Assembly: GCA_037200965.1 (NCBI GenBank)
Contig: JBBCGK010000001.1
Location: 352,001-416,000 of the forward strand
Length of the DNA: 64,000 nt
Source of the DNA: a bacterium
GTDB taxonomy: Bacteria; Patescibacteriota; Minisyncoccia; Phycocordibacterales; Phycocordibacteraceae
Direction: 5' to 3'
Shown here: positions 1 to 64,000 of the stretch, piece after piece
Numbering within the stretch: the first letter of the stretch is position 1
Layout of the letters: the number at the start of each line of letters is the position of its first letter
Position numbers and translations under genes: made by a program
Notes under the pieces: model-generated
What the model saw: only the letters and a program-made list of their open reading frames with translations
What the model was told of the DNA's origin: nothing
Database searches by the model: none

Positions 1-146
1 TAGTGCGGATGGTCGAACCGATAAGAAAACGGATTCCGGAAGCGAGGTCCTCGAAAATAATGGGCCGGTATTCCTCCGGATGGATGTCCTTTTTCATGTC
101 GCCCGACTATAGCAAAGGAAGCGGCCCGGAGCAAGCTTGCTGTCTC

Positions 147-2792
147 TTAAAATTCCTGGAAGCTCGGGAGGACGTTTACAATGACGGAAGTCACGACCGG
201 GGCCGCGGCCGTCTGGCATGTAAGGGTGAACTTGGTCTGGTTATTGATCGTGCGGGAGACCGTAGTCGTCGCGATTGCCCCGCCCGCGTCTGCGAGTCTT
301 GGCCCCGAATTGTACCCGTCGCTTCCGACTACGGTACAGGAGGTAACAGACGAAGCACTCCAGCCAACGACCGAAGCGAGCCCCGAAGCGACGCGAAGCG
401 GAGTGGCGGTGATATACCCGCCCGGCTGGTTTACCTTTACGAGCGCCTGGTTTGAGTAGCCGATGCCACCGGGTCCCGTGCAGCGGAGCTGGTAGGTCTG
501 GGTGCTTGTGAGCACACCCGTTTGTACTCCGCTTCCGGAAGTCGGGCCGTTATCGAACGCCGGAGGAGTCGCCACATCGACGCATGAGGCGGCGTTGGTT
601 GATGTCCAGCTGAACGTCGCCTTCTGCCCGGCATTTATGGTTTGCGAAGCGGGCGTCAGGGAAGCGGTCGGAAGCGCGGGACAAATGCCGGCGGTTGCGG
701 CGCAGCAATGCGCGGGATTGCCGACGGTCGGCTGGGACCCGCCCGGGTACTGACATGAGCCGCCGGGACCCGTGCAGCCCTGGCCATAGCAAGCACCGGC
801 CGAGACCGTGATGGCTATCCATCCACTACAGTTATTGCCCTCTCCGGCGTGATTAGGACCTTCATCAATAACGCCATAGGAAGACGGAGGAAGGTCGGCA
901 CAGGCGCGCAGGTAGCGGGTTGTTCCCGCGTCGCCTGAGGAAAAAGTGTAATTGAATAACACGGGACGATTGGATCCAGCGGAAACCCCGGTACCGAAGG
1001 CAGTGGTAGCAACCGCATCGACTATGCCGGTCGCCTCGTCCGTCGAAGCATTGTATGCGGTCGCATACTGGAGTTTGTTCGTGAAGCCCGCGCCGGTCGC
1101 GGCGGAGCCGGTATTCGAGATGGTCGAGGAAAATGTGGTTGCGGTACCAGCAGTGGCCGCGGTCGGGGTGACGGCGGAGGCGGTGAGGTTGGGGAAATTT
1201 CCTGCGGGAGTAACTGTCACGATACACGAATCGCTTGCGGGAGTGGTACCGCCCGCTCCGGTACACGAGAGGTTGTAGGGCGTGTCCGAGGTAAGCGCAC
1301 CGGTCGAAACACCGTTGGTATTGTTTGTCGCTCCGCCGGTCGAGAAGCCGGTCCCGGTGCAGGAAGTCGCGTTCGTCGAGCTCCAGGTGATGGTCGCGGA
1401 TCCTCCCGAAGTCACTGACGGCGGCGTACAGGCAAGGTCAGCCGTCGGATTTACGGCGGGCCCCGCTACGGCTATGGCAGTCCACGCTCCGCAGTTGTCG
1501 ATTTCGCTGGTTTCGTTCGTAATAGCTCCGCTTGGAGAAGGAGGTAAGTCGGCGCAGGCGCGCAGGTAGCGGGTTGTTCCGCCATCACTTGTCGGGAACG
1601 TGTAGGAGAACGAAGCAACGCGAGTCGTGCCGTTTGCGAGCGCGGTACTGAAAACGGAAGTCGCGGAAGTATCAACCACCCCGGTCGCCTCGTCCGTCGA
1701 AGCATTGTATGCGGTCGCATACTGGAGTTTGTTCGTGAAGCCCGCGCCGGTCGCGGCGGAGCCGGTATTCGAGATGGTCGAGGAAAATGTGGTTGCGGTA
1801 CCAGCAGTGGCCGCGGTCGGGGTGACGGCGGAGGCGGTGAGGTTGGGAGCAGCGCCCGTCACATTCACCGTCGCGCGGGCAATGGTGGTGCCGTTGCCGT
1901 TCGTGCAGCTATAGGTATACATCGTGGTTTGCATTGGGGAAACCGGGGTGGTACCCGAAAAATCCTGCACGGGGAAATCATTGGTCCGGCGGCAGCCGCA
2001 TGCGCTTTGGCCTTCACACGCCGAATACGCCGTACAGAGGTTCACGCTCTGGCCGGTCGGCGGTATAGGGAAATTGGCGGTACAGGTAACCGCAGGGCCG
2101 GGACTGCCGAAATACGGCTCCACGACGCCGCTTTCCCCCGGATACCAGACATCGTCGCGGTCGTTCGCGTGATCCCAAGTCAGCGTAACCGACTGCCCGG
2201 GAGAGATCGTATAGGAACTTGCCGTCAGCGTGTTTGAAGGGAGCGCATTCGACATGCACGCGAACGAGTCGAGGCTGGAATCGCAGTCGTCGTTTGAAGG
2301 ACAGTTGTTGCTTGTCGCGGGACTGTGCTGCCAGGTTCCCCCGTTCAAGAAAATAACGGTGTTGTCACTCGGATGCGCGTATTGTCTTCCGACAATCGAC
2401 CCCGAACCAAGCGAAGATGTCGGATCGACAAGAGAACACAAACGGCCGACCGCATCTTCGGAGACTTCTTTCCCGGACCGCCCGAATATATCCCAGGCTG
2501 AATTCCCATTGCCGTCAAGAGCCGGAAGCGAGAAGCCGCCATGTGCCTGCGTGTCGGCGCTTAAAGCGGCCCAGTAAGAATTTTTCGGGGCTGTCGTGTC
2601 GACCGCCCACAACAGGCCGTACTGGCCGGAGGCGGCCGGGAAAACGTACTGGCCGGGCTTTGGGGACGCCGGCTGCTCGACCACGCTCGCCTGGGCATGG
2701 ACGGAACCGGTGAGTGAGAAAAAACCGGCAAGCAAGAAGGCGGCCATGAAGCCGCTTTTCAGGAGGAAACGGTTGAAATGAGTAAGCATCAT
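147..2792 (-). CDS. secreted cell-surface repeat protein (881 aa) with tandem Ig-like Cys-containing modules
   Basis: Long ORF with an N-terminal signal peptide (MMLTHFNRFLLKSGFMAAFLLAGFFSLTGSVHA|QAS). Thr/Ser/Gly/Ala-rich with regularly spaced Cys pairs. A 55-aa block (NLTASAVTPTAATAGTATTFSSTISNTGSAATGAGFTNKLQYATAYNASTDEATG) occurs twice, 218 aa apart. No catalytic motif recognised. Confidence 0.7.
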   Translation of the reverse strand: MMLTHFNRFLLKSGFMAAFLLAGFFSLTGSVHAQASVVEQPASPKPGQYVFPAASGQYGLLWAVDTTAPKNSYWAALSADTQAHGGFSLPALDGNGNSAWDIFGRSGKEVSEDAVGRLCSLVDPTSSLGSGSIVGRQYAHPSDNTVIFLNGGTWQHSPATSNNCPSNDDCDSSLDSFACMSNALPSNTLTASSYTISPGQSVTLTWDHANDRDDVWYPGESGVVEPYFGSPGPAVTCTANFPIPPTGQSVNLCTAYSACEGQSACGCRRTNDFPVQDFSGTTPVSPMQTTMYTYSCTNGNGTTIARATVNVTGAAPNLTASAVTPTAATAGTATTFSSTISNTGSAATGAGFTNKLQYATAYNASTDEATGVVDTSATSVFSTALANGTTRVASFSYTFPTSDGGTTRYLRACADLPPSPSGAITNETSEIDNCGAWTAIAVAGPAVNPTADLACTPPSVTSGGSATITWSSTNATSCTGTGFSTGGATNNTNGVSTGALTSDTPYNLSCTGAGGTTPASDSCIVTVTPAGNFPNLTASAVTPTAATAGTATTFSSTISNTGSAATGAGFTNKLQYATAYNASTDEATGIVDAVATTAFGTGVSAGSNRPVLFNYTFSSGDAGTTRYLRACADLPPSSYGVIDEGPNHAGEGNNCSGWIAITVSAGACYGQGCTGPGGSCQYPGGSQPTVGNPAHCCAATAGICPALPTASLTPASQTINAGQKATFSWTSTNAASCVDVATPPAFDNGPTSGSGVQTGVLTSTQTYQLRCTGPGGIGYSNQALVKVNQPGGYITATPLRVASGLASVVGWSASSVTSCTVVGSDGYNSGPRLADAGGAIATTTVSRTINNQTKFTLTCQTAAAPVVTSVIVNVLPSFQEF
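1027..1194. repeat. 168-bp perfect direct repeat, copy 1 (intragenic, in frame)
   Basis: Identical by eye to 1681-1848; period 654 bp = 218 codons. Confidence 0.8.
1681..1848. repeat. 168-bp perfect direct repeat, copy 2 (intragenic, in frame)
   Basis: Identical to 1027-1194 (ccggtcgcctcgtccgtcgaagcattg...gaggttggg). Confidence 0.8.
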
Positions 2793-2846
2793 CGCTTGTC
2801 ATTGTACCCCGGAACGCCCGGTCCCGGGGAATGCGTGTGGATAGCT

Positions 2847-3383
2847 TTACGAGCCCGCGGCCAGCTGGCAAATCGTCCCGTCGCCGCCGACAGTCGAGGC
2901 CGTCGCGCCCCGCGCGCACGACTGGCTCGCGCCCGAAAGGATCCAGCTTATCTGGTAGGCGCGGCAGACAGAGCCTGTCACTTGTGTACAATTATAGGCA
3001 AATCCCAGCCACACAAGACTGCCGCCAAAGGTGACTTTGGGCCCGGCCGGAAGCCCCGGTATATAGGGCCTCAGCGCATCATCAAGCGCGGCGCTCTGCG
3101 TCGTCGGCGCAATATCCGTCCTTCCGCACTGGCCGCTCGGATAGGTCCCGAGGCAATGCGCGACCGTATCGCCCGGATACGGATACGAGCCCTGGTCCGT
3201 GAAATAGAGATTGATCGCATTTATATATTGCGTGATTTCCTGATTAGCGGAGGAATTCGTTCCTTTCGTGCGCGCGGAATTGAGCGCGACGAGCACGACT
3301 GCCGAGAGGATGCCGATAATGGCGATCACGACAAGGAGCTCGATAAGGGTAAAGCCGCGGGAACGAGAAGAAGGGATGATCAT
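2847..3383 (-). CDS. type IV pilin-like protein (prepilin with N-terminal cleavage/methylation motif)
   Basis: ATG at 3383 gives MIIPSSRSRG|FTLIELLVVIAIIGILSAVVLVALNSAR, the class III signal/pilin motif (G|FTLIELL). The ORF track extends further upstream on alternative starts; the internal ATG is preferred because it places the motif 10 aa from the N-terminus. C-terminal Cys pairs are present. Confidence 0.8.
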   Translation of the reverse strand: MIIPSSRSRGFTLIELLVVIAIIGILSAVVLVALNSARTKGTNSSANQEITQYINAINLYFTDQGSYPYPGDTVAHCLGTYPSGQCGRTDIAPTTQSAALDDALRPYIPGLPAGPKVTFGGSLVWLGFAYNCTQVTGSVCRAYQISWILSGASQSCARGATASTVGGDGTICQLAAGS

Positions 3384-3414
3384 GAAAAAAGTATACCGTG
3401 GTGCGGGTAGATAT

Positions 3415-4779
3415 CTATGAATTATCCGCAAGGAAGTCGATGTCCTGCTGGTATTTCGCGGCCTTTGCCACGACCGAGGCGCCATAGGCCGAAATCGCGC
3501 CGCCGGAGCACGCGCCGCCGGAATAGTAGCGGCAGGCAGCGTTTTGCTCGGCCGTATAGGTGCCGCCTGCGGCGCCCACGTCCTGGAGATAGAGCGCGGT
3601 CGCCATGATGGCGTGCTCGGCATTCCAGGGGTTCGTCGCAGGCACCCCGAGCGCCGCCTCGATGCGCCCCTCGAAGAGTTCCCAGGTCGACGGGATGAAC
3701 TGCGTCGGACCCATCGCGCCGCCGTACCCGCCCGGTTGCGGACACGAGACCGGTGTCGTCCGCCAGTCTTTCCCGAGGGCCGCCGTGATGCGGGCGAACG
3801 GCACGGTGTCGCGGGGCGCCTTCATGACGCCCGAGAACGGCGTCCCGGTGTTCTTCCCTTTCCCGTCCCCGGTCGTAAGGTCAGTCACAAGACAGTTCCC
3901 CACATTCGTCCCGAGCGCGGACTCCTGCGAGAGGATGGCGAGGATCATGGCGGCGCGCACCCCTGTCTTCGCCGCCGCCGTCTTCGCATAGACGACCGCG
4001 TCGCCAAACGGAATGGCGCCCGTATCCCTAAGCGGGAAAAGCGCGGCGCGTATCGCCGCGGCCTTCGCCTGCTTTGCGGCGAGCACCTCCTGGTACTGCG
4101 CTTCCTGATTCGTCGTTATCGCAAGGAGCTGCTGCTGCTCGGCTTCCTTGACCGCGATCTGCTGCTTGGTCGTCTCGACCGCGTACTTCGCGTCCTGCGT
4201 CGCGTTCTGCTTCTTTGCGAGCGCCTCGCGCTCGGCCTGCGTCTGCGCCTTCGTCACCTTGATATCGGAAAAGAGCGCCTGCATCTCGCGCTTTATGGAG
4301 ACGAACGCATCCACGTCCGCGAAGAAGGAAGAGATGTCCTCGTTTGCAAACGCGATCTCGGCAAGCGAGGAGTCGTCAAGCTGGCTCTCCTGCCGGAGCA
4401 TCCCCGCCAAAGACTCCTTTCCCGCTTCGATGCGGTTCGCGAGCGTGGTGATGGTCTTATTCTTCGAGGCTATCTCGCTCCCGAGCTGCTTGATGGTCAC
4501 CGTCTTTGCAGCAATCTGCGCCTGGGCCGCCTTGATCTGCGCGTCGAGCTGCGTGACGTTTCCCTTGAGCGTATTTTTCTTCGCCTGCGTCTCCGTGACT
4601 ATCTTCTGCTGCGCAGCAATCTCCACCTGAAGCTGGTCGTACTGCTTCTGGAGCTCGGCGCGCTCGGCGGGGGTAAGCTCCTGCGCAAGCGTCTGCGGCA
4701 CCCCTGCGCCGGAAACGGCAAGGAGCACTACCGGCAGCAGAAAAAGGGCGATAACAAAAAACACCGGGCTGCGTTTCAT
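3415..4779 (-). CDS. secreted coiled-coil protein with C-terminal SLT/MltB-like lytic transglycosylase domain
   Basis: Signal peptide from ATG 4779 (MKRSPVFFVIALFLLPVVLLAVSGAG). A long Q/A/K/E-rich heptad region (about 250 aa) follows. The C-terminal domain has an ES catalytic-type motif (LAILSQESALG) and MGPTQFIPSTW, as in lytic murein transglycosylases. The track start at 4812 is TTG. Confidence 0.7.
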   Translation of the reverse strand: MKRSPVFFVIALFLLPVVLLAVSGAGVPQTLAQELTPAERAELQKQYDQLQVEIAAQQKIVTETQAKKNTLKGNVTQLDAQIKAAQAQIAAKTVTIKQLGSEIASKNKTITTLANRIEAGKESLAGMLRQESQLDDSSLAEIAFANEDISSFFADVDAFVSIKREMQALFSDIKVTKAQTQAEREALAKKQNATQDAKYAVETTKQQIAVKEAEQQQLLAITTNQEAQYQEVLAAKQAKAAAIRAALFPLRDTGAIPFGDAVVYAKTAAAKTGVRAAMILAILSQESALGTNVGNCLVTDLTTGDGKGKNTGTPFSGVMKAPRDTVPFARITAALGKDWRTTPVSCPQPGGYGGAMGPTQFIPSTWELFEGRIEAALGVPATNPWNAEHAIMATALYLQDVGAAGGTYTAEQNAACRYYSGGACSGGAISAYGASVVAKAAKYQQDIDFLADNS

Positions 4780-4794
4780 CCTATCCAGTATACC

Positions 4795-4829
4795 AAAACT
4801 CCGGACCGGCAAAGCCAGTCCGGAGTTTT
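4795..4829 (-). terminator. hairpin downstream of rplY (12-bp stem aaaactccggac/gtccggagtttt, T-run on minus-strand transcript)
   Basis: Inverted repeat 4795-4806 / 4818-4829, followed by TTTTGG on the minus strand. Lies 17 nt downstream of the rplY stop. Confidence 0.45.
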
Positions 4830-4845
4830 GTCTTCATGAAAATCC

Positions 4846-5499
4846 CTATTCCTTCGCCTCCCCTTCGGCAGCCGCTCCTTCTTCCTCGGTCTTGCCCTTC
4901 TTCTCCACTTCGATTCCGGCCATGTCGACCGCAGCAGGAGCCTCTTCCTTCTCCTCCTCGACTTCCTGCGTAAGCGCGACGACCTCCTCCGGGTCGGTCT
5001 TTAAGGTAACGCCCTTCGGCATCTTGAGGTCGCTCGCGTGGATCTTGTCGCCAAGAGCGGCAAGCGCGGCGAGGTCGACTTCGATCTCGTGCGGGAGATC
5101 GGCGGGTGCCGCTTCGATCTCGACTTCGTGCATGACCTTCACCAGGTTCGCTCCGGCCTTGACCGCCGCCGATTCGCCGGTAAAGGAAAGCGGAACCGCG
5201 ACTTCCACTTTCGCGCCCTTCTCGATCGCATAGAAATCGGCGTGGCGGGCCACACCCGTCACCGGGTCGACATCCACTTCATGGATGAGGGCCTGTACCG
5301 TGCCGCCAAGCCCCGAGATTTCGATGACCGAAGACTCGCCCGCGACCTTGAATGCGCGCTCGAAATCCTTGCTCAAAAGAGTGACCGGGGTCGATTCATG
5401 CTTCGGGCCATAGACTACGGCGGGCATCTGGCCGTCCTTAGAGAGGCGCTTGGTGCGCCTACCGATGAGTTCCCGTTTCGTAACCGCGAGCGTAATCAT
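4846..5499 (-). CDS. rplY: 50S ribosomal protein L25 / general stress protein Ctc
   Basis: MITLAVTKRELIGRRTKRLSKDGQMPAVVYG... is a typical L25/Ctc N-terminus. Acidic C-terminal extension. ATG at 5499; the track ORF extends upstream with no support. Confidence 0.85.
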   Translation of the reverse strand: MITLAVTKRELIGRRTKRLSKDGQMPAVVYGPKHESTPVTLLSKDFERAFKVAGESSVIEISGLGGTVQALIHEVDVDPVTGVARHADFYAIEKGAKVEVAVPLSFTGESAAVKAGANLVKVMHEVEIEAAPADLPHEIEVDLAALAALGDKIHASDLKMPKGVTLKTDPEEVVALTQEVEEEKEEAPAAVDMAGIEVEKKGKTEEEGAAAEGEAKE

Positions 5500-5554
5500 G
5501 AAGCGAGTATACGAAAAGCGGCCCGTATTTGCAACTTCGGGGGCCAGTGCGGAC

Positions 5555-6553
5555 CTATTGACCCCTTGCGGCCGAAGAGACCAGGGTAAGGTGCCCCAGG
5601 TAGGCGGCGCGGGCAGCTTCGACATTCTCTTCCTTGCCCTGCCATATCTTAAGCGCGTCTTCCTGAAGGGCCCGAGCGAAACAGAACGTGAGTGGCCAGG
5701 GCGCTCCGCGTTTTTTTCCTTCGCGCACGATCGCCTGGAGATTCGCCGTCGCAACCTCAAACGACTGGCCTCCGGAGAGAAAGAGGATTCCCGGCACGTC
5801 CTTCGGAACGGTTTCCATAAGCACGTCGAGCGTGTCCAGAGCTACCTGCTCCGGCGTATCGACTCCGGAGCTGTCTGAGCCTGAGACCACCATCGACGTT
5901 TTGAGGATAAGCGCGGTGCGATCGGCCACCTGATCTTCAACAGCCTTGAAAAGCACCATAAGCGTATCGCGTATCGCGCCTTTGGCGCGAAGGCGGCTGT
6001 GCTTGCCCGCGCGCAGCACTTCCGGTTCGAGAATAGGTACGAGGCCCGCCTCCTGGCAAATACGCGCGAAGCTCGCGAGCCGTTTCGCATTCTCGACGAG
6101 CGCGGGAGCGCTTGGCACATGATCGCCGTCGATGCCGATAACGGCGCGCCATTTTGTAAACACCGCGCCCGCCGCGCGGTACGGCGCGAGGCGCTCCGGA
6201 AGGCCGATAAGACCCTTGGTGATAAGTTCGTGCGGACTTTCGGGGAACGGTTCGGTTCCCTCGTCGACCTTGATTCCAGGAGCGATTCCGTTTGACGCGA
6301 GCAGTTCGGGAAATGGTACGCCACTTTCGGATTTTTGCGTGAGCGTTTCTTCAAAGAGGATGGTGCCGGAGAGATACGATTCCGCACCCGGCGCGGCAAG
6401 GAAAAGATCGCGGAACTTCCTGCGCGATTCTTCCCCACCCTCGATCCCGTAGAGCGCAAGACGCTCGTCGGCGCTTTTGACGCTCTCGTCCGCGGCAAGA
6501 AGTCCCTTCCCTTCCGCAAAGAGTCCGCGCGCGATTTCGACGAGATCGGTCAT
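5555..6553 (-). CDS. fba: fructose-bisphosphate aldolase, class I
   Basis: GKGLLAADES motif, TILFEETL and a Lys-containing active-site region (ALILKTSMVVSG), matching class I (Schiff-base) FBA family signatures. ATG at 6553. Confidence 0.8.
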   Translation of the reverse strand: MTDLVEIARGLFAEGKGLLAADESVKSADERLALYGIEGGEESRRKFRDLFLAAPGAESYLSGTILFEETLTQKSESGVPFPELLASNGIAPGIKVDEGTEPFPESPHELITKGLIGLPERLAPYRAAGAVFTKWRAVIGIDGDHVPSAPALVENAKRLASFARICQEAGLVPILEPEVLRAGKHSRLRAKGAIRDTLMVLFKAVEDQVADRTALILKTSMVVSGSDSSGVDTPEQVALDTLDVLMETVPKDVPGILFLSGGQSFEVATANLQAIVREGKKRGAPWPLTFCFARALQEDALKIWQGKEENVEAARAAYLGHLTLVSSAARGQ

Positions 6554-6562
6554 ACGCAAATG

Positions 6563-6591
6563 GTAGCACGCGGGAAGTTCGCGCGTGCTAC
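6563..6591. promoter_or_regulatory. perfect 10-bp inverted repeat (gtagcacgcg N9 cgcgtgctac) in the 47-bp divergent fba/pfkB intergenic region
   Basis: Seen directly. Centred between two divergent start codons (6553 and 6601). Candidate operator. Confidence 0.4.
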
Positions 6592-6600
6592 ACTTTCCGC

Positions 6601-7596
6601 ATGCAAAAGCTCGATTTCCTCGCTATCGGCGACATTACGACCGATACCTTCATACAGCTCAAGGACGCGAGCGTGCACTGCGATATCGATCGCGATAATT
6701 GCACTATTTCGATGCGCTGGGGAGACAAAATACCGTTCGATTCCGCGGTTACCATCCCCGCAGTCGGCAATAGCGCGAACGCCGCTATCGCGGCGGCGCG
6801 GTTGGGACTTAGAAGCGGCCTCCTTTCCTGGATCGGCAAGGATGCGGAAGGCCGGGAGGATCTTTCCGTGCTTGAAACGGAACGGGTCGACGCATCGAAG
6901 GTCGCAGTCGTTGAGGGAGTCGATACGAATCACCACTACGTGCTCTCGTTCGAGTCCGAGCGTACGATACTCGTGAAGCAGAATGCTTTCCCGTATGCGC
7001 TTCCGACGGACCTTGAGGCGCCTTCCCTGCTCTATCTCTCGTCCCTTGGCGAAGCGTCGGGAGCGTTCCATGCCGATATCGCGCGCTTCATCGCCGCGCA
7101 CCCGGAAACGAGGCTTGTCTTCCAGCCGGGAACCTTCCAGATGAAGATGGGCATCGAAGCGCTTACGGAGATCTACGCGCATACCTACCTTTTCATATGC
7201 AATAAGGAAGAGGCTGAGCGCATCCTCGGCCATACCGAGCCGCAAGAGAGGCTGACGCTTCTCGCGGAAGTCGCGGCGCTTGGTCCGAAGATCGTCGCGA
7301 TTACCGACGGGCGCGCAGGAGCGTATGCGTACGACGGGAAAAACGCATACTCGGTGCCGCTCTATCCTGACGAGCGACCCCCGGTCGAGCGAACCGGTGC
7401 CGGTGACGCGTTCGCCTCGACGCTCGCCTGCGCGCTCATCCTCGGGGAACCGCTTGAAAAGGCGCTTTTGTGGGGGCCGATAAATTCAATGTCGGTAGTG
7501 CAGCACGTCGGCGCGCGCGCCGGACTCCTTTCACGAGAAAAAGTACTCGGCTATCTTCAGGCACCCCCCGAAACCTACCGGGCACGATCGCTCTGA
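6601..7596 (+). CDS. PfkB-family carbohydrate/nucleoside kinase (ribokinase-like)
   Basis: N-terminal LAIGDITTD (ribokinase GG-like region) and C-terminal GAGDAF anion-hole motif. Substrate not assignable. Confidence 0.75.
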   Translation: MQKLDFLAIGDITTDTFIQLKDASVHCDIDRDNCTISMRWGDKIPFDSAVTIPAVGNSANAAIAAARLGLRSGLLSWIGKDAEGREDLSVLETERVDASKVAVVEGVDTNHHYVLSFESERTILVKQNAFPYALPTDLEAPSLLYLSSLGEASGAFHADIARFIAAHPETRLVFQPGTFQMKMGIEALTEIYAHTYLFICNKEEAERILGHTEPQERLTLLAEVAALGPKIVAITDGRAGAYAYDGKNAYSVPLYPDERPPVERTGAGDAFASTLACALILGEPLEKALLWGPINSMSVVQHVGARAGLLSREKVLGYLQAPPETYRARSL

Positions 7597-7772
7597 GGAG
7601 TTTCTCCTATATTGAGGTTTCCTATGGTCGAGAGCGGATCGGTGCCGTTGTACCCGTCAAAACTCGTCGTGTCCGCAACGTGCATGATGATAAGCGCGGC
7701 GCCGGAGCCCACGACCGTGATCGCGAGTATCGCGAAGTAGCTGTTTATTTTCCTGCTTGCGAGACTGTGCAT
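7575..7772 (-). CDS. hypothetical small membrane protein (65 aa, one TM helix)
   Basis: ATG at 7772 gives MHSLASRKINSYFAILAITVVGSGAALIIMHV..., with one hydrophobic helix. Lies just downstream of tkt, overlaps the pfkB 3' end by 22 nt, and has no homology signal. Confidence 0.25.
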   Translation of the reverse strand: MHSLASRKINSYFAILAITVVGSGAALIIMHVADTTSFDGYNGTDPLSTIGNLNIGETPQSDRAR

Positions 7773-7776
7773 AGGG

Positions 7777-8769
7777 CTAATGCAGCGTGCCGGTCGCGCG
7801 GCGTACGGCATCCTGTACGGAAGAGACGCCAAGGCCGTAGTGCTCGATAAGCTCGTCCGGCTCCCCTGATTGTCCGAACTGATCTTGCACCCCAAGCCGT
7901 TCTATACGAATCGGATGAACTTCGGAAAGATACTCCGCGATCGCGGAGCCGAACCCTCCCATAATCTGGTGCTCTTCGACCGTCACGATCGAAAGCACTT
8001 CTTTCGCGACCGCGAGCACCACCTCCTCGTCAAGCGGCTTGACCGTGGGCACATGGAGCACGATGGTGCCGATGCCCTCCGCCTCAAGCGCCCGCGCCGC
8101 CATGAGCGCGTTACAGCTCATCGAGCCGGTCGCCATGAGCGCGACTTTCGGTTTATCGCTTCGCCAGAGCCGTAGCGCCTTCCCTATCGCAAACGGCGTA
8201 TCGGAAGTCGTGAATACCGGAACATTCGAGCGCCCGAAGCGCAGATATACCGGCTTACCGAAAGCAGCCGCGGCAGTGGTCGCCTTCCGCGCTTCCTCGG
8301 CGTCGCCGGGAACGATAACGGTCATGTTGGGGAGCATTCGCATCATGCCGATGTCCTCGAGCATCTGGTGCGTCGCGCCATCGGGACCCACGGACACTCC
8401 CGCGTGCATGCCGCACACCACCACGTGCCGGTCGTTAAGTGCGATCGTCGTGCGTATCTGCTCATAGTTGCGGCCCGGGGAGAAGGCCGCGTAGCTTGTG
8501 ATAAACGGTATCTTTCCCGCGAGCGCGAGACCTGCCGCGAGCGTCGCCATACCCTGCTCGGCAATGCCCATCTCGATAAAGCGGCCGGGGAACTCCTTCT
8601 CGAAGGATTCCGCGCGCGTCGATTCCTTCAGATCGGCGGAGAGGACAACAATGTTCTTATTTTCCTTGCCCGCGGCGATCACGCCCGCGCCGAATCCGTC
8701 GCGCGTCGATTTCTTGTCGACCTTTGGATCGAACGGATTCTGGATCAGTCTCGCTTCAGGATTAAGCAT
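7777..8769 (-). CDS. tkt: transketolase, C-terminal section (pyrimidine-binding and C-terminal domains)
   Basis: GIAEQGMATLAAGLAL, PDGATHQ and GSxxxxAL motifs typical of the transketolase Pyr domain. Overlaps the upstream N-terminal-half gene by 8 nt. Confidence 0.85.
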   Translation of the reverse strand: MLNPEARLIQNPFDPKVDKKSTRDGFGAGVIAAGKENKNIVVLSADLKESTRAESFEKEFPGRFIEMGIAEQGMATLAAGLALAGKIPFITSYAAFSPGRNYEQIRTTIALNDRHVVVCGMHAGVSVGPDGATHQMLEDIGMMRMLPNMTVIVPGDAEEARKATTAAAAFGKPVYLRFGRSNVPVFTTSDTPFAIGKALRLWRSDKPKVALMATGSMSCNALMAARALEAEGIGTIVLHVPTVKPLDEEVVLAVAKEVLSIVTVEEHQIMGGFGSAIAEYLSEVHPIRIERLGVQDQFGQSGEPDELIEHYGLGVSSVQDAVRRATGTLH

Positions 8770-9634
8770 ATTCGTTCGGGAGCCTGCCGTTCATAGAGCG
8801 GATTTGCTTCAGGAATTCTTTCGCTTGTTCCGGGTTCGGGACTCCTTTGCCTACCGCCCCGCCGTGCCAGTGATAATCGAACTCTATCTCGGGGACCCCT
8901 TTGCCGGAAATTGTATGGGCGATGATAAGTGTCGGCTTCTCGTAGACAGCTTTTGCTTCCTCGACGGCGTCGACAAACTCGCGCACGTTATGGCCGTCAA
9001 CCTCGAGCACGTGCCAGTTGAACGCGCGGTACTTATCCGCGAGCGGCTCGAGCGGCATGATATCTTCCGTCATTCCGTCGATCTGTATGTTGTTCCTGTC
9101 TATGACAGCCGTAAGGTTATGGAGCTTGTTCTTGCCGATAAACATCGCGGCCTCCCAGATATTTCCTTCGTTCTGCTCTCCGTCGCCCATAAGGCAATAC
9201 ACGCGATTCTTTTTCCCATCCATCCGGAAAGCGTACGCAATGCCTGCCGCCTGCGAGAGCCCGGAACCCAAAGGCCCCGAAGTCGTCTCGAGCCCGGGAA
9301 GCCGGGCTCGTTCCGGATGTCCCTGGAGCCTGGAGCCGAACTTTCGAAGCGTCAGGCATTCGGATACGGGAAAATACCCCGCGTGCGCCATCGCGGCGTA
9401 GCGCACGGGAACGATATGCCCGTTTGAGAGTATGAGCCGGTCGCGCTCCTCCCAGTCGGGATTCTTCGGGTCGTGCTTCAGTACATGGAAATACAGGGCG
9501 GCGAAAATATCCGCCATGTCGAGCGGCCCGGCCGTGTGTCCGCTTCCCGCGGCGACGAGCATCTCGATGATCGTCTCGCGGATTCCGCGCGCCCGCGCTT
9601 CTATCGCCTGCACTTCCTCGTCGGTGAGAGCCAT
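8762..9634 (-). CDS. tkt: transketolase, N-terminal section (TPP-binding domain)
   Basis: GSGHTAGPLDMADIFAALYF, GHPE and LMGDGEQNEGNIWEA (TPP/Mg GDG motif). Split arrangement as in archaea and CPR. Confidence 0.85.
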   Translation of the reverse strand: MALTDEEVQAIEARARGIRETIIEMLVAAGSGHTAGPLDMADIFAALYFHVLKHDPKNPDWEERDRLILSNGHIVPVRYAAMAHAGYFPVSECLTLRKFGSRLQGHPERARLPGLETTSGPLGSGLSQAAGIAYAFRMDGKKNRVYCLMGDGEQNEGNIWEAAMFIGKNKLHNLTAVIDRNNIQIDGMTEDIMPLEPLADKYRAFNWHVLEVDGHNVREFVDAVEEAKAVYEKPTLIIAHTISGKGVPEIEFDYHWHGGAVGKGVPNPEQAKEFLKQIRSMNGRLPNEYA

Positions 9635-9676
9635 TGGTACAAGTATAACCCGCGGCGGCTCTCCCTCGCCCGGGAT

Positions 9677-10402
9677 TTATTCGTAAATGCCGTACTGGCC
9701 CGCGAGCTCCTCGAGCTCTCTGAGTTCACGCGCGAGATCGCCCGCCCCCCACAGGTCGGATCCGACGATGAGCCGCGAGACGCCCGCGGAAAGGAGCGCG
9801 GGGGCGGTCGCTTTGGAGACGCCGCCGTCTACCTGGACGGGCATATCGGGATGCCGCCTGCGGAACATCCGGATTTTCTGGAGCACTGCCGGTTCAAACG
9901 GCTGTCCCTGCCGGCCGATGGTATCGATGCCCATGAACTGCACGAAATCCGCATGCGGCAGATAAGGTTCTATGAGCGCGAGATCGGTTTTCGGAGTGAT
10001 GCCGATCCCGAGTTCAAGAAGGCCGGAGCTGAAGTCCTTGTCGTGCCCGTAGACATGCTCGAGGTTACGGAATACGGCGTCGAGGGGGCGAGCGGGATCG
10101 GCGTGGACGACGAGCCTTGAGGCGCCCGCCGCAAGCCACGTCCCGGCGGCGCGCGCGGGATCTTCCGTCATGAGATCGATCTCGAGCTTGAATTCCCCGC
10201 CGTGCGAAAGGCGCTCGCCGTGGTCCGCGAATTCCGCGAGTTCCGCGGCTCCTCCCCCGGTATAGGGCCAGGAGGCGGGAGACGCGAAATGCCCGTCGAC
10301 CGAGTCGATCTGCACGGAAGACACAAGGCCCGAGAGGCGCGAGAGCTTTTCTTCAAGATCCTCGCGCGAGATCGGCAGTATGGCAGGGACGACGACGCTC
10401 AT
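9677..10402 (-). CDS. rpe: ribulose-phosphate 3-epimerase-family protein (divergent)
   Basis: The ATG at 10402 gives MSVVVPAIL.... The motifs IDSVDGHF, MGIDTIGRQGQPF and VQVDGGVSKATAPALLSAGVSRLIVGSDLWG align by eye with the RPE TIM-barrel motifs. Two canonical His metal ligands appear substituted (Q and D). Confidence 0.65.
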   Translation of the reverse strand: MSVVVPAILPISREDLEEKLSRLSGLVSSVQIDSVDGHFASPASWPYTGGGAAELAEFADHGERLSHGGEFKLEIDLMTEDPARAAGTWLAAGASRLVVHADPARPLDAVFRNLEHVYGHDKDFSSGLLELGIGITPKTDLALIEPYLPHADFVQFMGIDTIGRQGQPFEPAVLQKIRMFRRRHPDMPVQVDGGVSKATAPALLSAGVSRLIVGSDLWGAGDLARELRELEELAGQYGIYE

Positions 10403-10436
10403 GCCTTCAGTATACCGCCTTGTCCCCGTCAGATTC

Positions 10437-10944
10437 TTAGAACATCGACCCGCCCGAAGAATACACGGCGCAGGCGGTCGCCGGACGCGTGGGATCCGCG
10501 AGACTCTTGATGATGGTCGCGCCATAGCACGCTTTCGATTTCGGGCAGTTATAGAAAAAGAGCTTATAATCCTTGCCGTCGGAACCGTACATATAGCAGC
10601 AGTTATTCCCCGCCGCGTTCAGGGAAGAATCGGTCGGAAGGCCGGGAATCGCCCCCGCTTGCGACAAGCCCCGGTATGACGTTGTTCGCGCTCACGCCAC
10701 CCCACGCGCTGCACTGGCTTACGTAATTCGACCCGCCGCCGGTCGACGGATAGCCGCCGGCGTTCGTCGCGTAGACCTCGAGCGCCTGCTCGACCGACCG
10801 GAGGTTGCTGACCCGCTGCGCGTCGTAGCCTTTTTCCCGGGCGGTGTTCAGGGATGCGACGACGACCGCGGAAAGTATGCCGATTATGGCAATGACGACG
10901 AGGAGCTCTATGAGCGTGAAGCCGCGGGGAGCGGTACGGTGCAT
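10437..10944 (-). pseudogene. type IV pilin-like gene interrupted by a frameshift in a G5/C5 homopolymer (about 10653-10657)
   Basis: Frame A (10603-10944) gives MHRTAPRG|FTLIELLVVIAIIGILSAVVVASLNTAR..., i.e. the prepilin motif. Frame B (10437-10667) continues a pilin-like Cys-rich C-terminus (NNCCYMYGSDGKDYKLFFYNCPKSKACYG). Deleting one G in the gggggc run joins them. Either a sequencing error or an authentic frameshift. Confidence 0.55.
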
Positions 10945-10962
10945 GGTCCCAGCGTAGCACGC

Positions 10963-11448
10963 CTAGAACTTCAAAAGGCGCCGCTTGTGCCGTTCATCCC
11001 CCGAAAACGAAGTGGTGAGGAACAGGTGCGCCGCCTCGGCCGCTTCCGAGCCGGAAAGGAAGCGCGCGCCAAGCGATAGGATGTTCGCGTCGTTATGCTC
11101 GCGTTCAAGGCGCACGATATCAAAGCCGTCGATTCCCGCCGTCTCCCGCGCGTCTGTGGCATGGACAGCGTTTTGCGGCCCGTAAAAAACGGCCGCGCGG
11201 ATGCCGGGCACCCGGTTTGCGGCCATCGCCTCGCCCTGGCCGCTGCCCCCGATGACGATGCCGAAGGATCCCGGCTCGTCCGCGACTCTCCTCGCGCAGG
11301 GCGTCACGTAGTCCGGATAGTCGTCGTCAGGTTCGAGGCTGTGGGCCCCGAGATCCTCGACCTCGTAGCCGATCGTACCTATATAGGAAGCAAGCGCGGC
11401 CTTGAGCGCGAAACCGGCATGATCGGCCGCGATATATACCTTATGCAT
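10963..11448 (-). CDS. rpiB: ribose-5-phosphate isomerase B
   Basis: MHKVYIAADHAGFALK... and GIVIGGSGQGEAMAANR are RpiB/LacAB family hallmarks. 8-nt overlap with gap. Confidence 0.85.
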   Translation of the reverse strand: MHKVYIAADHAGFALKAALASYIGTIGYEVEDLGAHSLEPDDDYPDYVTPCARRVADEPGSFGIVIGGSGQGEAMAANRVPGIRAAVFYGPQNAVHATDARETAGIDGFDIVRLEREHNDANILSLGARFLSGSEAAEAAHLFLTTSFSGDERHKRRLLKF

Positions 11449-12454
11449 TGCCGGCCTTAAGCACGTGGCGCACCAGGGACTCCGTATACCCCATTTCGTT
11501 ATCGTACCAGGCGAGGACTTTCACGAGGGTGCCGTCGACGACCCGGGTCATGCCGAGATCGGCGATCGAAGCGAACGGCTCGCCGACGATATCGCTTGAA
11601 ACGAGTTCTTCGTCGGTGGTCGTGAAAAGGCCGGCAAAGCGCGGATCGTCCGCTCCCTTTTTAAGCGCTGCATTCACTTCCTCGACCGTGGTCGGGCGTT
11701 TCGCGATGAAAGTGATGTCCGCGATGGAACCCGCGGATACCGGAACGCGAAGCGATATTCCGTCGAACTTCCCGGCAAGCGGCGCGTATGCCTGGGCGAC
11801 CGCGAGCGCCGCGCCGGTCGTCGTCGGGACGATATTCTGCGCCGCCGCGCGTCCTTCCTTCCGGTCTTTCCTCGACGGCCCGTCGACAAGCGACTGCGAC
11901 GCGGTATACGCGTGCGTGGTCGAAAGGATCGCTTTCTCGATGCCGACCGCCTCGTCGAGTATCGCCACCACCGGGCTCGCGGAATTCGTCGTGCAGGACG
12001 CATTGCTCGTGATGGGACAGGTCGCGAACTTTTCCTCGTTAAGGCCCATGAGCACCGTGGCGCCGAGGCCCGAAGCGTCGTCCTTGACCGGCGCCGTGAT
12101 GACGACGCGCTTCGCGCCCGCCGTGAGATGAGCGTTCGCTTTGCCGTAGTCCGTGAAGAAACCGGTCGCTTCGACGACAACATCGATCGCGAGATCCTTC
12201 CACGGGAGCATTGCCGGGTCTTTCTCGGAAAGGAAGCGCGCTTCCCTGCCGCCGATCCAGAGGCCGCCGTCTTTCACTTCCACCGTAAACGGCGCGCGCT
12301 TATACACCGTATCGAATTTGAGGAGGTATGCGAGATTGTCGAGGCTTCCGAGATCGTTCACCGCGACGATCTCGACTCCCCGTCCCCAGCTGCGGCGCAC
12401 GAATGCCCTGCCGATCCTGCCGAACCCGTTGATTGCTACGCGAATTGGTTTCAT
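11441..12454 (-). CDS. gap: glyceraldehyde-3-phosphate dehydrogenase (type I)
   Basis: INGFGRIGR NAD-binding motif and catalytic Cys region SNASCTTNS. Confidence 0.9.
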   Translation of the reverse strand: MKPIRVAINGFGRIGRAFVRRSWGRGVEIVAVNDLGSLDNLAYLLKFDTVYKRAPFTVEVKDGGLWIGGREARFLSEKDPAMLPWKDLAIDVVVEATGFFTDYGKANAHLTAGAKRVVITAPVKDDASGLGATVLMGLNEEKFATCPITSNASCTTNSASPVVAILDEAVGIEKAILSTTHAYTASQSLVDGPSRKDRKEGRAAAQNIVPTTTGAALAVAQAYAPLAGKFDGISLRVPVSAGSIADITFIAKRPTTVEEVNAALKKGADDPRFAGLFTTTDEELVSSDIVGEPFASIADLGMTRVVDGTLVKVLAWYDNEMGYTESLVRHVLKAGNA

Positions 12455-12485
12455 ATGAGGAATGGTATCACGGACGGTCTCCGGC

Positions 12486-15400
12486 TTAGGGCGCCGGTTC
12501 CGCTTCCGGACCAGGCGCGGGAGGCTCTTCCGGCGCCGGGCTTACGGGCGGCGCGATGACCGTAACGGCGCGCGAAGCGTGCGCTTCGTTTCCTGCCGCG
12601 TCCGCAACACGGTACGTGACCGTATAGCTTCCGGGTGTCGCGGTATCGACTGCGCCGTCTTTCGTGATGTCCGGCGTAAGGTCGCCGTCGCGATCGTCGG
12701 ACGCGCTTGCGCCCGGATCTTCCCAGACGGCCCCTTGAGCGAGATGCGTCTCGGCATCGCCCGCGAGCGTTATCACGGGCGCCAGCGTGTCGGGAGACGA
12801 CGCGCCCGCACCGCCATTGTTTCCTGTCGGAGGCGGCGGGATATCGGTTTCCGGGGTCCAATTCGCCGGGGAGGAGTCCCCCGCTTCGTCCTCTTCGCTT
12901 ATGACGGCAGCCGCGGTCGAGGTCGCGACCTGCCCTTTCGTCCCGACGATGAAGTAATCAAATGACACGTCGCTTTGCTGGGCTTTCTCGAGGCGTATGC
13001 GGAACGAGCCGTTCTTCTTGTCCGCGAGATACCATCCGCCGTTTACGGCTCCGGTAAAGGTCACGAATATTTTGTCCGACGGCGCGGCATACACGTTTTC
13101 GATTTCGACGGCCGTATTGCCCGCGAGGATCATGCCGGATCCCGCGGAGGAATTCCCCGCCGAATCCGCGGCCGCGACGAACCGGTCGGCAACGAGGGTG
13201 CCGAACTGCGCGATTCCCTCCCGGACGAACGCGCCGAAACCTTCGAGCGCCGACGCGAGCGTCGACGAGGCGAAAGTACCCGGAGCCGCATCCATGCCGA
13301 TCGAGCCGTCCTCGAGCCGTGCGATGCGGTCTTCGAGCGAATCCATGCGTGCGCCGATAGCCAGAAGCTCGGCGGAAATCGACTGCAGGCTTCCGAGGCT
13401 GTAGGTGGCGAGCTTGTACAGGTCGATGCCCGACGCGTCTTCCGTAAGCACCACTGACGGCAGGCTGGTGCTCGCGAAACCAAGGTTTGCCGCGACGGAC
13501 GCGAAGGATCCGGCCGGAAGCGCGAAGCCGTCGGCATATACCGTGCCCGAGATTCCGATATCGCCCGAGACAGAAAGCGCCCGGTTTGTCGCTCCGGTCC
13601 TGATGCCGATGTTCCCCGCCGCGTCGACGGCGAGCGCCGGGACGGTCGAGCTTGCGGCAGCGTTTCTGATAAAGCCGGTGCGTGCGTTGAGCGCGTTCAC
13701 CGCGGAAATAAGCGGCGAGACAAGTCCCGCGTAATTCACGGTGTAGTAGGTGCCGGTCACGCCGTTCAATTGCGTCTCAACGGTCCCGGTGAGCTGCGGG
13801 AACGCCTTCGCCACGTCCTGCGCGATGATGCCCACCTGCTGACCCTGGCTGAGCAACGGATCGCGCCAGTTATACGTTACGCCGCTTATGAGCGAGAGCT
13901 TCGAGAGCGCCTCTTCGCCCGTGATCGCCTCGATATTCTTCTTGAGGCGGGAGTCCGACGTACACGCCCCCGAACCGTTGATGACGCACGTACCGCCAGG
14001 ACCGCTGAATGTCGCGTTCCCGGCGTTGTCGACCTTGAAGAGCGTGGTCGTCGCGCTCGCGGTCGAAGAGCCGATGGCGAAGAGATTGTTGCCCGGATAG
14101 AGAGCGCCGTTGTTCGCATGCACCGCAAGGAGCGCGCCGGGCGTCGACGAGGCGATGCCGACTTTCCCGGCAAAGTAGTTCGTGTAGGCGTCGGCCTGAT
14201 AAATGGCGTAATTTCCGGAAGGAGCCGTGGCCGTGCCGAGCAGGAGTTCCGTGTTGTTCGTGCCGTTCGCAAGGCTCTCGACGTTGACGCCGATCGAGTT
14301 GGTGAGCGTGCCTGCGCCTATCGACGTATTTCGCTGCCAGAAGCCGCGGAAGTTCGTTATGAGGTTCCCGGTGTCTACCGAAGGGGCTTCGGAATGATAG
14401 TTGGAAGCATTGGTGGAAGTGGCGAGCGTGCCACTAACGGCGTTCTGGATCGTAAGACCGCTCATCTGATTCACTCCATAGCCGACGGAGGTATTTGAAA
14501 CGGTGATCCGGTTTCGGAGACCGCCGCCTTGCGCTCCGCCGGATACGTTATTGGCCAAGCCCGACCATACTACTTGCGTGTTAAGTCCTTGTATAGTTGC
14601 TGTCGCAGGTGTACTCGAGGCGTTCACCACCACAAAGAGACCGCGCATATTGATGTTTGCGCTCGTTGTTCCGACGAAGAGTGTGTCATTTGTGCCGGGC
14701 GCCGTGCCTTTCACGTTCGAAGTGCCGATGACCGAGTATGTGACAGCGCCACCATTGTCCGCATAGAGATTGCCGTGTACCTCGAGAGAGTTCGCGGGAG
14801 ACGTGGTGCCGATGCCGACATTGCCGTTCGCGAGTACCGTCATGAACGTACTTGTCGCCGTGCCGGCCGTCGTGGAAGCGATGGTAAACAGCGGGGTATT
14901 GGCCGGAGTGGAGACGGAGTTCGAGATGGAGAGGAGCGAATAGGGCGAAGTGGTACCGATGCCGACATTGCCCTGTACCAGGAGTCCGTTCGTCGGCGGC
15001 GCGATGCCGTAGCCGATATCGATGCCCGTGCCGCCAAGCATATGCAGGTTCCCGAGCGCGGATACTTGAAGCGCGGTCGTGGACGCAGTGGCCGTGGTGC
15101 TGCTTGCGATAACGAACAGCGGGATCGTACCGCCGCTTGCGCCGTTAACCGAAAGCCGCGCGAACGGACTCGTGCTGCCGATGGCGAAGTTGTTCGTCGC
15201 CACGTCGGCACGGGCTATCTCAACGTTGCTTTTGCCGTAAAGCTGGATGCTGTTTCCGTTCGAAGCATCAACCAAAAGTCGCAAAACACCACTCGAGGAG
15301 GAATTGGAGATGCCGAAGACGCTGTTGCTCGATCCGACCCATCGCGCATATGCCGTGCCGGAAGTGCCGTCGGTGCGTATAAAGTCTATGCCGTTGCTGT

Positions 15401-18400
15401 TGTTCCCCTGCTTCCCGACCTGGATGCTCCCGGCAACGCTTAAAATCGGCGAGCCCACTTGCGTGGTATAGGGAGCAGTCGTCGTACCGATCATCGTAAA
15501 GCCGCCTCCCGTTGCAAGATAGGTATTGCCCGTCGAAGTAAATTGCGTTGAAGATGCGTTAGCGCTGAATTGTTGTAGTCCGGTCCATGTATTGGGGTTC
15601 GCGACATTGAGCGAGGCGATGACCGCGCCGGTCGTCGGGGTGATAGTGAGCGTGCCGTCGACGTTCGAAACGGAAGTGACGCCGGTCGAGGAGGTCAGAT
15701 AGTCGGTGCCGGGCACCGCGTTTACGATATATCCGCCCGTTGACGCCTTCAGAATGCCCGAGTTGCCGGTGATGGCGAGATTGGGTATCGAGATCGGGCC
15801 CGCGAAGGTCGAAGTCGCCGACGTCGTGGCGATAAAGAACCCGGCGGTCGCGGAGTTACCAAGAAGCGACGCGCCTTCGATCGAAAGGCGCGCGCCGGGC
15901 GTACTCGTCCCCACCCCCACATTCCCGTTCAATATCGTCCTGGCAATGCCCGTGTTTCCGAGCGTGGCGGAGTTCGAGCCGTTGCCGACGGCGTTGTACC
16001 CGATGACGATCTCGTTCGCGCCGCCGGCGGCAAGCGGGAACGCGCCGTAGCCGAGGTAGGTGGAGTCGCTTGCGGTCTGGTTGGGGGTCGTCCCGTCGGC
16101 GATAAATCGGCCGGCTCCCATGCCGATGGCGGTGTTGTGGAATCCGCTGACGTTGGTCTGGAGCGCCGCGAGCCCGACGGCGGTGTTGTAGTAGCCGGTG
16201 GTGGTGAGGGCGAGCGCGCCCGCGCCGATCGCGGTGTTGTCGAGGCCGCTCGTGTTTGAGAACAGCGCGGAGTATCCGACCGCGGTGTTCGAGTCGCCTC
16301 CGGAATTGGCGGCAAGGGCGTTGGTGCCGATTCCCACGTTCCTGATCGCGGCAAAGAGGTGCCCCGGCAGGATGTTAGCCGGCGCCGCGGCGAGCGCACC
16401 CTGGCCGATGGCGATGTTGTCCGTAATGGTCGAGGTGGCGGACATCCACGCGGCGGCGGAAGACGCGCCAAGCGCGAGCGAGCTGTTCGTCGTGCTCGCG
16501 TAGAGGACGGTGTTCCCCGCCTGCTTGTATCCCGAATACTGGTCGGTGTTGACGAAGCCGGCGACGTCGAGCGGATAGGAGGGCGAGGCGTTCCCGATCC
16601 CGAGCCGCTTGTTCGTCTCATCCCAGAAGAAGTTCCGGGGGGCGGCGGACTGGGTGAGCTTCGTGCCGTCGGAGAAGACAACGCCGCCGTTGTAGAAGGT
16701 GGTGGTGCCGGTGCCGCCGTTTGGCACCGTGAGCATGCTGGCGAGGTTGAGGGTGTTTGCGGTGAGGGTGGTGCCGTCGAAGGTGAGGTTCGCGGAGTCG
16801 GTGAGGAGGCCCGCGGTGGTGGTATAGGGGACGCGGTTGGTCGTGAGATAGGTGTTGTACAGGCCGGAGGCGACGGAAAGCTGGGTGGTGGAGGCGTTGG
16901 GGAAAACGGAGGCGGTGGTGGTGGTCGAAGTAAAATAGGCGGCGACGGCCTGGCCGGCGACGGAGAGTTTCGCATAGGGGGAGGTGGTGCCGATGCCGAC
17001 GTTCCCGGCGTTCGTCACGTTAAGGAACATGGTCGAGGTGGTACCGAACCGGTTGGTCGAGGACGCGACCGCGAGGATAAAGGGCGTTATGGATCCGAAC
17101 GGATTCTGGACCGCGAGATTCGCGAAGGGGGTGGTGGTGCCGATGCCGACATTGCCTTCGGTGTAGTAGATGCTTTTGGTGGAGGTGGCGGAGTGCTGGA
17201 AGAAGGTCATCGCGCCGCCCGTGACGACGTTGGTCGCGGCGATGCGGCCCATGATCTGGTTGCCGTTCTGGTTGTAGTGGCCGAGGTCGTCCTCGATGTA
17301 GTTGAGGGAGGGATAATCGAGGTCGCTCGCGAAGACGATCCGCGTGTTGAAGTCGTTCGCGGCGACGTCTTCCTGCGCCGCGCGGACCTGCGACTGGCCG
17401 AGGTCGGACATGGTGAGGAGCGTGCCCGACCGGAAGATGTAGAACGGCATGTTCGCGCCGAAGCGGGCGCGATAGTTGGCGATCATGGTCTTGAGCGCGG
17501 CTTCGTAGCTTGCCTGGGAGACGCCCGGGGTGTTGTCGTTGATCGCCACGCCGTCCGTTCCTCCCTGGCCCCACAAGACGCCCTTGAACACCGGTGTATA
17601 GCCGGCCTGCCGGAAGGCGCCAAGCGCCGCGGTGGTGGTGCCGACGGACCCGCTGAAGAACTCTCCGGTCGTGTCCCAGGTGCCTTTGCAGTTGCCGTAG
17701 CAGGCTGCGGCGACCTGGGACGTCGAGCCGCGCGCGCCGTTGACGAACGCGACCCGGCGGCCGGTGGCGCGATAGTAGGTGAGGGCGAAGGATGCCCAGG
17801 CGCCGTCGTCGTTTGAGGTCCCGGCAAGGGAATCTTCGTTGAGAATCTGTCCGTGCCAGTACTGCATGACCTGGCCCAGGGGCGCGACGGGGGCGGTCTC
17901 GGCGTCCCCGGGGCCGAGCATGTTCGACTGCCCCGCGACGAGGAACACATCGACCTGGTTCCCGAGGCCGAGGTTGAACCAGCCGTCCGTGATGGGATTG
18001 CCGGCTGCGGTCGTGGTGCCGATGCCGGCTTTCGCATAGAGGTATGTGCCGTCGAAGGCGAAGGTGCCGGGGCTTGCGGGGGTGGTGGTGGGGGTGGAAC
18101 CAAGAGCAAGGAAACCGCCCACGGACAGCGTTGCGGATGGCGTGGTGCTGCCGATACCGAGCCTGCCATTAGCGTTATCCCAGAAGAGCGCCGACGAGGA
18201 TGTATTGGGCGCTTGCGTCAATTTCGTACCGTCGCTGAAGACGACACCCCCGTTATAAAAGGTGGTAGTGCCGGTGCCGCCAAAAGCTGCCGAAAGGGTC
18301 GAGGTCGCGGACACAAGACCATTGATAGCCTGAAGCGGACCCGTGAGCGAACCAATGGTAAGCGATGGCGTCGTGACGGTGCCGGTCGCGGAGATGGTGG

Positions 18401-21400
18401 TGGTGCCGGTCGCGCCGACCGCGAGCGTGTTTGCGGAGAAGTTGGTGGTGGATGCGTTTTGGATATTGAACTGGCTTGGAATGGAAAGCGTGATGTCGCC
18501 GGTTGAAGCGGAAGCGGTGATTTGATTCGGAGTGCCCGTTAGTGAAAGGACTCCGTTGTTGCTGATCGTCACGGCGCCGGTCGCGCCCGAAAGCCCGATG
18601 CCGAGATTCCCTTGCAAAAGCGACGTGACGCCGGTGTTGGTGATGGTAAGCCCGCTTCCGATGACCGACTGCCCTGCCGTGACCGAGATGCCGGTACCGT
18701 TTGAGACCGTGCCGGTCGCAACGTTCGCAAAGGTATTCGGTCCCGAGAAGTACGGTATGTTCCCAACCACTGCCGGGGTGGAAGTCGAAAGGCCGTTGAA
18801 GCTTATGGTATTGATCAAACGAACGAGCGGCCACGCAAAGGCAAGAGGCACTTCTGGCGTTGCGCCGGAAGAGGCCGCAGTGATGAGACCCTTTCCGTTC
18901 ACTGTGATGCTGGCGTTTGTAAAGGAGCCGACGTTGGCATTCACCGTCGCGAGCGTCGCGGCTGCGGAGCCCGGGCCGCTTGCAGTGACGTCCCCGGTGA
19001 GCGCGGTAATGTAATTCCCTGCCGCCTGCTTTCCGTTGAACGTACTCCAGTCGGTCGATGAGAGGAGCCCGCGATTGCTTGCGGATGCGGTCGGAAGATT
19101 GAAGGTGACCGTATTGCCCGAACCCGTGATCGAGAAGTCGGTTCCGCTCGTTGACGAGGCGAGCGTGAGTGCGCCGGTGATCGCGGAACCGAACTGCGGC
19201 GTGACCGAGGTGATGCCGCTCGCGGAGGTGAGATAGTCGGTTCCCGCAACCGCAGGGACCACATAGCCTCCTGCGCCGGTCTTGAGAAGATTCCCCGAGG
19301 CGATGTTGGTGATGGCGAGGTTGAGAGTCGAGAGCGGGCCTGCGAACGTACTGGTTGCGCTGGTCGTCGCGAGAAAGAACCCGGCACTCGCGAAATTGCC
19401 AAGAAGCGATGCCCCCTCGACGGCAAGGCGCGCGCCCGGGGTCGTCGTGCCGATCCCCACATTCCCCGTATTTTTGATTACCAGCCGCTGAACCGGCGTT
19501 GCCGATCCGTCCGGGGTCGTGAAGAATGAGAGGCGTCCCGGAGCGTCGCCGCCGGTAGCCGTTGCCGCGTCCGCTTCCGCAAGTATCTGCGCGTAGAGCT
19601 GCGACGAACCCGTGCTGTCGACGCCATAGAAGGCAACGGTGCCCAGATCGTCGTTATTGCTTATCTCCGTGCCGGAACCGCGGTATTTCTGGAAGCTTTG
19701 GACCGGACCCGAACTGTTTGCCGCCTGATAATAGAGGCTCTGCATGCTGCTATTTGTCGTCGAATACAGGCGCTGCAGGTATCCGCCCGCACCGACCGTG
19801 CCGGAACTGCCGACGGTCATATCGCCGACAACCGCGAGCGTCGCGGCGGGAACGACGGTGCCGATGCCGACGCTCCCGCCAAGAGTCGCGAAATACGCGC
19901 TTGAAGTTGCCGTCAGCTGCGACGTGGAGGCGTTGCCGAAGAATTGCTGGAGCTGCGACCAGTTATTCGCGGTAGTCGTGCCAAACGCAAGCGACACATT
20001 GTTCACCAAACGGACGAGAGGATAGGAGAACGTAAGCGGGTTTTCGAAATCGGTGCCGGGAGCGGCGTTCGTTATGTATCCTCCGGCCGATGCCTTGAGA
20101 AGACCTGAGTTCCCGGTAATCGCGAGGTTCGGTATAGAAAGCGGGCCGGCAAAGGTGGAAGTCGCGGAGGTGGTTGCGACGAAGAAGCCGGCAGTGGCCG
20201 AATTGCCGAGGAGCGACGCGCCCTCGACGGAAAGCCTCGCCCCCGGACTCGTCGTACCGATGCCGATGTTCCCTCCCGATACCGCAGAGCCGGTGCCGGT
20301 CACGCCGGTGCCGTAGATGAGGTTGCCGATGTTGAGCTGTCCCGAGAGCGTCGCGGACGGGAGCGAGATGTTGGTGCCGATGAGGATGTTCTGGCTGCCG
20401 GTGGTGAGGTTCGCGACGGCGGTCGAGGAGGTGGCGGCGCCGATGAGGATGTTGCCGGCGCCGGTCGTGACGTTGTACCCGGCCTGGGAGCCGAGGAAGG
20501 TGTTGAAGTCGGAGGCGTCGCCCAGGGAGTGGCCCGTGCGATAGCCGATATAGACGCCGTTCCTGTTGTTGAAGGAGCTGCCGGTATCAAGGACGAGGTT
20601 GCCGTTGCCGGCTTCGTACCCGATCGCGACGTTGCCGCCTATGGTCGACGAGGCGAATTCGAGGGCGGCCTTGCCGATCGCGACGTTGTTCGGGCTGTAG
20701 TAGCTCGAATAGAGGGCGCCGTCGCCGACGGAGACGTTCGAGCTGCCGCTGATGTTGTTCCACATGCTCTTGTACCCGACGGCGGTGTTGTAGAAGCCGT
20801 TGGCGGTGAAGCGGAGCGCCTTGTACCCGACGGCGGTGTTCTCCTCGCCGGTGTTTGCGGCGCCCGAGACCGTCGTGGTGCCGCCAAGCGCGTAGTATCC
20901 GAAGGCGGCGTTGTACGAGCCGGTGGTGTATTCGCGCATGGCGCCCTCGCCCGCGGCGGTGTTGTACGAGCCGGCGGTGTTGGACAGGAGGGTTTGATAG
21001 CCGAGGGCGGTGTTGTAGAAGCCGTTGTTGTTCGCGTTGAGGGCGTACCGGCCGAAGGCGGTGCTGCGGACGTCGCTTGCGGTTGTGGTCGCGTCGCCCC
21101 CGGCATTGAGGCCGAAGATGGTGGTTTCATTCGTCGTCGACGCATACCCAAGCAGGCGGTTGGCGATTTTGTATCCCGAGTATTGATCCGTATTGATGAA
21201 GCCGGCGACATCAAGGGGATTCGTGGGCGACACCGTATTGATGCCAAGCCTTCCGGCCCCGTTATTCCAGAAGAGGGCGCTTGCGGAGGTGTTGGGTGCC
21301 TGCGTGAGCTTCGTGCCGTCGGAGAAGACAACGCCGCCATTGTAGAAGGTGGTGGTCGCGGTGCCGCCGGAGGAAAGAGGCAGGGCGTTCGTAAGAGCAA

Positions 21401-24400
21401 GCGTGTTTGCGGTAAGCGTGGTGCCATTAAAGGTGAGGTTCGCGGAGTCGGTCAGAAGGCCGTTGGTTGTCGTGTATGGGACGCGGTTCGTGGTGAGATA
21501 GGTGTTGTACAGGCCGGAGGCGACGGAGGCGAGCGTGGTCGAGGCGTTCGGGAAAGTGGAGGCAATCGTGGTAGTGGCGGTGAAGAAGCCTGCGATCGCT
21601 TGGTTTCCAAGCGACGAGGAACCTTCGACGGAGAGGCGGTAGGCGGGAGTGGTGGAAGCTATACCGACGAAACCGGAGTTCATAATGACGAGTGCGCGCG
21701 TGCCGCTGCCGCCGGATGTCGCACCGTTGACATCGAACTCAAAACCAGGAACTACCGCGCTGGTATCTTGGTTCGTGAAATAGAATACTTTGGAACCGAA
21801 TCCTTGAATCTGATGCGCGCTGCCGTTCGACTGGTTGATGGAGATATACTGGCCCGGGGCTGCATTGCGAGTGACGCGCAAACCTTCGTTTGCCGCAGTT
21901 GCGTTGATGTCAAGCGGGGCGCTTGGCGTAAAGGTGCGAATACCTACGTATCCGTTGCCGTTCGCGCTGCCGACATACAGCGACGGAGTCGAGCTTCCGG
22001 CGGCGCCGACGACGAATGCGGGAGTCGTGGACCCCATGCCGACCGAGAGCTGAGCGAATGGCGAGGAAGTGCCGATGCCGGCATTGCCTTGTACCAACAA
22101 CCCGCTCACGGGAGGCGCAATACCGTAGCCGATGTCTATGCCGGCGCCCGCGAGCATATGCAGATTCCCAAGAGAGCTAACAACGAGCGCGGTCGAGGTG
22201 GCAAAACCCGCGGTCGAGGTCGAGAGAGCGAAGACGGGAGTTGTGCCGCCTGCGGTACCCGCAAGGGAGAGTTTCGCGTACGGAGAGGTAGTGCCGATGC
22301 CGAGTCTGCTGTTCGTCTTATCGAAGTAGAGTCCTCCCTGAGCGGATGCCTGCGAGAGTGTGCCGAGACCGGAGTCGTAGAACGTGACGCCGCCGTTGTA
22401 GAAGGTGGTGGTGCCGGTGCCGCCGCGGTCGACGGTGAGCGTGCCGGTGGTGTCGGAAAGTACGATGCCAAGCGAAGACGTGGCGGCAGCCGCGAGCGCG
22501 CCGTTGTTCCCGTATATAATCCCCGAAAGCGTTCCGAGGACCGGGTTGTTCGTAAACGTTTGTGTGCCGCCCCAGGTATTGCTTGTCGTGGTGCCAAATG
22601 CAAGCGATACGTTGTTCGTCAAGCGGACCAGCGGGTACGAGAATGTAAGAGGATTTTCGAAATCGGTGCCGGGGACTGCATGCTGGAAGTAACCGCCAGC
22701 GCCGACCTTCACGAGGCCGCTTGCCAAGTCGGTGACGGCAAGATTGAGCGTCGAGAGGGGCCCCGCGAAGGTCGAAGTCGCGCTCGTGGTCGCGATGAAG
22801 AAGCCGGCAGTCGCGTAATTGCCGAGCAGTGAGTGGCCTTCGACGGAGAGGCGCGCGCCGGGCGTCGTCGTCCCGATGCCCACATTGTTATTGAAATATG
22901 ATTTGCCGTGCACCTCGAAGATGCTCACGAGCGAGGAAGTCGCACTGTCGCCAATGATGACAACATCTGACGTGTCGGTTGGATAGATCGCGAGACTGTC
23001 CGACGTGGTCGCCCATGCGCCCGCCCCGCCCCCTCCTCCAGTCGTCTGGTCGACTCCCCACTGCGGCAATCCGCCGCCCGACACCTTAAGCACCTGGCCG
23101 GAAACACCGAGGGGCAGTGCCGTGAGATCGCCATTGCCGTCGGCATAAAGCAGGTCGCCCGGGTTGTATGACGCGATGCCTGTGCCGCCGTTTGCCTGGC
23201 CGAGCACGTTGGTTACGTCCGGGCTTCCAAGATCGACAGAGCCGGTTGAAAGAACGCCGGCGGTCGCGCGCAGGATACCGGTCAGCGCAGTATTTACAGT
23301 ACCCAGATTCGCGAGGGTCGTTATGTTCGGGAGCGTCGTGGTCGCGGTAAGCCGGTTATCGAAGAGCGTATTACTCCAATACTTGTTGACGGATCCTTGC
23401 GCTAGGGCATCGGTCGTCGTGGCGCTGAAGAAGTTGTAAAAGGGTACGCCGAAATTAGTAAGGTGGGTGGCGTCGAGATAGTAGCTTCCCTCCTGCCCGT
23501 CAAACGTGCCGGTCCAGTTGCCGGAGGCATCGGCAACGTAGTCGGTGCCAGGAACGGCATTTGCTACATAGCCGCCGGCTGCTGCCTTGAGAAGGCCGTT
23601 GTTCCCGGTAATCGCAAGCTGCGAAACGGAAAGCGGACCGGCGAAGGTAGAGGTCGCGCTCGTAGTGGCGGTGTAGTAATCGGCGACGACTTGGCCGGCG
23701 ACGGACAGTTTGGCGTACGGCGATGTGGTGCCGATACCGACATTTCCTCCGGTTGTCGCAAGATAGGTATTGCCGGTAGAGGTGAACTGCGTCGAGCTTG
23801 CGCCTGCATTGAACTGCTGGAGCGCAGTCCAGGTGTTGGGGTTCGCGAGGTTGATTCCGAGATTCCCGCCGGAAACCTGGAGCGTCGCATCATTATTTAA
23901 CGAAAGTGCGTATGGCGATGAGCCGAGGACGACCGGATCGGATGAGGAGAACGACAAAGCGCCGGAAGTGGTGATCGTTGTGGTCGCTGCGCTTGAAAGC
24001 GCGCCATTGTTTCCATATACAAGGCCTGAAAGCGCGCCGAGGATCGGACTATTCGTAAAGGTTTGTGTGCCGCCCCAGGTATTGCTCGTCGTGGTACCGA
24101 AGGCAAGCGACACATTGTTCGCCGAACGCACGAGCGGATAGGAAAACGTGAGCGGGTTTTCGAAGTCGGTGCCCGGTACTGCAACGGAAAGGACGCCCGC
24201 CGCGGCTTTCAAAACTCCCGTGAGTGAGGTCGACACGGTACCGAGGTTCGCGAGGGTCGTGATGTTCGGGAGCGTCGTGGTCGCGGTAAGCCGGTTATCG
24301 AAGAGCGTATTACTCCAGTATTTGTTAGTGGCACCTTCGGCAAGCGCGTCGGTCGTGGTCGCATGGAAGTAGGTGTAGAAAGAGGCGTCGAAAGAAGAGG

Positions 24401-26999
24401 CGTCGAATTTGGCGTTAAGCGCATTTTGCAGATCAGTCTGATCCGAGAGAATCCCGGTAATGCTCCCCCACACCGCACTGTTGATGCCAAGCGACGAGGT
24501 CGCGACATATTCCCAATTCCCGTTCGCATCGGAAAACAAGAGCTTGTTGGCGGTCGGAACGGTCGAGGTACCGGTGCCCCCGCGGTTGATAGCGAGCGTT
24601 CCGGTCGTATCGGAAAGCGCGATGCCAAGCGACGAGGTCGCAAGCGCGGCCGGAACGGCGCTTCCTCCCGTTTGGTTTGCGAGGACCGAGTTTGCCGCGA
24701 TCGGCGCGAGGCCGATCTGCACGTTCGTGCCGCCGACTTGGTATCCGAGCGCGCCAGACGAGACGGCAAGACCGTTCGTGACGCCAAGCGTCGAAGTTGC
24801 CGCCGTCGCGAGCGTGCCGTTATTACCGTAGACGAGACCGGAGAGGGCGCCAAGGATGGGAGCATTGGTGAACGTCTGGACAGGGCCCCAGGTATTCGCG
24901 GTCGTTGTGCCAAATGCGAGCGTGATGTTGTTAACGGCCCGCACGAGCGGATATGCGAAGGTGAGAGGATTCTCGAAATCAACGCCCGGTACCGCCGCCG
25001 AAAGAGCTCCTGCGGTTGCCTTTAAGATTCCTGTAAGCGACGTCTTGATCGTACCGAGGTTCGCGAGCGTTGTGATGTTCGGGAGTGTCGTGGTCGCGGA
25101 GAGGCGATTATCAAACCGCGTATTCGTCCAGTACAAATTGTTCGTCCCCTCATCAAGTCCGTCGGTCGTCGTCGCGTACCAATCGGCGAGCGAGAGTTTC
25201 GCATCAAGGGCGCTTTGCAAGTCGGTCTGGTTCGAAAGCGTGCCAATGATGTTCCCCCATGAAGGATTGCCGCCCGCAGCGATCCCGAGCGACGAGGTCG
25301 CGACAAGATCGTACCCGCCCGCGCCGTCGCCAAGAAGGACCTGGCCGTATGCGGGCGCACTCGCGATACCCGTACCTCCGTTGTCTATATCGAGTATGCC
25401 GCTCAGCGTGAGCGTACCGCTTGAAGTGACCGGACCGCCGGCAAATGAGAATCCGGTCGTTCCACCGGAAGCGTCGACGGAAGTTACCGACCCCGAACCT
25501 CCCCCCGATTGCACGACGGTTGTACCGCCCCCGCGCGCCCCGCTTCGCACCGCGGAGTCGATGTTCTGGTACAGCAACGCTCGCAAACCGCCGATCGCGG
25601 CGTCCACATAGGCAATTGATGCGCCGCCTTCCGGAGCAATGTATTGATTCGTCACGTACGTGGGACCTGTCTGATGGATGACCAGGGGAACATCTACCGC
25701 CCCCGTGCTTGTCGCGCTTGTAACGACATTTCCGGATGACACATAGGCGACTTGAGGCAGAATAACGGTGGGCGGGGTCAGAATATAAGCGATTGTTTCC
25801 GCTGTCCGATCAAAGAGGCTGCGGATAGTCTCGTAGGTAAAAAGCGCAATGTATTCTGGCTCCGTAAGCGGCGCGCCAGCATACGCGGCCGCGGGGAGGG
25901 CCTGCTCGCTCCCGGAAGCTCCAAAGACCCGGGGAATGAAGGATTCGATACGCATCGAAGCTCCGGTATCAAAAGCGAGTGCGGTATTTTTTGCTCCGAT
26001 CATCCGCTCGCCAATCGCGACTTCCTTTTTCGCTACATACGCAACTACGCGGGGAGACGCGTCGCTCCAAGCGTAGAGCGATCGCTCATAAGCGCCGAGA
26101 AGCGCGGGCAGCGCATTGCCGGTTCGCATGCCCAACATGTCTCCAAGCGCGTACACCGAACGGAAAATCGCGCGCGGTATTTCAAGTGCCGCGGTCAGAG
26201 ATGCGGGAGTGGAAGTTCGATCCGAAACGGACAGGCGCGGAGAAAAGTTCCCTTTCGTTTCTTCCGCAAACGCTTCCGGCGGCGTCCACTCCAATGCAAC
26301 GCTTGTCCACGGCGAATCTTGCGCTGGCACAATTTGCATCTGAGTCTCCCGTGCGGCGATCGTCGCGTTCGTAAGCGGAAGTAACGCTCCGTGTGCAAGG
26401 TCGTCGGTCGACTGCGCGATCGACTCTTTGAGCGCAACGCGCGTCGCGGACGTGCGGCTCTCCGTTTCAAGCGCATGCCTTGCGATCGAGGCGATGGTGG
26501 CGGCGCTCGCTGAGCGTACGACACCCGCGGATTCCGTTACCATCGCGAGAGAATGATCTGCAATCGATCCAAGAACATCGGCACGAGCAAGTGCCGCGCC
26601 GCCCGCCACTATCGCAACGGCAACCGCGAGGGAAACGGCATGGCCTGAAAATGCATATGAAAAGTATGGAGCTGGTACTGCCCGTGGCGCTTTTGACGCT
26701 GCTTCGGAGCTTGCGGGTACCGCGTCGGGTGTTGTCGGCGAAGCCGGCTTTTTTACAAACTCCGCATACTCCTTTCCGCGCGACTCAGCCAACGCGCGAG
26801 CGCGGGCCGCATTGCGGTCGGCTTGGATTTTTATAAAACGTTCAAGCGATGAACGCTCAACGAGCCACGTGCGCCCAACTCGCACTCCATCGATAGACTT
26901 TCCTTTGCAGAGTCTCGCAATATAGTCAGGACTATATCCGGATAAATCAGCGGCGACTTTCGTCGATATCAAGTTTTCTTTAAGGAGGTAAGGATCCAT
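12486..26999 (-). CDS. giant membrane-anchored surface protein (4837 aa): cytoplasmic HTH + TM + tail-fibre/YadA-like repeats + SGNH esterase + peptidase-S74 chaperone domain + DUF5011-like Ig domain
   Basis: Uninterrupted 14.5-kb ORF with an ATG at 26999. Residues 10-57 match the excisionase/MerR HTH_17 pattern, followed by a K/R-rich linker and one hydrophobic helix (FSGHAVSLAVAVAIVAGGAALA). The remainder is Gly/Thr/Ser/Ala-rich with many recurring modules (GIGTTSPYAKLSV..., ...FENPLTFSYPLVR..., NTAVGY-type head repeats). Defined domains are listed separately. Confidence 0.85.
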   Translation of the reverse strand: MDPYLLKENLISTKVAADLSGYSPDYIARLCKGKSIDGVRVGRTWLVERSSLERFIKIQADRNAARARALAESRGKEYAEFVKKPASPTTPDAVPASSEAASKAPRAVPAPYFSYAFSGHAVSLAVAVAIVAGGAALARADVLGSIADHSLAMVTESAGVVRSASAATIASIARHALETESRTSATRVALKESIAQSTDDLAHGALLPLTNATIAARETQMQIVPAQDSPWTSVALEWTPPEAFAEETKGNFSPRLSVSDRTSTPASLTAALEIPRAIFRSVYALGDMLGMRTGNALPALLGAYERSLYAWSDASPRVVAYVAKKEVAIGERMIGAKNTALAFDTGASMRIESFIPRVFGASGSEQALPAAAYAGAPLTEPEYIALFTYETIRSLFDRTAETIAYILTPPTVILPQVAYVSSGNVVTSATSTGAVDVPLVIHQTGPTYVTNQYIAPEGGASIAYVDAAIGGLRALLYQNIDSAVRSGARGGGTTVVQSGGGSGSVTSVDASGGTTGFSFAGGPVTSSGTLTLSGILDIDNGGTGIASAPAYGQVLLGDGAGGYDLVATSSLGIAAGGNPSWGNIIGTLSNQTDLQSALDAKLSLADWYATTTDGLDEGTNNLYWTNTRFDNRLSATTTLPNITTLANLGTIKTSLTGILKATAGALSAAVPGVDFENPLTFAYPLVRAVNNITLAFGTTTANTWGPVQTFTNAPILGALSGLVYGNNGTLATAATSTLGVTNGLAVSSGALGYQVGGTNVQIGLAPIAANSVLANQTGGSAVPAALATSSLGIALSDTTGTLAINRGGTGTSTVPTANKLLFSDANGNWEYVATSSLGINSAVWGSITGILSDQTDLQNALNAKFDASSFDASFYTYFHATTTDALAEGATNKYWSNTLFDNRLTATTTLPNITTLANLGTVSTSLTGVLKAAAGVLSVAVPGTDFENPLTFSYPLVRSANNVSLAFGTTTSNTWGGTQTFTNSPILGALSGLVYGNNGALSSAATTTITTSGALSFSSSDPVVLGSSPYALSLNNDATLQVSGGNLGINLANPNTWTALQQFNAGASSTQFTSTGNTYLATTGGNVGIGTTSPYAKLSVAGQVVADYYTATTSATSTFAGPLSVSQLAITGNNGLLKAAAGGYVANAVPGTDYVADASGNWTGTFDGQEGSYYLDATHLTNFGVPFYNFFSATTTDALAQGSVNKYWSNTLFDNRLTATTTLPNITTLANLGTVNTALTGILRATAGVLSTGSVDLGSPDVTNVLGQANGGTGIASYNPGDLLYADGNGDLTALPLGVSGQVLKVSGGGLPQWGVDQTTGGGGGAGAWATTSDSLAIYPTDTSDVVIIGDSATSSLVSIFEVHGKSYFNNNVGIGTTTPGARLSVEGHSLLGNYATAGFFIATTSATSTFAGPLSTLNLAVTDLASGLVKVGAGGYFQHAVPGTDFENPLTFSYPLVRLTNNVSLAFGTTTSNTWGGTQTFTNNPVLGTLSGIIYGNNGALAAAATSSLGIVLSDTTGTLTVDRGGTGTTTFYNGGVTFYDSGLGTLSQASAQGGLYFDKTNSRLGIGTTSPYAKLSLAGTAGGTTPVFALSTSTAGFATSTALVVSSLGNLHMLAGAGIDIGYGIAPPVSGLLVQGNAGIGTSSPFAQLSVGMGSTTPAFVVGAAGSSTPSLYVGSANGNGYVGIRTFTPSAPLDINATAANEGLRVTRNAAPGQYISINQSNGSAHQIQGFGSKVFYFTNQDTSAVVPGFEFDVNGATSGGSGTRALVIMNSGFVGIASTTPAYRLSVEGSSSLGNQAIAGFFTATTTIASTFPNASTTLASVASGLYNTYLTTNRVPYTTTNGLLTDSANLTFNGTTLTANTLALTNALPLSSGGTATTTFYNGGVVFSDGTKLTQAPNTSASALFWNNGAGRLGINTVSPTNPLDVAGFINTDQYSGYKIANRLLGYASTTNETTIFGLNAGGDATTTASDVRSTAFGRYALNANNNGFYNTALGYQTLLSNTAGSYNTAAGEGAMREYTTGSYNAAFGYYALGGTTTVSGAANTGEENTAVGYKALRFTANGFYNTAVGYKSMWNNISGSSNVSVGDGALYSSYYSPNNVAIGKAALEFASSTIGGNVAIGYEAGNGNLVLDTGSSFNNRNGVYIGYRTGHSLGDASDFNTFLGSQAGYNVTTGAGNILIGAATSSTAVANLTTGSQNILIGTNISLPSATLSGQLNIGNLIYGTGVTGTGSAVSGGNIGIGTTSPGARLSVEGASLLGNSATAGFFVATTSATSTFAGPLSIPNLAITGNSGLLKASAGGYITNAAPGTDFENPLTFSYPLVRLVNNVSLAFGTTTANNWSQLQQFFGNASTSQLTATSSAYFATLGGSVGIGTVVPAATLAVVGDMTVGSSGTVGAGGYLQRLYSTTNSSMQSLYYQAANSSGPVQSFQKYRGSGTEISNNDDLGTVAFYGVDSTGSSQLYAQILAEADAATATGGDAPGRLSFFTTPDGSATPVQRLVIKNTGNVGIGTTTPGARLAVEGASLLGNFASAGFFLATTSATSTFAGPLSTLNLAITNIASGNLLKTGAGGYVVPAVAGTDYLTSASGITSVTPQFGSAITGALTLASSTSGTDFSITGSGNTVTFNLPTASASNRGLLSSTDWSTFNGKQAAGNYITALTGDVTASGPGSAAATLATVNANVGSFTNASITVNGKGLITAASSGATPEVPLAFAWPLVRLINTISFNGLSTSTPAVVGNIPYFSGPNTFANVATGTVSNGTGISVTAGQSVIGSGLTITNTGVTSLLQGNLGIGLSGATGAVTISNNGVLSLTGTPNQITASASTGDITLSIPSQFNIQNASTTNFSANTLAVGATGTTTISATGTVTTPSLTIGSLTGPLQAINGLVSATSTLSAAFGGTGTTTFYNGGVVFSDGTKLTQAPNTSSSALFWDNANGRLGIGSTTPSATLSVGGFLALGSTPTTTPASPGTFAFDGTYLYAKAGIGTTTAAGNPITDGWFNLGLGNQVDVFLVAGQSNMLGPGDAETAPVAPLGQVMQYWHGQILNEDSLAGTSNDDGAWASFALTYYRATGRRVAFVNGARGSTSQVAAACYGNCKGTWDTTGEFFSGSVGTTTAALGAFRQAGYTPVFKGVLWGQGGTDGVAINDNTPGVSQASYEAALKTMIANYRARFGANMPFYIFRSGTLLTMSDLGQSQVRAAQEDVAANDFNTRIVFASDLDYPSLNYIEDDLGHYNQNGNQIMGRIAATNVVTGGAMTFFQHSATSTKSIYYTEGNVGIGTTTPFANLAVQNPFGSITPFILAVASSTNRFGTTSTMFLNVTNAGNVGIGTTSPYAKLSVAGQAVAAYFTSTTTTASVFPNASTTQLSVASGLYNTYLTTNRVPYTTTAGLLTDSANLTFDGTTLTANTLNLASMLTVPNGGTGTTTFYNGGVVFSDGTKLTQSAAPRNFFWDETNKRLGIGNASPSYPLDVAGFVNTDQYSGYKQAGNTVLYASTTNSSLALGASSAAAWMSATSTITDNIAIGQGALAAAPANILPGHLFAAIRNVGIGTNALAANSGGDSNTAVGYSALFSNTSGLDNTAIGAGALALTTTGYYNTAVGLAALQTNVSGFHNTAIGMGAGRFIADGTTPNQTASDSTYLGYGAFPLAAGGANEIVIGYNAVGNGSNSATLGNTGIARTILNGNVGVGTSTPGARLSIEGASLLGNSATAGFFIATTSATSTFAGPISIPNLAITGNSGILKASTGGYIVNAVPGTDYLTSSTGVTSVSNVDGTLTITPTTGAVIASLNVANPNTWTGLQQFSANASSTQFTSTGNTYLATGGGFTMIGTTTAPYTTQVGSPILSVAGSIQVGKQGNNSNGIDFIRTDGTSGTAYARWVGSSNSVFGISNSSSSGVLRLLVDASNGNSIQLYGKSNVEIARADVATNNFAIGSTSPFARLSVNGASGGTIPLFVIASSTTATASTTALQVSALGNLHMLGGTGIDIGYGIAPPTNGLLVQGNVGIGTTSPYSLLSISNSVSTPANTPLFTIASTTAGTATSTFMTVLANGNVGIGTTSPANSLEVHGNLYADNGGAVTYSVIGTSNVKGTAPGTNDTLFVGTTSANINMRGLFVVVNASSTPATATIQGLNTQVVWSGLANNVSGGAQGGGLRNRITVSNTSVGYGVNQMSGLTIQNAVSGTLATSTNASNYHSEAPSVDTGNLITNFRGFWQRNTSIGAGTLTNSIGVNVESLANGTNNTELLLGTATAPSGNYAIYQADAYTNYFAGKVGIASSTPGALLAVHANNGALYPGNNLFAIGSSTASATTTLFKVDNAGNATFSGPGGTCVINGSGACTSDSRLKKNIEAITGEEALSKLSLISGVTYNWRDPLLSQGQQVGIIAQDVAKAFPQLTGTVETQLNGVTGTYYTVNYAGLVSPLISAVNALNARTGFIRNAAASSTVPALAVDAAGNIGIRTGATNRALSVSGDIGISGTVYADGFALPAGSFASVAANLGFASTSLPSVVLTEDASGIDLYKLATYSLGSLQSISAELLAIGARMDSLEDRIARLEDGSIGMDAAPGTFASSTLASALEGFGAFVREGIAQFGTLVADRFVAAADSAGNSSAGSGMILAGNTAVEIENVYAAPSDKIFVTFTGAVNGGWYLADKKNGSFRIRLEKAQQSDVSFDYFIVGTKGQVATSTAAAVISEEDEAGDSSPANWTPETDIPPPPTGNNGGAGASSPDTLAPVITLAGDAETHLAQGAVWEDPGASASDDRDGDLTPDITKDGAVDTATPGSYTVTYRVADAAGNEAHASRAVTVIAPPVSPAPEEPPAPGPEAEPAP
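12550..12810 (-). other. C-terminal DUF5011/Ig-like domain followed by a Pro-rich tail
   Basis: LAPVITLAGDAETHLAQGAVWEDPGASASDDRDGDLTPDITKDGAVDTATPGSYTVTYRVADAAGNEAHASRAVTV resembles DUF5011-type bacterial Ig-like domains. Ends ...APPVSPAPEEPPAPGPEAEPAP. Confidence 0.5.
13680..13995 (-). other. peptidase S74 intramolecular-chaperone (auto-processing) domain of the giant protein
   Basis: CTSDSRLKKNIEAITGEEALSKLSLISGVTYNWRD...QQVGIIAQDVAKAFPQLT...YTVNYAGLVSPLISAVNALNAR matches the SDxRLKxNI...GfIAQ...Y..L consensus of phage tail-spike/endosialidase chaperone domains. Confidence 0.7.
17223..17954 (-). other. embedded SGNH-hydrolase / sialate-O-acetylesterase (SASA)-like domain in the giant protein
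   Basis: FLVAGQSNMLGPGD (GQSNM nucleophile block I), VLWGQGGTDG (block III-like) and DDLGHY (DxxH catalytic block V), in the order and spacing of SASA/CE-family esterases. Confidence 0.65.
26820..26999 (-). other. N-terminal excisionase/MerR-type helix-turn-helix module of the giant protein
   Basis: LISTKVAADLSGYSPDYIARLCKGKSIDGVRVGRTWLVERSSLERFI fits the HTH_17 pattern (helix, GYS turn, recognition helix, then the wing GVRVGRxW). Homologous to the N-terminus of the 27330-28169 product. Confidence 0.6.
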
Positions 27000-27329
27000 G
27001 TCGGATAACCGAATTAACTACAGTTTATATGGACTTTCCGGAATAAACTCCAAATTGTATGTGGATAAGGAAAATAAGGTTTTCTGAATTACCGTATCCG
27101 CAATCACTAACAAAATGGTCGGGGCAAGTTGACGATAAATTGAGCACGCGAAGCATGGTTGGTATGAAAATTGTACCGACTTCTGCAACGAAAATTGCGT
27201 ATTTTAGAGGCCGAAAAAAATATAACCTTCGCCTACAGCGTAGTTTTGTAAGTTTTCTGCAATTAAATCACCTTAAACAACCGCATCAAACCAGTAATGC
27301 AACCTCGCTTATACGAGATATAATACCCT
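27000..27329. promoter_or_regulatory. 330-bp AT-rich (about 37% GC) non-coding region immediately upstream of the giant gene
   Basis: No ORF of 60 aa or more. Composition contrasts sharply with flanking 60-65% GC coding DNA. Likely promoter/regulatory region; individual promoter boxes not resolved. Confidence 0.45.
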
Positions 27330-28169
27330 TTATTTGTTAGTCTTTTCGTACTGCTCTGCTCCGTTTAGAAACTGTATGAGGTTCGCCTGTAAGCCATCGT
27401 TAGCTGCTATAAAATCGAGTTTGCCTGTACCGATTATCGCTATCAGTACCGCAATACCGGCTGCGGTTAGCATGAGCGAGCTCAGTACATAATGCCCTTT
27501 CTTAACCTCCTTACGCTTTGCTGGAGCAAGCTCGTGTCGTGTTTCCGAAACAATGTATGTGTCCACGGGCTCAAAATCGTTTCCTGAGGAGATTTGCTCT
27601 TCGTTCCGAGAGATATGTAAGGTTATCGATGTAGCCTCTTCTATAGGCTCTGGCGCGGCTACAGGCCCTTCTTCAAAGGTTTCCGGTTCTGAAATAGGGA
27701 CGTTTTGCGATTCCTGCGGCCCGACTCGATTAATAAACCAGTCTTGCCAGGCTGACTGTATGTCCTGAAGCGCGCTTTGAGTCTCTGCTGCGGGAATTTC
27801 ACGTACTTCTGTCTGCTCTGATTCTTCTGAAGAGAGGAGGTTTACGCCGGGACTTTCGGTTGGAACTTCAAAAATACTCGGTACTTCCTCACTACTATAG
27901 CGAGGTGAGCCCCAAGCGGGACTTGCAGCTTTTTCCAAACCGCTTTGTTCCTCCTTAGGTCCTTGTGCACCACTTGAAACCTCTGCCTGCTTCCCAAAAC
28001 GATGCTCGCGAATGGCGGATTCAAGAACGTACCAGCTGCGTCCAACAAGCGTTGCCGTCACCCTCCCTTCACGGGCAAGTTGACCGACATAATCCTTGGC
28101 ATATCCCGTAATTTCCGACGCTCGCTTAGACGAGATAAACGTCTGATTTCCTATAAGTAACTCATTCAT
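27330..28169 (-). CDS. HTH-domain membrane protein (279 aa): N-terminal excisionase/MerR-type HTH, acidic disordered linker, C-terminal TM helix; paralogous to the giant-protein N-terminus
   Basis: ATG at 28169 gives MNELLIGNQTFISSKRASEITGYAKDYVGQLAREGRVTATLVGRSWYVLESAIREH. This shares ISxKxA...GYxxDY...L...G...VGRxWxV with the giant protein. TM at GHYVLSSLMLTAAGIAVLIAIIGTG. About 50% GC, lower than its neighbours. Confidence 0.7.
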   Translation of the reverse strand: MNELLIGNQTFISSKRASEITGYAKDYVGQLAREGRVTATLVGRSWYVLESAIREHRFGKQAEVSSGAQGPKEEQSGLEKAASPAWGSPRYSSEEVPSIFEVPTESPGVNLLSSEESEQTEVREIPAAETQSALQDIQSAWQDWFINRVGPQESQNVPISEPETFEEGPVAAPEPIEEATSITLHISRNEEQISSGNDFEPVDTYIVSETRHELAPAKRKEVKKGHYVLSSLMLTAAGIAVLIAIIGTGKLDFIAANDGLQANLIQFLNGAEQYEKTNK

Positions 28170-28257
28170 GCACTTAGTATATAGGTATCTCGTCCCGTAT
28201 AGAAGAGGTTGTACACAAGCACCGAAAAAGCTGAAAATCCATCCGAATTTAGAGTCT

Positions 28258-29679
28258 TTACCTCGCAAGTTCCGTCGCGAGAAGGTCGCGCAGCTTCCCC
28301 GGATTCCCGGCACCTTTGGTCGCTTTCATGGCAGCACCCACAAGAAACTGGAGTGAGGCCTCCTTCCCTGCACGGTACTGCGCCACCACCTCCGGGTTCG
28401 CCCCAATGACTCCGCGGACCGCTTCGGCAAGTACGTTTTCATCATGAACCTGAATAAGGCCTTTTTCCGTCGCTATCGCCATGGGCTCACCGCCCGAGAC
28501 GTACATCTCCATGAGTACGTCCTTTGCCCCCCGGGAAGAGACATCTCCGGCCTTTATCATCCGCATAAGGGCAAGGAAAGAGGTGGTGGAAAGATTTTCC
28601 TGACTCCCGCGCGCATCGGCATCCTTAAGCAACCCGACGATATCAGACGCGATGTAGTTTCCGGCAAGCCGCATGAGGTCGGCGTCACTGCCCGTAAGTT
28701 CCGCCACGCCCTCGAACATTGCGCGCAGGAACTTGTTTTCTTCCTGCAAAAACATCTCGACTGTCTCCGGCTTGAGGCCAAGCGATACATAGCGTTCGCG
28801 GCGAATCCACGGCAGTTCCGGAAGCGACGCGGCAAGCGCGTCGTATGAGAACTCTGGAACTTCGGACAGAACGAGCTTTGGAAGATCGGGCTCCGGAAAA
28901 TACCGATAGTCGGCGCTTCCCTCCTTAAAGCGCTGGTGAAAAGTCTCCTGCTTCGTCTCGTCCCAGCCACGCGTCTCCTGTACTACCTTCCCTCCCGAGT
29001 CGATAAGTTTGGACTGACGGTCGAGCTCGTACGCGATCGCGCGCTCGACCGAACGGAACGAGTTTAGATTTTTCACTTCAACTTTCGTGCCGAAGGCATC
29101 GGAATCCGATACCGAGATATTCGCCTCGATACGCATCTCACCTTGCTCGAGATTCGCATCAGAGGCTCCGAGCGTCCGCAACAGAAGCTGCAGCTCGCGC
29201 GCGAATGCCCCGGCTGTTTCGGCATCATGTATCACTGGCTCGGTGACGAGCTCCATGAGCGGAACGCCCGCTCGATTAAAATCGACAAGACTTTTATCGC
29301 CGCCGTGCGTCGAGCGCGCAGTATCCTCTTCAAGATGCACGCGTGTGATCGCAACGCCGTTGAGGCTTCCGCCCGAAACGAGCGGATGCTCGTACTGGCT
29401 TATCTGATATCCCTTCGGAATGTCCGGATAGAAATAACTCTTGCGGTCGAACTCGCTGAAGTCGGCAAGCGTTGCGCCAAGCGCGGTCCCCACGCGAAGC
29501 ACGTGCCGTACAGCCTCCTTGTTGATGGTCGGAAGCGTTCCCGGATGCGCGAGACAGATAGGACAGATATTCACGTTCGGCCGTACTTCCCGGGAATCGT
29601 TCTTCGAATCACAAAACATCTTGGTCCGAGTTTTGAGCTCGGCATGGACCTCAAGGCCGATGGTCGGGCGGTACTTCAT
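28258..29679 (-). CDS. gatB: Asp-tRNA(Asn)/Glu-tRNA(Gln) amidotransferase subunit B
   Basis: MKYRPTIGLEVHAELKTRTKMFC and the C-terminal GatB/YqeY region are recognisable. ATG at 29679. Confidence 0.9.
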   Translation of the reverse strand: MKYRPTIGLEVHAELKTRTKMFCDSKNDSREVRPNVNICPICLAHPGTLPTINKEAVRHVLRVGTALGATLADFSEFDRKSYFYPDIPKGYQISQYEHPLVSGGSLNGVAITRVHLEEDTARSTHGGDKSLVDFNRAGVPLMELVTEPVIHDAETAGAFARELQLLLRTLGASDANLEQGEMRIEANISVSDSDAFGTKVEVKNLNSFRSVERAIAYELDRQSKLIDSGGKVVQETRGWDETKQETFHQRFKEGSADYRYFPEPDLPKLVLSEVPEFSYDALAASLPELPWIRRERYVSLGLKPETVEMFLQEENKFLRAMFEGVAELTGSDADLMRLAGNYIASDIVGLLKDADARGSQENLSTTSFLALMRMIKAGDVSSRGAKDVLMEMYVSGGEPMAIATEKGLIQVHDENVLAEAVRGVIGANPEVVAQYRAGKEASLQFLVGAAMKATKGAGNPGKLRDLLATELAR

Positions 29680-29695
29680 TAACCCCAATCTAGCA

Positions 29696-30676
29696 CTACT
29701 CTCTTGAGCGCAGAAGCATGGAAAGGCGGTCGGAGAAAGCTTTAAGAAGCGTGTCGTCGGCTATGGAAAGAGGAAGAACTTCAGCTCCGCTGGCCTCCCT
29801 GAGAGCCTTTACGCGCACCTCGATCTCCCCTTTCGAATCAATCAGGTCGGTTTTTGAGAGTACGACGAATTCCCTTTTCCCCTCGAGCTCGCGTCCGAAG
29901 CCTTTGAGCTCGTCCCGCACCACCCTATAGGCCGCAACCACGTCATCTTGCTCAGCCGAGACAAGATGTACAAGAAATCCGGTGCGCTCGATATGTTTTA
30001 GGAATTTGGTACCGAGACCTCGGCCAGACGAGGCTCCTTCGATAAGGCCCGGGACGTCGGCAAGAATGAAGCCATAGAAGTCACCAAGGTTCGGCTCAAG
30101 GGTGGTGAAGGCATAGGCGCCGACTTTGGACTTTGAGCTGGTAAGTGCGTTGAGGAGCGAGGACTTCCCTGCGTTCGGGAAGCCTATGAGACCCGCGTCC
30201 GCGATAAGTTTGAGGGTCAGTTCGATATCCCCAGCCTCTCCCGGTTTCCCCGGCGTTGCCCGGTCAGGATTCCTATTCTCGCCGCTTTTAAAGTGAGGGT
30301 TGCCAAAGCCTCCGGCACCCCCGCGAAGGATTACGATTCTCTGTCCTTCCTCGAGAATTTCGTACTCTTCCTTTGTCGTGCGATTTTTCGCGACGGTACC
30401 CACCGGCACCCTGAGTATCGCCGGCTCCCCGTCCGCACCGTGTTTGTCGTTATTACCGCCCGCCTCCCCGTCACCCGCACGGACTTTTTTCGTGAATCGA
30501 TAGGTTGCGAGCTGTGCGAGGTCGCGTACGCCTTCAAGTATCACGTCACCCCCCTTCCCGCCGTCTCCTCCGGACGGCCCCCCCTTGTCTTTCCCAAACG
30601 CATGGAGCCACCGGACGACTCCGTCGCCTCCCCTCCCCGCTTTCGCCTGCACCCGAACCTCGTCTACGAATGCCAT
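29696..30676 (-). CDS. obg: GTPase Obg/CgtA (short form lacking C-terminal OCT domain)
   Basis: Gly-rich Obg fold (GGDGGKGGDV), then G-domain GFPNAGKSSLL (G1) and DVPGLIEGAS (G3). Confidence 0.85.
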   Translation of the reverse strand: MAFVDEVRVQAKAGRGGDGVVRWLHAFGKDKGGPSGGDGGKGGDVILEGVRDLAQLATYRFTKKVRAGDGEAGGNNDKHGADGEPAILRVPVGTVAKNRTTKEEYEILEEGQRIVILRGGAGGFGNPHFKSGENRNPDRATPGKPGEAGDIELTLKLIADAGLIGFPNAGKSSLLNALTSSKSKVGAYAFTTLEPNLGDFYGFILADVPGLIEGASSGRGLGTKFLKHIERTGFLVHLVSAEQDDVVAAYRVVRDELKGFGRELEGKREFVVLSKTDLIDSKGEIEVRVKALREASGAEVLPLSIADDTLLKAFSDRLSMLLRSRE

Positions 30677-30700
30677 ATGGATTCACCCTAACACACTCTT

Positions 30701-30728
30701 TTCACCCACGCTCGTATCATGGTATAAT
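30701..30728 (+). promoter_or_regulatory. candidate promoter for mntA/hepT: -35 TTCACC, 16-bp spacer, extended -10 TGgTATAAT; start codon 7 nt downstream (leaderless)
   Basis: tgg-TATAAT at 30720-30728; ATG at 30735. Confidence 0.4.
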
Positions 30729-30734
30729 GTATCT

Positions 30735-31022
30735 ATGCAAACGATTGACTCAATAAAAAAGAAGGCGGCGGCGGTGCTGCCTGATTATGGTGTAACGGAG
30801 GCATACTTATTCGGTTCCCTCGCGCGAGGTGACGGACGTGAAGATAGCGACGTCGATATTCTCGTACGATTCGATGGTGTACGCGGACTTTTCGCATTTG
30901 TTGCGGCTAAACTCGCGATGGAGGAAGCGCTTGGAGGCTGCTCCGTCGATCTGGTGCAGATAGACGCGCTTCGTCCGGAGTTCCGGGCCGATATAGAGCG
31001 CGAGAAGATACGGCTGTTCTAA
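30735..31022 (+). CDS. mntA: MntA-type nucleotidyltransferase antitoxin (type VII toxin-antitoxin)
   Basis: MQTIDSIKKK...; the motif GSLARGDGREDSDVDILV corresponds to the minimal nucleotidyltransferase GS...DxD signature. Immediately upstream of the HepT-like gene. Confidence 0.75.
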   Translation: MQTIDSIKKKAAAVLPDYGVTEAYLFGSLARGDGREDSDVDILVRFDGVRGLFAFVAAKLAMEEALGGCSVDLVQIDALRPEFRADIEREKIRLF

Positions 31023-31026
31023 ACCT

Positions 31027-31377
31027 ATGGGAAAGGATGTCCGGGTTTATTTGCACGACATACTCGAATACAGCGACCGTATTATCGCAAGCATCGGGCA
31101 GGTAACGTTTGATGAGTTCCGAAACAGCCTCGATCTTCAGGACGCTACGATGCGGCGATTCGAAGTTGTCGGCGAAGCTGTAAAACGCGTACCGGAAGCG
31201 GTGCGCGTCCGATATCCAGATATCGAATGGGCACAAGCGACCGGATTCCGTGATGTGCTTGCCCATGACTATACTGAAATCGTCATCGACGATCTATTTT
31301 TCACCGCGAAAAACGACCTCCCTGTATTTCGCGAGCAGATTCGGCAGGTACTCGAGGAGCTGAAGGCTAAAGATTAG
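31027..31377 (+). CDS. hepT: HepT-like (DUF86) RNase toxin
   Basis: Rx4HxY motif present as FRDVLAHDY. Size and genetic pairing with mntA. Confidence 0.75.
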   Translation: MGKDVRVYLHDILEYSDRIIASIGQVTFDEFRNSLDLQDATMRRFEVVGEAVKRVPEAVRVRYPDIEWAQATGFRDVLAHDYTEIVIDDLFFTAKNDLPVFREQIRQVLEELKAKD

Positions 31378-31533
31378 CGGATTCAATTTACTCAATACGG
31401 ACGAGCCACGCCGCATCATCAAGACGCGACCATTCGTCCGCAATGACAAGGCCTTCTTTTTTGCCTTTTATATATCCTTCTTTGAGGCGCTTGTACAATT
31501 CCGCGCGGGGCATAAAGGTGAATATCGCTCTCA

Positions 31534-34071
31534 CTATTCAGTACTCATTACCCATCCCTCCTTAAGAAGAGATTCTGCTTTCTTATACTTCATCGTCTGC
31601 GTCTCATCTCCCTTTCTGATAGTTACCATGTCGTTCCTGCCCGGAGTCGAACCCTTCACGATCGTGGCCGGTGCGCTTGTGCCGTTTCCCGCGGATTCGC
31701 TCCCGCCCGCGGCCATAAGCTGCGCGCGAACTCTCTCCTCTTCGGCGCGGATGCGCGCGGCCTCGGCCGGGATGATGCGCGGAAGCGCCTGCCGCACGGC
31801 CTCGGCGATGCTCGCCTCCATGTGCCGGAATCGCGCAAGCCCTTCCTTCCTGTATTCGATGAGCGGGTCTCTCTGGCCATAGGCACGAAGGGATACGGAA
31901 CGGCGGAGGTATTCCATGGTCTCCAGCTGCTCGAGCCAGAAGGCATCGGTGACCTGGAGGACAAGCCTGCGAAGAAGCTGCACGAAATCCTCCTGACCGT
32001 ACTCGGCGCGCTTCGCTTCGTACGCTGCCTGCGCCGCTTCGTCGCCCATGATGAGTTCGAGTACGAGCGCTTCGATGTCCTCGGCGCTTCCCGTGAGTGC
32101 GGCACGGCGGCGGGCATAGACCGCGAGGCGCTGGGTGTTCATCACGTCGTCGTACGCGAGCACCTGCTTGCGGGAATCGAAGTTGAAACCTTCGATGCGC
32201 TTCTGCGCGGTCTCAAGCGTCGAGGTGATCATGGAGCTCTCGATCGGCTCGTCCTCGGGAATGCCGAACGTGCCCATGACTCTCTTTATGGTATCCGCCG
32301 CAAAGACCCGCATGAGCTTGTCTTCAAGCGATACGAAGAATCTCGTCTCGCCCGCGTCTCCCTGGCGTCCGGCACGACCCCGAAGCTGGTTGTCGATGCG
32401 GCGCGCCTCATGCCGCTCGGTGCCGATGACCGCGAGGCCGCCAAGCGCGACGACCTCCTCGCGCTCCTCGGGAAGCGCCGGAACGCCCCCGAGCTTGATG
32501 TCGACGCCGCGTCCGGCCATGTTGGTCGCGACGGTCACCTTCCCCTTCCGGCCCGCCTGCGCGATGATCTCTCCTTCGCGTTCGTGGTTCTTCGCATTCA
32601 GCATCTCGTGCGGGACTCCCGCGTTCGTAAGATAGGCGCTCACGATCTCGTTATCCTCGATCGAGACGGTGCCGACGAGGACCGGCTGGCCCTTCCCGTG
32701 GAGTTCCTTGATGTATTTCGCGACCGCCGCGTACTTCCCCGCCGCGGTCTGGTAGATGAGGTCGTTGTGGTCGGCGCGCTTCGTAGGCCTGTTGGTCGGA
32801 ATCACGACCACCTCGAGCCCGTACACGGTATAAAACTCCTCTTCGGACGAGAGCGCGGTGCCGGTCATGCCCGCAAGCGCGTCATACATGCGGAAATAGT
32901 TCTGGAAGGTCACGCTCGCGTACGTGCGCGTCTCCCGCTGCACCGCGACGCCTTCCTTGGCTTCGACCGCCTGATGAAGCCCTTCGGACCAGCGCCGGCC
33001 CGGCTGAAGGCGCCCGGTGAATTCGTCGACGATCACGACCTCCCCGTCCTTGACCACATACTCCTTATCATTATGAAAGAGCGCCTTGGCGCGCACGGCC
33101 GTCTCAAGATGGTGCGCGTATTTCATGCCGCCTTCGGTATACAGATTTTCGAGACCGAGCACCTTCTCGGCCTTCCCGATGCCTTCTTCGGTGATCTGGA
33201 TCGCCCGCTGCTTCTCGTCGATGGTATAGTCCTCACCTTCCTTGAACCCTTCGACGATCTTCGCGAAGCGCACGTAGAGGTCTCCCGATTCCGCGGCCGG
33301 ACCCGAGATGATGAGCGGGGTACGCGCCTCGTCGATAAGGATAGAGTCGACCTCGTCGACGATGGCGTAGTGGTGCCCGCGCTGGGAAATCTGGGAAGCG
33401 TCGTAGGCGGTGTTGTCGCGCAGATAATCGAAGCCCAGCTCGTTATTGGTCGCGTAGGTGACATCCGCCGCGTACGCCTCCTTCTTGGTCGCGGGTCGGA
33501 GATAGTCGTAGAACACCCGGAAGGAGCCAAGTTCGTCGCGCGCCTTGTCTTCCTCCTTCTCGACGTGCGATTCGTCGTAGAGATAGCTCCCGCCTGAGGT
33601 GACGACGCCCACCGTTATGCCGAGATAGGCGTATACCTGCCCCATCCAAGTCGCGTCGCGCCTGGCGAGGAAATCGTTCACCGTGACGATATGCACGCCC
33701 TTGCCTGCAAGCGCCCGAAGCACCGCCGGAAGCGTCGCGACCAGGGTCTTGCCTTCTCCGGTGCGCATTTCGGCGATCTTGCCGCGCGCAAGCGCGAGAC
33801 CGCCGATAAGCTGCACGTCGAAATGCCGTTCGTTTCGCGTCCTGCGGGCCGCTTCCCGCACGATGGCGAAGACTTCCGCGATAGCCTCGTCCGAGGGCTT
33901 TCCGTCCGCAACGCGCGTCCGAAGACCCTCAAGCCGGGCCGCAAGCGCTTCCCGAGGAAGCTCCAGAAGCTCGGATTCGAGCGCATTTGCCCGCGCAACC
34001 ACGGGCGCGGCTTCCTTCAGGAATCCTGCGGACTGGTTGCGGGAGAAGAGCCGGTTGAGGATATTGGCCAT
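31534..34071 (-). CDS. secA: preprotein translocase ATPase SecA
   Basis: 845 aa with DEAD-like motor motifs (MRTGEGKTLVATL, DEVDSILIDEARTPLIISG). ATG at 34071. Confidence 0.9.
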   Translation of the reverse strand: MANILNRLFSRNQSAGFLKEAAPVVARANALESELLELPREALAARLEGLRTRVADGKPSDEAIAEVFAIVREAARRTRNERHFDVQLIGGLALARGKIAEMRTGEGKTLVATLPAVLRALAGKGVHIVTVNDFLARRDATWMGQVYAYLGITVGVVTSGGSYLYDESHVEKEEDKARDELGSFRVFYDYLRPATKKEAYAADVTYATNNELGFDYLRDNTAYDASQISQRGHHYAIVDEVDSILIDEARTPLIISGPAAESGDLYVRFAKIVEGFKEGEDYTIDEKQRAIQITEEGIGKAEKVLGLENLYTEGGMKYAHHLETAVRAKALFHNDKEYVVKDGEVVIVDEFTGRLQPGRRWSEGLHQAVEAKEGVAVQRETRTYASVTFQNYFRMYDALAGMTGTALSSEEEFYTVYGLEVVVIPTNRPTKRADHNDLIYQTAAGKYAAVAKYIKELHGKGQPVLVGTVSIEDNEIVSAYLTNAGVPHEMLNAKNHEREGEIIAQAGRKGKVTVATNMAGRGVDIKLGGVPALPEEREEVVALGGLAVIGTERHEARRIDNQLRGRAGRQGDAGETRFFVSLEDKLMRVFAADTIKRVMGTFGIPEDEPIESSMITSTLETAQKRIEGFNFDSRKQVLAYDDVMNTQRLAVYARRRAALTGSAEDIEALVLELIMGDEAAQAAYEAKRAEYGQEDFVQLLRRLVLQVTDAFWLEQLETMEYLRRSVSLRAYGQRDPLIEYRKEGLARFRHMEASIAEAVRQALPRIIPAEAARIRAEEERVRAQLMAAGGSESAGNGTSAPATIVKGSTPGRNDMVTIRKGDETQTMKYKKAESLLKEGWVMSTE

Positions 34072-34083
34072 GAATCGACACTA

Positions 34084-34112
34084 TAACGCGAAAAGCCTCC
34101 TTGTGGGAGGCT
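34084..34112. terminator. perfect hairpin GAAAAGCCTCC-ttgtg-GGAGGCTTTTC between a small Lys-rich ORF and secA
   Basis: 11-bp stem with a TTTTC tail on both strands. Confidence 0.4.
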
Positions 34113-34152
34113 TTTCGCTCTAGATCGGTTCCGCCCGAAGGGCGTTGCCAAA

Positions 34153-34248
34153 CTATTTGCGGCGCTTTGCGGCCTTGCGCTTTGCAGGCTTCTTTGCCTT
34201 CGACTTCTTCGAAGTCTTCTTGGCTGCCTTCTTCATTTTCTTTGCCAT
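34153..34248 (-). CDS. hypothetical 31-aa lysine-rich basic peptide
   Basis: MAKKMKKAAKKTSKKSKAKKPAKRKAAKRRK. ATG at 34248, followed by the 34084-34112 hairpin. No homology assignable from sequence alone. Confidence 0.3.
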   Translation of the reverse strand: MAKKMKKAAKKTSKKSKAKKPAKRKAAKRRK

Positions 34249-34383
34249 GGTGTTTCGTAAATTAATTTCTTGCTCATCGACCCATCCACGCGAGAAATAA
34301 TTCACGCATGAATGTTTCTAATGAACAGTATCGCGCGTAATAACTTTTTGTGTGAGCGAAAAAACAAAAGTGTGGATAACTTT

Positions 34384-35424
34384 TTATCCGAACGCGCGCA
34401 CTTCGCGCACGACAACGATGCCGGTAGCGTCAAAAACTTTTTTCGCGATCATATCGGCGAACGCTTCCACATCCGCCGCGGTCGCGCCGTCCTCGGCGAC
34501 GAGCACGAGCGCTTGCTTCTCGAAAAGGCGCACGCGCTTCTCCCGGAAACCCCGGAGTCCGAGTACGTGATCCAGAAGCCACGCAAGCGGCACCTTAAGA
34601 TCGCTGGTTTCCGGCATGGAGAACAGCGGCATTTCCGGGTAGCGCGCCTGAAGCGCACGGGCATGTGTTTCGGGAAGGATCGGGTTCTCGAAAAACGACC
34701 CCGCAGTACCTTCCTTCGAGAGGTCGGGGAACTTATCGGCACGAATGGACAGGATGGCCGTCCGGATATCGGCGAGCGTCGGGGCCGGATTCTCCCCGAG
34801 CACCCGCGCGACATCTTTATAGGAGCGGTTCGGATCCCGGTACGAGAAATTCGGCGCCGGAACGCTCGAAAGCGTGAACGTCGCGCGCATGATGACGTGT
34901 TTCCTTCCCTCGTGCTTAAAGAAACTGTCGCGGTATCCGAACCGGCATTCATCGCGGGTGTATATTCGGGACGCAAGGAGCGCAGTATCGAACGCTTCCG
35001 CGCGTACAAGCGTCCCGGAGAGCGCGGCCCCGTACGCGCCTATATTTTGTACGACGGCGCCGCCGACGGTACCCGGAATCCCGGAAAGATTCTCAAGACC
35101 CCACAGGCAGCGCAGGACGCATATGCGTACGAGTTCGTCCCACAGGATTCCCGCTCCGGCCGTGACTTCGACGCTGCCGCTTCGAAGCTCAGAAAACGTG
35201 ACGCCCGGAATCCGCGGACGAAGGACGACGCCTGGGTATCCCGCATCGCGCGCAAGCACGTTCGATCCTCCGCCTAGTATGAAAACGGGAAGGCCGAGCT
35301 TGCGGGCTTCAAGAACCGCTGTTTCGATATCTTCTCCGGTATCGCAGTCGATGACGAAGCGCGCGTCACCGCCGATCCTGAGGGTGGTGAGATTCCGAAG
35401 CGAGACGTTCTCCCGGATCGTCAT
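34384..35424 (-). CDS. murB: UDP-N-acetylenolpyruvoylglucosamine reductase
   Basis: FAD-binding N-terminus (LTTLRIGGDARFVI...ILGGGSNVL) and MurB C-terminal domain. Its start ATG overlaps the stop of the upstream gene (ATGA). Confidence 0.85.
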   Translation of the reverse strand: MTIRENVSLRNLTTLRIGGDARFVIDCDTGEDIETAVLEARKLGLPVFILGGGSNVLARDAGYPGVVLRPRIPGVTFSELRSGSVEVTAGAGILWDELVRICVLRCLWGLENLSGIPGTVGGAVVQNIGAYGAALSGTLVRAEAFDTALLASRIYTRDECRFGYRDSFFKHEGRKHVIMRATFTLSSVPAPNFSYRDPNRSYKDVARVLGENPAPTLADIRTAILSIRADKFPDLSKEGTAGSFFENPILPETHARALQARYPEMPLFSMPETSDLKVPLAWLLDHVLGLRGFREKRVRLFEKQALVLVAEDGATAADVEAFADMIAKKVFDATGIVVVREVRAFG

Positions 35425-37607
35425 TGGCCCTGGGCCGCCATCGCGTCGATCTGCAGGAGAAGATCCCGGCCCTGGGCCGCGGCCTCGGGATGCGCCGCGA
35501 TGCCTTCCTGGACCGCCTTGCGCGCGCTTGAAAGGTCGCGCGCGTTCACGTATCCGGCCGCGAGGCGGAACCAGGCGTTCGCCGCCCCGTTCTGATCGAT
35601 CACGTTCTGCGCCAGGCTTCGTATAAGGCGCGGCCAGTCCTGAAAACGATAGTACGCGAGAATGAGTTTCTCGTTCGCCACGCTTGTCGTCCCGAATGCG
35701 TCCTGGAGAATGGCATCCGCTGCGACGCTGTCGCCGGTGATGACGCTTCCGACCGCCGCATAGACGGCAAGATCGCTGAAGGAAGGATCGAGCGCATAGG
35801 CTTTCTCATACGCTTCCTTCGCACCGGCCATATCTCCCGCTTCCCAGAGGGTATTTCCTTCTTCTATATATATGCCCTGCTTCCTCGGCGACAGCGCCTC
35901 GGCGGCTTCATCTTGTTTGAGTGCGTTCTGGCTGTCCCCGGCGACCCGATAGGCGAGGGCGTATTCGAGGCGCAGGCGCGGATCAAGCGGCAGACGTTCG
36001 ACGAGCTCTCCCATCTTGGCGATCGCGAAAGAGGCAATCGCGGCTTTATCCTCCTGACCCGTGCTTTCGCTGCTTATGGCGCTCACTGAAAACGACACGA
36101 GCTGTTCGTTTATCTCCTGGGAAGCGAACGCCGGGTGCGTGAGCAAATCCCTGAACGAGGCAAGCTGCCCCGCAGGCCCTTGCGCCGAAGGCGTGATGGC
36201 TTCGATAAGCTGGCTCCCCGCCCGGATACCGGGCACGTTCACGAACCAGAGAACGGCGAGGAGCAGCACCGCGGCCACCGGGAGAACCATGGTCGACGCC
36301 GACTCGTCGGCGACCTCCGGCAGGCGTTCAAGGTACGGAACGGGGCGGGCGCTCTTCCCGTGGATATACGCGATGACTAGAACGAACAGGAGCGAGGATA
36401 TGAGATTGTCGAAGACGAACATCGAATGCACCCCGTACGCAACCAGAAGCGACGACAGGCCGACTTTCTCCGCGATCGTGAATTCGGGACGCCGCAGCAG
36501 GAGCCAGAATGCGGCGATGAAGAGGCTTATATACAGAAGGAACGCCGGAAGACCGCCCGCGACGAGCCAGTCGACGAAGGAATTATGCGCCCGGTCAAAC
36601 CACGCCTCCTGGTCATACAGCGACGGGCGATAGAATTCGCTGAAGACGTAGTTGTAGCCTTCCTGACCCCAGCCGAGCACCGGATGCACGAGGAATCCTT
36701 CGTACGCCATGTGCCAGAGCGCGAAGCGCGTCGAGCCCTGGTCGATCGAAATGGACGCGATGCGCGCAAGCGCGGAATTGTTCGTAACGAACGACGAATC
36801 GCGTACCAAGAAGAATCCGCCGCACAGGACGAGGACTGCGATAACCGCTCCCGCGCCGTACCGCCGAGTTTTCCCGCCCGACAACAGCGCGGCGAGAAGA
36901 CCGGCAACCGCGGCTCCGATGACGACCCCGAGGACCGCCCCGCGCGTCTCGGTCTTAAAGAGGATATAGGTCTCAAAGAGGATAAGCAGCGGGAGCGCAT
37001 ACCGGAGCCACGAACGGCGTTCGATCTCGCCCCGCAGAAGCCAGGCGGCTATGCATATATGGAACAGGAGATATACCGCAAGATACGTGGCGTTCCCGAG
37101 AGATGCGTCCAGACGCCCGCTTCCCTGGTGTATCGCGGCGACGCCCAGAAGCTGCAGGACGCCGTGGAGGCACACGATCACGGAAACCCCGAGCGAGGTA
37201 AGCCAGAGCCGGCGCCACAGATCCTTGGCTGACAGTACCGAGCTCGCTACCACAAAAAGGCCGAGAAGATGGACGAGCGTGATCCATCCCTCCATCCGCT
37301 CGAAGTTGCTCCAGAGCGCCTTTTCGGGGTTTATCGCGAAGCAGTCGGCGAGGAACATCCAAAGCACGAATACGGCGAAGAGCGCGCCAAGCCAGGAGAA
37401 GCGCGGGCGGTATCGCTTGTCGGCAAACGCGAGCACCGCCCATCCGGCGAGCGCGATCTCGACCAGGATACGGAAGGCGAACGCCTTTCCGGTTATGAAC
37501 GGGAAATACAGGCTGTTCGTGACCAAAAGCGGAACAAAGGGCAGAAGGAAGAGCGCCCCGACCGCCGTCCACCACCCTATCTGAGCTGCCGTCCCTTTCA
37601 CATGCAT
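35421..37607 (-). CDS. O-antigen ligase (Wzy_C)-like polytopic membrane protein with C-terminal TPR region
   Basis: About 12 hydrophobic helices. Wzy_C-like loop (FKTETRGAVLGVVIGAAVAGLL...RFALWHMAYEGFLVHPVLGWGQEGY). The C-terminal 250 aa are soluble with TPR-like A/Y-rich repeats. Confidence 0.75.
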   Translation of the reverse strand: MHVKGTAAQIGWWTAVGALFLLPFVPLLVTNSLYFPFITGKAFAFRILVEIALAGWAVLAFADKRYRPRFSWLGALFAVFVLWMFLADCFAINPEKALWSNFERMEGWITLVHLLGLFVVASSVLSAKDLWRRLWLTSLGVSVIVCLHGVLQLLGVAAIHQGSGRLDASLGNATYLAVYLLFHICIAAWLLRGEIERRSWLRYALPLLILFETYILFKTETRGAVLGVVIGAAVAGLLAALLSGGKTRRYGAGAVIAVLVLCGGFFLVRDSSFVTNNSALARIASISIDQGSTRFALWHMAYEGFLVHPVLGWGQEGYNYVFSEFYRPSLYDQEAWFDRAHNSFVDWLVAGGLPAFLLYISLFIAAFWLLLRRPEFTIAEKVGLSSLLVAYGVHSMFVFDNLISSLLFVLVIAYIHGKSARPVPYLERLPEVADESASTMVLPVAAVLLLAVLWFVNVPGIRAGSQLIEAITPSAQGPAGQLASFRDLLTHPAFASQEINEQLVSFSVSAISSESTGQEDKAAIASFAIAKMGELVERLPLDPRLRLEYALAYRVAGDSQNALKQDEAAEALSPRKQGIYIEEGNTLWEAGDMAGAKEAYEKAYALDPSFSDLAVYAAVGSVITGDSVAADAILQDAFGTTSVANEKLILAYYRFQDWPRLIRSLAQNVIDQNGAANAWFRLAAGYVNARDLSSARKAVQEGIAAHPEAAAQGRDLLLQIDAMAAQGQ

Positions 37608-37622
37608 ATTGCAAAAACTATA

Positions 37623-38678
37623 TCACGCCGAAGCAAGCAGCCAGGCTACGTTCCCGGCAAGCACGGCACAGACCAGGCCGTAGCGCACGGCAGGATGCCG
37701 TACCCGCGACAGCGCAAGCACCGCGATGAGCGCGAAAGCGGGCGCGATGATGAAAAACAACCGGGACGAAACATACCCCCAGAAGAACGCCATGCAGGAG
37801 GCAGGGATGGCGATAAGCAGGAAGCGCTTCTGCCACACGGCAAGCCCACGGACGCGGGCGAGACCGAACGGCACGAGAAGCCAGCCAAGGCCGAGAAGCG
37901 CCGCGAGGCTTTTCGCGATGTTGAAGGCCGTGAATTCGGTCTTGAAACCGGCTTCGCCCGCCTGGTGATACCAGGAGAGATACGTGTAGTGATAACGTGT
38001 ATAGACAAAGATTTCCCAGGCAAGATTCACGACCGCGAAGACACCGACATATACGAAAAGGTCGCGGAACCTCTCGCGCCACGAAAGAGCCGGGTGCGCG
38101 AGAATCGCAAGGCCGAAGGCGAGCGCCGCGACGGCGCTGTACTCCTTCCAAAGGAAGCCGAGGGTGATGACTGCGCTGTTTATAAGGAGCACTCGCCATC
38201 CGGGAGCGCGCAGGTACCGGAGCGTGAGCGCGAACGAAAGCACGCAAAAGAAGAGCGCGCCTGTTTCCGTATACAGATCAACGCCGTACCTGAGCACGGG
38301 ATAGCTCGCGCCAAGCAGGAGCGCAAGGAGCGCGCTCTCCTTCGCAGCGAATCCGAAGGCGCGCCCGAGCGCGTAGCAGGCCGCTATGAGAAGGAAATAA
38401 AAGACGACAACCTGCACGAGAAACGCGGTTCCCGGAGGAAGCGCCGTTTCGAGCGCCGCGACCGAAAGCGGAGCGAGCGGCTTCAGGATTCTCCCGGGAT
38501 TCGCGGCCGCATCCGGCGCGCCCCTGAAAAGTTCCGCGGTTTCAAGATAGCTCGCGTAGTCGCTATTGAGCGTAAGCCCGGCGGCATCGAGCTTAAAGAC
38601 CGCGAGTCCCGCGCCGATGATTAGAACGCATACAAGCGGCGTGAGGGCCGTATGGGAGATAGCGCGCAGCGGCTCCAT
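37623..38678 (-). CDS. polytopic membrane protein, putative GT-C-type glycosyltransferase
   Basis: 351 aa with 9 or more hydrophobic helices. Lies in an operon with the O-antigen-ligase-like gene and a methyltransferase. Family assignment tentative. Confidence 0.5.
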   Translation of the reverse strand: MEPLRAISHTALTPLVCVLIIGAGLAVFKLDAAGLTLNSDYASYLETAELFRGAPDAAANPGRILKPLAPLSVAALETALPPGTAFLVQVVVFYFLLIAACYALGRAFGFAAKESALLALLLGASYPVLRYGVDLYTETGALFFCVLSFALTLRYLRAPGWRVLLINSAVITLGFLWKEYSAVAALAFGLAILAHPALSWRERFRDLFVYVGVFAVVNLAWEIFVYTRYHYTYLSWYHQAGEAGFKTEFTAFNIAKSLAALLGLGWLLVPFGLARVRGLAVWQKRFLLIAIPASCMAFFWGYVSSRLFFIIAPAFALIAVLALSRVRHPAVRYGLVCAVLAGNVAWLLASA

Positions 38679-38680
38679 AG

Positions 38681-39319
38681 TCAGGATACGCGCTTCCGGG
38701 CCGCGATAAAGACGCCTCCGGACAGCAGATGATCTTCGGGAGCGGAACGGTTGATATCGCCATACGAGCGCACGACGAGCCAGTCCATCCGTGAAAAGAG
38801 AAGCGCGAGAAGATAAAGGAGACCCTTCGTAACTTTTCCTCCCCGCACGTCGGACTGGAAGAATATCCGCTGAAGCTGCACGCCAAGGGCGTAGAACGGC
38901 CCGCTGTCCCCTGCCGCTTCGACGATTTCGAACCGGTGGAACAGCTTCCGGAGGCCGTACGGCGTGAAGCGCCAGTAATCCCCGGGCGCGTCGTGGACCG
39001 GAAACGCGAAGCGCGTCGTAAGGAGGGCGAGGCCGCCGGGCGCAAGCACCCGGTGGATTTCCTCGACTACTTGCCTCGGATCATCCGCATGTTCGAGCAT
39101 CTCGGCGCATACTACCCGCTCGAAACTTCCGTCCGGAAACGGCAACCGGTGCGCGTCCCCGAGCACGTCCGGCTTTCGCGCGGGATCGATATCGACCGCG
39201 ATGCTGTCCGGAAAATAGTCCTTGTGCTCGCCGCTCGTCGCCCCGATGTCGAGCGTGTGCGCGCCGGTGGCGTACTTCGCGAGGAATCCGCGTATCTTGC
39301 CGTGCGTGAGTTTTATCAT
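38681..39319 (-). CDS. class I SAM-dependent methyltransferase
   Basis: Motif I LDIGATSG and the post-I acidic loop AVDID. Methyltransf_11-like size. Confidence 0.7.
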   Translation of the reverse strand: MIKLTHGKIRGFLAKYATGAHTLDIGATSGEHKDYFPDSIAVDIDPARKPDVLGDAHRLPFPDGSFERVVCAEMLEHADDPRQVVEEIHRVLAPGGLALLTTRFAFPVHDAPGDYWRFTPYGLRKLFHRFEIVEAAGDSGPFYALGVQLQRIFFQSDVRGGKVTKGLLYLLALLFSRMDWLVVRSYGDINRSAPEDHLLSGGVFIAARKRVS

Positions 39320-39404
39320 GAGCCCTGCCGTAAAGCCGCACTATACCACGCGGCCGGATACGGTGCGGAAATGGTATAGTCTCCATGACATGCCCTCTCC
39401 CCAT

Positions 39405-39782
39405 ATGCGCAAGCTCGCGCGCTATGTCGTTTCCGGCGGAACCGCAACCGCGGTGAATTTGCTCGTGCTCTATCTTCTCGTCGATCACGCGGGTATGCAT
39501 TATCTTTCCGCCTCGGTCCTCTCCTTCCTCAGCTCGACCGTCGTGAGCTTTACGCTTCAGAAGTTCTGGACGTTCCGGAACCGGGCGACCGAACGCATGC
39601 ACTTCCAGTTCGCGCTCTACGCACTCATCACGGTCACGAACATTTGCATCAATACCGCTCTCATGTACGGTTTCGTGGACGTGCTTGGCGTTTGGTACCT
39701 CGCCGCGCAGGTGCTCTCGGGCGGACTCATCGCCATTGCAAGTTATTTTACGTACCAGAAGCTCGTCTTCGCGTCCGCATGA
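39405..39782 (+). CDS. GtrA-family membrane protein
   Basis: MRKLARYVVSGGTATAVNLLVLYLLV... with 4 predicted TM helices. GtrA-like N-terminal motif (RYxxxGxxxxxxN). Alternative ATG at 39390. Stop overlaps the GT2 start (ATGA). Confidence 0.7.
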   Translation: MRKLARYVVSGGTATAVNLLVLYLLVDHAGMHYLSASVLSFLSSTVVSFTLQKFWTFRNRATERMHFQFALYALITVTNICINTALMYGFVDVLGVWYLAAQVLSGGLIAIASYFTYQKLVFASA

Positions 39783-40465
39783 AGAAACTTTCCGTCATTA
39801 TTCCCGCGTATAACGAGGAGCGCACGCTTGCCGAAATCGTGCGGCGCGTACGGGCCATCGACCTGTCGCCGCTTGAAATCGAGGTTATCGTCGTCGACAA
39901 CAATTCCAAGGATTCGACCTACGCCATCGCTTCCGGCATCCCCGGCATTCGCGTCATCAAGGAAAAAACGCCCGGCAAAGGCGCGGCGGTGCGCGCGGGC
40001 TTTGCTGCCGCGGCCGGGGACATGGTGATCATCCAGGACGCCGATCTCGAGTACGAGCCGAAAGACTATGCCTCCGTGATCGCGCCGATCCTCTCCGGGA
40101 AGGTGAAGGCGGTCGTCGGCGTGCGCACGATCATTCCCGAAGACGCCCCGCCCCGCGGAGTGGCATACGATATCGGAAATACGCTCATCACGCTTGCGAC
40201 GAACATTCTCTACGGAGGCAATGCCGAAGAATATACGGGCTGTTATAAGGCGTTTACGAAAGAGCTTATCGATTCCATACAGGTACGGGAGCATGGTTTC
40301 GCCTACGAGCACGAGCTCGTATGCAAAGTACTGAAGCGCGGAAATGCGGTCGCGAGCGTCCCGATCCACTATTACCCCCGCAGCTACGACGAAGGCAAAA
40401 AGATCAACTGGAAGGACGGGTTCCGCATCCTTTGGGCGATCATCAAATACCGCTTCGTCGATTAG
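39779..40465 (+). CDS. family 2 glycosyltransferase (polyprenol-phosphate sugar transferase-like)
   Basis: MKKLSVIIPAYNEE, VVDNNSKD and IIQDADLEY (DxD) motifs. Confidence 0.8.
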   Translation: MKKLSVIIPAYNEERTLAEIVRRVRAIDLSPLEIEVIVVDNNSKDSTYAIASGIPGIRVIKEKTPGKGAAVRAGFAAAAGDMVIIQDADLEYEPKDYASVIAPILSGKVKAVVGVRTIIPEDAPPRGVAYDIGNTLITLATNILYGGNAEEYTGCYKAFTKELIDSIQVREHGFAYEHELVCKVLKRGNAVASVPIHYYPRSYDEGKKINWKDGFRILWAIIKYRFVD

Positions 40466-40489
40466 GAAGAAGGCGGGTATACTTCCCTC

Positions 40490-41584
40490 ATGCCACGCGG
40501 CAAGACACTCGCGCTTCTTCTGGGTCTTGCTATCGCCATCATTCTTGCCGACGTATTCATCTTCGGCATCGGACACGTCGACACCGGCACCTACCTTTCG
40601 CAGATCGACGGCTGGCGGCACTTCACGTTCGCGGTCACGGACAATCCGTGGGACGCGTTCCGGGCGTTCAAGCCGCTCTACGGCGTTCTCGGGCTCGTCG
40701 GGTGGTTTCTTTCGCCGGTCGCCGTGCTGCTTGTCGTAAACGCGGGGTTCCTCTTCGGGCTCTCGGTCGCGGCCTACCTTTGTCTCGAACGACTCGGGTT
40801 CTCAAAGGAAGAGACGCTTCTCGGCACGTTCTGGGTCATGACCGCCTATCCGGCGCTCGGCCTCGGGTTTGCGGCTGGTACCGATATTTCGGGATGGTTC
40901 TTCTGCGCCGCGACCATCGCGATCGCGCTTCAGGCGATCAGGCTCGAAAGCGATCGCCTGCTTATGCTCGCGTCGCTCGTCGGTTTTCTCGGCGCGACGG
41001 GGAAAGAGACCGGGGTTCTGGGACTCGTATTTGCCGGTACCTATCTTCTGCTCGTATTCTTCGATCGGGGATTTCGCCGCACCCTCCGCTCGCTCGCGGC
41101 GCTCTGCCTTCCCTTCCTGGTCCTAGAAGGACTGCTGCTGTTTGCCATAAGCCAGGCGGGACTTCCCGGATTCTTCGGCTGGGTCACGTTCAATAACGCC
41201 CTGTATGCCGATATCCATACGCTTAAATACTTTATAGGAGCGGAACTCGCGACGTTCGGTATCCTGTGGCTGCCGGCCGCTCTTGGCGCATATGCGCTTC
41301 TTGCGCGCCGCATTCGGACCGGTGCGCGGGAGTGGAAACTCCTCGCCGCGCTCGGGTTAGCCGCGCTCATACCGATCGCGTGGCCGACATTCACCGACCG
41401 CATCCTCTACATCCAATGGATCGCCCTTGTTCCGCTCGCGCTCTATGGCGCGCGGTTCCTTGGTCTCCCCCGCTATCGCTGGATCCTCTACCTTGCACCC
41501 GTCGCCGTAAGCGCGGTGTTATTGTCCATCGGAGGGCATGACGGGCTGTACCGCTTCGCGCACTATCTTGCGAATTTCCTATGA
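40490..41584 (+). CDS. polytopic integral membrane protein (putative glycosyltransferase/oligosaccharide polymerase)
   Basis: 364 aa, 10 or more hydrophobic helices, in a glycan gene cluster. No specific motif. Confidence 0.45.
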   Translation: MPRGKTLALLLGLAIAIILADVFIFGIGHVDTGTYLSQIDGWRHFTFAVTDNPWDAFRAFKPLYGVLGLVGWFLSPVAVLLVVNAGFLFGLSVAAYLCLERLGFSKEETLLGTFWVMTAYPALGLGFAAGTDISGWFFCAATIAIALQAIRLESDRLLMLASLVGFLGATGKETGVLGLVFAGTYLLLVFFDRGFRRTLRSLAALCLPFLVLEGLLLFAISQAGLPGFFGWVTFNNALYADIHTLKYFIGAELATFGILWLPAALGAYALLARRIRTGAREWKLLAALGLAALIPIAWPTFTDRILYIQWIALVPLALYGARFLGLPRYRWILYLAPVAVSAVLLSIGGHDGLYRFAHYLANFL

Positions 41585-42852
41585 AAAGATTCCGAAATAC
41601 TCCGCTCGTGCGGCTTCTCGAGCGCTATACCAAAACCGATATAACCTACCTCGCGTCAGGCGGTTTCTGGCTGTCGCTTGATCAGGTAGCGACGGGGCTT
41701 GCCGCGTTCCTGCTGGCGATCGCGTTCGCGCATTTCGTCCCGAAGGAAACGTACGGAACCTACCGGTATCTTTTGTCCGCGTTCTGGGTACTGACCGCCT
41801 TTTCCCTCACCGGCCTCCCTACCGCGCTTTCCCAGGCGGTCGCCCGGGGGCGCGAGGGGGTATACCGTTCGTCATTCGCGACGAGCCTCGCATGGGGCCT
41901 GCCGTTTGGCGTTATCGCGCTTGGCATAAGCGCCTACTACTTCGTGAACGCGAACGCGCAATTCGGGTACGGGTTCCTCATCATCGCCGTTCTCGGTCCC
42001 CTCATGCAGCCCGCGTATTTGTTCGGGTCGTATCTCATCGGCAAGAAAGAGTTTCGTGTGGTCGCCATCTCGGGCGCGATATTCGCCGTTGCGCCAGCCG
42101 CCGCGCTTTTCGCGACCATGTTCGCGACGCAGAGTCCGCTCGTATTTCTCGTTATCTATCTGCTCAGCAGCGTTGTTACGGGCTTCGCGCTCGCGGCATT
42201 CACGTATATCAGGTACCGTCCGAACCGCGTGAACGATCCGGAATTCCGGGCGCTCGGCGCGCACTTCAGCGTCATGAATCTCCTCACGACGCTCGCGGGA
42301 CAGGTTGATAAGCTCGTCGTCTTCCATTATCTCGGCGCGGTCGAGCTGGCCGTCTACGCATTCGCCACCGCTCTTCCCGAACAGCTTAAGAACGTATTCG
42401 GCGGCGTCTCGACCCTGGCGCTTCCCAAGTTCGTCGCGCGGCCCTTTGAAGAGGTGCGGGCGAATTTCTGGAACCGCCTGTGGCTTTTGACCGCGGGCCT
42501 TGCGCTCGCGGCGCTTGCCTATGCGGCGGCCGCACCGATGCTCTTCCACATTTTCTTTCCGACCTATGCCGAAGCCATCTTCTATTCGCAGGTGTACGCG
42601 CTCGCGCTCGTTCCGATCGGGAGCGCCCTTCCCTCGACGCTCCTGCAGGCCCAGGAAGCGAAGCGGGAACTCTATATCCTCAATATTGTGTCCCCTGTTT
42701 TCCAGATCCTCGCGCTCGTTCTTCTTACGAGCATGTACGGCCTTATAGGCGCCATCGCAGCGCGCATCGCGGGACGGGTATGGACGTTCGCCGTGAGCGG
42801 CGCGCTCCTTGAAGCGTATGCGTGGCGCAGGAAGCGCTTCTCGGGCGCATAG
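41581..42852 (+). CDS. polysaccharide flippase (Wzx/MOP-superfamily)
   Basis: 423 aa with about 12 TM helices. Polysacc_synt-like organisation. Start overlaps the upstream stop. Confidence 0.65.
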   Translation: MKRFRNTPLVRLLERYTKTDITYLASGGFWLSLDQVATGLAAFLLAIAFAHFVPKETYGTYRYLLSAFWVLTAFSLTGLPTALSQAVARGREGVYRSSFATSLAWGLPFGVIALGISAYYFVNANAQFGYGFLIIAVLGPLMQPAYLFGSYLIGKKEFRVVAISGAIFAVAPAAALFATMFATQSPLVFLVIYLLSSVVTGFALAAFTYIRYRPNRVNDPEFRALGAHFSVMNLLTTLAGQVDKLVVFHYLGAVELAVYAFATALPEQLKNVFGGVSTLALPKFVARPFEEVRANFWNRLWLLTAGLALAALAYAAAAPMLFHIFFPTYAEAIFYSQVYALALVPIGSALPSTLLQAQEAKRELYILNIVSPVFQILALVLLTSMYGLIGAIAARIAGRVWTFAVSGALLEAYAWRRKRFSGA

Positions 42853-42855
42853 CAT

Positions 42856-43464
42856 ATGCTTATGTTCAATTTCCTCAGAATCCGCATATTCGACTTCCTC
42901 AAGAAGAGGAATATGGACCGGGTGTATCAACGCGGCGGCATGTGGGGCCGGGAGCAGGGCGTAGCGGATATCAAAGCCGCCATCGGACTTATAAACAGCC
43001 GGCGCTATGCCCGCTGCCTTGACCTTGGCACGGGAAGGGGCCAGTATGCGGAAGAAGCCGCGCCCCATTGCGGAGAGGTCCTGGCAATCGATATTTCTCC
43101 GGAAGCTGTCGAACGCGCGAAGGAGCGGCTCGGACATATTCCGAATATCCGCTTCTCGGTTGCGAATCTGCGCACATTCGGATCCTCCGAACCTTTCGAT
43201 CTCGTCATCCTCGGGGACACCCTGTATTATCTCGGCGATCTCCGCTTCCCGCTCGAATTCCGGAAGGCCATAGCGAATATCGTACGACTCGTCGCTCCCG
43301 AAGGACGCATCCTCATGGTGAATTATATTTCGCCCGGGCGGAGCGAAAAACAGCTGCGGGAATATGCGGCCCTGTTCCAGGCCGAAGGAATGCGCATTGA
43401 GCATAACGATATATTTTCAGACGGCCCGAAGCGGTGGCTTCAGACCGTGCTCGTGCGGAACTGA
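42856..43464 (+). CDS. class I SAM-dependent methyltransferase
   Basis: Motif I LDLGTGRGQYA and post-I AIDIS. Confidence 0.7.
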   Translation: MLMFNFLRIRIFDFLKKRNMDRVYQRGGMWGREQGVADIKAAIGLINSRRYARCLDLGTGRGQYAEEAAPHCGEVLAIDISPEAVERAKERLGHIPNIRFSVANLRTFGSSEPFDLVILGDTLYYLGDLRFPLEFRKAIANIVRLVAPEGRILMVNYISPGRSEKQLREYAALFQAEGMRIEHNDIFSDGPKRWLQTVLVRN

Positions 43465-43493
43465 CAAAACGCCCCCTTCGGGGCGTTTTGTCA
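43462..43493. terminator. bidirectional rho-independent terminator (GACAAAACGCCCC-loop-GGGGCGTTTTGTC) between convergent genes
   Basis: 13-bp GC-rich stem flanked by A/T runs on both strands. Includes the methyltransferase stop codon. Confidence 0.7.
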
Positions 43494-43513
43494 GTCCTTC
43501 AGAATCCGCCCGG

Positions 43514-44797
43514 TTATTCCGGATACTGATTCCCGGCTCCTCCGTTATAGAGTTCGGCTATTTCGCCTGCGGTGAGAGCCCGGGACCAGACGCCGCACTC
43601 GTCCTGCAATTGGTCCCCGGAGATATTGCCTCCGGCCTGGTACCCGAGCCCGAACGCCGTGGAGCTGTCGTTCTTCGTTTCCGCTACGGTTCCGGTGCCG
43701 ATGCCCGCGCCGTTCACATAGATCGTTCCCGTCGTTCCGCTCGCGGTGGCGGCGATGTAATACCAGGCGCCGTCCGAAAGCGTCTGGGGGATGGTAACTT
43801 GCTCGTTGCTTGAGCCGTTGGTGCCGAAAAACAATGCGCCTGTTCCCCCGGCATTTGCATATGCTAGACGGTACGAATTCGCATCAGACGGCCCGCCCCA
43901 CTTCGCGAGGATCGGATACATGTCCGGCGGCTGCGACCCGAATTTGACCCAGCACGCGAGCGTCATGTCTCCCGTCACGTCGAGCCCGTTCTGGGTTAAG
44001 TCGTCGGCGGTGAAATAATGCCCTGCCCTGCCCGCGCCCGTAATCCGGGCGGCATTATGAACGAGGCCTGGCGCGTACACGGTGCCGTTGTTTGCCAACG
44101 TATTGCCGCCGACCGAATCGATGGCATCGCCGCCCGTCTCGTCGAGTTTCCAGTAGGAAACGAGCGAGCCGTCCGAATACGCGGCAGGCACCGGAGCGGG
44201 CGGAGTATCATCGGGAGGAGTATCAGGCTCGTCGTTGCCGCCCCCATCGCCTTCATCATCGTCGTTCTCGTCATCGTTCCCTCCCGAACTGCCTCCGCCG
44301 GAACTATGATGAGAAGAATGGTGGGTAATAATGCGGCCGGAGGTTGACGCAGGTTTCGGAGCTCCGTATCCGAGCGCATAGGAACCTAAGTAACGGGCGC
44401 CGTCATACAGAAACGTAAACACATCGGCACTCCCCGCGGCAGCGCTTAAGGTCGGCGCTTCGCCCCCGAGCCACAGGATCGAACCGGGCCATGCGACGGT
44501 ACGGTTTCCGGACGCATCCTGGTTGAGGATAAGCTTGTATTCGCTTCCCGGCTGCGCGCCTCCGAACGCCAGGCCGATATCGCTCGTGATGAGGTTGAGC
44601 AAATGCACGTTCCCCGTATTCCAGTCGATCGTAAGCGACGAGGGAATCACGTCGGTAACTATCTTTTGCTGGGAGGGCGAAGTGGTTCCGGCGGCGAATA
44701 AGGAAAGAGCGTACGGCGGCTCCGCCGCGAGCGCTGCCGAGGGCAGAGCGAATAAAAATGCCGCTACCAGGAGCGGAACGAACGACGTATGTCTCAT
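43514..44797 (-). CDS. secreted protein with C-terminal LamG/concanavalin-A-like lectin domain
   Basis: Signal peptide MRHTSFVPLLVAAFLFALPSAALA. His/Gly/Asp-rich linker. C-terminal SYWKLDETGGDAIDSVGGNTLANNGTV...LACWVKF...YVNG, typical of the Laminin_G_3 family. Confidence 0.65.
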   Translation of the reverse strand: MRHTSFVPLLVAAFLFALPSAALAAEPPYALSLFAAGTTSPSQQKIVTDVIPSSLTIDWNTGNVHLLNLITSDIGLAFGGAQPGSEYKLILNQDASGNRTVAWPGSILWLGGEAPTLSAAAGSADVFTFLYDGARYLGSYALGYGAPKPASTSGRIITHHSSHHSSGGGSSGGNDDENDDDEGDGGGNDEPDTPPDDTPPAPVPAAYSDGSLVSYWKLDETGGDAIDSVGGNTLANNGTVYAPGLVHNAARITGAGRAGHYFTADDLTQNGLDVTGDMTLACWVKFGSQPPDMYPILAKWGGPSDANSYRLAYANAGGTGALFFGTNGSSNEQVTIPQTLSDGAWYYIAATASGTTGTIYVNGAGIGTGTVAETKNDSSTAFGLGYQAGGNISGDQLQDECGVWSRALTAGEIAELYNGGAGNQYPE

Positions 44798-44897
44798 GTG
44801 CGAGGTCTTACTTAATAAGTAAGCGCAACACCTCGGAAAAAATTATATTCGTTACCCTGTTTGAAATGAAATATCGGGCGTGTGGATATCCGCCGTT

Positions 44898-45800
44898 TTA
44901 GATAAAATATTGCTGAACGGATGCGCGGATGGAGTCGCGCATCGTAACAAACTCGGGATATTGGTAGAAGAAAAGTATCTTCTGGTCTTTTTTGAGCGTA
45001 CCGGCAGGCTTCGCCCGAAGCACGAAGTCGGTGAACGATTCGGCGATGTCTTCCTCGGGACCGCTCGCGCCGTACTTGGTGGTGAAATCGTCGAGGTGCC
45101 GGTTGTAAAACGCGGGCGTCTTCCCTTTCTCCCGCGCCTCGCGCGCGTCCGCCACGTCGCCGGCGCTCCAGAAAGCTTTCACGAACGCGTCGAGATACGA
45201 ATCCTTTTTGGTGCACCCGGCAAGAGAGAGATACCGCCCTGTTTTGGCGCAATAGCGCGGACTCTTTTTCTTGAATTCGACCTGATCCTTATCGAGCGTG
45301 AGGAGATGCGTGTATTCGTGCGTCAGGATGATGGCGGCGTCGCGCACCCATGTCCGGTTCTCGAAGCTGGACGCGTTCGTGTTCACGGCGAGCATCCACG
45401 ACGGCTGCTTGTTGCTTATGCGCGTCACGAACGCGAGCACGGGCTCGTGCGGGAGATTGTAGGTAAGGTAGACGCCGATATGCTGGTAGGTGAAGTCGGT
45501 CCCCGCGATGCCCTCGAATATGTCCCAGACTTTCTGCTCGTTGGTGTCCGTGTTCCTCGTCCACTTGTAGTTCTTATACAGCCGCTGGTTCGCGACCCTG
45601 AACACGTTCACGATGTCCTCTTCGTCATACGGCACTTCCCTGCTCACCTCATTCCCGATGGGAACGTCGAGAGAGGAACGGTCGAACGACCATTCGGTAT
45701 TGGCTGTCGGGACGGCCTGGACTGGCGGGGCCGCCTGGGCGGGCAGCGCCATAAGGAGCGCGAACGGCAGAAGGAGGGCGCTATAGAAAGCCTTTCTCAT
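44898..45800 (-). CDS. secreted HExxH-motif protein (putative zinc metallopeptidase)
   Basis: ATG at 45800 gives the signal peptide MRKAFYSALLLPFALLMALPAQA. Single HEYTH motif (IILTHEYTHLLT). No further family assignment. Confidence 0.5.
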   Translation of the reverse strand: MRKAFYSALLLPFALLMALPAQAAPPVQAVPTANTEWSFDRSSLDVPIGNEVSREVPYDEEDIVNVFRVANQRLYKNYKWTRNTDTNEQKVWDIFEGIAGTDFTYQHIGVYLTYNLPHEPVLAFVTRISNKQPSWMLAVNTNASSFENRTWVRDAAIILTHEYTHLLTLDKDQVEFKKKSPRYCAKTGRYLSLAGCTKKDSYLDAFVKAFWSAGDVADAREAREKGKTPAFYNRHLDDFTTKYGASGPEEDIAESFTDFVLRAKPAGTLKKDQKILFFYQYPEFVTMRDSIRASVQQYFI

Positions 45801-45985
45801 GCCGAACACTATATACCGGGCTGTGGGCGAAATGAAGGCGCGTCTTGCGGAAACGTTAAAGCGTAAAGGAATACGATCGACTGCTAGAAGCCACTAGACG
45901 CTAAAGGCTGTATACAAGCCGTATTGGATCGGTAAGCTATTTCAGTGAACTTTTACATCTGGAAAGTATTGAGTATTTGGTAGCA

Positions 45986-46009
45986 GAAAACCGCCTTTCA
46001 GCGGTTTTC
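45986..46009. terminator. hairpin GAAAACCGC-ctttca-GCGGTTTTC with T-run, in an AT-rich non-coding stretch
   Basis: Perfect 9-bp stem; TTTTCTGGG follows on the plus strand. Confidence 0.4.
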
Positions 46010-46335
46010 TGGGAAGGTGTGGCCGTAATGCGCTGTTTGGTCTTGCCTTAACTCAGTCATTCCTCTGACCTCAAGCTCTCATCGTAGGACAGCTTTTTCC
46101 AAGTCCCCTATTTCTTCTTACGCTTTGTGTCGCCAAGGGCGGCACCTGCGACTGACTTCTGGACTGTACGCTTTTGCGGCTTCTTCAGCAACTTCGATGC
46201 CATACTTGCCACACGTTTGCTCGTGTTTCCCATGATAGTGCTTGCCGAGGAGGATTAGTAGAAGTGACCACCTTCTATCCTCGGTCTCTACATTTTACTC
46301 TTGTAAGAATTTACAGCGAGGTGGATAACTGATTC

Positions 46336-46869
46336 CTACAGGAATGCGATGAAACCCAGTAAACCAAGTCCTACCGCGAGAAGGATGAAGGTTGGAACCA
46401 CACTGAAATTAATATAGCGTCTCTCAGATTTCCTTAGCTCGTCAACAGACTCAAACTGCTGTAGTTTCGGATTCAGAATATTTTTCCTTGAATATACATA
46501 CCTGCCCCGATTCCATGATAGACGTCTCCCATGTCTAAATGTAAAGATGATTGCAAAGAGCGATGCAAGAAACATTGCCAGAGTTAAAAGACCGAAAAAC
46601 AGAGTCCATATACCTTCAAAACCATCTGTATTGATTAGCTTATCCGTCACTTCAAAATAAAGGTAGGTTATGACATATACAATGAGTATGTCAGGCAGCT
46701 TCCTTAGTGAGATATATGCTATGTATCCGTACCCAAAGGGAGAGATGGTCCATCCTTTAATATATTTCAGATCATTATCTGAAAGCTGATTCTCATTTCT
46801 TACCTGCTTTCTTTCAAACCATGTAAAGCTTGACAGGTATTCGCGAGTCTCCTTAAATCCAAATTTCAT
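46336..46869 (-). CDS. hypothetical membrane protein (177 aa, 2 TM) in AT-rich island downstream of RHS toxin
   Basis: About 33% GC. Hydrophobic helices LPDILIVYVITYLYF and IWTLFFGLLTLAMFLASLFAIIFTF plus FILLAVGLGLLGFIAFL. Candidate orphan immunity protein. Confidence 0.45.
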   Translation of the reverse strand: MKFGFKETREYLSSFTWFERKQVRNENQLSDNDLKYIKGWTISPFGYGYIAYISLRKLPDILIVYVITYLYFEVTDKLINTDGFEGIWTLFFGLLTLAMFLASLFAIIFTFRHGRRLSWNRGRYVYSRKNILNPKLQQFESVDELRKSERRYINFSVVPTFILLAVGLGLLGFIAFL

Positions 46870-46973
46870 AACCTGCTTAAATTCACTTCACTATAATAAA
46901 TCCTTGTCAGGATTAATTCCGCTAAGATTAATTTCCTCTAGGTCAATCTGAAAAGCTCTTGCTTGCTGTTGCA

Positions 46974-47309
46974 TTAGAGAAATAATCTCATATACAGCCA
47001 TCTGGTAGCCTCTGTCATAGTCTGTAGTCTCCGTATTGATTTTCTTATTGGAATTTCGCCAAGTTTGTATTCAATAATGTCGCCAGTACCTGGAAGTGCA
47101 AATTCCTCAAGTAAGAATCGAGGAATATAGTGATGATTCGATTGTTCGTAATCATTGATATAAACTCCTTTTTGTAGGATTCCATATATATAAAATACTA
47201 CTTTAGATAAAAGACGACTTCTTATCCTCCTATTTAGCATTACCATGATTAGCTTATTTGCTAATCTAAGTCTCGCGATGTTTATACGCTTTACTAGCAC
47301 CGATATCAT
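46974..47309 (-). CDS. hypothetical protein fragment (weak DUF4238-like HHYIPRF N-terminal motif)
   Basis: AT-rich ORF. NHHYIPRFLLEEF resembles the N-terminal motif of DUF4238 proteins (recalled, not verifiable here). Low-complexity basic N-terminus. May be a gene remnant. Confidence 0.25.
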   Translation of the reverse strand: MISVLVKRINIARLRLANKLIMVMLNRRIRSRLLSKVVFYIYGILQKGVYINDYEQSNHHYIPRFLLEEFALPGTGDIIEYKLGEIPIRKSIRRLQTMTEATRWLYMRLFL

Positions 47310-47332
47310 TAAGTAGGGACTGTTAGGTCTTT

Positions 47333-47542
47333 CTAGACACTAAGTGCTGTATACAAGCCATACAAGCCAATAACTATAAAGAATAGAGCGGATAATCTGA
47401 TCATTACCAGCATCCACTTTGGTTCTTGATTATTTTTTATAGAATAGACACTGCGTGTAAAATTCCAAATTACACCAGGATTTACAATCGATAGGAGACC
47501 GGCGATAAGAAAAATAGAATTTAATATTATTTGAGAAGTCAT
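47333..47542 (-). CDS. small 2-TM membrane protein, candidate immunity protein for the RHS C-terminal toxin
   Basis: 69 aa: MTSQIILNSIFLIAGLLSIVNPGVIW...MLVMIRLSALFFIVIGLYGLYTALSV. Starts 5 nt after the RHS stop. AT-rich. Confidence 0.5.
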   Translation of the reverse strand: MTSQIILNSIFLIAGLLSIVNPGVIWNFTRSVYSIKNNQEPKWMLVMIRLSALFFIVIGLYGLYTALSV

Positions 47543-47546
47543 ATAG

Positions 47547-50500
47547 TTATCTGTTATTTTTAACCTTATTTTTTGTCTCGGTCGTTGTTGGCTTCGTTGT
47601 AGCTGGTGTTGTCGGAGCAGGCGCGGTTTGAATCATACTTCCAGGAATGATTGGGACATGGACTGTATAGGTTTGCGATACTGCTGCTCCAACGCCAATT
47701 TGCAGGTTATGACTGCTTGAAACATCTTGTTTTGGACCTGTAGCATTAGTTCCATCCTTTACGTTAACAGTTGCTGATTTCGAGTATTTATACCCCACCC
47801 CTACTGCGCCGCCCACACTTTGTTCAACCTGCACCTCAGCGTTTTTTGGCATAGAACCTGATGAGAACCCTCCACCTATCTTTGCTTCCGCTCCAAGCGA
47901 AGGTCCTCCGCCGGCAACTGCGTTAACTCCTTGGTCACTTGCTTCAAAACCTATCTGCACATTGAAGAATCCATATGTTAGACCTCCATTGATATAAACA
48001 TACCAATTACCAGACGGATCCTTATTAATTATTGGATTATTTCGGACATAACTATAGCTATTCAAAGTTTGAGGATCCATCAGAATCTGATTCAATTCTT
48101 GCTGTGTTAGTTCCTTTACCTTCTTTGCATCTCCCATAGCCAAGAAAGATGGGTCTTGTGATAGAAACTGTCCACGTCCCCCGTCGTAATAACGTGCATT
48201 TAGATACGACAAATCAGACTCGTCATCATGGAACTGCCCGATGAAAGTCCGCCCGAGATCGACGGCTCCCGCATCGACCCTCTCGCTCCCGTACGGATAG
48301 TAGTCGAGGGTCTTCGCAAGCTGGCCCGCATCGTCCGAGACGACGTTCGTCGAGCCCAGGTGGTCGGGATGCATATAGCTCGTGGTGGTGGCGGAGCCGT
48401 TTCCTTCGATCGCGGCGACAAGCCCGTCTCCCGCCCAGATATACGCCGTAGTGGTCGCGCCTTGTAGTTCGAAGTATTTATTCGGGTACAGAGTGGCGAT
48501 GCCGCCAGAAACCTTCGCGGCCCTGTTGCCGACATGGTCATAGGCATAGGTGGTGGTCGCGGACCCATCACTTGAAGCGGCGAGGCGGTTGCGGTAATCC
48601 CAGGCGAACGAATCGGGACCGTGGGCGACGACGTTCCCGTCGTTGTCGTAGGAGAGGGTCGTGGACGCGACGGAGGTCGGCGCATGGGGATTCGCGTAGC
48701 CGGTCCCGGCATAGGCATAGGAGCCCTGGCCGGACTTGCCCGTAAGGTTGCCGATGGCGCTGTAGCCGTAGGTCTCGCGATACGGCAGAGATGCGGCGGC
48801 GGTCGTCGAGGCGACCGTCAGGCGGTCGAGATCGTCATAGGCGAACACCGCGCTTTTCGCCGCCTGCGTGTCGGAATAGTCATCGATGCCGGTAACATTC
48901 CCCACGGCGTCATAGGTGAAATAGATGTCCTGGATCGTCGTACCCGACGGCGGCGTTCCGATCACGTAGCTTGCGGCGGCGCTCCAGTCGCTGTCCACGT
49001 CGTGGTCGTCCCATACCCGCATCCGCCAGTAGTACGGGATGCCAGCCGCAAGCGCGTCCCCCGCATAGGTAATGTCCTCCGTGCGCGTGCCGGGGGCGGT
49101 GGAGCTCGCAAACGGCGCCTTCGCGCTGTCCCAAACCGGAGCGCTCCAAGCGCCCGTCGAGGTCGCCACCTGTATCTGGAAATACCGCGCGGAATCGCCG
49201 GAGTCCGGATCGGCATACACCGCGGAGAACTCGGGGAAATAATCCGTGATCCCGGCCGGGTTCGTAAGCCCTTCGGTCAGGAGCGAGGCGGGCGCGCCCG
49301 GCGGAAAGGACACGGGAATCTCGAAGCTCGCCACGGAACTCCACTCGCTTTGCGTATCGGCATCCCAAAGCTTGATCCGCCAATAATACGGCGTGGACGA
49401 GGCGAGGGCCGGTCCCGCGTATGAGATGTCCGGTATGCGCATGCCGGACGGCGTCGAGCTTGCAAGGGCCGTCATGCCAGTGTCCCAATAGACGCTTGAG
49501 AACGCGCTTGAGGCGGCGAGCTGGATCCGGTATGCGAGGGCCAGATCGCCCGCGTCCGCGTCCGTAAAGAGGGCCGAAAACTCCGGCGTAAGGTCGGTGA
49601 CGTGCACGGGATCCGTCTGCCCTTCGGTAAGAAGGGCCGTCGGCCCGGCAGGAGCCGTGTCGTAGACAACGACGAGCTTCGGATCGTGGCCCGTACCCGT
49701 ATCGTCCGCCGAAGCGAAATTCGCGACGAGTTCGGTCGCGTCGGTGGGAGCGATATTGTTGAAGTCGTTATACGTCCGGACGGAAAGCTTCGTGACGCCG
49801 GTCCTCGAAATGGAAGCCAGCCCGTTCGCGTTAAGCGCGATCGGTTCGTACGTGTTGCCGGCATACGTTCCGTCGCTTACGCCATAGGACGTGCTGCCGA
49901 TCATGTCGAAGTCCTGGCTTACGAGGCTCGCAGCGGACGAAGGCGAAGAAGAAGCGACATAGAGCCGTTTCTCGGAGCCGCCCGCCGTGACGCCGGTCAT
50001 GTAAAGGCTGAGGGTCGCGTCGATGACCGGAACGCTGTCGGGAAGCGAGGACGTGTCGAAAAGAAGGAACCCGCGCCTGATGCCGTAGTCAAGCGCCCCG
50101 GAAGCGACCCCGAGCTCGTCGCTCACGATGATCTCAGCAGCGTCGGAATTGGCGTTGATACCGTTCGTCGCGTTATGAACCGAGTTCCAGTTCGAGCTGT
50201 GATCCTTATACACGTATCCGTCGACCGACGACGTCTCGGGGTCAGGGTCGGGATAGAACGTACCTGTGTCCGCGCGCGCTCTTTTGGGGAACAGGAAGCC
50301 GACGATCGCTTCAAGGATGCCGGGGCTCCCGCCCTGCGCCCGTTTCTGGGCTTCATAGGAGTCCGCGGTGGTGATGCCGTAATCGGCGACCCACCACCCG
50401 CCTTTTTCGTCTTCGTAATACTGGGGATCGCCGGAAACGATTTCGGCGACGAACGTGTTCGGCTTGTCGGTCGCGAAAACGCGCGCGTGCTTGGTTCGCT

Positions 50501-53500
50501 GGCTTTTAATCTCTCCTTTCACCGCCACGCCCGCTGCCTTTGCCCGCGCCCGGGTCTCCTCGCTTGCCGGAAGATCGTCCACGTTCTCGTCCGTCCGGTA
50601 GGCATAGCGGACGATGCCGTCCGAAATTTCCCTGGTGCCAAGATGCCGGTCAACCGGCGCGCGCAACCGGAGCTCCGGCGCGTCGAATGGAAGCGCCTTC
50701 AGGGAAGCGTACGAGTCCCCGTCCGGTGCCGCTCTCTCATCCGTCGTGGTCGAGGCCGTTTCGCCAACTGCCGCTTCCGGAACGAGCGATTCCCCGAGAG
50801 GCTGCGTAGTCGAGGCCGCACGGGACTCCGTTTCCGGAACCTCCTCCGTCGTAGCGGCTCCTTCTTCCGGCGAGATCGCATCATGCCCGTCGAGATCGGA
50901 AGGAACGATCGGCTCGACGGACGCTTCTTCGCCAGCCTCTTCCTGGCCCATACCCAAAAACGCGAGCAGATACGGACTGTTCGACGCAAGCGCGAGACGG
51001 CCGTTTCGTATGCCAAGCAATTTCCCGAAAGCGCCCGCCTGCTCCGAGTCTTCGCCATCTCCATCCGTGCGGAGAGAATCTCCCGCCTGGGGAAGGACCG
51101 TGCGGATGTTCGTGAGCCGATAGAGCTGGTCCGCCGCGTAGGTGTAGGAACTCTCGGTTCCGTTCCCCAGCGCCGCATACTTGACCTTCCCGGTCGGCGC
51201 ATAATCGAAGTCGCTCACGACATCGGCAAAAGTCCCCGCTTCTCCCTGCCGCTGTGCGATCCTCTCGAGCTGCCCGGCGCTGTTGTATGTGTACCGGGCC
51301 TGTATCCCGTTCGGATATCCGAGCGTCGCAAGGTTCCCGAGCCGGTCGTACCCGTACCGCGTTATCGCGGATACGCCGCCGATAGTGTCGGTTTCCGTCT
51401 CCATCCGCCCGAGCGGATCGTATGCGAAAGCCGCCGTCGTTTCGGTCGTCGATGCCGTGCAGAGAAGTCCCTTTCCTTCCGTACAGGCGTCATAGGTATA
51501 GGCGACCTCGATACTTGGGCTCCCGGCGAAATCTTCGGCGAGGGGCCGGTTGAGATCGTCATAGGTGAATACCGTCGTCTGCCCCTTCGGATCGGTCGAG
51601 GATGCCAGATTCCCGGAAGCATCGTAGTTGTATGACCAGATGCCGTAGGTCGCGTCCGCGCCCGCATGGAGGTCTGTCGCGCTCAGGCGGCGGCCGAGGC
51701 CGTCATAAGCAAAGTCGCGGATATTCCCCTGCGCGTCCGTTATCTTCGTCAGGTTCTTATTGCCGTCGTACTCATACGCGGTCGTCTGCGAGCTCCCGCC
51801 GACATGCTCGACAACTGACGCCAAATTCCCGTAAGCATCCTTGACGAGATCCTTCGCGCGCCCGAGCGCGTCGGTGACGGTCGTTTTCCAGTCGTCATAG
51901 GCGTATTCCGTCTCCCCGACGGCGTTCTCGACCGAACTCACGCGCTTCAGCGGATCGTACGCATAGCGCGTGCGAAGCGGGAGGGCGGGCGGCGAGCTGG
52001 TGCCGGTGAAACCGGTCCCGGAGGCGAAGTAGGGCTGGGATTCGCTTACGAGAAGCCCGCGTCCGTCGTACGCGAACGTGCGTACCGCGTACCGGTTCGA
52101 TCCTTCGGCTTCGGCAAGCTCTTCGACTTTCCTGCCGAAACCGTCGAAGTACGTATAGGAATCGGCCGAAACGGCGTCGTCGAGATAGTCGGTCCGCTTG
52201 GCGCGGCGCGGCATCCCGGTATCGGTATAGGCATACGCGCTTTTCATAACCAGCGCCGAAGGCTCCTCCGTGTCCGGCTGCCACTCTTCGAGCACCCGGT
52301 CGAGCGGATCATACACGGTATGGTACGTCCGGCCGTTCGGATTCGTCGTCTGCCGCGGCTTGCCCGAGGAATAGTCGTAGAGATACGCGGTGCTCTGCCC
52401 GAGCGCATTGGTAGTCGTCGCCGGATACAAGCCATAGGGATCGTACTCGTAGATCGTCTGCTTATCGCGCGGATCCTTTTCGGTGAGTACGAGCCCGCGG
52501 GCGTCGTAGGTTTTTTCGGTATCGATCGTCGTCGAAGCCGCGATCCATGACTCCTGCTTGGTCAGGTTCCCCCTGTTCAGTGAACCGAAAGAAAGCGCGT
52601 CATAGTAGTTTTTCGTCTCCCGCACCGTCGAGCTTGCCTGATCCGTACGCGTCTCTCGCGACAGAAGCGAGAAGGGCGCGGTGGAGCTTGCCGCGTAGGC
52701 ATACGCGGTCGTGAACTTGTCCGTGCCGGTATCGGCAAACGAGCCGTCCGCGCCCGCATTCACCCTTCCCCATTCGACCTTCTGCGTCAGGTTTCCGGCC
52801 CCGTCGTCATACGCGTACGTCTCGGCCTTGTCCGCATGGTCGGAATCCCCGTCGTAGTCGAGCACCGTCATTTGGGTCTTCCTGACGAAGTCCGCCTTCC
52901 CGCCCCGGTTATAAGTTTCCCATTTGTCCACTTCAAGCGAATACAGATGCCCCGCGTCGTCGTACGACTCGCTGCGGTACGCCTTCCCGATCTTCGACTG
53001 GTCGTCGAGATATTCCCCGGTCGAGGTCGCCGAGGCGTCGCCCTGATGGAAGAAGGTTTTCGTAACGTTCCCGGCGGCATCCGTCTTCGTGGTCGTCCCG
53101 AATCCGGCGATGCGCCGGTCGAAGGGGCTGCCAAAATAATACCTGCCGCCCGCATACGCGTAGGAATCGGTCGAAGTCGCCCCGATACCGGCATACCTGC
53201 TTATGCCCTCCGCAGTCTCGAGGTTCACCGGAAGCCCGGGATTGAGCATGGCACCGCCCGCGCCCCGATAGCTTGCGGAAGACTTGTACGACGCGGTAAT
53301 GGCCCCGCCCGCGGGCTCGACGACGCGCGTGAGCAGATCGGCCATGCCTCCGGTGCCGAGATAGACGAAGTTGTAGTTGTGATAATAGCTGCCGCCGATG
53401 GTACCCGAGGTGATGAAATCCACGGGGCCGTTCCCGTCCGCTTCCCCGATGCGCGTTCCGGCATCGAGACCGTTCGCAATGAACGGCGCGGGAAGCGTTC

Positions 53501-64000: not shown

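Follow-up and report, generated by a model that had tools for sequence, protein, structure and literature searches.

A one-base frameshift at a G5 run splits a type IV prepilin gene in a Patescibacteria sugar-metabolism cluster, probably as a young null allele

Frameshift pseudogenes of reduced symbiont genomes carry a single indel at a short homopolymer, have intact orthologues in relatives and belong to multi-copy families with variable copy number. Geobacter PilA-N/PilA-C exemplifies a functional two-gene split pilin. In phase-variable surface genes such as Neisseria pilC, the poly-G genes of Campylobacter and Bordetella fim/bvgS, a frameshift at a G run lies in a surface-fibre gene. Contingency loci of C. 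jejuni are defined, in one account, by tracts of at least 7 G/C (PMC4965091), and a screen in high-GC Bordetella finds that the only over-represented C/G runs are those longer than 8, and cites the C6 of bvgS as phase-variable (PMC1891110). Type IV pili are described as mediating host attachment in cultivated CPR bacteria in two reports on these organisms (PMC9894109, PMC11623550). Among the type IV pilins and the pseudopilins of type II secretion, an uncharacterised family of Patescibacteria pilins of about 165-175 aa shows a G/FTLIELL start (the slash marks the cleavage site), Glu at +5, a long alpha-1 helix, conserved cysteines and a four-stranded head.

The locus described here shares features with several of these. 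It lies in a window of 64,000 nucleotides (the whole stretch of DNA that was analysed, positions 352,001 to 416,000 of contig JBBCGK010000001.1, assembly GCA_037200965.1), whose host is a member of the Patescibacteria (CPR; Paceibacteria/Parcubacteria-like). A prepilin gene of the uncharacterised family is interrupted there at a run of five G (G5). As in the pseudogenes of reduced symbiont genomes, the lesion is a single indel at a short homopolymer, relatives carry intact orthologues and the family is multi-copy with variable copy number. Unlike ordinary symbiont pseudogenes, however, the case appears very young, with neither a second lesion nor a clear loss of conservation downstream, and the gene is part of a housekeeping cluster that is tightly packed and apparently co-transcribed. 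The G-run frameshift in a surface-fibre gene likewise recalls phase-variable genes, but here the tract is only 5 nt long, is not polymorphic in three assemblies, is not conserved in homologues and is not over-represented.

On the minus strand, the ATG at 10944 starts a 113-codon ORF ending at 10603, in which frame 0 reads MHRTAPRGFTLIELLVVIAIIGILS... and the last 16 residues, GDSRPSDRFFPERGGE, are out of frame. The +1 frame is open from about 10680 to a stop at 10437-10439 and reads ...AIPGLPTDSSLNAAGNNCCYMYGSDGKDYKLFFYNCPKSKACYGATIIKSLADPTRPATACAVYSSGGSMF. The GGGGG (minus sense) is the sole G/C run of five or more within the pilin gene; removal of one G gives a 168-aa ORF, and addition of two G gives one of 169 aa. 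As the sequence stands, the reading frame shifts after residue 97 and frame-0 translation stops 16 codons on. The cysteine-bearing C-terminal head has no uninterrupted ORF, and C115, C116, C133, C139 and C158 (numbered in the repaired protein) are found only in the +1 frame. The preliminary description of this DNA had proposed a prepilin gene between rpiB and rpe whose N-terminus and C-terminal part are in different frames and can be joined by removing one G. Sequence and profile matches bear out the gene and its position, the frames are as it described, and the homologue alignment supports a one-base frameshift at G5. The run itself is where it was expected to within one base, at 10652-10656 rather than 10653-10657. 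The coordinates of the locus and its neighbours are collected in Table 1.

Table 1. Features of the split prepilin locus and its surroundings (positions in the window)
Feature	Position	Strand	Evidence
Type IV prepilin gene, frameshifted (pseudogene or null allele)	10437-10944	-	sequence, homologue alignment, repaired-protein fold
Frame-0 ORF, 113 aa: leader, alpha-1 helix, first beta strand, out-of-frame tail	10603-10944	-	
Class III (prepilin) leader peptide MHRTAPRG	10921-10944	-	sequence and profile matches
G5 homopolymer (CCCCC on + strand), frameshift site	10652-10656	-	sequence, alignment, three assemblies
C-terminal two-fifths of pilin head domain, +1 frame	10437-10651	-	sequence, alignment, AlphaFold2
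rpiB (LacAB_rpiB), upstream neighbour	10963-11448	-	Pfam labels on identical locus L001
rpe (ribulose-phosphate 3-epimerase), downstream neighbour	9677-10402	-	sequence and Pfam labels
tktN	8762-9634	-	
tktC	7777-8769	-	
gap	11441-12454	-	
Giant Peptidase_S74/Ig-like protein	12486-26999	-	

The N-terminus of the protein carries a prepilin motif, the leader MHRTAPRG being followed by FTLIELLVVIAIIGILS. This assignment is supported by matches to N_methyl (PF07963; E 5.5e-9, 35.7 bits, above the gathering score of 21.2) and to TIGR02532 (37.3 bits against a cut-off of 16.3), and the N_methyl and IV_pilin_GFxxxE profile matches span residues 7-28. Cleavage and N-methylation are predicted to occur before F9, which would make Glu13 the +5 residue of the mature pilin; F9, T10, L11, I12 and E13 are invariant across the family alignment. 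With the frame repaired, the protein takes the alpha-beta roll of pilins, a long N-terminal helix on an antiparallel sheet, and AlphaFold2 places the later strands at residues 116-121, 126-131 and 157-161. The stranded +1-frame part thus holds three of the four beta strands together with the conserved cysteines listed above. The fold resembles those of CFA/III pilin, Thermus PilA4, EpsG and C. difficile PilA1. A specific pilin subtype is not assignable, because the protein scores under the cut-offs of the GspG, ComGC and PilA equivalog models.

A search of 5.8 billion protein clusters with the repaired protein matches thousands of pilins. The best full-length matches are proteins of 160-186 aa from Patescibacteria/Paceibacteria/Parcubacteria MAGs that cover 93-100% of the query and are 47-61% identical to it by BLASTP. 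We aligned 20 sequences, namely the repaired protein and 19 intact homologues. The repaired protein is collinear with the homologues from end to end (aligned over 96-100% of length) and keeps the family residue in each of the 33 invariant columns, C115, C133 and C158 among them, as well as in the near-invariant ones. Intact members of the family are 52-59% identical to it in this alignment. The join itself is ungapped, the window's ...IPGLVASG-AIPGLPTDS standing against the consensus IPGLVxxGYIPxLPxDP with LVASGAIPGLPTDSSLNAAGNNCCYMYGSDGK as the peptide across the join, and this places the frameshift at the G run, to one codon. Judged from its sequence, the window gene is a new, broken member of the uncharacterised CPR pilin family, which differs from the intact members in being cut after residue 97 by a one-base insertion, with loss of most of the head domain.

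The two IPGL motifs on either side of the join had been taken for a short duplication flanking the site. This repetition exists at the amino-acid level only: both are ancestral motifs, conserved in every homologue (IPGLV..GYIPxLPxDP), and their codons differ, being ATACCGGGGCTT in one and ATTCCCGGCCTT in the other. The DNA on either side of the G5 site shows no direct repeat. Because a DNA-level repeat is lacking and both motifs are ancestral, we rejected the duplication as a substrate for slippage.

Intact versions of the gene exist in relatives, one of them in the same gene order. In the relative L091, the order giant protein-gap-rpiB-pilin-rpe-tktN-tktC-pfkB-aldolase is that of the window, and the pilin (P0026) is an intact protein of 174 aa that is 55% identical to the repaired window pilin in the alignment. 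P0004, P0007, P0013 and P0016 are also intact and within the same cluster, and the homologues P0017 and P0002 are located outside it. The intact positional orthologues in L091 (P0026), L083 (P0004), L092 (P0013), L085 and L090 give the locus the synteny of a frameshift pseudogene. In L083, the intact pilin stands directly upstream of a fused rpe-tktN. We further note that this fusion joins rpe to the transketolase N-terminal half in a 541-aa product (4533-6158 of L083, GCA_018970465.1).

Other relatives carry more pilins. In L085/L086, L090 and L092, four to five pilin genes stand singly between gap, rpiB, rpe, tktN and tktC, and an unannotated ORF of 77-99 aa lies ahead of many of them. The window has the minimal arrangement, with one pilin, which is broken, and without the small ORF. 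The number of pilins per cluster ranges from 1 to 5 among relatives, a spread that agrees with birth-and-death evolution of the family, under which some losses are to be expected. Within the window, 18 nt separate the rpiB stop from the pilin ATG and 34 nt separate the original pilin stop from the rpe start. These short spacers, together with the finding of no promoter-like site in a scan of 9600-12600, suggest that the pilin gene is co-transcribed with the surrounding cluster. Terminator-like sites in 9600-12600 number 7 against 2.6 expected and are uninformative; a weak site of this kind lies on the minus strand inside the pilin 3' end (10483-10466). In the relatives, the pilin-threaded gap-rpiB-rpe-tkt cluster stands downstream of the giant Peptidase_S74/Ig-like protein. 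The giant ORF of 4837 aa, which has Peptidase_S74 and bacterial surface Ig-like domains by the labels on L001, is intact in the window and broken in GCA_015655515.1.

The same break in three assemblies, with the gene whole in relatives, points to ordinary recent inactivation rather than a switch as the most likely history. We conclude that a genuine and evolutionarily recent frameshift has probably turned this type IV pilin gene into a null allele, effectively a newly formed pseudogene. Its ancestor would have been a gene for a pilin of about 168 aa, occupying a conserved 'pilin slot' flanked by rpiB and rpe, and in it a short G run presumably grew by one base, from G4 to G5, through ordinary replication slippage. 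This would have moved the frame after residue 97 and left the 113-aa product. That product retains the prepilin leader, the hydrophobic alpha-1 helix and a single strand. Three of the four head strands are missing from it, as is every conserved disulfide cysteine of the C-terminal part, and it would be unable to form a normal pilin subunit. Since no clear extra decay is seen downstream, the event appears to be recent. Indeed, the downstream +1 frame has no second lesion, and identity to homologues in the C-part, divided by that in the N-part, comes to 0.83, which falls within the 0.78-1.02 of intact homologues. The loss may have been tolerated through other pilin genes, one more of which lies in the window. 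The undecayed state of the downstream part also counts against a null allele, because the same picture would result from an assembly error or from a reversible switch.

For this reason, an artefact of sequencing or assembly stays the main rival to a genuine null allele. It would mean that the true genome has G4 (or G7) and an intact gene, the extra G being a homopolymer miscall in the consensus. We consider this unlikely, although the shift falls exactly at a homopolymer and the +1 frame downstream is pristine. A DNA alignment shows one and the same G5 in the window, GCA_015655515.1 (L001) and the Logan assembly of SRR28211700 (L002), which a different pipeline built from k-mers of the raw run, and this concordance makes a sequencing error less likely, even though the three assemblies are possibly not independent datasets. 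The truncated 113-aa protein is found in the public collection as two versions. One is P0121 (MEJ0053526.1, 'MAG: type II secretion system protein'), identical to the window version and carried by a 960-kb contig and by the 8.2-kb Logan contig of SRR28211700; the other, P0001, comes from a 15.7-kb contig of GCA_015655515.1.

Identity to the window is 100% over 8.2 kb for the Logan contig and 99.95% over 12.3 kb for L001, which has five SNPs (window 10648, 10617, 9759, 9449 and 9205) and one homopolymer indel. All five SNPs are nonsynonymous transversions; three fall in rpe and tktN, and two lie shortly 3' of G5. The indel, C5 in L001 (near its position 300) against C6 in the window at 16637-16642, breaks the L001 copy of the giant gene. 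Given that every substitution is a nonsynonymous transversion and that the giant gene is broken, L001 probably departs from the window through assembly noise in one population and not through divergence. The SNPs beside G5 were dropped as evidence of relaxed selection, since all five resemble assembly noise. The same C6/C5 mismatch lends some weight to an artefact, because at least one of the two assemblies must have a homopolymer-length discrepancy at another site.

Searches for an allele of another length point the same way as the assemblies. The G4-repaired, G7-repaired and L001-type repaired proteins have no exact match among about 15 billion proteins, and the nearest other relative is only 60% identical. 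Two scans of the JGI metagenome contig set, in which the species is absent, returned no match, one with exact flanks and a variable tract and the other with a degenerate pattern for NNCCYMYGSDGKDYK. A scan of genome contigs with the family alignment returned at least 600 stretches, generic for FTLIELLVV and mostly from unrelated phyla, with no close orthologues among the matches listed. The frameshift is carried by every copy of the gene found.

The window itself also speaks against an error. Of its 60 G/C runs of at least five bases, 21 fall within the unbroken 4837-codon ORF, and about 60 such runs other than the one in the pilin gene leave all other long ORFs whole, including those for proteins of 4837 and 2669 aa. 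Greedy tiling of ORFs gives dense coding with no second evident split gene, and GatB, Obg, SecA, MurB and the 2669-aa RHS protein are all intact. Long intact ORFs despite many G/C runs indicate that the assembly is not prone to homopolymer errors. Systematic errors of long reads mostly shorten homopolymers, so that the simplest repair, to G4, would require an insertion error.

Slipped-strand phase variation, which the preliminary description had raised, fares less well. The G run would then be a reversible ON/OFF switch of a surface pilin, with the sampled population OFF. The protein is surface-exposed, the shift lies at a homopolymer, the downstream frame is undecayed, the switching of C6 in Bordetella bvgS demonstrates that short tracts can be phase-variable, and host attachment via type IV pili in cultivated CPR bacteria makes ON/OFF control biologically plausible. 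However, G5 is below the length of recognised contingency tracts (usually at least 7 G/C, the shortest cited being C6). The tract has the same length in three assemblies, which are consensus sequences and blind to minority alleles, and the exact protein look-up and the two metagenome scans (of a contig set in which the species is absent) yield no allele of other length. The tract is also not maintained in homologues: the seven whose DNA was inspected all lack a G run there, and their codons at the site include TCC GGC GGG TAC, GCT GGT GGA TAC and CCA GGG TAT. Finally, G5 is depleted in the window rather than enriched, at 70 G5/C5 runs against 154 +/- 16 expected from dinucleotide-preserving shuffles, or about half, which suggests that the genome avoids such runs. 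We therefore regard phase variation as quite unlikely. As an observation on the genome at large, the depletion of G5/C5 across the window is consistent with selection against G/C homopolymers.

A more specific form of this idea, in which G5 would be a low-rate switch of the sole pilin in the 'pilin slot' of the carbon cluster and would vary the host-attachment fibre of an episymbiont, seems to us a little less probable again. To our knowledge, no phase-variable locus is known in Patescibacteria/CPR. If such a switch did operate here, Patescibacteria would gain their first described contingency locus, one whose tract is unusually short, and the locus would matter more if G4/G5 heterogeneity were present at the read level.

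Under programmed recoding, either a +1 frameshift (re-pairing of tRNA-Gly on GGG-G) or transcriptional slippage would give some full-length pilin. On GGG GGC, a tRNA that decodes GGG could indeed re-pair perfectly in the +1 frame, which is open and conserved, but the shift site is not conserved: all 19 aligned homologues are single ORFs, and the site codons inspected are not slippery. In frame 0 the next codon is GGC, which is used more than any other glycine codon (62.8 per thousand) and thus offers no slow A-site codon, and stop and rare codons are absent from the shift site. A stretch of 116 nt that includes the site and lies mostly downstream of the run (10560-10675) folds like shuffled sequence (z = 0.06). 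By A-site codon and fold, no frameshift-stimulating signal was found around G5. A run of five bases is too short for efficient transcriptional slippage. These observations make recoding very improbable.

Hardly credible at all is a split pilin, in which the 113-aa N-terminal product would associate with a separately translated 76-aa C-terminal product from a TTG at 10667: the TTG-start ORF (10437-10667) does span the C-terminal part, but it has no signal or prepilin sequence, no Pfam match and no convincing ribosome-binding site, its exact product is uncalled in any public assembly, the break would separate strand 1 of the head domain from strands 2-4, and none of the 19 aligned homologues is split.

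Taken at face value, a young null allele is a minor event, affecting one of several pilins in a reduced CPR genome through a common type of mutation. For annotation, the two fragments are best entered as a single pseudogene instead of the 113-aa 'type II secretion system protein' of the public record. More intriguing than the broken gene is the conserved interspersion of pilin genes among gap, rpiB, rpe and tkt, which may bear on the co-expression of attachment and sugar metabolism in Patescibacteria. A recent preprint describes a different CPR pilus operon that is co-localised with ATP-synthase genes (10.64898/2026.03.03.709456).

Several other features of the window deserve mention. A second, intact prepilin gene lies at 2847-3383 on the minus strand (MIIPSSRSRG/FTLIELL...) and adjoins genes for an 881-aa secreted repeat protein (147-2792) and a 465-aa coiled-coil protein (3415-4812). 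The minus strand at 47547-55556 encodes the 2669-aa protein, with SpvB, FG-GAP, RHS-repeat and Rha78A-like Ig domains, an architecture like that of polymorphic toxins or Tc toxins, in a genome of about 1 Mb. ORFs at 27059-28313 and 46336-47309 have no Pfam match and an unusually low third-position GC of 0.29-0.45, against about 0.7 elsewhere, and these may be foreign DNA or non-coding.

Follow-up and report, generated by a model that had tools for sequence, protein, structure and literature searches.

A giant patescibacterial surface protein with a predicted membrane-tethered helix-turn-helix domain, encoded with a small paralogue downstream of secA-obg-gatB

Background

Transmembrane transcription regulators (TTRs), defined as single proteins that combine a DNA-binding domain with at least one transmembrane (TM) region (Demey et al. 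2023, PMC10269533), are a widespread generic class in which single-pass forms are the commonest (PMC10269533). The giant protein described here, designated G, contains both elements, a helix-turn-helix (HTH) domain of the Pfam HTH_17 family and one TM helix, and regulation from the membrane is a candidate role only. Like the TTRs ToxR, TcpP and CadC, it combines in one chain an N-terminal DNA-binding-type domain that is predicted to be cytoplasmic, one TM helix and a C-terminal portion outside the cytoplasm. However, ToxR-like proteins use an OmpR/PhoB winged helix, whereas the domain of G is HTH_17 (Xis/MerR type), with no match to the OmpR/PhoB-type Trans_reg_C in G. TTR sensor domains span 100-300 aa, whereas the ectodomain of G, a fibre of 4700 aa, includes enzyme and chaperone domains. 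Neither HTH_17 nor Patescibacteria is mentioned in the main text of the TTR survey (PMC10269533).

By sequence profile, the closest solved relative of the G HTH is TraN (AM32), from the type IV secretion system of Enterococcus plasmid pIP501 (PDB 4p0y, 4pm3 and 6g1t), which is also among the top Foldseek hits. Its excisionase-type HTH units occur in tandem, as in many members of the family described below, but TraN is a small, soluble, cytoplasmic double-stranded-DNA binder without a TM segment or ectodomain. Phage excisionases and minimal MerR-like DNA binders (Xis of Pukovnik, 4j2n; Tn916 Xis; RdfS; BldC), like RacA, share the fold of the G HTH, consisting of a strand, two helices and a beta-hairpin wing, yet all are soluble and lack the conserved basic helix and TM segment. 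RacA is a functional analogue for the tethering of DNA to the cell envelope, and it reaches the membrane indirectly via DivIVA. RodZ resembles G in being bitopic: its HTH, which binds MreB, sits at the N-terminus in the cytoplasm, and a lone TM helix leads to a C-terminal part beyond the membrane. This likeness is architectural only, as the HTH of RodZ is XRE-type whereas that of G is HTH_17. RodZ is not homologous to G or to its small paralogue, S, and no Pfam matches to RodZ-type HTH_25/DUF4115 were found in either.

In S74 tail fibres, endosialidase tailspikes and T4 gp34-type fibres, as in G, an S74 domain with a Ser...Lys motif follows a long repetitive fibre, and the embedded, predicted sugar esterase of G recalls receptor-destroying tailspikes. 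Unlike these phage fibres, G lies at a chromosomal housekeeping locus, has an N-terminal TM anchor and continues for ~430 residues past the chaperone. Very large membrane-associated proteins are also found in Vampirococcus lugosii (PMC8080830) and Omnitrophota (bioRxiv 10.1101/2023.11.21.568195), where they are proposed to mediate host or prey attachment and their genes are often fragmented in assemblies (PMC8080830; bioRxiv 10.1101/2023.11.21.568195). HTH and helix-turn-helix terms are absent from the main text of both reports (PMC8080830; bioRxiv 10.1101/2023.11.21.568195), and the Omnitrophota giants, unlike G, have N-terminal signal peptides with C39/S8 peptidase domains. An initial annotation of this DNA knew of no functional description of an HTH used in such an arrangement, whether as a contact-sensing factor or as an anchor or export module, and our literature searches likewise found none.

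CPR/Patescibacteria account for a large share of bacterial diversity and live attached to other cells. They have very few recognisable regulators and are hard to grow, and to our knowledge host recognition and surface control in these bacteria are largely not understood. As we report here, one of the biggest surface proteins of CPR is a member of a very large family whose DNA-binding-type domain is predicted to be tethered at the inner face of the membrane. At this locus the giant gene also has a conserved small partner, keeps a fixed position beside secA and is preceded by phased promoter elements that are conserved.

Results

The giant ORF G occupies 12486..26999 of the window, which is the whole stretch of 64,000 nucleotides that was analysed; all features given here lie on its minus strand. 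It encodes 4837 aa (4837 codons) from an ATG start, and Ala, Thr, Gly and Ser make up 49% of the whole protein. Its source is an ultra-small CPR bacterium of the Paceibacteria/Kaiserbacteria type, where it is a chromosomal gene in a conserved housekeeping neighbourhood, outside any prophage. G is intact, being 99.97-100% identical and ungapped across the start in three independent public assemblies, which read through the start for at least 454, 904 and 1890 codons. The frameshift or stop near the start that resequencing might have revealed is thus not seen in any of the three.

Residues 11-56 (26832..26969) form a winged HTH that was assigned by both Pfam and AF2 and is predicted to be cytoplasmic. 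Against a gathering score of 27 bits, HTH_17 (PF12728) reached 27.7 bits with the 196-aa N-terminus taken alone and 30.0 bits with a fragment of 86 aa, while full-length G scored 22.2 bits, under the cut-off; TIGR01764 was likewise under its cut-off (23.6 versus 28.8 bits). All 18 aligned homologue N-termini matched HTH_17, with a best E of 1.3e-12. The AF2 model (E10-12, H13-20, H24-32, E38-41, E44-48; pLDDT 96-98) has the strand-helix-helix-hairpin order of an Xis/MerR-type winged helix and is confident for residues 10-83. Profile and model together uphold the original excisionase/MerR assignment of the N-terminus. The nearest PDB structures in Foldseek are Xis 4j2n (TM-score normalised to target, 0.73-0.75), TraN, GlnR, RacA and BldC, all of them DNA binders. 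The small size of the domain makes for weak Foldseek E-values (at least 0.01), and TraN is the sole significant sequence-profile match in the PDB (E 9e-6). The HTH of G probably binds DNA, for which the evidence is indirect: its net basic charge, a conserved Arg/Trp in the wing and the conserved recognition helix.

The region that follows had been described as a Lys/Arg-rich linker. Its basic character is real, but it is not a linker: residues 49-83 (26751..26855) are a long, conserved basic alpha-helix, seen in AF2 and in the alignment, which is continuous with the HTH and carries the family motif F..Q..RK..A..L...R..EY. A Pro/Ala/Ser-rich, disordered cytoplasmic linker of variable length among homologues then occupies residues 84-115 (26655..26750; AF2 pLDDT 56-59). 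The HTH is the best-conserved stretch within the first 800 residues of G, with orthologue identity of ~42-51% over residues 1-80 versus mostly 6-22% in the ectodomain stalk.

A single TM helix spans residues 116-139 (26583..26654), with Gly-Gly in its outer half. The Kyte-Doolittle 19-residue maximum (2.03) falls at residues 120-138 and AF2 places the helix at 116-139, which agrees with the one hydrophobic helix of the initial annotation; G has no second convincing TM segment. Across 25 homologues, the 20 residues before the helix hold on average 2.6 K+R versus 1.0 D+E and the 20 residues after it 1.3 K+R versus 1.4 D+E, in keeping with the positive-inside rule, and 24 of the 25 have an N-terminal region with a net basic charge overall. 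Repeat-region relatives that lack the HTH begin with classical Sec signal peptides instead of the HTH-TM module, and the repeats are therefore extracellular. The flanking charges and these relatives support the type II topology (N-in, C-out), without an N-terminal signal peptide, that had been proposed, which would place the HTH in the cytoplasm.

The ectodomain begins with a juxtamembrane stalk (residues 140-500; 25500..26582) that has no Pfam match and is poorly conserved (6-22% identity per 20-residue block, with one block at 40%). Fibre repeat region 1 (residues 501-3015; 17955..25499), with recurring GGTG, ATTTD[AG]L, ENPLTF and N[VI]GIGT motifs, and fibre repeat region 2 (residues 3259-4347; 13959..17225) were mapped from motif positions only, and self-BLAST of G printed no off-diagonal repeat blocks. 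Between them lies a SASA carbohydrate esterase domain (residues 3016-3258; 17226..17954; 42.3 bits, cut-off 24.8) that spans profile positions 2-224 of 226 of PF03629. It contains GQSNM, with the catalytic-serine motif GQSN, at 3023-3027 and a downstream LGHYN at 3239-3243; we take it to be SGNH-type, and it is a predicted sugar O-acetyl esterase. The Peptidase_S74 intramolecular chaperone domain (residues 4348-4403; 13791..13958; 49 bits, cut-off 22) covers profile positions 1-56 of 58 and starts with SDSRLKKNI, in which the Ser-x4-Lys motif S4348-D-S-R-L-K4353 has the spacing of the self-cleaving dyad. From S74 biology, the domain probably drives trimerisation and then cuts itself off; such self-cleavage would set free the region after it (residues 4404-4742; 12774..13790), for which Pfam gave no match. 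The chaperone does not end the protein, as the ~430 residues beyond it include a Bact_surface_Ig-like domain (residues 4743-4814; 12558..12773; 78.8 bits, cut-off 27) that matches bacillolysin 2kpn (E 1.9e-8). The esterase, S74 and Ig-like domains of the initial annotation are thus all above the Pfam cut-off.

Its "YadA-head-like" description of the repeats was rejected, since neither YadA_head/Hep_Hag nor YadA_anchor matched whole G or two isolated "NTA.G" fragments; the only hit was UspA1_rep (E 0.28). Pfam found nothing significant on the isolated stalk, the two "NTA.G" repeat blocks or the post-S74 region. One public relative is labelled "trimeric autotransporter adhesin" by IMG, as a label only. 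G has weak tblastn similarity to annotated tail-fibre genes in 247 phage records, and a Gp34_trimer domain is present in one relative. PHROGs gave no match at E<=1e-5, and IMG/VR held no close relatives in scans with the HTH profile and the C-terminal 637 aa; the term "tail-fibre-like" therefore rests on S74, Gp34_trimer in one relative and the tblastn similarity. A recent phage or prophage origin of G was dropped in view of the IMG/VR scans. Diversity-generating retroelement genes follow one homologue, which we count, together with the weak tail-fibre similarity, in favour of a ligand-binding ectodomain.

A survey for other giant proteins with the same HTH-TM start, suggested by the initial annotation, uncovered a large patescibacterial family. 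The profile of the HTH-helix-TM module retrieved 14,714 clusters at E<=1e-3, of which 4,510 reach E<=1e-10; proteins of 7214, 5533 and 5279 aa are among the matches, and all named members are Patescibacteria. The pairing of winged HTH and basic helix is the hallmark of this large patescibacterial family of predicted membrane-tethered HTH proteins. A TM segment follows the HTH in 121 of the best 146 profile matches, and ectodomains range from <100 to >7000 aa, most being <500 aa. Among the matches listed, the module heads 24 of 120 repeat-region relatives, and the order HTH...S74...Ig-like is common to full-length relatives. In 370 family domains, A16, D25, Y26, L30, R32 and W45 are 94-99% conserved and the recognition helix is near-invariant, which suggests one shared ligand. 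A homologue search with the HTH of S yielded 23 short fragments only.

S (27330..28169; 279 aa), which scores 54.4 bits against the family profile, is the gene immediately upstream of G both in the window and in all 24 related loci, and exact copies of it are present in three other assemblies. It comprises an HTH (~residues 10-57), an acidic disordered linker, a TM segment (~228-250) and a ~30-aa tail, and its HTH shows very strong conservation among the 24 loci. The genome scan used a profile built from a 6-sequence subset of the 18-sequence alignment. The gene order Wzy_C/TPR-(murB)-secA-obg-gatB-S-G is kept in 24/24 related genomes recovered and, with small variations, in more distant lineages, one of which also matches the downstream gap-rpiB-rpe-tkt genes. 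G and S are a conserved gene pair fixed downstream of secA-obg-gatB.

The S-G intergenic region (27000..27329) is AT-rich (GC 0.38 versus 0.59 for the window), as is the 330-758 bp spacer in all related loci. It contains an exact TTATCCACA (27060..27068), the DnaA-box consensus 9-mer and a textbook DnaA box, whose first base lies 69 nt ahead of the start codon of G. A conserved TTCGGTTATCCGAC with a second TTATCC element (27000..27013) abuts the start codon, and the DNA is conserved right up to the ATG. Both TTATCCACA and TATCCGAC are conserved upstream of G, with a box-to-ATG distance of 68-70 nt in 20 loci and 78-81 nt, or one helical turn more, in 5 loci, so that the TTATCC elements are phased. 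A second exact TTATCCACA (34371..34379) lies in the murB-secA intergenic region and is conserved in position in all related loci that include the region; within 320 kb the box, its TTATCCCCA variant counted in, occurs hardly anywhere other than at the sites upstream of G and secA. These phased elements are candidate operators for the HTH of G and S, although DnaA or another factor might bind them instead. No Shine-Dalgarno sequence precedes the G start, a sigma-70 consensus scan found no promoter, and Rfam had no match in 26900-34500. A TCGG-TTAT-CCGA RNA hairpin before the ATG was rejected, because changes in its 5' half go uncompensated by the fixed 3' half. We also rejected an origin of replication in the S-G spacer, with only one DnaA-box-like site present and no dnaA/dnaN among the genes scanned.

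Discussion

Starting from the observed ORF integrity, domains, fold, family size, synteny, conservation pattern and cis-elements, we hypothesize that G is a type II-anchored, tail-fibre-like host-attachment fibre whose HTH is membrane-tethered and most probably DNA-binding, and we put the probability of this reading at roughly one half. Its ~4700 extracellular residues would form a fibre of tail-fibre-like repeats with the embedded SASA esterase, which the C-terminal S74-type chaperone probably trimerises before cutting itself off. The most likely job of such a fibre would be to bind and modify the surface of the host cell. The Xis/TraN-type winged HTH and basic helix would stay inside the cell, tethered to the membrane, where the HTH may bind one family-wide ligand, most probably DNA, the candidate sites being the phased TTATCC elements that precede secA and lie in the promoter of G itself. 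G and S might then act like transmembrane transcription regulators or DNA-membrane tethers that link both the locus of the fibre and its expression with the membrane and with Sec export, without the release of a soluble factor. Three testable handles, namely the isolated 83-residue domain, a 70-bp promoter fragment and the S-G pair, bear on host-contact sensing, fibre anchoring and gene control.

HTH domains of bitopic proteins can also bind protein, as established for the cytoplasmic HTH of RodZ and MreB. The HTH-helix units of G and S might accordingly be adaptors that interact with one another or with some conserved protein of the cytoplasm, such as SecA, SRP/FtsY or a component of the cytoskeleton or the division apparatus, and organise fibre export, placement or mechanical anchoring, with no DNA binding. 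A near-invariant "recognition" surface over thousands of proteins suits one protein partner as well as one DNA site, and both the pairing of G with S and the adjacency to secA are conserved. The strongly acidic linker of S (D+E 32, K+R 12) could dock on the basic helix of G, and natural tandem fusions of two HTH-helix units, which occur in many family members, would fit units that bind each other. However, the AF2 model of a natural tandem-HTH relative folds both units well without confident packing between them (pTM 0.37), and therefore gives no clue to dimer geometry. In addition, all the structural neighbours and the only sequence-level PDB relative, TraN, bind double-stranded DNA, the basic residues typical of HTH_17 are kept in the helix and wing of G, and its cytoplasmic region is net basic (19 K+R versus 13 D+E). 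We regard an adaptor role as possible but on the unlikely side.

A more far-reaching version of the DNA-binding hypothesis is that Paceibacteria possess a lineage-wide, vertically inherited S+G system that physically wires surface fibres to the chromosome through TTATCC binding, coupling fibre synthesis, Sec export capacity and possibly host contact at the membrane without a soluble transcription factor. In this version the tethered Xis/TraN-type HTH units of both S and G would recognise the phase-conserved TTATCC elements at two promoters, that of the fibre gene and that of secA; at present we consider it doubtful.

The initial annotation had envisaged a contact-sensing transcription factor freed by regulated intramembrane proteolysis (Notch/SREBP/RseA-like), in which binding or tension of the fibre leads to proteolysis within or close to the TM helix, upon which the HTH is free to diffuse to its operator. 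The architecture is compatible with this, and G's own promoter carries the conserved candidate operators. In the family, the outer half of the TM helix often carries pairs that weaken a helix (Gly-Gly, Gly-Thr or Thr-Gly), but helix-helix packing would fit them equally. No site-2, rhomboid or site-1 protease gene was found among the Pfam-scanned genes of the 64-kb window or the conserved neighbourhood, and nothing else points to release. The same HTH heads proteins with ectodomains of 25-37 aa, which have little to sense with, and the invariant recognition helix would direct all paralogues to one operator, which is unusual for signal-specific factors. Transmembrane regulators can, moreover, work without release (PMC10269533). 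Proteolytic release is thus improbable.

We judge it just as improbable that the 139 N-terminal residues serve as a very long signal peptide. In that scenario the folded HTH would slow or target the export of so large a passenger, and signal peptidase I would cleave behind ALA138, leaving the fibre without this helix as its anchor. The A-x-A site directly after the helix (ALA|RAD) does count against an anchored G, and TLA|RAD, ASA|AP and VSA|AP occur in some relatives; the locus is linked to secA, and relatives with ordinary cleavable signal peptides exist. Many homologues, however, have no A-x-A (VVV|SR, LIN|PE, ITN|QN), and the hydrophobic segment has TM length at 24 residues. The HTH is also under stronger purifying selection than the ectodomain and is found on proteins that are nearly without a passenger, which a mere export aid would not explain. 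The related proposal that the HTH was co-opted as an export or anchor module for giant proteins has lost ground, because the module also heads the 279-aa S with its 30-aa ectodomain and most family ectodomains are <500 aa.

A chimeric ORF, produced by misassembly or by a wrongly placed start through which a fibre gene and a small HTH gene appear as one, is effectively refuted even though giant repetitive genes break assemblies, as the HTH-TM-stalk-repeat junctions are ungapped and identical in three independent assemblies, the DNA is conserved up to the ATG, and the same fusion recurs in 24/24 related loci and in more distant ones, as well as in genes that are complete (2369-7214 aa). The HTH and body of G are therefore a true fusion, and its architecture is real because the domain, fold, family and fixed-locus results all hold. 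Short-read assemblies systematically truncate such genes, with 19 of the 24 related loci stopping at a contig end inside the giant gene, and public labels of the type "helix-turn-helix domain-containing protein, partial" consequently hide the architecture.

Results

The giant open reading frame G lies at 12486..26999 on the minus strand and has an ATG start and 4837 codons, exactly as the initial annotation had placed it. In Pfam, HTH_17 matches residues 11-56. The match is marginal on full-length G (22.2 bits, below the cut-off of 27), while isolated N-terminal fragments score 27.7 and 30.0 bits, above it. HTH_17 was also matched by 18/18 aligned homologous N-termini (best E 1.3e-12), which bears out the annotated HTH. 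An AlphaFold2 model built from an 18-sequence alignment has a short strand, two helices and a beta-hairpin at residues 10-48, running on into a long helix (49-83), with pLDDT of 96-98 for residues 11-80. A Pro/Ala/Ser-rich linker of low confidence (84-115) and a further helix (116-139) follow. The long helix is basic and conserved, with the family motif F..Q..RK..A..L...R..EY. What had been read as a Lys/Arg-rich linker is therefore this helix, with a disordered linker after it. Foldseek matches in the PDB were all DNA binders at the top of the ranking, comprising mycobacteriophage Pukovnik Xis (TM-score normalised to target 0.73-0.75), TraN (pIP501), GlnR/TnrA, Tn916 Xis, RacA, RdfS and BldC; with so small a domain (~50 residues), the weak E-values (at least 0.01) are to be expected. 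A sequence profile of the module gave one significant PDB match, TraN (E 9e-6), which itself consists of tandem excisionase-like HTH units.

Several independent lines point to an N-in/C-out topology. Hydropathy analysis of G found no hydrophobic signal sequence at the N-terminus and a single convincing hydrophobic helix (Kyte-Doolittle maximum 2.03 at residues 120-138). In the 20 residues that precede the transmembrane (TM) helix, 25 homologues carry a mean of 2.6 K+R versus 1.0 D+E, compared with 1.3 and 1.4 in the 20 residues after it, and the whole region preceding the helix is net basic in 24/25. HTH-less relatives of the repeat region begin with classical Sec signal peptides, which indicates that repeats of this type are exported.

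A search with residues 434-1200 of G returned 305 relatives, and those that are named come nearly all from Paceibacterota, Kaiserbacteria or Minisyncoccia MAGs. Most are annotated as partial, under record names such as "helix-turn-helix domain-containing protein, partial" or "hypothetical protein". Among 120 listed relatives of the repeat region, 24 share this HTH at their start and have a TM helix behind it, at residues 81-204; five of these have two tandem HTH-helix units. When 1.84 billion cluster representatives were searched with a profile of the HTH and basic helix, 14,714 proteins matched at E<=1e-3 and 4,510 at E<=1e-10, including long proteins of 7214, 5533, 5279, 3767, 3451, 3382 and 3277 aa. 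A TM-like segment follows the HTH in 121/146 new top matches, the remaining 25 being mostly short sequences that are probably fragments. In these 121 proteins the part beyond the membrane (the ectodomain) is usually small: <100 aa in 66, 100-500 aa in 39, 500-2000 aa in 6 and at least 2000 aa in 10. The plan HTH...S74...Ig-like is common to the full-length giants P0143, P0131, P0181 and P0125; other ectodomain modules are Gp34_trimer with Ig-like (P0135) and LVIVD (P0134, P0144). Downstream of a complete 1133-aa member, P0090, lie two sets of bAvd and reverse-transcriptase genes (locus L029, 9479-14802), which are components of a diversity-generating retroelement. This adjacency suggests that the outer end of P0090 may be a diversified (hypermutated) ligand-binding domain.

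Conservation is concentrated in the N-terminal module. Between G and its syntenic orthologues, identity is about 42-51% over residues 1-80, about 36% in the TM helix and about 11-12% in the linker; the stalk and first repeats are mostly at 6-32%, with one block at 40%. Across 370 family HTH domains, A16, D25, Y26, L30, R32 and W45 are conserved at 94-99% and G21, Y22, G34 and G42 at 80-84%. The recognition helix of this fold, its second helix (DY[IV]xxLxRxG), is almost fixed across proteins with very different ectodomains, as well as between G and its small upstream paralogue, S. Recognition helices vary in ordinary transcription-factor families, whereas this one is nearly invariant, and the alignments thus suggest that the family addresses one common ligand.

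S, which the family profile matched directly upstream of G (54.4 bits, E 1.7e-15), is encoded at 27330..28169 on the minus strand. In this 279-aa protein, which Pfam alone missed, the HTH is joined through a disordered linker rich in acidic residues (D+E 32, K+R 12) and a basic stretch to a TM helix (about 228-250), beyond which lies a tail of 25-37 aa. An equivalent ORF was matched directly upstream of the giant gene in 24/24 related loci, and its HTH is very strongly conserved across these loci, in which SecA is 68-77% identical to that of the window. The order Wzy_C/TPR-(murB)-secA-obg-gatB-S-G is kept in 24/24, as far upstream as each locus extends, and recurs with small variations in more distant lineages. 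Three more distant loci lack obg between secA and gatB, and one such lineage has an S with two HTH units; another distant locus reads obg-gatB-S followed by a 7214-aa G. A lineage with a 5279-aa G has additional genes between secA and obg and, downstream, gap, rpiB, rpe, a split transketolase and pfkB as in the window. One homologue sits in another context without S, so paralogous loci also exist. These loci reveal a lineage-wide, syntenic two-gene system and not one odd protein. Outside the conserved synteny, secA and obg flank a HepT-like/nucleotidyltransferase (MNT) toxin-antitoxin pair of opposite orientation (2793-3435 in L035/L036, from the same genome as the window, corresponding to the secA-obg spacer at about 30700-31500 of the window). 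The pentose-phosphate genes that follow the giant gene have small prepilin-type (N_methyl) genes interspersed among them, both in the window (10619-10960, minus strand) and in the distant relative L032 (23923-24432 and 26564-27070).

Every locus has a long, AT-rich spacer between S and G (330-758 bp; GC 0.27-0.55 versus 0.46-0.67 for the loci). The 9-mer TTATCCACA, the DnaA-box consensus, occurs in exact form at only two sites in the 64-kb window, both on the minus strand and both conserved in position in nearly all related loci. One copy (27060-27068) starts 69 nt upstream of the G ATG and the other (34371-34379) lies in the murB-secA spacer. In 20 loci the exact box starts 68-70 nt before the G ATG and in 5 loci 78-81 nt before it, giving two distance classes one helical turn apart. 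Over 320 kb of loci, almost every copy, including the variant TTATCCCCA, falls at one of the two conserved positions, and in a non-syntenic locus (L028) TTATCCACA opens the 485-bp spacer upstream of an HTH-giant gene. A second TTATCC element, TTCGGnTATCCGAC / TTCGGTTATCCGAC (27000-27013, minus strand), abuts the G start codon. TTCGGTTATCCGAC is conserved in >20 loci and its 3' half (ATCCGAC) is almost invariant; an RNA hairpin at this site was considered and is unlikely, as the 5' half varies without compensation. No Shine-Dalgarno sequence is present upstream of the G ATG. Candidate binders of the TTATCC elements are DnaA, the obvious one, or the membrane-tethered HTH proteins. Upstream of S, a conserved GAGAcGAGATA...TATACT (about 28170-28190, minus strand, with equivalents in the 24 loci) ends 7-9 nt before the ATG, which suggests a leaderless or near-leaderless S mRNA. 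The murB-secA spacer (34072-34383, minus strand) is a strongly conserved non-coding block containing TTATCCACA, then TCACACAAAA, GCGCGATAAT, TAGAAACGTTTG and GGGTCGAC. It had no match in Rfam, and a 33-aa gene is called within it in one locus (L025).

Beyond the TM helix, residues 140-500 of G are poorly conserved and had no match in Pfam. Residues 501-4347 consist of the recurring motifs GGTG, ATTTD[AG]L, LPNITTLANLG and ENPLTF together with fifteen N[VI]GIGT-type motifs. In the whole protein, 49% of the residues are Ala, Thr, Gly or Ser. The repeats are interrupted by a SASA esterase domain (3016-3258; GQSNM at 3023-3027, LGHYN at 3239-3243) and followed by Peptidase_S74 (4348-4403) and Bact_surface_Ig-like (4743-4814). 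Pfam thus recovered the esterase, S74 and Ig-like domains of the initial annotation, but its "YadA-head-like" repeats were not upheld, as neither whole G nor two isolated "NTA.G" repeat blocks matched YadA_head/Hep_Hag. The S74 domain starts SDSRLKKNI, and its spacing matches the Ser...Lys dyad, the self-cleaving pair of endosialidase chaperone domains. If it acts as in tail fibres, the fibre would trimerise and residues 4348-4837 would be cut off. In 247 phage records, genes annotated as tail fibres show weak similarity to the segment around S74 (among the matches listed, identity is 24-36% and E 4e-6 to 5e-4). G had no match in PHROGs and no close relative in IMG/VR. Bacillolysin has a similar Ig-like domain (2kpn, E 1.9e-8). 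The ectodomain probably serves in host-surface binding and deacetylation.

Discussion

G belongs to a large patescibacterial HTH-TM family and combines a bitopic HTH protein, similar to transmembrane transcription regulators (TTRs), with a giant ectodomain that resembles a tail fibre. It differs from YadA-type adhesins, RodZ and virion tail fibres, nor is it of the ToxR type, because its DNA-binding fold differs. Demey et al. 2023 define TTRs broadly, as proteins that combine a DNA-binding domain with one or more TM regions, and both G and S formally qualify; the main text of that study mentions neither HTH_17 nor Patescibacteria (PMC10269533). Giant-protein papers on CPR (PMC8080830) and Omnitrophota (bioRxiv 10.1101/2023.11.21.568195) contain no HTH/helix-turn-helix in their main text, and a literature search for HTH_17/PF12728 in a transmembrane or Patescibacteria context found nothing relevant. 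The conserved S-G pair with its cis-elements is the most novel aspect, and it is more general than a single odd protein.

We propose that the HTH of G and S stays membrane-bound and that its shared ligand is probably DNA. Both proteins would then regulate the fibre locus and the Sec genes from the membrane, or tether this DNA to it. We put the probability of this whole picture at about one in two. That the HTH instead contacts protein, as in a RodZ-like adaptor, is a tentative and rather unlikely alternative. The architectural reading of the initial annotation (cytoplasmic HTH, one TM helix, giant ectodomain) is sound, while the evidence leans away from both of its mechanistic hypotheses as stated. 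Release of the HTH by intramembrane proteolysis appears improbable, with no protease partner or other sign of it among the genes of the 64-kb window. The membrane-held arrangement is less exotic than a "Notch-like" one, since DNA-binding proteins tethered to the membrane are common and do not depend on release. Equally doubtful is a cleaved extended signal or export module: an A-x-A motif (ALA followed by RAD) does lie just after the helix in the window protein, but it is not conserved in the family, which makes a stable signal anchor more likely. Strong conservation of the module, and its presence at the head of proteins that have hardly any passenger, also weaken this reading.

An artefactual ORF is hardly credible, as three other public assemblies (NCBI GCA_015655515.1 and two Logan runs), in which S is residue-for-residue identical, match the window DNA at 99.97-100% without gaps from upstream of the G start through at least 454, 904 and 1890 G codons, and no stop or frameshift splits the HTH from the body. 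In these short-read assemblies G is cut at contig ends, its C-terminal 1319 residues lying on a separate contig of the NCBI assembly. The contig likewise ends within the giant gene in 19/24 related loci; complete giant genes (2369, 909 and 502 aa) are found in 3/24, and genes >3410 aa inside the fetched flank in 2/24. Short-read assemblies systematically truncate this family, and public protein sets consequently hold mostly "partial" fragments.

Elsewhere in the window lies a second giant ORF without the HTH module (47547-55556, minus strand; 2669 aa), in whose translation repeats of the YD/RHS type and a signal-like helix at the N-terminus were recognised by inspection. Directly downstream of it is a 2-kb island (about 46000-47500) with a GC content of 0.405 versus about 0.60 elsewhere, whose small ORFs (46974..47309 and 46336..46869, minus strand) may be foreign immunity or orphan-toxin cassettes. 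At 58330-59232 on the plus strand lies the gene for a transposase, presumably IS3-like, that combines integrase-core (rve) and HTH_Tnp_1 domains.

Follow-up and report, generated by a model that had tools for sequence, protein, structure and literature searches.

The 64,000-nucleotide stretch of DNA analysed here (the window) encodes a giant protein that we regard, with a probability of roughly 60%, as a chromosomally encoded cell-surface fibre which carries a SASA/SGNH esterase, is built like a phage tail spike and is directed toward the glycans of a partner cell. From N- to C-terminus, the protein comprises an HTH-like domain, a hydrophobic helix, a repeat fibre, the esterase, a further fibre, a Peptidase_S74 domain and a C-terminal module (Table 1). 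The GQSNM, GQGGTDG, DDLGHY and S74 motifs lie in a single minus-strand reading frame of 4837 aa at the places given in a preliminary description made from the sequence alone, the observation of which was confirmed while its interpretation is partly supported. The Pfam assignments SASA, Peptidase_S74 and Bact_surface_Ig-like all exceed the curated cut-offs, and the predicted folds are consistent with these domain calls.

Table 1. Features of the giant reading frame and their positions in the window
Feature	Window position	Strand	Remarks
Giant ORF, 4837 aa	12486..26999	-	Single reading frame holding esterase, S74 and Ig-like domains
HTH_17-like domain, aa 11-56	26832..26969	-	Sub-threshold Pfam match (22.2 bits, cut-off 27)
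Lone strongly hydrophobic segment, aa ~117-139	26583..26651	-	Putative membrane anchor
Internally repeated fibre region, aa 528-2970	18090..25418	-	NVGIGTTSP, PGTDFENPLTF, GGTGTTT motifs
SASA/SGNH carbohydrate O-acetylesterase domain (predicted), aa 3016-3258	17226..17954	-	Pfam, profile, AF2/Foldseek
Ser3025 codon (GQSNM)	17925..17927	-	Predicted nucleophile; invariant in alignment A1
Asp3238-Leu-Gly-His3241 codons	17277..17288	-	DxxH block; alignment A1
Second fibre region, aa 3266-4330	14010..17204	-	Internal repeats
Peptidase_S74 intramolecular-chaperone domain, aa 4348 to ~4449	13653..13958	-	Pfam aa 4348-4403, then long helix
Ser4348...Lys4353 codons (SDSRLK)	13941..13958	-	Predicted dyad and autocleavage site (before Ser4348)
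Degenerate second S74-like unit and long helix (coiled coil), aa ~4493-4563	13311..13523	-	Without Ser/Lys motif
Conserved helix and beta-sandwich module, aa ~4578-4685	12945..13268	-	GIAQF...SAG...KIFVTF...DVSFDYF
Bact_surface_Ig-like (DUF5011) domain, aa 4743-4814	12558..12773	-	Pfam PF16403

An orthologous fibre family at the GatB-GAPDH locus

The giant gene is flanked on one side by genes for a class-I aldolase, PfkB, a split transketolase, RPE, RpiB and GAPDH, the start codon of the latter lying 31 nt downstream of the giant stop codon, and on the other side by genes for GatB, Obg, SecA and MurB. SecA and GAPDH are on record together on a 960-kb MAG contig. These housekeeping neighbours bear out the cellular gene considered in the preliminary description.

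Search patterns taken from the conserved helix and beta-sandwich module revealed relatives of the C-terminal module in 86 stretches of Patescibacteria species genomes. Eighty loci were retained, most of them with GAPDH-RpiB immediately downstream; upstream, where the flank is long enough, GatB, an orf327 paralog and an HTH-type N-terminus are found, the last being detected by tblastn in 12 related loci. As all named organisms among these loci are Patescibacteria (Paceibacterota, Kaiserbacteria, Parcubacteria or Minisyncoccia), the earlier suggestion of a CPR-type organism holds: the source is an uncultivated, ultrasmall Patescibacteria bacterium (class Paceibacteria, Kaiserbacteria-like) and the gene is chromosomal.

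The ortholog reading frames range from 2181 to >4000 aa. Six full-length orthologs (2181-3661 aa) possess an HTH_17-like N-terminus, fibre repeats and Ig-like domains; HTH_17 was matched in all six, with two scores at or over the cut-off (29.8 and 27.9 bits), an S74 domain is present in four, and an enzyme domain was found in none of the six. These comparisons show that the giant gene belongs, as its local representative, to an orthologous family residing at the GatB-GAPDH locus in many species, with a common plan of HTH_17-like N-terminus, long repeat fibre, Peptidase_S74, post-S74 module (S74-like remnant, long helix and beta-sandwich) and Ig-like domains. In the giant protein, the HTH_17-like domain is predicted to be cytoplasmic and the hydrophobic segment, close to which the Kyte-Doolittle maxima of the entire protein are located (aa 113-128), to be a membrane anchor. 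A 530-aa super-repeat of the fibre (aa 1770-2300) has a second copy at aa 3326-3865, beyond the esterase.

The S74 domain and the C-terminal tail

The Peptidase_S74 match (PF13884; E 7.3e-13, 49 bits, cut-off 22) contains SDSRLKKNI at aa 4348-4356 (window 13932-13958) and GIIAQDV at aa 4390-4396, and the predicted fold matches 3gw6 and 4uw8. Ser4348 and Lys4353 presumably constitute the S74 catalytic dyad, as in endosialidase and MYRF; the motif S-x-x-R/S-x-K was identified by regular expression in ~45 ortholog reading frames. A spacing of about 1100 aa had been proposed between esterase and S74, which is correct from the esterase end to S74 but not for the catalytic serines, which are 1323 aa apart.

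The Pfam match is followed by 434 aa, in which the coiled coil and the Ig-like domain recognised earlier were both recovered, as a long helix at aa ~4527-4563 and a PF16403 match with an E value of 3.1e-22. In the place of the degenerate unit, an intact second motif of S74 type (STRSAK) occurs in some relatives. The helix and beta-sandwich module was modelled with pLDDT values of 94-96, and its columns are almost invariant in alignment A2. The preliminary description called such an extension atypical; judged by sequence comparison, a tail of ~434 aa is indeed unusual relative to phages, but it is standard in this Patescibacteria fibre family.

This tail lends some weight to the possible, though less probable, reading that S74 trimerises the chain without cutting it, leaving the coiled coil, the beta-sandwich and the Ig-like domain as a distal adhesive tip. 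Conservation of the post-S74 module is high, and the Ig-like domains at its end are of a kind typical of surface adhesins. In some orthologs, the module seems to be spliced onto the fibre by a split intein, which suggests that the covalent link matters; in certain further orthologs, no S74 motif is detectable. Cutting by S74 would remove the distal Ig-like tip, a poor fit with an adhesive-tip role. Nevertheless, both the Ser-Lys pair and the complete N-terminal S74 motif persist in this protein and in the majority of S74-bearing orthologs, and trimerisation is coupled to cleavage in the characterised S74 proteins endosialidase, T5 pb1 and MYRF; an S74 domain that cuts is the reading we favour.

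The esterase domain and its origin

The SASA match (PF03629; E 8.8e-11, 42.3 bits, cut-off 24.8) includes GQSNM at aa 3023-3027 (window 17919-17933), GQGGTDG at aa 3144-3150 and DDLGHY at aa 3237-3242 (window 17274-17291). GQSN is present in 149 of 157 members of the SASA subfamily, and the DxxH histidine is, like the nucleophile, invariant in alignment A1, so that neither catalytic residue is replaced; the aspartate at H-3 is shared by the giant protein and four of eight homologs. Among solved structures, a profile built from the domain together with its homologs retrieved SASA/CE6-type esterases, with E 1.6e-8 for 1zmb, and also 2apj and NanS 3pt5. The AF2 model (mean pLDDT 73; 98 residues at 90 or above) shows a SASA/SGNH-type fold with a Foldseek probability of 1.0 against 1zmb, 2apj, NanS, XAC1771 and mammalian SIAE, and SGNH domains of phage tail spikes or fibres (Pan3, N4, Moo19, SFP21A) match it as well. 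Both domain assignments of the preliminary description, SASA/SGNH and S74, are thus upheld by Pfam scores above the curated cut-offs, and the motifs and the model point to a putative carbohydrate O-acetylesterase activity.

In block III of its esterase, the giant protein has QGG, while QGE is found in 136 of 157 subfamily members and QGGxD in only 4 of 157; in addition, the block II glycine is displaced by one position in alignment A1. The domain may therefore be weakened or binding-only. A catalytically dead or weak domain acting on the fibre as a lectin-like, carbohydrate-binding module is nevertheless unlikely, even considering the low-confidence stretches of the model (residues 36-38 and 69-75, pLDDT <50): the nucleophilic serine, the histidine and the H-3 aspartate are all kept, the QGG variant stands beside intact Ser motifs in four other members, and a domain used for binding only would be expected to drop Ser or His eventually.

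Somewhat more doubtful still is an active esterase working on the cell's own envelope, namely on O-acetyl groups of its wall or surface polysaccharide or on glycans of the fibre. SGNH esterases removing O-acetyl groups from peptidoglycan are known (Ape family), and the window encodes abundant glycan machinery, namely a Wzy_C ligase, PMT_2, GT2 and GT1 proteins, a flippase (Polysacc_synt), a dehydratase (Polysacc_synt_2) and a transglycosylase (SLT_2). However, the domain lies ~2900 aa from the membrane anchor and would be far from the own wall if the fibre is extended, and its absence from orthologs of other species is easier to reconcile with an accessory, target-specific function than with a housekeeping function.

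Including its flanks (~aa 2883-3299, ~420 aa), the esterase forms a single-copy cassette between fibre repeats and is among the few segments of the giant protein without an internal paralog. Its GC3 of 0.908 lies above the average for the gene (0.749, sd 0.089), and the A1 profile found no match in 83 related loci at E<=1. On these sequence criteria, the esterase is a lineage-specific addition, limited to this lineage among the loci sampled. Its closest relatives, P0078 and P0124, are both SASA-fibre-S74 proteins; P0124, which is collinear with the cassette at 41% identity, has, like the giant protein, an HTH-type N-terminus and, after it, a hydrophobic stretch, and is neighboured by pilin-like genes. 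SASA and S74 occur together in five proteins (978-1605 aa) of the same SASA subfamily, with non-phage genes around both of the two whose context was examined. The subfamily is also present on 18 viral contigs, in reading frames of 340-1485 aa, but a regular-expression search found an S74 cleavage motif or fibre repeat motif in none of these 18. No cultured phage record covering both the SASA and the S74 part was found, and cultured-phage relatives of the esterase are weak (three Vibrio phages, 26-29% identity). The proposed SASA-S74 pairing therefore exists, whereas its attribution to phage tail spikes is undemonstrated for this subfamily.

The alternative of a prophage or tail-fibre origin, raised in the preliminary description, would make the product a tail fibre or spike that serves a virion and not the cell, with its gene lodged in the chromosome; it is very improbable. 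In its favour, phage tail spikes are the best-known setting of S74, tail fibres often have NVGIGTTSP-type repeats, the fibre and S74 part of P0113 (SASA and S74) is matched by tail fibres of cyanophages and pelagiphages, and viral contigs carry the SASA subfamily at <=42% identity; this origin is, however, largely refuted by the identical GatB...GAPDH-RpiB locus in which dozens of Patescibacteria species have the ortholog, by phage genes being found on neither side and by the lack of any PHROG tail-fibre match at E<=0.001, and also disfavoured by a GC3 (0.74) similar to that of neighbouring genes and by an N-terminus with HTH-like domain and hydrophobic anchor helix instead of a virion-attachment domain.

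Proposed mechanism and comparison with known systems

Surface display, trimer formation, self-cleavage, catalysis and the glycan target of the fibre are inferred. The HTH domain would stay in the cytoplasm and the helix would anchor the protein in the membrane, with ~4700 aa projecting outward. S74 would trimerise and help the preceding fibre to fold in register, as in phage tail spikes and MYRF, and would then cut the chain before Ser4348, so that a C-terminal piece of ~490 aa is freed or left loosely bound. Three esterase copies along the trimer could remove O-acetyl groups from polysaccharide of the partner (host) cell, which may allow the fibre to bind, pass through or detach from the glycan layer. 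Such engagement parallels receptor-modifying phage tail spikes, and by this analogy surface sugars of the partner cell are probably the target.

Phage fibres such as the K1F/endoNF endosialidase and the T5 L-shaped fibre pb1 likewise end a long repetitive fibre with an S74 domain of the SDxRxK motif, and a trimerise-then-cut mechanism is presumably common to both. The giant protein differs in its conserved bacterial chromosomal locus, in a length 5-10 times that of a typical tail fibre, in an N-terminal hydrophobic anchor helix instead of a virion-binding domain and in the 434 residues added past S74. SGNH tail spikes of the G7C gp63.1 type (Moo19 Gp82, Pan3, N4) also bear an esterase on a fibre, presumably with the same receptor-modifying role; their SGNH domains match the giant esterase with Foldseek E values of 5e-6 to 9e-3 at only 12-15% identity and rank below the SASA/CE6-type structures 1zmb, 2apj and NanS. 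With the SASA family (PF03629; NanS, SIAE, CE6-like 1zmb) the esterase shares the GQSN and DxxH blocks and the predicted fold, but it lies mid-fibre in 4837 aa and not in a free-standing or small multidomain enzyme, and it has QGG for QGE, with no pointer to sialic acid specifically.

The MYRF ICA is, as here, an internal S74 domain in a membrane-anchored protein with a DNA-binding-type domain. In MYRF, the N-terminal transcription factor leaves the membrane upon cleavage, whereas the HTH and the anchor of the giant protein are both on one side of the cut, ~4200 aa away, and cleavage therefore cannot release the HTH. The metagenomic proteins P0078, P0124, P0068, P0113 and P0141 are only 978-1605 aa long, are located outside the GatB-GAPDH locus and end shortly past S74, with a short Cys-x-x-x-x-Cys helix and an acidic/proline-rich tail in place of the beta-sandwich and Ig module; with the giant protein they share the domain order, the esterase subfamily (40-46% identity) and the adaptor preceding the esterase.

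Domain composition of the giant protein

The DNA between window positions 13680 and 17954, for which a tail-spike-like giant protein with an SGNH esterase and a Peptidase_S74 intramolecular-chaperone domain (S74) had been proposed, lies inside a single minus-strand ORF encoding 4837 amino acids. All sequence motifs quoted in the preliminary description were found in this ORF in the order stated, and a Pfam run on the whole protein yielded four matches (see the table), those to SASA and to Peptidase_S74 exceeding the curated cut-offs and confirming both assignments. Motifs and Pfam matches together indicate that the occurrence of esterase and S74 in this protein is real and far beyond chance. 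Part by part, the giant protein is composed of known families, namely SASA/SGNH, Peptidase_S74 and the DUF5011 Ig-like domain. A search of NCBIfam added nothing, an exact-sequence look-up of the protein returned no match on record, and phmmer with the whole protein against PDB sequences recovered the Ig-like domain as the sole match. No tRNA or Rfam family was found in scans of the window.

The HTH_17-like N-terminus is followed by one hydrophobic helix, a feature looked at in the giant protein alone. Self-BLAST in 200-aa chunks revealed that residues 528 to ~4087 consist of internally duplicated modules. Two blocks of short NTAxGxxAL-type repeats, which resemble adhesin head repeats and have no Pfam match, belong to a 530-aa super-repeat with two occurrences. 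Classification as a trimeric autotransporter adhesin was rejected because Pfam detected no C-terminal membrane-anchor domain; the actual C-terminus is formed by the Ig-like domain and a proline-rich tail instead.

Coordinates of features of the giant protein, of the surrounding window and of intein-split orthologs
Feature	Amino acids	Nucleotides	Remarks
Giant ORF		window 12486-26999	minus strand
HTH_17	11-56		Pfam, E 1.7e-4, 22.2 bits, below cut-off 27
SASA (PF03629)	3016-3258		Pfam, E 8.8e-11, 42.3 bits (cut-off 24.8), profile positions 2-224 of 226
Peptidase_S74 (PF13884)	4348-4403		Pfam, E 7.3e-13, 49 bits (cut-off 22), profile positions 1-56 of 58
Bact_surface_Ig-like	4743-4814		Pfam, E 3.1e-22, 78.8 bits (cut-off 27)
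GQSNM	3023-3027		motif, minus-strand ORF
GQGGTDG	3144-3150		motif, minus-strand ORF
DDLGHY	3237-3242		motif, minus-strand ORF
SDSRLKKNI	4348-4356		motif, minus-strand ORF
GIIAQDV	4390-4396		motif, minus-strand ORF
NTAxGxxAL block, first	~1900-2240	window ~20280-21302	
NTAxGxxAL block, second	~3480-3690	window ~15930-16562	
Super-repeat, first occurrence	1770-2300		
Super-repeat, second occurrence	3326-3865		
S74 strands and long helix	model residues 44-120		model of aa 4330-4837
Second, shorter strand-helix unit	model residues 164-234 (aa ~4493-4563)		same model, 37-residue helix
Beta-sandwich	model residues 290-356		same model, very confident, pLDDT 94-96
Disordered linker, then Ig-like domain	end of model		same model
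Giant stop to GAPDH start		window 12455-12485	31 nt
AT-rich intergenic stretch		window 26999-27330	~330 nt, upstream of giant gene
orf327		window 27330-28313	minus strand
Second giant ORF		window 47547-55556	2669 aa, minus strand
Stretch of ~40% GC		window 46000-48000	
Surface/glycan genes		window 147-2792, 43514-44797, 35421-44797	first two on minus strand
Intein-split orthologs L002/L082		3563-8868	
Intein-split ortholog L076		1-11317	
Intein-split ortholog L081		1-11113	
Intein-split orthologs L040, L050, L051, L055, L077, L078, L083			

The giant gene occupies a conserved cellular locus

On the downstream side of the giant gene lie genes for GAPDH, RpiB, a pilin-like protein, RPE, a split transketolase, PfkB and a class-I aldolase, and on its other side those for a 327-aa HTH and TM protein (orf327), GatB, Obg, SecA and MurB. 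As the giant stop and the GAPDH start are so closely spaced, the giant gene may be co-transcribed with the sugar-phosphate genes. The GC3 of the giant gene (0.74) is similar to that of its neighbours. Upstream, an AT-rich intergenic stretch separates it from orf327, which combines an HTH like that of the giant's N-terminus with a C-terminal hydrophobic helix and has no Pfam match; a homolog of orf327 is kept between GatB and the fibre gene at orthologous loci.

A search of species-representative genomes revealed 86 stretches encoding relatives of the C-terminal module of the giant protein. All named organisms among them are Patescibacteria (Paceibacterota, Kaiserbacteria, Parcubacteria, Minisyncoccia or Nomurabacteria), and some stretches were automatically labelled Saccharibacteria. 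Of the 80 loci retained, most have GAPDH-RpiB directly after the fibre gene, and wherever 10 kb of upstream sequence was available, the fibre was preceded by GatB, an orf327 paralog and an HTH-type N-terminus; the order in which the giant gene stands between GatB/orf327 and GAPDH-RpiB is the same in related loci. The shortest ortholog ORF has 2181 aa, and the longest exceed 4000 aa. All six full-length orthologs matched HTH_17 (two at or above the cut-off), S74 was present in four of the six, Ig-like domains were present, and an enzyme domain was found in none. The Patescibacteria giant fibre family referred to below, comprising an HTH N-terminus, S74 and the C-terminal module, is defined in this analysis and is not a curated family.

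An origin from a prophage or a phage tail fibre, raised earlier as an alternative, does not agree with these data. The neighbouring genes are housekeeping genes, with no phage structural genes or prophage around the giant gene, and the locus is conserved across species. Comparison of the giant protein with PHROGs gave no tail-fibre match, the only hit being phrog_19913 of unknown function (aa 3-62, E 5.6e-4). The giant gene is cellular, sits at a locus that is conserved, and does not form part of a prophage.

Elsewhere, the window contains a second giant ORF with matches to SpvB, FG-GAP, RHS-repeat and Ig_Rha78A_N, which point to an Rhs/Tc-type toxin-like protein; after it comes a low-GC stretch with small low-GC ORFs in a window otherwise of ~60% GC. 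Surface and glycan genes of the window encode an 881-aa CARDB protein, a Laminin_G_3 protein, Wzy_C/TPR, PMT_2, GT2, a Polysacc_synt flippase and methyltransferases. At two related loci (L002 and L003), large Laminin_G_3 proteins are encoded between the fibre gene and GAPDH.

The S74 domain, the module behind it and putative split inteins

The S74 match begins at profile position 1 and reads S4348-D-S-R-L-K4353, and the S-D-x-R-x-K motif also occurs in orthologs. By analogy with endosialidase (endoNF) and MYRF, we take Ser4348 and Lys4353 to be the Ser-Lys dyad, and the same two proteins lead us to assume a cut immediately N-terminal to Ser4348. We rejected the idea that the HTH domain is released in the manner of MYRF, because HTH and membrane anchor are located on one side of the cut site. 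The S74 of the giant protein is predicted to have the ICA fold with its terminal long helix; phmmer with the C-terminal 538 aa did not recover S74 structures, whereas structure comparison did. Residues 4330-4837, modelled with a mean pLDDT of 71, contain besides S74 a second strand-helix unit. In some relatives this unit is present as a full S74 copy that includes an S-T-R-S-A-K motif; in the giant protein the motif is lost. A small secreted fibre protein of 556 aa from another genome (P0044) shares 77% identity with the giant protein in its S74 region and stops shortly after this region, in a Cys-x-x-x-x-Cys helix. Such identity combined with a different ending suggests that S74 modules are exchanged between fibre genes.

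Unlike in phage tail spikes, S74 is not located at the C-terminal end of the giant protein, as 434 aa follow the Pfam match. The preliminary description had noted this extension as atypical: its presence, with a helix and an Ig-like domain, was borne out, but it proved to be standard in the Patescibacteria fibre family. It comprises a module (GIAQF...KIFVTF...DVSFDYF) and the DUF5011 Ig-like domain. The module shares 33-48% identity with its counterparts at the 80 loci, and the alignment of its relatives contains nearly invariant columns. Among 32 proteins carrying the module, it was preceded by S74 in 16, by an intein splicing domain in 10 and by the chaperone domain Peptidase_G2 in 2.

In several species, the fibre ORF terminates past S74 in an intein N-half (Q/CVxGDT...TTANHPF), and the module ORF opens with an intein C-half (...FAHN/T; ...VYDIEVEGTHNFVGNGIFAHN/T). 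The halves are separated by two or three unrelated genes; at locus L002 these are the gene of a PemK toxin and two ORFs, of 432 and 174 aa. The arrangement resembles a naturally split intein, or 'fractured gene', within a giant surface protein, and it suggests that a covalent bond between module and fibre is important for assembly.

The esterase cassette and the proposed role of the fibre

The catalytic residues predicted for the esterase are retained: in an alignment of the giant's domain with eight homologs, both Ser3025 in the GQSN block and His3241 are invariant. The GQSN motif is present in 149 of 157 subfamily members. Block V (DxxH) reads D3238-L-G-H3241 in the giant protein, with the Asp at position H-3 present. 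The Trp, Gln and Asp of the WxQGExD block are likewise invariant in the alignment; the giant reads WGQGGTD, its Gly replacing the Glu of block III (QGExD in 136 of the 157 members, QGGxD in 4). In block II, the giant has DDGAW where homologs have TGSAW, the Gly being one column off. A profile built from the alignment picked up solved SASA/CE6-type esterases, namely 1zmb (E 1.6e-8), 2apj and NanS (3pt5). The AF2 model of the domain (mean pLDDT 73, pTM 0.76, 98 residues at 90 or above) and Foldseek, with probability 1.0 to 1zmb, 2apj, 3pt5, 7kmm and 8f9q, agree with an SGNH alpha/beta fold. Top structural matches were 1zmb, 2apj, NanS, XAC1771 and mammalian sialic acid esterases; SGNH domains of phage tails (Pan3, N4, SFP21A, Moo19) also matched the model, ranked lower.

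A SASA profile search of all six-frame ORFs from 83 related loci gave no match at E<=1; the window protein itself reached 363 bits with the same profile. The esterase segment (aa 2971-3246) is among the few segments of the giant protein that have no internal paralog. Its GC3 of 0.908 lies close to the upper end of the range within the gene (mean 0.749, sd 0.089), which may be read as only mild evidence of foreign origin. As far as sequence comparison can tell, the esterase is a lineage-specific cassette in the giant fibre.

The impression of a rare, free-standing domain given by a word-indexed search (8 short proteins) was overturned by an exhaustive profile search, which placed the size of the SASA subfamily at 11,681 hits (E<=0.001) and 698 clusters (E<=1e-30), its members often lying within long proteins. 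The best BLAST match to the giant's esterase domain was P0078 (46% identity), with P0124 and P0068 near the top; in these three and in P0113 and P0141, all from metagenomes, SASA is followed by fibre repeats and S74. P0124 has an HTH-type N-terminus as in the giant protein, then a hydrophobic stretch, and is collinear with giant aa 2883-3299 at 41% identity, including a ~130-aa adaptor ahead of the esterase. Its gene lies among pilin-like genes, and that of P0078 among non-phage genes. The subfamily also occurs on 18 IMG/VR contigs (<=42% identity, ORFs of 340-1485 aa); a regex check of these detected neither the cleavage motif of S74 nor the repeat motif of the fibre. Cultured phages gave weak matches only. 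Two further subfamily members, P0066 and P0079, are fused to PG_binding_1 peptidoglycan-binding domains, a possible hint that substrates of the subfamily are associated with the cell wall.

Taken together, the giant protein is most likely a membrane-anchored surface fibre, probably trimeric, which S74 would first fold and then cut and which, in this lineage, may display O-acetylesterase domains directed at the surface polysaccharide of a partner cell. More broadly, and with a probability of about 0.3, we propose tentatively that Paceibacteria-type CPR cells possess a fixed-locus, cell-anchored counterpart of phage receptor-binding proteins: a giant, trimeric fibre whose folding and processing depend on S74 (in relatives on intein or G2 self-processing domains), bearing a conserved cleavable cap module and taking up enzyme cassettes such as the O-acetylesterase. 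Fibre and cassette would set which host cell surface the episymbiont attaches to or breaches and would thus act as a host-range determinant. The presence of the esterase here and its absence from orthologs suggest a swappable cargo tuned to the surface sugars of the partner.

To our knowledge, what is established on host recognition and attachment in Patescibacteria concerns mainly the type IV pili of Saccharibacteria, and little of it the class of this genome. The conserved giant surface fibre is a concrete candidate for such an attachment structure, and its esterase cargo could help to predict hosts of uncultivated lineages. In a literature search of incomplete coverage, we found neither a paper linking S74 domains to Patescibacteria nor a description of the giant fibre family. 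S74 has so far been known from phage tail spikes and MYRF; these contexts are widened by the post-S74 module and, in relatives, by the intein-type and G2-type self-processing domains that accompany this module.

A glycan-modifying enzymatic domain and a self-cleaving folding domain are, as parts, well understood in phages, and the combination of esterase and S74 on a fibre follows the logic of tail spikes. Unlike the systems described, however, the giant fibre is found in a cellular, syntenic and anchor-bearing context in Patescibacteria and is of giant size, it carries a conserved module after S74, and the presence of its esterase appears cassette-like.

Follow-up and report, generated by a model that had tools for sequence, protein, structure and literature searches.

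Why should the gene for a giant surface protein be directly preceded, on the same strand, by a small gene whose product starts with the same DNA-binding type of head and is likewise anchored in the membrane? A large part of bacterial diversity falls to the Patescibacteria (candidate phyla radiation, CPR), which live attached to other cells. To our knowledge almost nothing is known about how the production of their giant surface proteins is carried out or controlled, and these organisms have few recognisable regulators. We address the question from one such gene pair, found on the minus strand of a 64-kb stretch of DNA (the window), and from 80 other species-level genomes fetched by means of the small gene, 78 loci of which enter most of the motif and GC counts. 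No description of the small-giant pair was found in the literature searched.

Architecture of the two proteins

The small gene is genuine, and its product is a membrane-anchored protein whose head is of the DNA-binding type (Table 1). Its ORF (minus strand) opens with the ATG at 28169, since the longer GTG-initiated ORF, up to 28313, runs into gatB (28258-29688) and the homologues all begin with M(D/N)EL. The family counts 1,228 matches, mostly of 250-330 aa, those listed being mostly full-length, and the closest relative outside the source genome is 48% identical. The head is followed by a linker of 155 aa with 31 D/E against 8 K/R (net charge -23) and mostly low pLDDT, within which the two conserved motifs W..P.Y..E and D(M/I)QSAWxEWF are specific to the small protein and absent from the giant one. 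The TM helix is preceded by a basic patch, KRKEVKK, so that the predicted topology places the N terminus inside and the head in the cytoplasm. An earlier note on this DNA, made from the letters alone, had described an acidic linker, one TM helix and about 27 outside residues; all of this holds except the tail, which has 32. It had also placed the two genes in tandem on one strand with a 330-bp AT-rich spacer between them, as is indeed the case.

The giant protein has its head, linker and TM helix in the same order, and the first TM segment lies at about aa 95-200, mostly 100-145, in 70 of 78 giant orthologues. Its ectodomain has features of adhesins and tail fibres, and the distal parts are mosaic and variable. 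The second giant ORF of the window (47547-55556) was considered as a relative and rejected, being an unrelated RHS/YD-repeat protein that lacks the head.

Table 1. Features of the small and giant genes and of the sequences around them (window coordinates).
Feature	Position	Strand	Details and evidence
-35/-10 elements, putative small-gene promoter	28176..28204	-	-35 TTCTAT (28199-28204), 17-nt spacer ACGGGACGAGATACCTA, -10 TATACT (28176-28181); 78 upstream regions
TTGTGTACA, window version of TT(A/G)T(N)CACA element	28210..28218	-	~50 nt before small ATG; resemblance only
Small gene	27330..28169	-	279 aa: cytoplasmic wHTH, acidic linker, single TM helix, short outside tail; ORF, family, AF2 model, composition
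Small-protein wHTH head	27993..28169	-	aa 1-59, pLDDT 93-96; signature SSKxAxxxTGYAKDYVGQLxREGRVxAxLVGRxWYVLExxxxEHRFG
Linker motif W..P.Y..E	27888..27914	-	aa 86-94; W86, Y91, E94 (near-)invariant in 20- and 86-sequence alignments
Linker motif D(M/I)QSAWxEWF	27735..27764	-	aa 136-145, within predicted helix 127-148; alignments, AF2
Small-protein TM helix	27429..27494	-	aa 226-247; AF2 helix 226-247, hydropathy 228-246, charges
Small-protein outside tail	27333..27428	-	32 aa, conserved G..D....FLxG; alignment, hydropathy, composition
TATCTCGTATAAGCGAGG, element just past small stop codon	27303..27320	-	degenerate copy of conserved TATCTCGTCTCG; 78 loci
AT-rich spacer between small and giant genes	27000..27329	-	330 bp, 38% GC; median 584 bp in 78 loci
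TTATCCACA, one copy	27060..27068	-	-69 from giant ATG, identical to textbook DnaA-box consensus; 78 loci
CCGGAAA (consensus CCGAAAT)	27035..27041	-	left arm of inverted repeat with TTCGG around -10 box; alignment
Giant-promoter -10 box	27022..27027	-	TAAACT (consensus TAnnAT); alignment
Conserved leader TTAATTCGGTTATCCGAC	27000..27017	-	abuts giant ATG, without Shine-Dalgarno; alignment
Giant gene	12486..26999	-	4,837 aa: wHTH, linker, TM helix, ~4,700 aa outside; ORF, Pfam, hydropathy
Giant-protein wHTH head	26832..26975	-	aa 9-56; HTH_17 26.0 bits vs cut-off 27, excisionase profiles, TraN E=5e-6
Giant-protein TM helix	26586..26642	-	aa 120-138; hydropathy
SASA/SGNH carbohydrate esterase domain	17226..17954	-	giant aa 3016-3258; Pfam PF03629, E=8.8e-11
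Peptidase_S74 (tail-fibre-type intramolecular chaperone)	13791..13958	-	giant aa 4348-4403; Pfam PF13884, E=7.3e-13
Bacterial surface Ig-like domain	12558..12773	-	giant aa 4743-4814; Pfam PF16403, E=3.1e-22

The two heads and their DNA-binding relatives

The N-terminal module suspected to be common to both proteins is borne out by pairwise as well as profile alignment: BLASTP finds 33% identity over 60 aa (E=4e-9), and hhalign, comparing the 61-sequence profile of one orthologue group with that of the other, returns a probability of 99.2% and E=8.2e-20 over 49 columns. The identity of the core had been put at about 40% over 45 aa, which is too high, as 15 of the 45 positions are identical (about 33%). 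The similarity is confined to the head of about 50 aa. Mean column identity is 80% among the small heads and 64% among the giant heads, and the two are distinct, separately conserved orthologue groups.

Both heads have the excisionase/BldC/MerR type of winged helix-turn-helix (wHTH) fold, about 50 residues with a helix-turn-helix and a beta-hairpin wing. Their profile scores are below threshold, both for Pfam HTH_17 (PF12728, cut-off 27; small 15.1 bits, giant 26.0, or 22.2 with the full-length protein) and for the NCBIfam excisionase family (TIGR01764, cut-off 28.8; small 12.9 bits, giant 21.3). A precomputed PF12728 match is present on some homologues. The sole solved protein with significant sequence similarity is TraN of the Enterococcus plasmid pIP501, reached by the giant-head profile with E=5e-6 and 1.1e-5. 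The small-family profile and sequence gave only chance matches among solved structures and did not reach TraN, so the small head is tied to TraN only via the giant head, to which it is homologous.

As a repressor, TraN acts at specific sites (PMC6158623, PMC10877727). It contacts DNA through R23/N24/Q28, H82 and the wing residues G100-K101. In the giant-profile alignment these contacts map to K25/D26/Q30 and G43-R44 of the small family, where D26, Q30, G43 and R44 are invariant and K25 nearly so (20- to 86-sequence alignments), and to S23/D24/R28 and G41-R42 of the giant family. The paralogous heads thus differ at two of the three recognition-helix positions, which is consistent with two separate sets of DNA motifs. 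The best fold and sequence matches are DNA binders, and the fold matches also include CbpM, small terminases and RacA. On this basis we infer that the heads bind double-stranded DNA, although proteins, too, can be ligands of wHTH domains with this fold, which counts against such a reading.

The head is present in 11,275 representative proteins, many of them membrane proteins, as found in an exhaustive representative search, which was required for the true length range to show; when the giant-head profile was run against a word index, the matches were all short fragments of up to 113 aa. Such a spread could mean that its role is general rather than locus-specific. Many different ectodomains occur behind the same head, many HTH-TM proteins exist in the phylum, and some relatives (L047, L075, L028) carry two heads in tandem.

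Conservation and origin of the gene pair

The small and giant genes form a conserved two-gene module, hitherto uncharacterised, in at least 80 related species of candidate phyla bacteria. The block secA-obg-gatB-small is found in 80/80 other genomes, with secA three genes upstream of the small gene in 69 of the 80 loci. Downstream of the small gene a same-strand HTH-TM gene, usually the giant one, follows in the window and in 79/80 other genomes; in the remaining one (L045) the contig ends before the downstream gene. Co-occurrence of the pair in related genomes is what the earlier note had proposed as a check. The whole secA-obg-gatB-small-giant block is frozen in the clade, so that a functional link finds little support in adjacency by itself.

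The small gene had been singled out for its GC content of about 50%, and it does differ from its surroundings, with 48.8% GC against about 60% and a GC3 of 0.44 against 0.63-0.79 in the neighbouring genes. The low-GC zone reaches 180 nt into the giant gene, with a GC3 of 0.43 over this part, a point that the earlier note had not mentioned. The composition could suggest a recent foreign insertion, a decoy, or a donor cassette that diversifies the giant gene, the last two having been entertained before in the form of a template or decoy. This explanation is already contradicted by the data and we give it practically no credence. The small gene is below its upstream 5 kb in GC in 76/78 related loci, the same offset as in the window, the spacer is below its flank in 78/78, and the synteny is fixed in 80/80 other genomes. 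As low GC is family-wide and the block synteny frozen, composition is not evidence of a separate origin. The 48% identity of the nearest relative outside the genome, the restriction of similarity to the head and the absence of recombination-type repeats linking both genes also speak against it, as do the separate orthologue groups of the heads and the small-specific linker motifs that the giant protein lacks. Recent duplication and horizontal acquisition are rejected on the same grounds (family-wide low GC, fixed synteny, separate head orthologue groups).

Conserved non-coding elements at both genes

Both genes are flanked by conserved non-coding sequences, parts of which are ordinary promoter elements. 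A scan with consensus sigma-70 promoter and terminator models returned nothing useful in the region. The spacer of the putative small-gene promoter, ACGGGACGAGATACCTA, contains a conserved motif, CGAGnCGAGATA, and a promoter of this type is unique in the 64-kb window. The -10 box ends 6 nt before the ATG, a leaderless geometry, which we considered as a speciality of the small gene and rejected, as a TAnnnT box 6-8 nt before the ATG is found at many genes of the window. Past the small stop codon lies an element whose conserved form, TATCTCGTCTCG, is the reverse complement of the small promoter motif, so that inverted CGAGnCGAGATA copies (12-mers) bracket the small gene. Its 10-nt core occurs with at most one mismatch within 60 nt past the stop (mostly 4-25 nt) in 60 of 78 loci. 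RNAalifold predicts no consensus structure for this element.

At the giant gene the conserved motif TTAATTCGGnTATCCGAC immediately adjoins the ATG. The leader reads as two adjacent 9-bp units, TTAATTCGG and ATATCCGAC, each AT-rich then CG-rich, and its consensus core TCGGATATCCGA is a palindrome. It is highly specific to its position: 1.24 Mb of loci contain 67 matches with up to two mismatches, 64 of which are at giant-type gene starts, extra paralogues included. The BldC site is AATTXXXX(C), for example AATTCGGTC (PMC5859096), and by sequence the leader units resemble this consensus. Judging from the position of the -10 box, transcription would start near 27015. The box is surrounded by inverted CCGAA/TTCGG arms, in which 78.7% of the alignment cells are paired with weak covariation at one pair, and in one locus (L049) a full-length inverted copy of the leader flanks it.

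A structured RNA leader or riboswitch was considered and discarded, with no Rfam match in 26500-28700. RNAalifold predicts no pairs in the giant leader, a 4-bp hairpin is conserved without covariation, and the CCGAA left arm lies upstream of the likely transcription start. The lack of conserved RNA structure together with the hairpin that does not covary favours a role at the level of DNA.

Further upstream, TTATCCACA matches the DnaA-box consensus TTATNCACA exactly and is found twice in 64 kb, against 0.58 copies expected, also occurring upstream of the secA region. A single box per spacer is present in 62/78 loci, usually at -64 to -87 and in one orientation, and it is about 12 times enriched there relative to the rest of the loci. 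It may be a site for DnaA or for another regulator. A replication origin in the AT-rich spacer does not fit, as there is one promoter-proximal box per spacer, no box cluster and no switch of gene strand.

Proposed mechanism and alternatives

What do these proteins do together? Our best explanation, to which we give somewhat less than even confidence, is that both are membrane-tethered, site-specific DNA-binding proteins that control or tether the giant gene by acting at the locus that encodes them. The small protein is a bitopic protein with an Xis/BldC/MerR-type wHTH on an acidic disordered leash of about 155 aa and almost nothing outside, and the giant protein follows this plan too, its head being paralogous and about 4,700 of its residues extracellular. 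The small-type head would bind CGAGnCGAGATA in its own promoter spacer and the inverted copy past its own stop, while the sites of the giant-type head would be the AATTCGG/ATCCGAC units where the giant transcript begins and, beyond the -10 box, the CCGAA arm in inverted orientation; which motif belongs to which head is a guess. Points against this explanation are the sub-threshold family scores of the small head, whose profile reaches no solved structure by sequence, and the ordinary promoter elements contained in the conserved sequences. The outcome would be feedback control of a very costly gene. Because both proteins are seated in the membrane, the locus could also be held there, at the site where the giant chain is exported. 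Among the roles floated in the earlier note, regulator and partner thus stay plausible and have gained from the DNA-binding fold and the operator-like motifs, unlike template and decoy.

The main alternative is that the heads bind a cytoplasmic protein or each other instead of DNA, and that the small protein positions, chaperones or competes with the giant one. The partner could be a protein of the cytoskeleton or of division, a chaperone, or else SecA or the translocon, much as the HTH of RodZ binds MreB. One head type is carried by two membrane proteins encoded side by side and by thousands of other, different membrane proteins, the two motifs in the small linker have the look of docking peptides, the fold matches include wHTH domains of CbpM and of small terminases, and secA is a near neighbour in most loci. 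We nevertheless consider this unlikely, given that the best matches in fold and sequence are DNA binders, that the positions corresponding to TraN contacts, G-R wing included, are the most conserved here, that the gene-specific non-coding motifs at both genes would be left unexplained, and that neither RodZ-type (HTH_25, DUF4115) nor other partner domains were detected with Pfam. Alternatively, the small protein could be a housekeeping factor that ties many DNA sites to the membrane, in a RacA- or transertion-like manner, its adjacency to the giant gene being inherited synteny. The extreme conservation of the small head, the presence of its gene inside the housekeeping block in each of the 80 other genomes that it served to fetch, the long, flexible, acidic leash, RacA among the fold matches and the many other HTH-TM proteins in the phylum would all fit. 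However, a paralogous head opens the giant gene at every testable locus, which would not follow from plain synteny, the conserved motifs cluster at these two genes, and 1.24 Mb of loci contain practically no further copies of the leader motif, just as there is one CGAGnCGAGATA-type promoter in the window, so that a general tether seems rather improbable to us.

A contact sensor akin to ToxR is a special case of our best explanation, not a true alternative to it. The giant ectodomain would sense attachment to the host and alter DNA binding by its head, the small protein being a ligand-blind co-regulator or antagonist in mixed oligomers on DNA. The topology is that of ToxR, CadC and TcpP, the ectodomain combines SASA esterase, Peptidase_S74 and Ig-like domains with mosaic variable distal parts, heads of the BldC and Xis type oligomerise head-to-tail on repeats, and many relatives present different ectodomains behind the same head. 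The signalling part is speculative, as a single helix would have to relay from a fibre of 4,700 aa, and the head is not of the OmpR/PhoB type; we regard this version as quite improbable.

Relation to known systems

ToxR, CadC and TcpP act on DNA while anchored in the membrane, and their order of parts, a DNA-binding domain in the cytoplasm at the N terminus, then a single TM helix and a C-terminal part outside, is also the layout predicted here, in 78/78 loci. They have an OmpR/PhoB-type domain and a folded periplasmic sensor, in contrast to the Xis/MerR-type fold of our heads, and outside the small protein has 32 residues only, while the giant ectodomain is a fibre-like adhesin. BldC from Streptomyces, Pukovnik Xis, Tn916 Xis and RdfS are minimal MerR-like wHTH proteins like the heads here, at a sequence identity of only 14-15%. 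These are free cytoplasmic proteins of 55-70 aa, whereas here the head is not stand-alone but continues into a linker and TM helix, and in the giant protein into a 4,700-aa ectodomain as well. TraN (AM32) is the repressor of an operon for conjugative type IV secretion. Conserved residues here line up with its DNA-contact positions and the double-headed relatives resemble its internal dimer, but TraN is a soluble two-headed monomer encoded in a plasmid transfer operon, while the window proteins have one head each, are membrane-anchored and belong to a chromosomal housekeeping block. RacA from Bacillus subtilis, a MerR-like wHTH protein, anchors particular chromosomal sites at the cell envelope. 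In RodZ an HTH at the N terminus is followed by a TM helix and a small domain outside; the XRE-type HTH_25 and the periplasmic DUF4115 domain of RodZ have no Pfam match here at E up to 1.

It is conceivable, though doubtful, that surface proteins of Paceibacteria and related Patescibacteria, adhesin fibres of several thousand residues among them, carry a cytoplasmic, site-specific DNA-binding head, that the small paralogue and the giant protein bind operators at their own locus, that the state of the surface, be it export, assembly or host contact of the fibre, is thereby conveyed directly to transcription and that the giant gene is held at the membrane for co-translational export. If true, organisms with very few classical regulators would possess a one-component surface-to-DNA circuit of a new kind. 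The testable question that the locus poses is whether a giant adhesin acts back, via a cytoplasmic DNA-binding head, on the transcription of its own gene or on its targeting to the membrane. Since the head occurs in about 11,000 representative proteins, an answer would extend to the annotation of a large family that is so far uncharacterised. The analysis defines transcription start sites, predicted at the A of the small ATG (28169) and near 27015 for the giant gene, and, as candidate operators, TTAATTCGGATATCCGAC, CCGAAAT-N23-AATTCGG, TATCTCGTCTCG, TAGTTAATTCGGATATCCGACATG, CGAGACGAGATA in the small promoter, and TATCTCGTCTCG-N5-ACGAGATA.

A conserved gene pair

A one-genome-per-species scan confirmed 229 loci of the small gene, the best 80 of which were analysed, and in 77 of these (78 of 81 with the window) an HMM of the head, the N-terminal wHTH module common to the small and giant proteins, finds a downstream ORF on the same strand that starts with this module. 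Two further loci (L052 and L057) show a giant-type leader with an MDP... start right at the edge of the contig, and in L045 the contig end comes before any downstream head ORF could show. The spacers between the two genes measure 101 to 1,781 bp (median 584); 67 of the downstream head ORFs extend past the fetched DNA, many after at least 3,000 codons, and the complete ones encode 249–4,837 aa. Upstream, gatB (80/80), obg (77/80) and secA (69/80) lie on the same strand at constant distances. Co-occurrence in related genomes, which the earlier note had proposed as a check, is borne out by these counts, and the small and giant genes are an old, conserved pair. In the window the secA–obg spacing, elsewhere conserved, is broken by an MNT-HepT-like toxin-antitoxin pair on the opposite strand (30585–31377, plus), recognised from Pfam PF01909, PF18765 and PF01934 in public gene calls.

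The description of the small gene as compositionally distinct, and of a 330-bp AT-rich spacer between tandem genes, holds: the gene has 48.8% GC and a GC3 of 0.44 against 0.63–0.79 in neighbouring genes, the spacer has 38% GC and both genes are on the minus strand. GC3 is also low (0.43) over the opening 180 nt of the giant ORF. The trough (26820–28260) spans the end of gatB, the small gene, the spacer and these 180 nt, and it recurs among related genomes regardless of their overall GC. In 76 of 78 loci the small gene is poorer in GC than the 5 kb upstream of it (by 4.6 points on average), and the spacer is so in all 78 (by 16 points). Low GC is therefore a property of the family, so a recent foreign origin of the small gene is ruled out.

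Conserved promoters and flanking motifs

The main new result is the conserved non-coding sequence at both genes (Table). When spacers were compared all-against-all at the nucleotide level, the last 30–70 nt before the giant ATG proved conserved even where the small proteins are only ~35% identical overall. The consensus reads TTATCC(A/C)CA, 20–30 nt (usually ~21), CCGAAAT, ~8 nt, TAnnAT, 4 nt, the leader TTAATTCGGnTATCCGAC and ATG. Given normal promoter geometry, the giant transcript probably starts near 27015, which would leave an untranslated leader of ~16 nt that has no Shine-Dalgarno sequence. The leader can be read as two 9-bp units, each AT-rich and then CG-rich, its consensus core TCGGATATCCGA is palindromic, and the −10 box is flanked by an inverted repeat, with CCGAA on its upstream side and TTCGG on the other.

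Coordinates of the gene pair and of its conserved elements in the window
Feature	Position	Strand	Basis
Small gene	27330–28169	minus	ATG ORF, 279 aa
Giant gene	12486–26999	minus	ORF, 4,837 aa
Giant promoter, TTATCC(A/C)CA element	27060–27068	minus	aligned consensus
Giant promoter, CCGAAAT element	27035–27041	minus	aligned consensus
Giant promoter, TAnnAT (−10 box)	27022–27027	minus	aligned consensus
Leader TTAATTCGGnTATCCGAC abutting the giant ATG	27000–27017	minus	aligned consensus
Small-gene promoter	28176–28204	minus	conserved TTCnAT/CGAGnCGAGATA/TATACT
Degenerate copy of TATCTCGTCTCG	27303–27320	minus	motif comparison

The leader motif is almost exclusive to the start of the giant gene, with 64 of its 67 matches in 1.24 Mb (at ≤2 mismatches) at giant starts, 61 at the expected start and 3 at re-set or additional ones. 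The other three are a tandem duplicate 260 nt upstream (L041:11060), a full 17–18-bp inverted copy with the −10 box between the copies (L049:11401) and one probable chance match. In 11 loci (L009, L010, L017, L020, L025, L029, L030, L037, L038, L039 and L065) no ATG directly adjoins the motif; nine of them have a TTG start 9–10 nt past it, and L037 and L038 an ATG 16–18 nt past it. Extra giant-type paralogues in L027 and L070 have a similar promoter. BldC sites are built of AATTXXXX(C) units, e.g. AATTCGGTC and TCCGAATT (PMC5859096), and the likeness of the leader units to these appears striking, as a resemblance only.

Before the giant gene TTATCCACA, the textbook DnaA-box consensus, is a single box at a fixed position. 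In about 40 of the 80 loci it is also found ahead of the secA region, followed there by a conserved promoter-like sequence of its own; the box may therefore be a site for DnaA or some other global factor and not for the small and giant heads, and the element ahead of secA may be an upstream promoter element that is under DnaA control or shared in some other way. In the window a second exact copy (34371–34379, minus) directly follows the stop codon of ORF 34384–35424 and precedes a promoter-like stretch (T-rich, tTCACACAAAA, GCGCGCAATAAT-like, TAGAACACATTCGCG-like); a tiny Lys-rich ORF (MAKKMKKAAKKTSKKSKAKKPAKRKAAKRRK; 34153–34248, minus), a terminator-like hairpin and secA come next.

The small-gene promoter is conserved as strongly as that of the giant gene, with TTCnAT, a 17-nt spacer holding CGAGnCGAGATA, and TATACT exactly 6 nt before the ATG. 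A TAnnnT box 6–8 nt before the ATG, with no Shine-Dalgarno sequence, precedes many window genes (e.g. at 2793–2810, 9635–9650, 34072–34092, 37608–37628 and 40470–40489), which points to frequent use of leaderless mRNAs by this genome; we do not regard this geometry as special to the small gene, as so many others share it. The reverse complement TATCTCGTCTCG stands just past the small-gene stop codon, usually by 4–25 nt and often followed by ACGAGA, and its 10-nt core is found at ≤1 mismatch within 60 nt of the stop in 60 of 78 loci; an inverted 12-mer pair thus brackets the small gene. The core TCTCGnCTCG has a fixed third occurrence in more than 60 of the 80 loci, ~1.8 kb upstream of the small-gene start (~2.65 kb before its stop) and absent from the window, which by gene distances falls inside obg and is probably a coding constraint.

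For the conserved elements there was no match in Rfam, and RNAalifold gave no consensus structure for the giant leader or the post-stop element of the small gene. A 4-bp leader hairpin is conserved with no covariation; for CCGAA/TTCGG, 78.7% of the pairing is intact and the covariation, which is weak, falls on essentially one pair, while the left arm sits 5' of the inferred transcription start. A conserved RNA structure is therefore not favoured, and we read the flanking and leader motifs as DNA-level elements, that is, promoter parts and putative protein-binding sites.

Homology and architecture of the two proteins

The N termini of the small and giant proteins are 33% identical over 60 aa (BLASTP E=4e-9), and hhalign matches profiles of the two heads, each from a 61-sequence alignment of one orthologue group from other genomes, over 49 columns with a probability of 99.2% (E=8.2e-20), so that at the sequence level their homology is secure. 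The earlier note was right to call them paralogous but overestimated the identity (about 40% over 45 aa), since 15 of 45 positions of the head core are identical. In an AlphaFold2 model of the small protein, with 86 homologues as input, the head (residues 1–59, pLDDT 93–96) folds as strand-strand-helix-helix-strand-strand-helix. It scores under the curated cut-offs of the HTH_17 and excisionase-family profiles, PHROGs gives weak excisionase matches for the giant head, and the giant-head profile matches the sequence of TraN of pIP501 (E=5e-6); the head belongs, below threshold, to the excisionase/BldC/MerR wHTH fold, and is related to TraN in sequence.

TraN is a site-specific DNA-binding repressor with contacts in the recognition helices (R23/N24/Q28 and H82/R86) and the wings (G47-G48 and G100-K101) (PMC6158623; PMC10877727). 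At the aligned positions the giant family has S23/D24/R28 and the VGRxW G-R, and the small family K25/D26/Q30 and G43-R44, of which D26, Q30, G43 and R44 are invariant and K25 is nearly so; judged by this alignment, the positions equivalent to TraN DNA contacts are the best conserved ones in the heads. As the paralogues are unlike at two of three recognition-helix positions, the predicted DNA-binding heads may have different target sequences.

All homologues of the small protein begin M(D/N)EL, which places its start at the ATG at 28169; a longer GTG-initiated ORF reaching 28313 runs into gatB (28258–29688). The acidic, disordered linker and single TM helix reported earlier are confirmed: residues 60–214 hold 31 D/E and 8 K/R (net −23) and the linker is mostly disordered in the model, with one helix at 127–148. 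The basic patch KRKEVKK ahead of the TM helix (226–247) implies that the N terminus is inside, and the outside tail has 32 residues instead of about 27. Database relatives number 1,228 (E≤1e-3). Of these the 120 best are nearly all 250–330 aa, most cover 97–100% of the query, and their sources are MAGs of Paceibacterota, Parcubacteria and Kaiserbacteria. Among the matches listed, the nearest beyond this genome is 48% identical. The family keeps the head signature SSKxAxxxTGYAKDYVGQLCREGRVxAxLVGRxWYVLExxxxEHRFG, two short linker motifs (W..P.Y..E and DMQSAWxEWF), a conserved TM helix with IGTG, and FLxG in the tail.

The giant protein has its TM segment at residues 120–138 and, in the window, an outside part with a SASA esterase, a tail-fibre-type Peptidase_S74 chaperone domain and an Ig-like domain. 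Its orthologues have the first 150–540 residues in common and patchy, mosaic distal similarity, the pattern to be expected of a surface fibre that varies. The Peptidase_S74 domain, an intramolecular chaperone, stands at the C terminus of phage tail fibres and removes itself by cleavage. Here (13791–13958, minus) it is followed by ~430 more residues (12486–13790), the Ig-like domain included, an internal place that prompts one to ask whether the giant protein undergoes processing there.

In an exhaustive profile search the head matched 11,275 representative proteins with E≤1e-3, of which 4,403 have E≤1e-10. The best 150 range from 86 to 7,214 aa, many with two tandem heads, and six examples all combine one or more heads with a charged linker, a TM helix and an ectodomain. 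Two tandem heads are also seen in some giant-type genes (L047:7990, L075:11149, L028:12682 and L005:20004) and in a separate abundant family of about 330–400 aa (P0224, P0232 and P0243 among the two-head examples), whose heads are followed by a charged linker, a TM helix and a ~100-aa conserved ectodomain (SFSD..V.PD..G..G.ITPVF....G.DF.YVMVP).

A possible role at their own locus

The earlier observation is well founded and now much broader than first reported. Homology, architecture, fold, conserved pairing and conserved motifs are established here; we infer DNA binding, the assignment of heads to motifs and the outcome. As the likeliest of the readings considered, we tentatively propose that the small and giant proteins may be membrane-tethered, site-specific DNA-binding proteins acting at their own locus. 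In this scheme the CGAGnCGAGATA pair would be the target of the small-type head, and the AATTCGG/ATCCGA(C) sites around the promoter of the giant gene and the start of its transcript that of the giant-type head. This would exert feedback on a very costly gene and, as by-product or purpose, hold the locus at the membrane, where the 4,837-residue chain must be exported.

That the heads are instead protein-protein adaptors seems unlikely, and that the proteins serve as a general nucleoid-membrane tether somewhat more so. A ToxR-like contact sensor would be a special case of action at the own locus and is a little less probable again. ToxR-type bitopic regulators have the same order of parts, but the DNA-binding fold here is unlike theirs and the small protein has no sensor domain. 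The small gene as foreign insert, decoy or template we consider highly improbable. Neither this pair nor any giant surface protein that has a cytoplasmic wHTH head turned up in the literature we searched; a preprint on giant bacterial genes concerns other phyla and other architectures.

Region 46336–55556 (minus) of the window holds a second giant ORF (47547–55556; 2,669 aa), which has no HTH head and whose product resembles a polymorphic-toxin-type protein of the RHS/YD-repeat kind, with FG-GAP/VCBS-like repeats. On the 3' side of this ORF is a low-GC island (39–42% GC) with small TM-rich ORFs (47333–47542, 46974–47309 and 46336–46869) that look like immunity or orphan cassettes.
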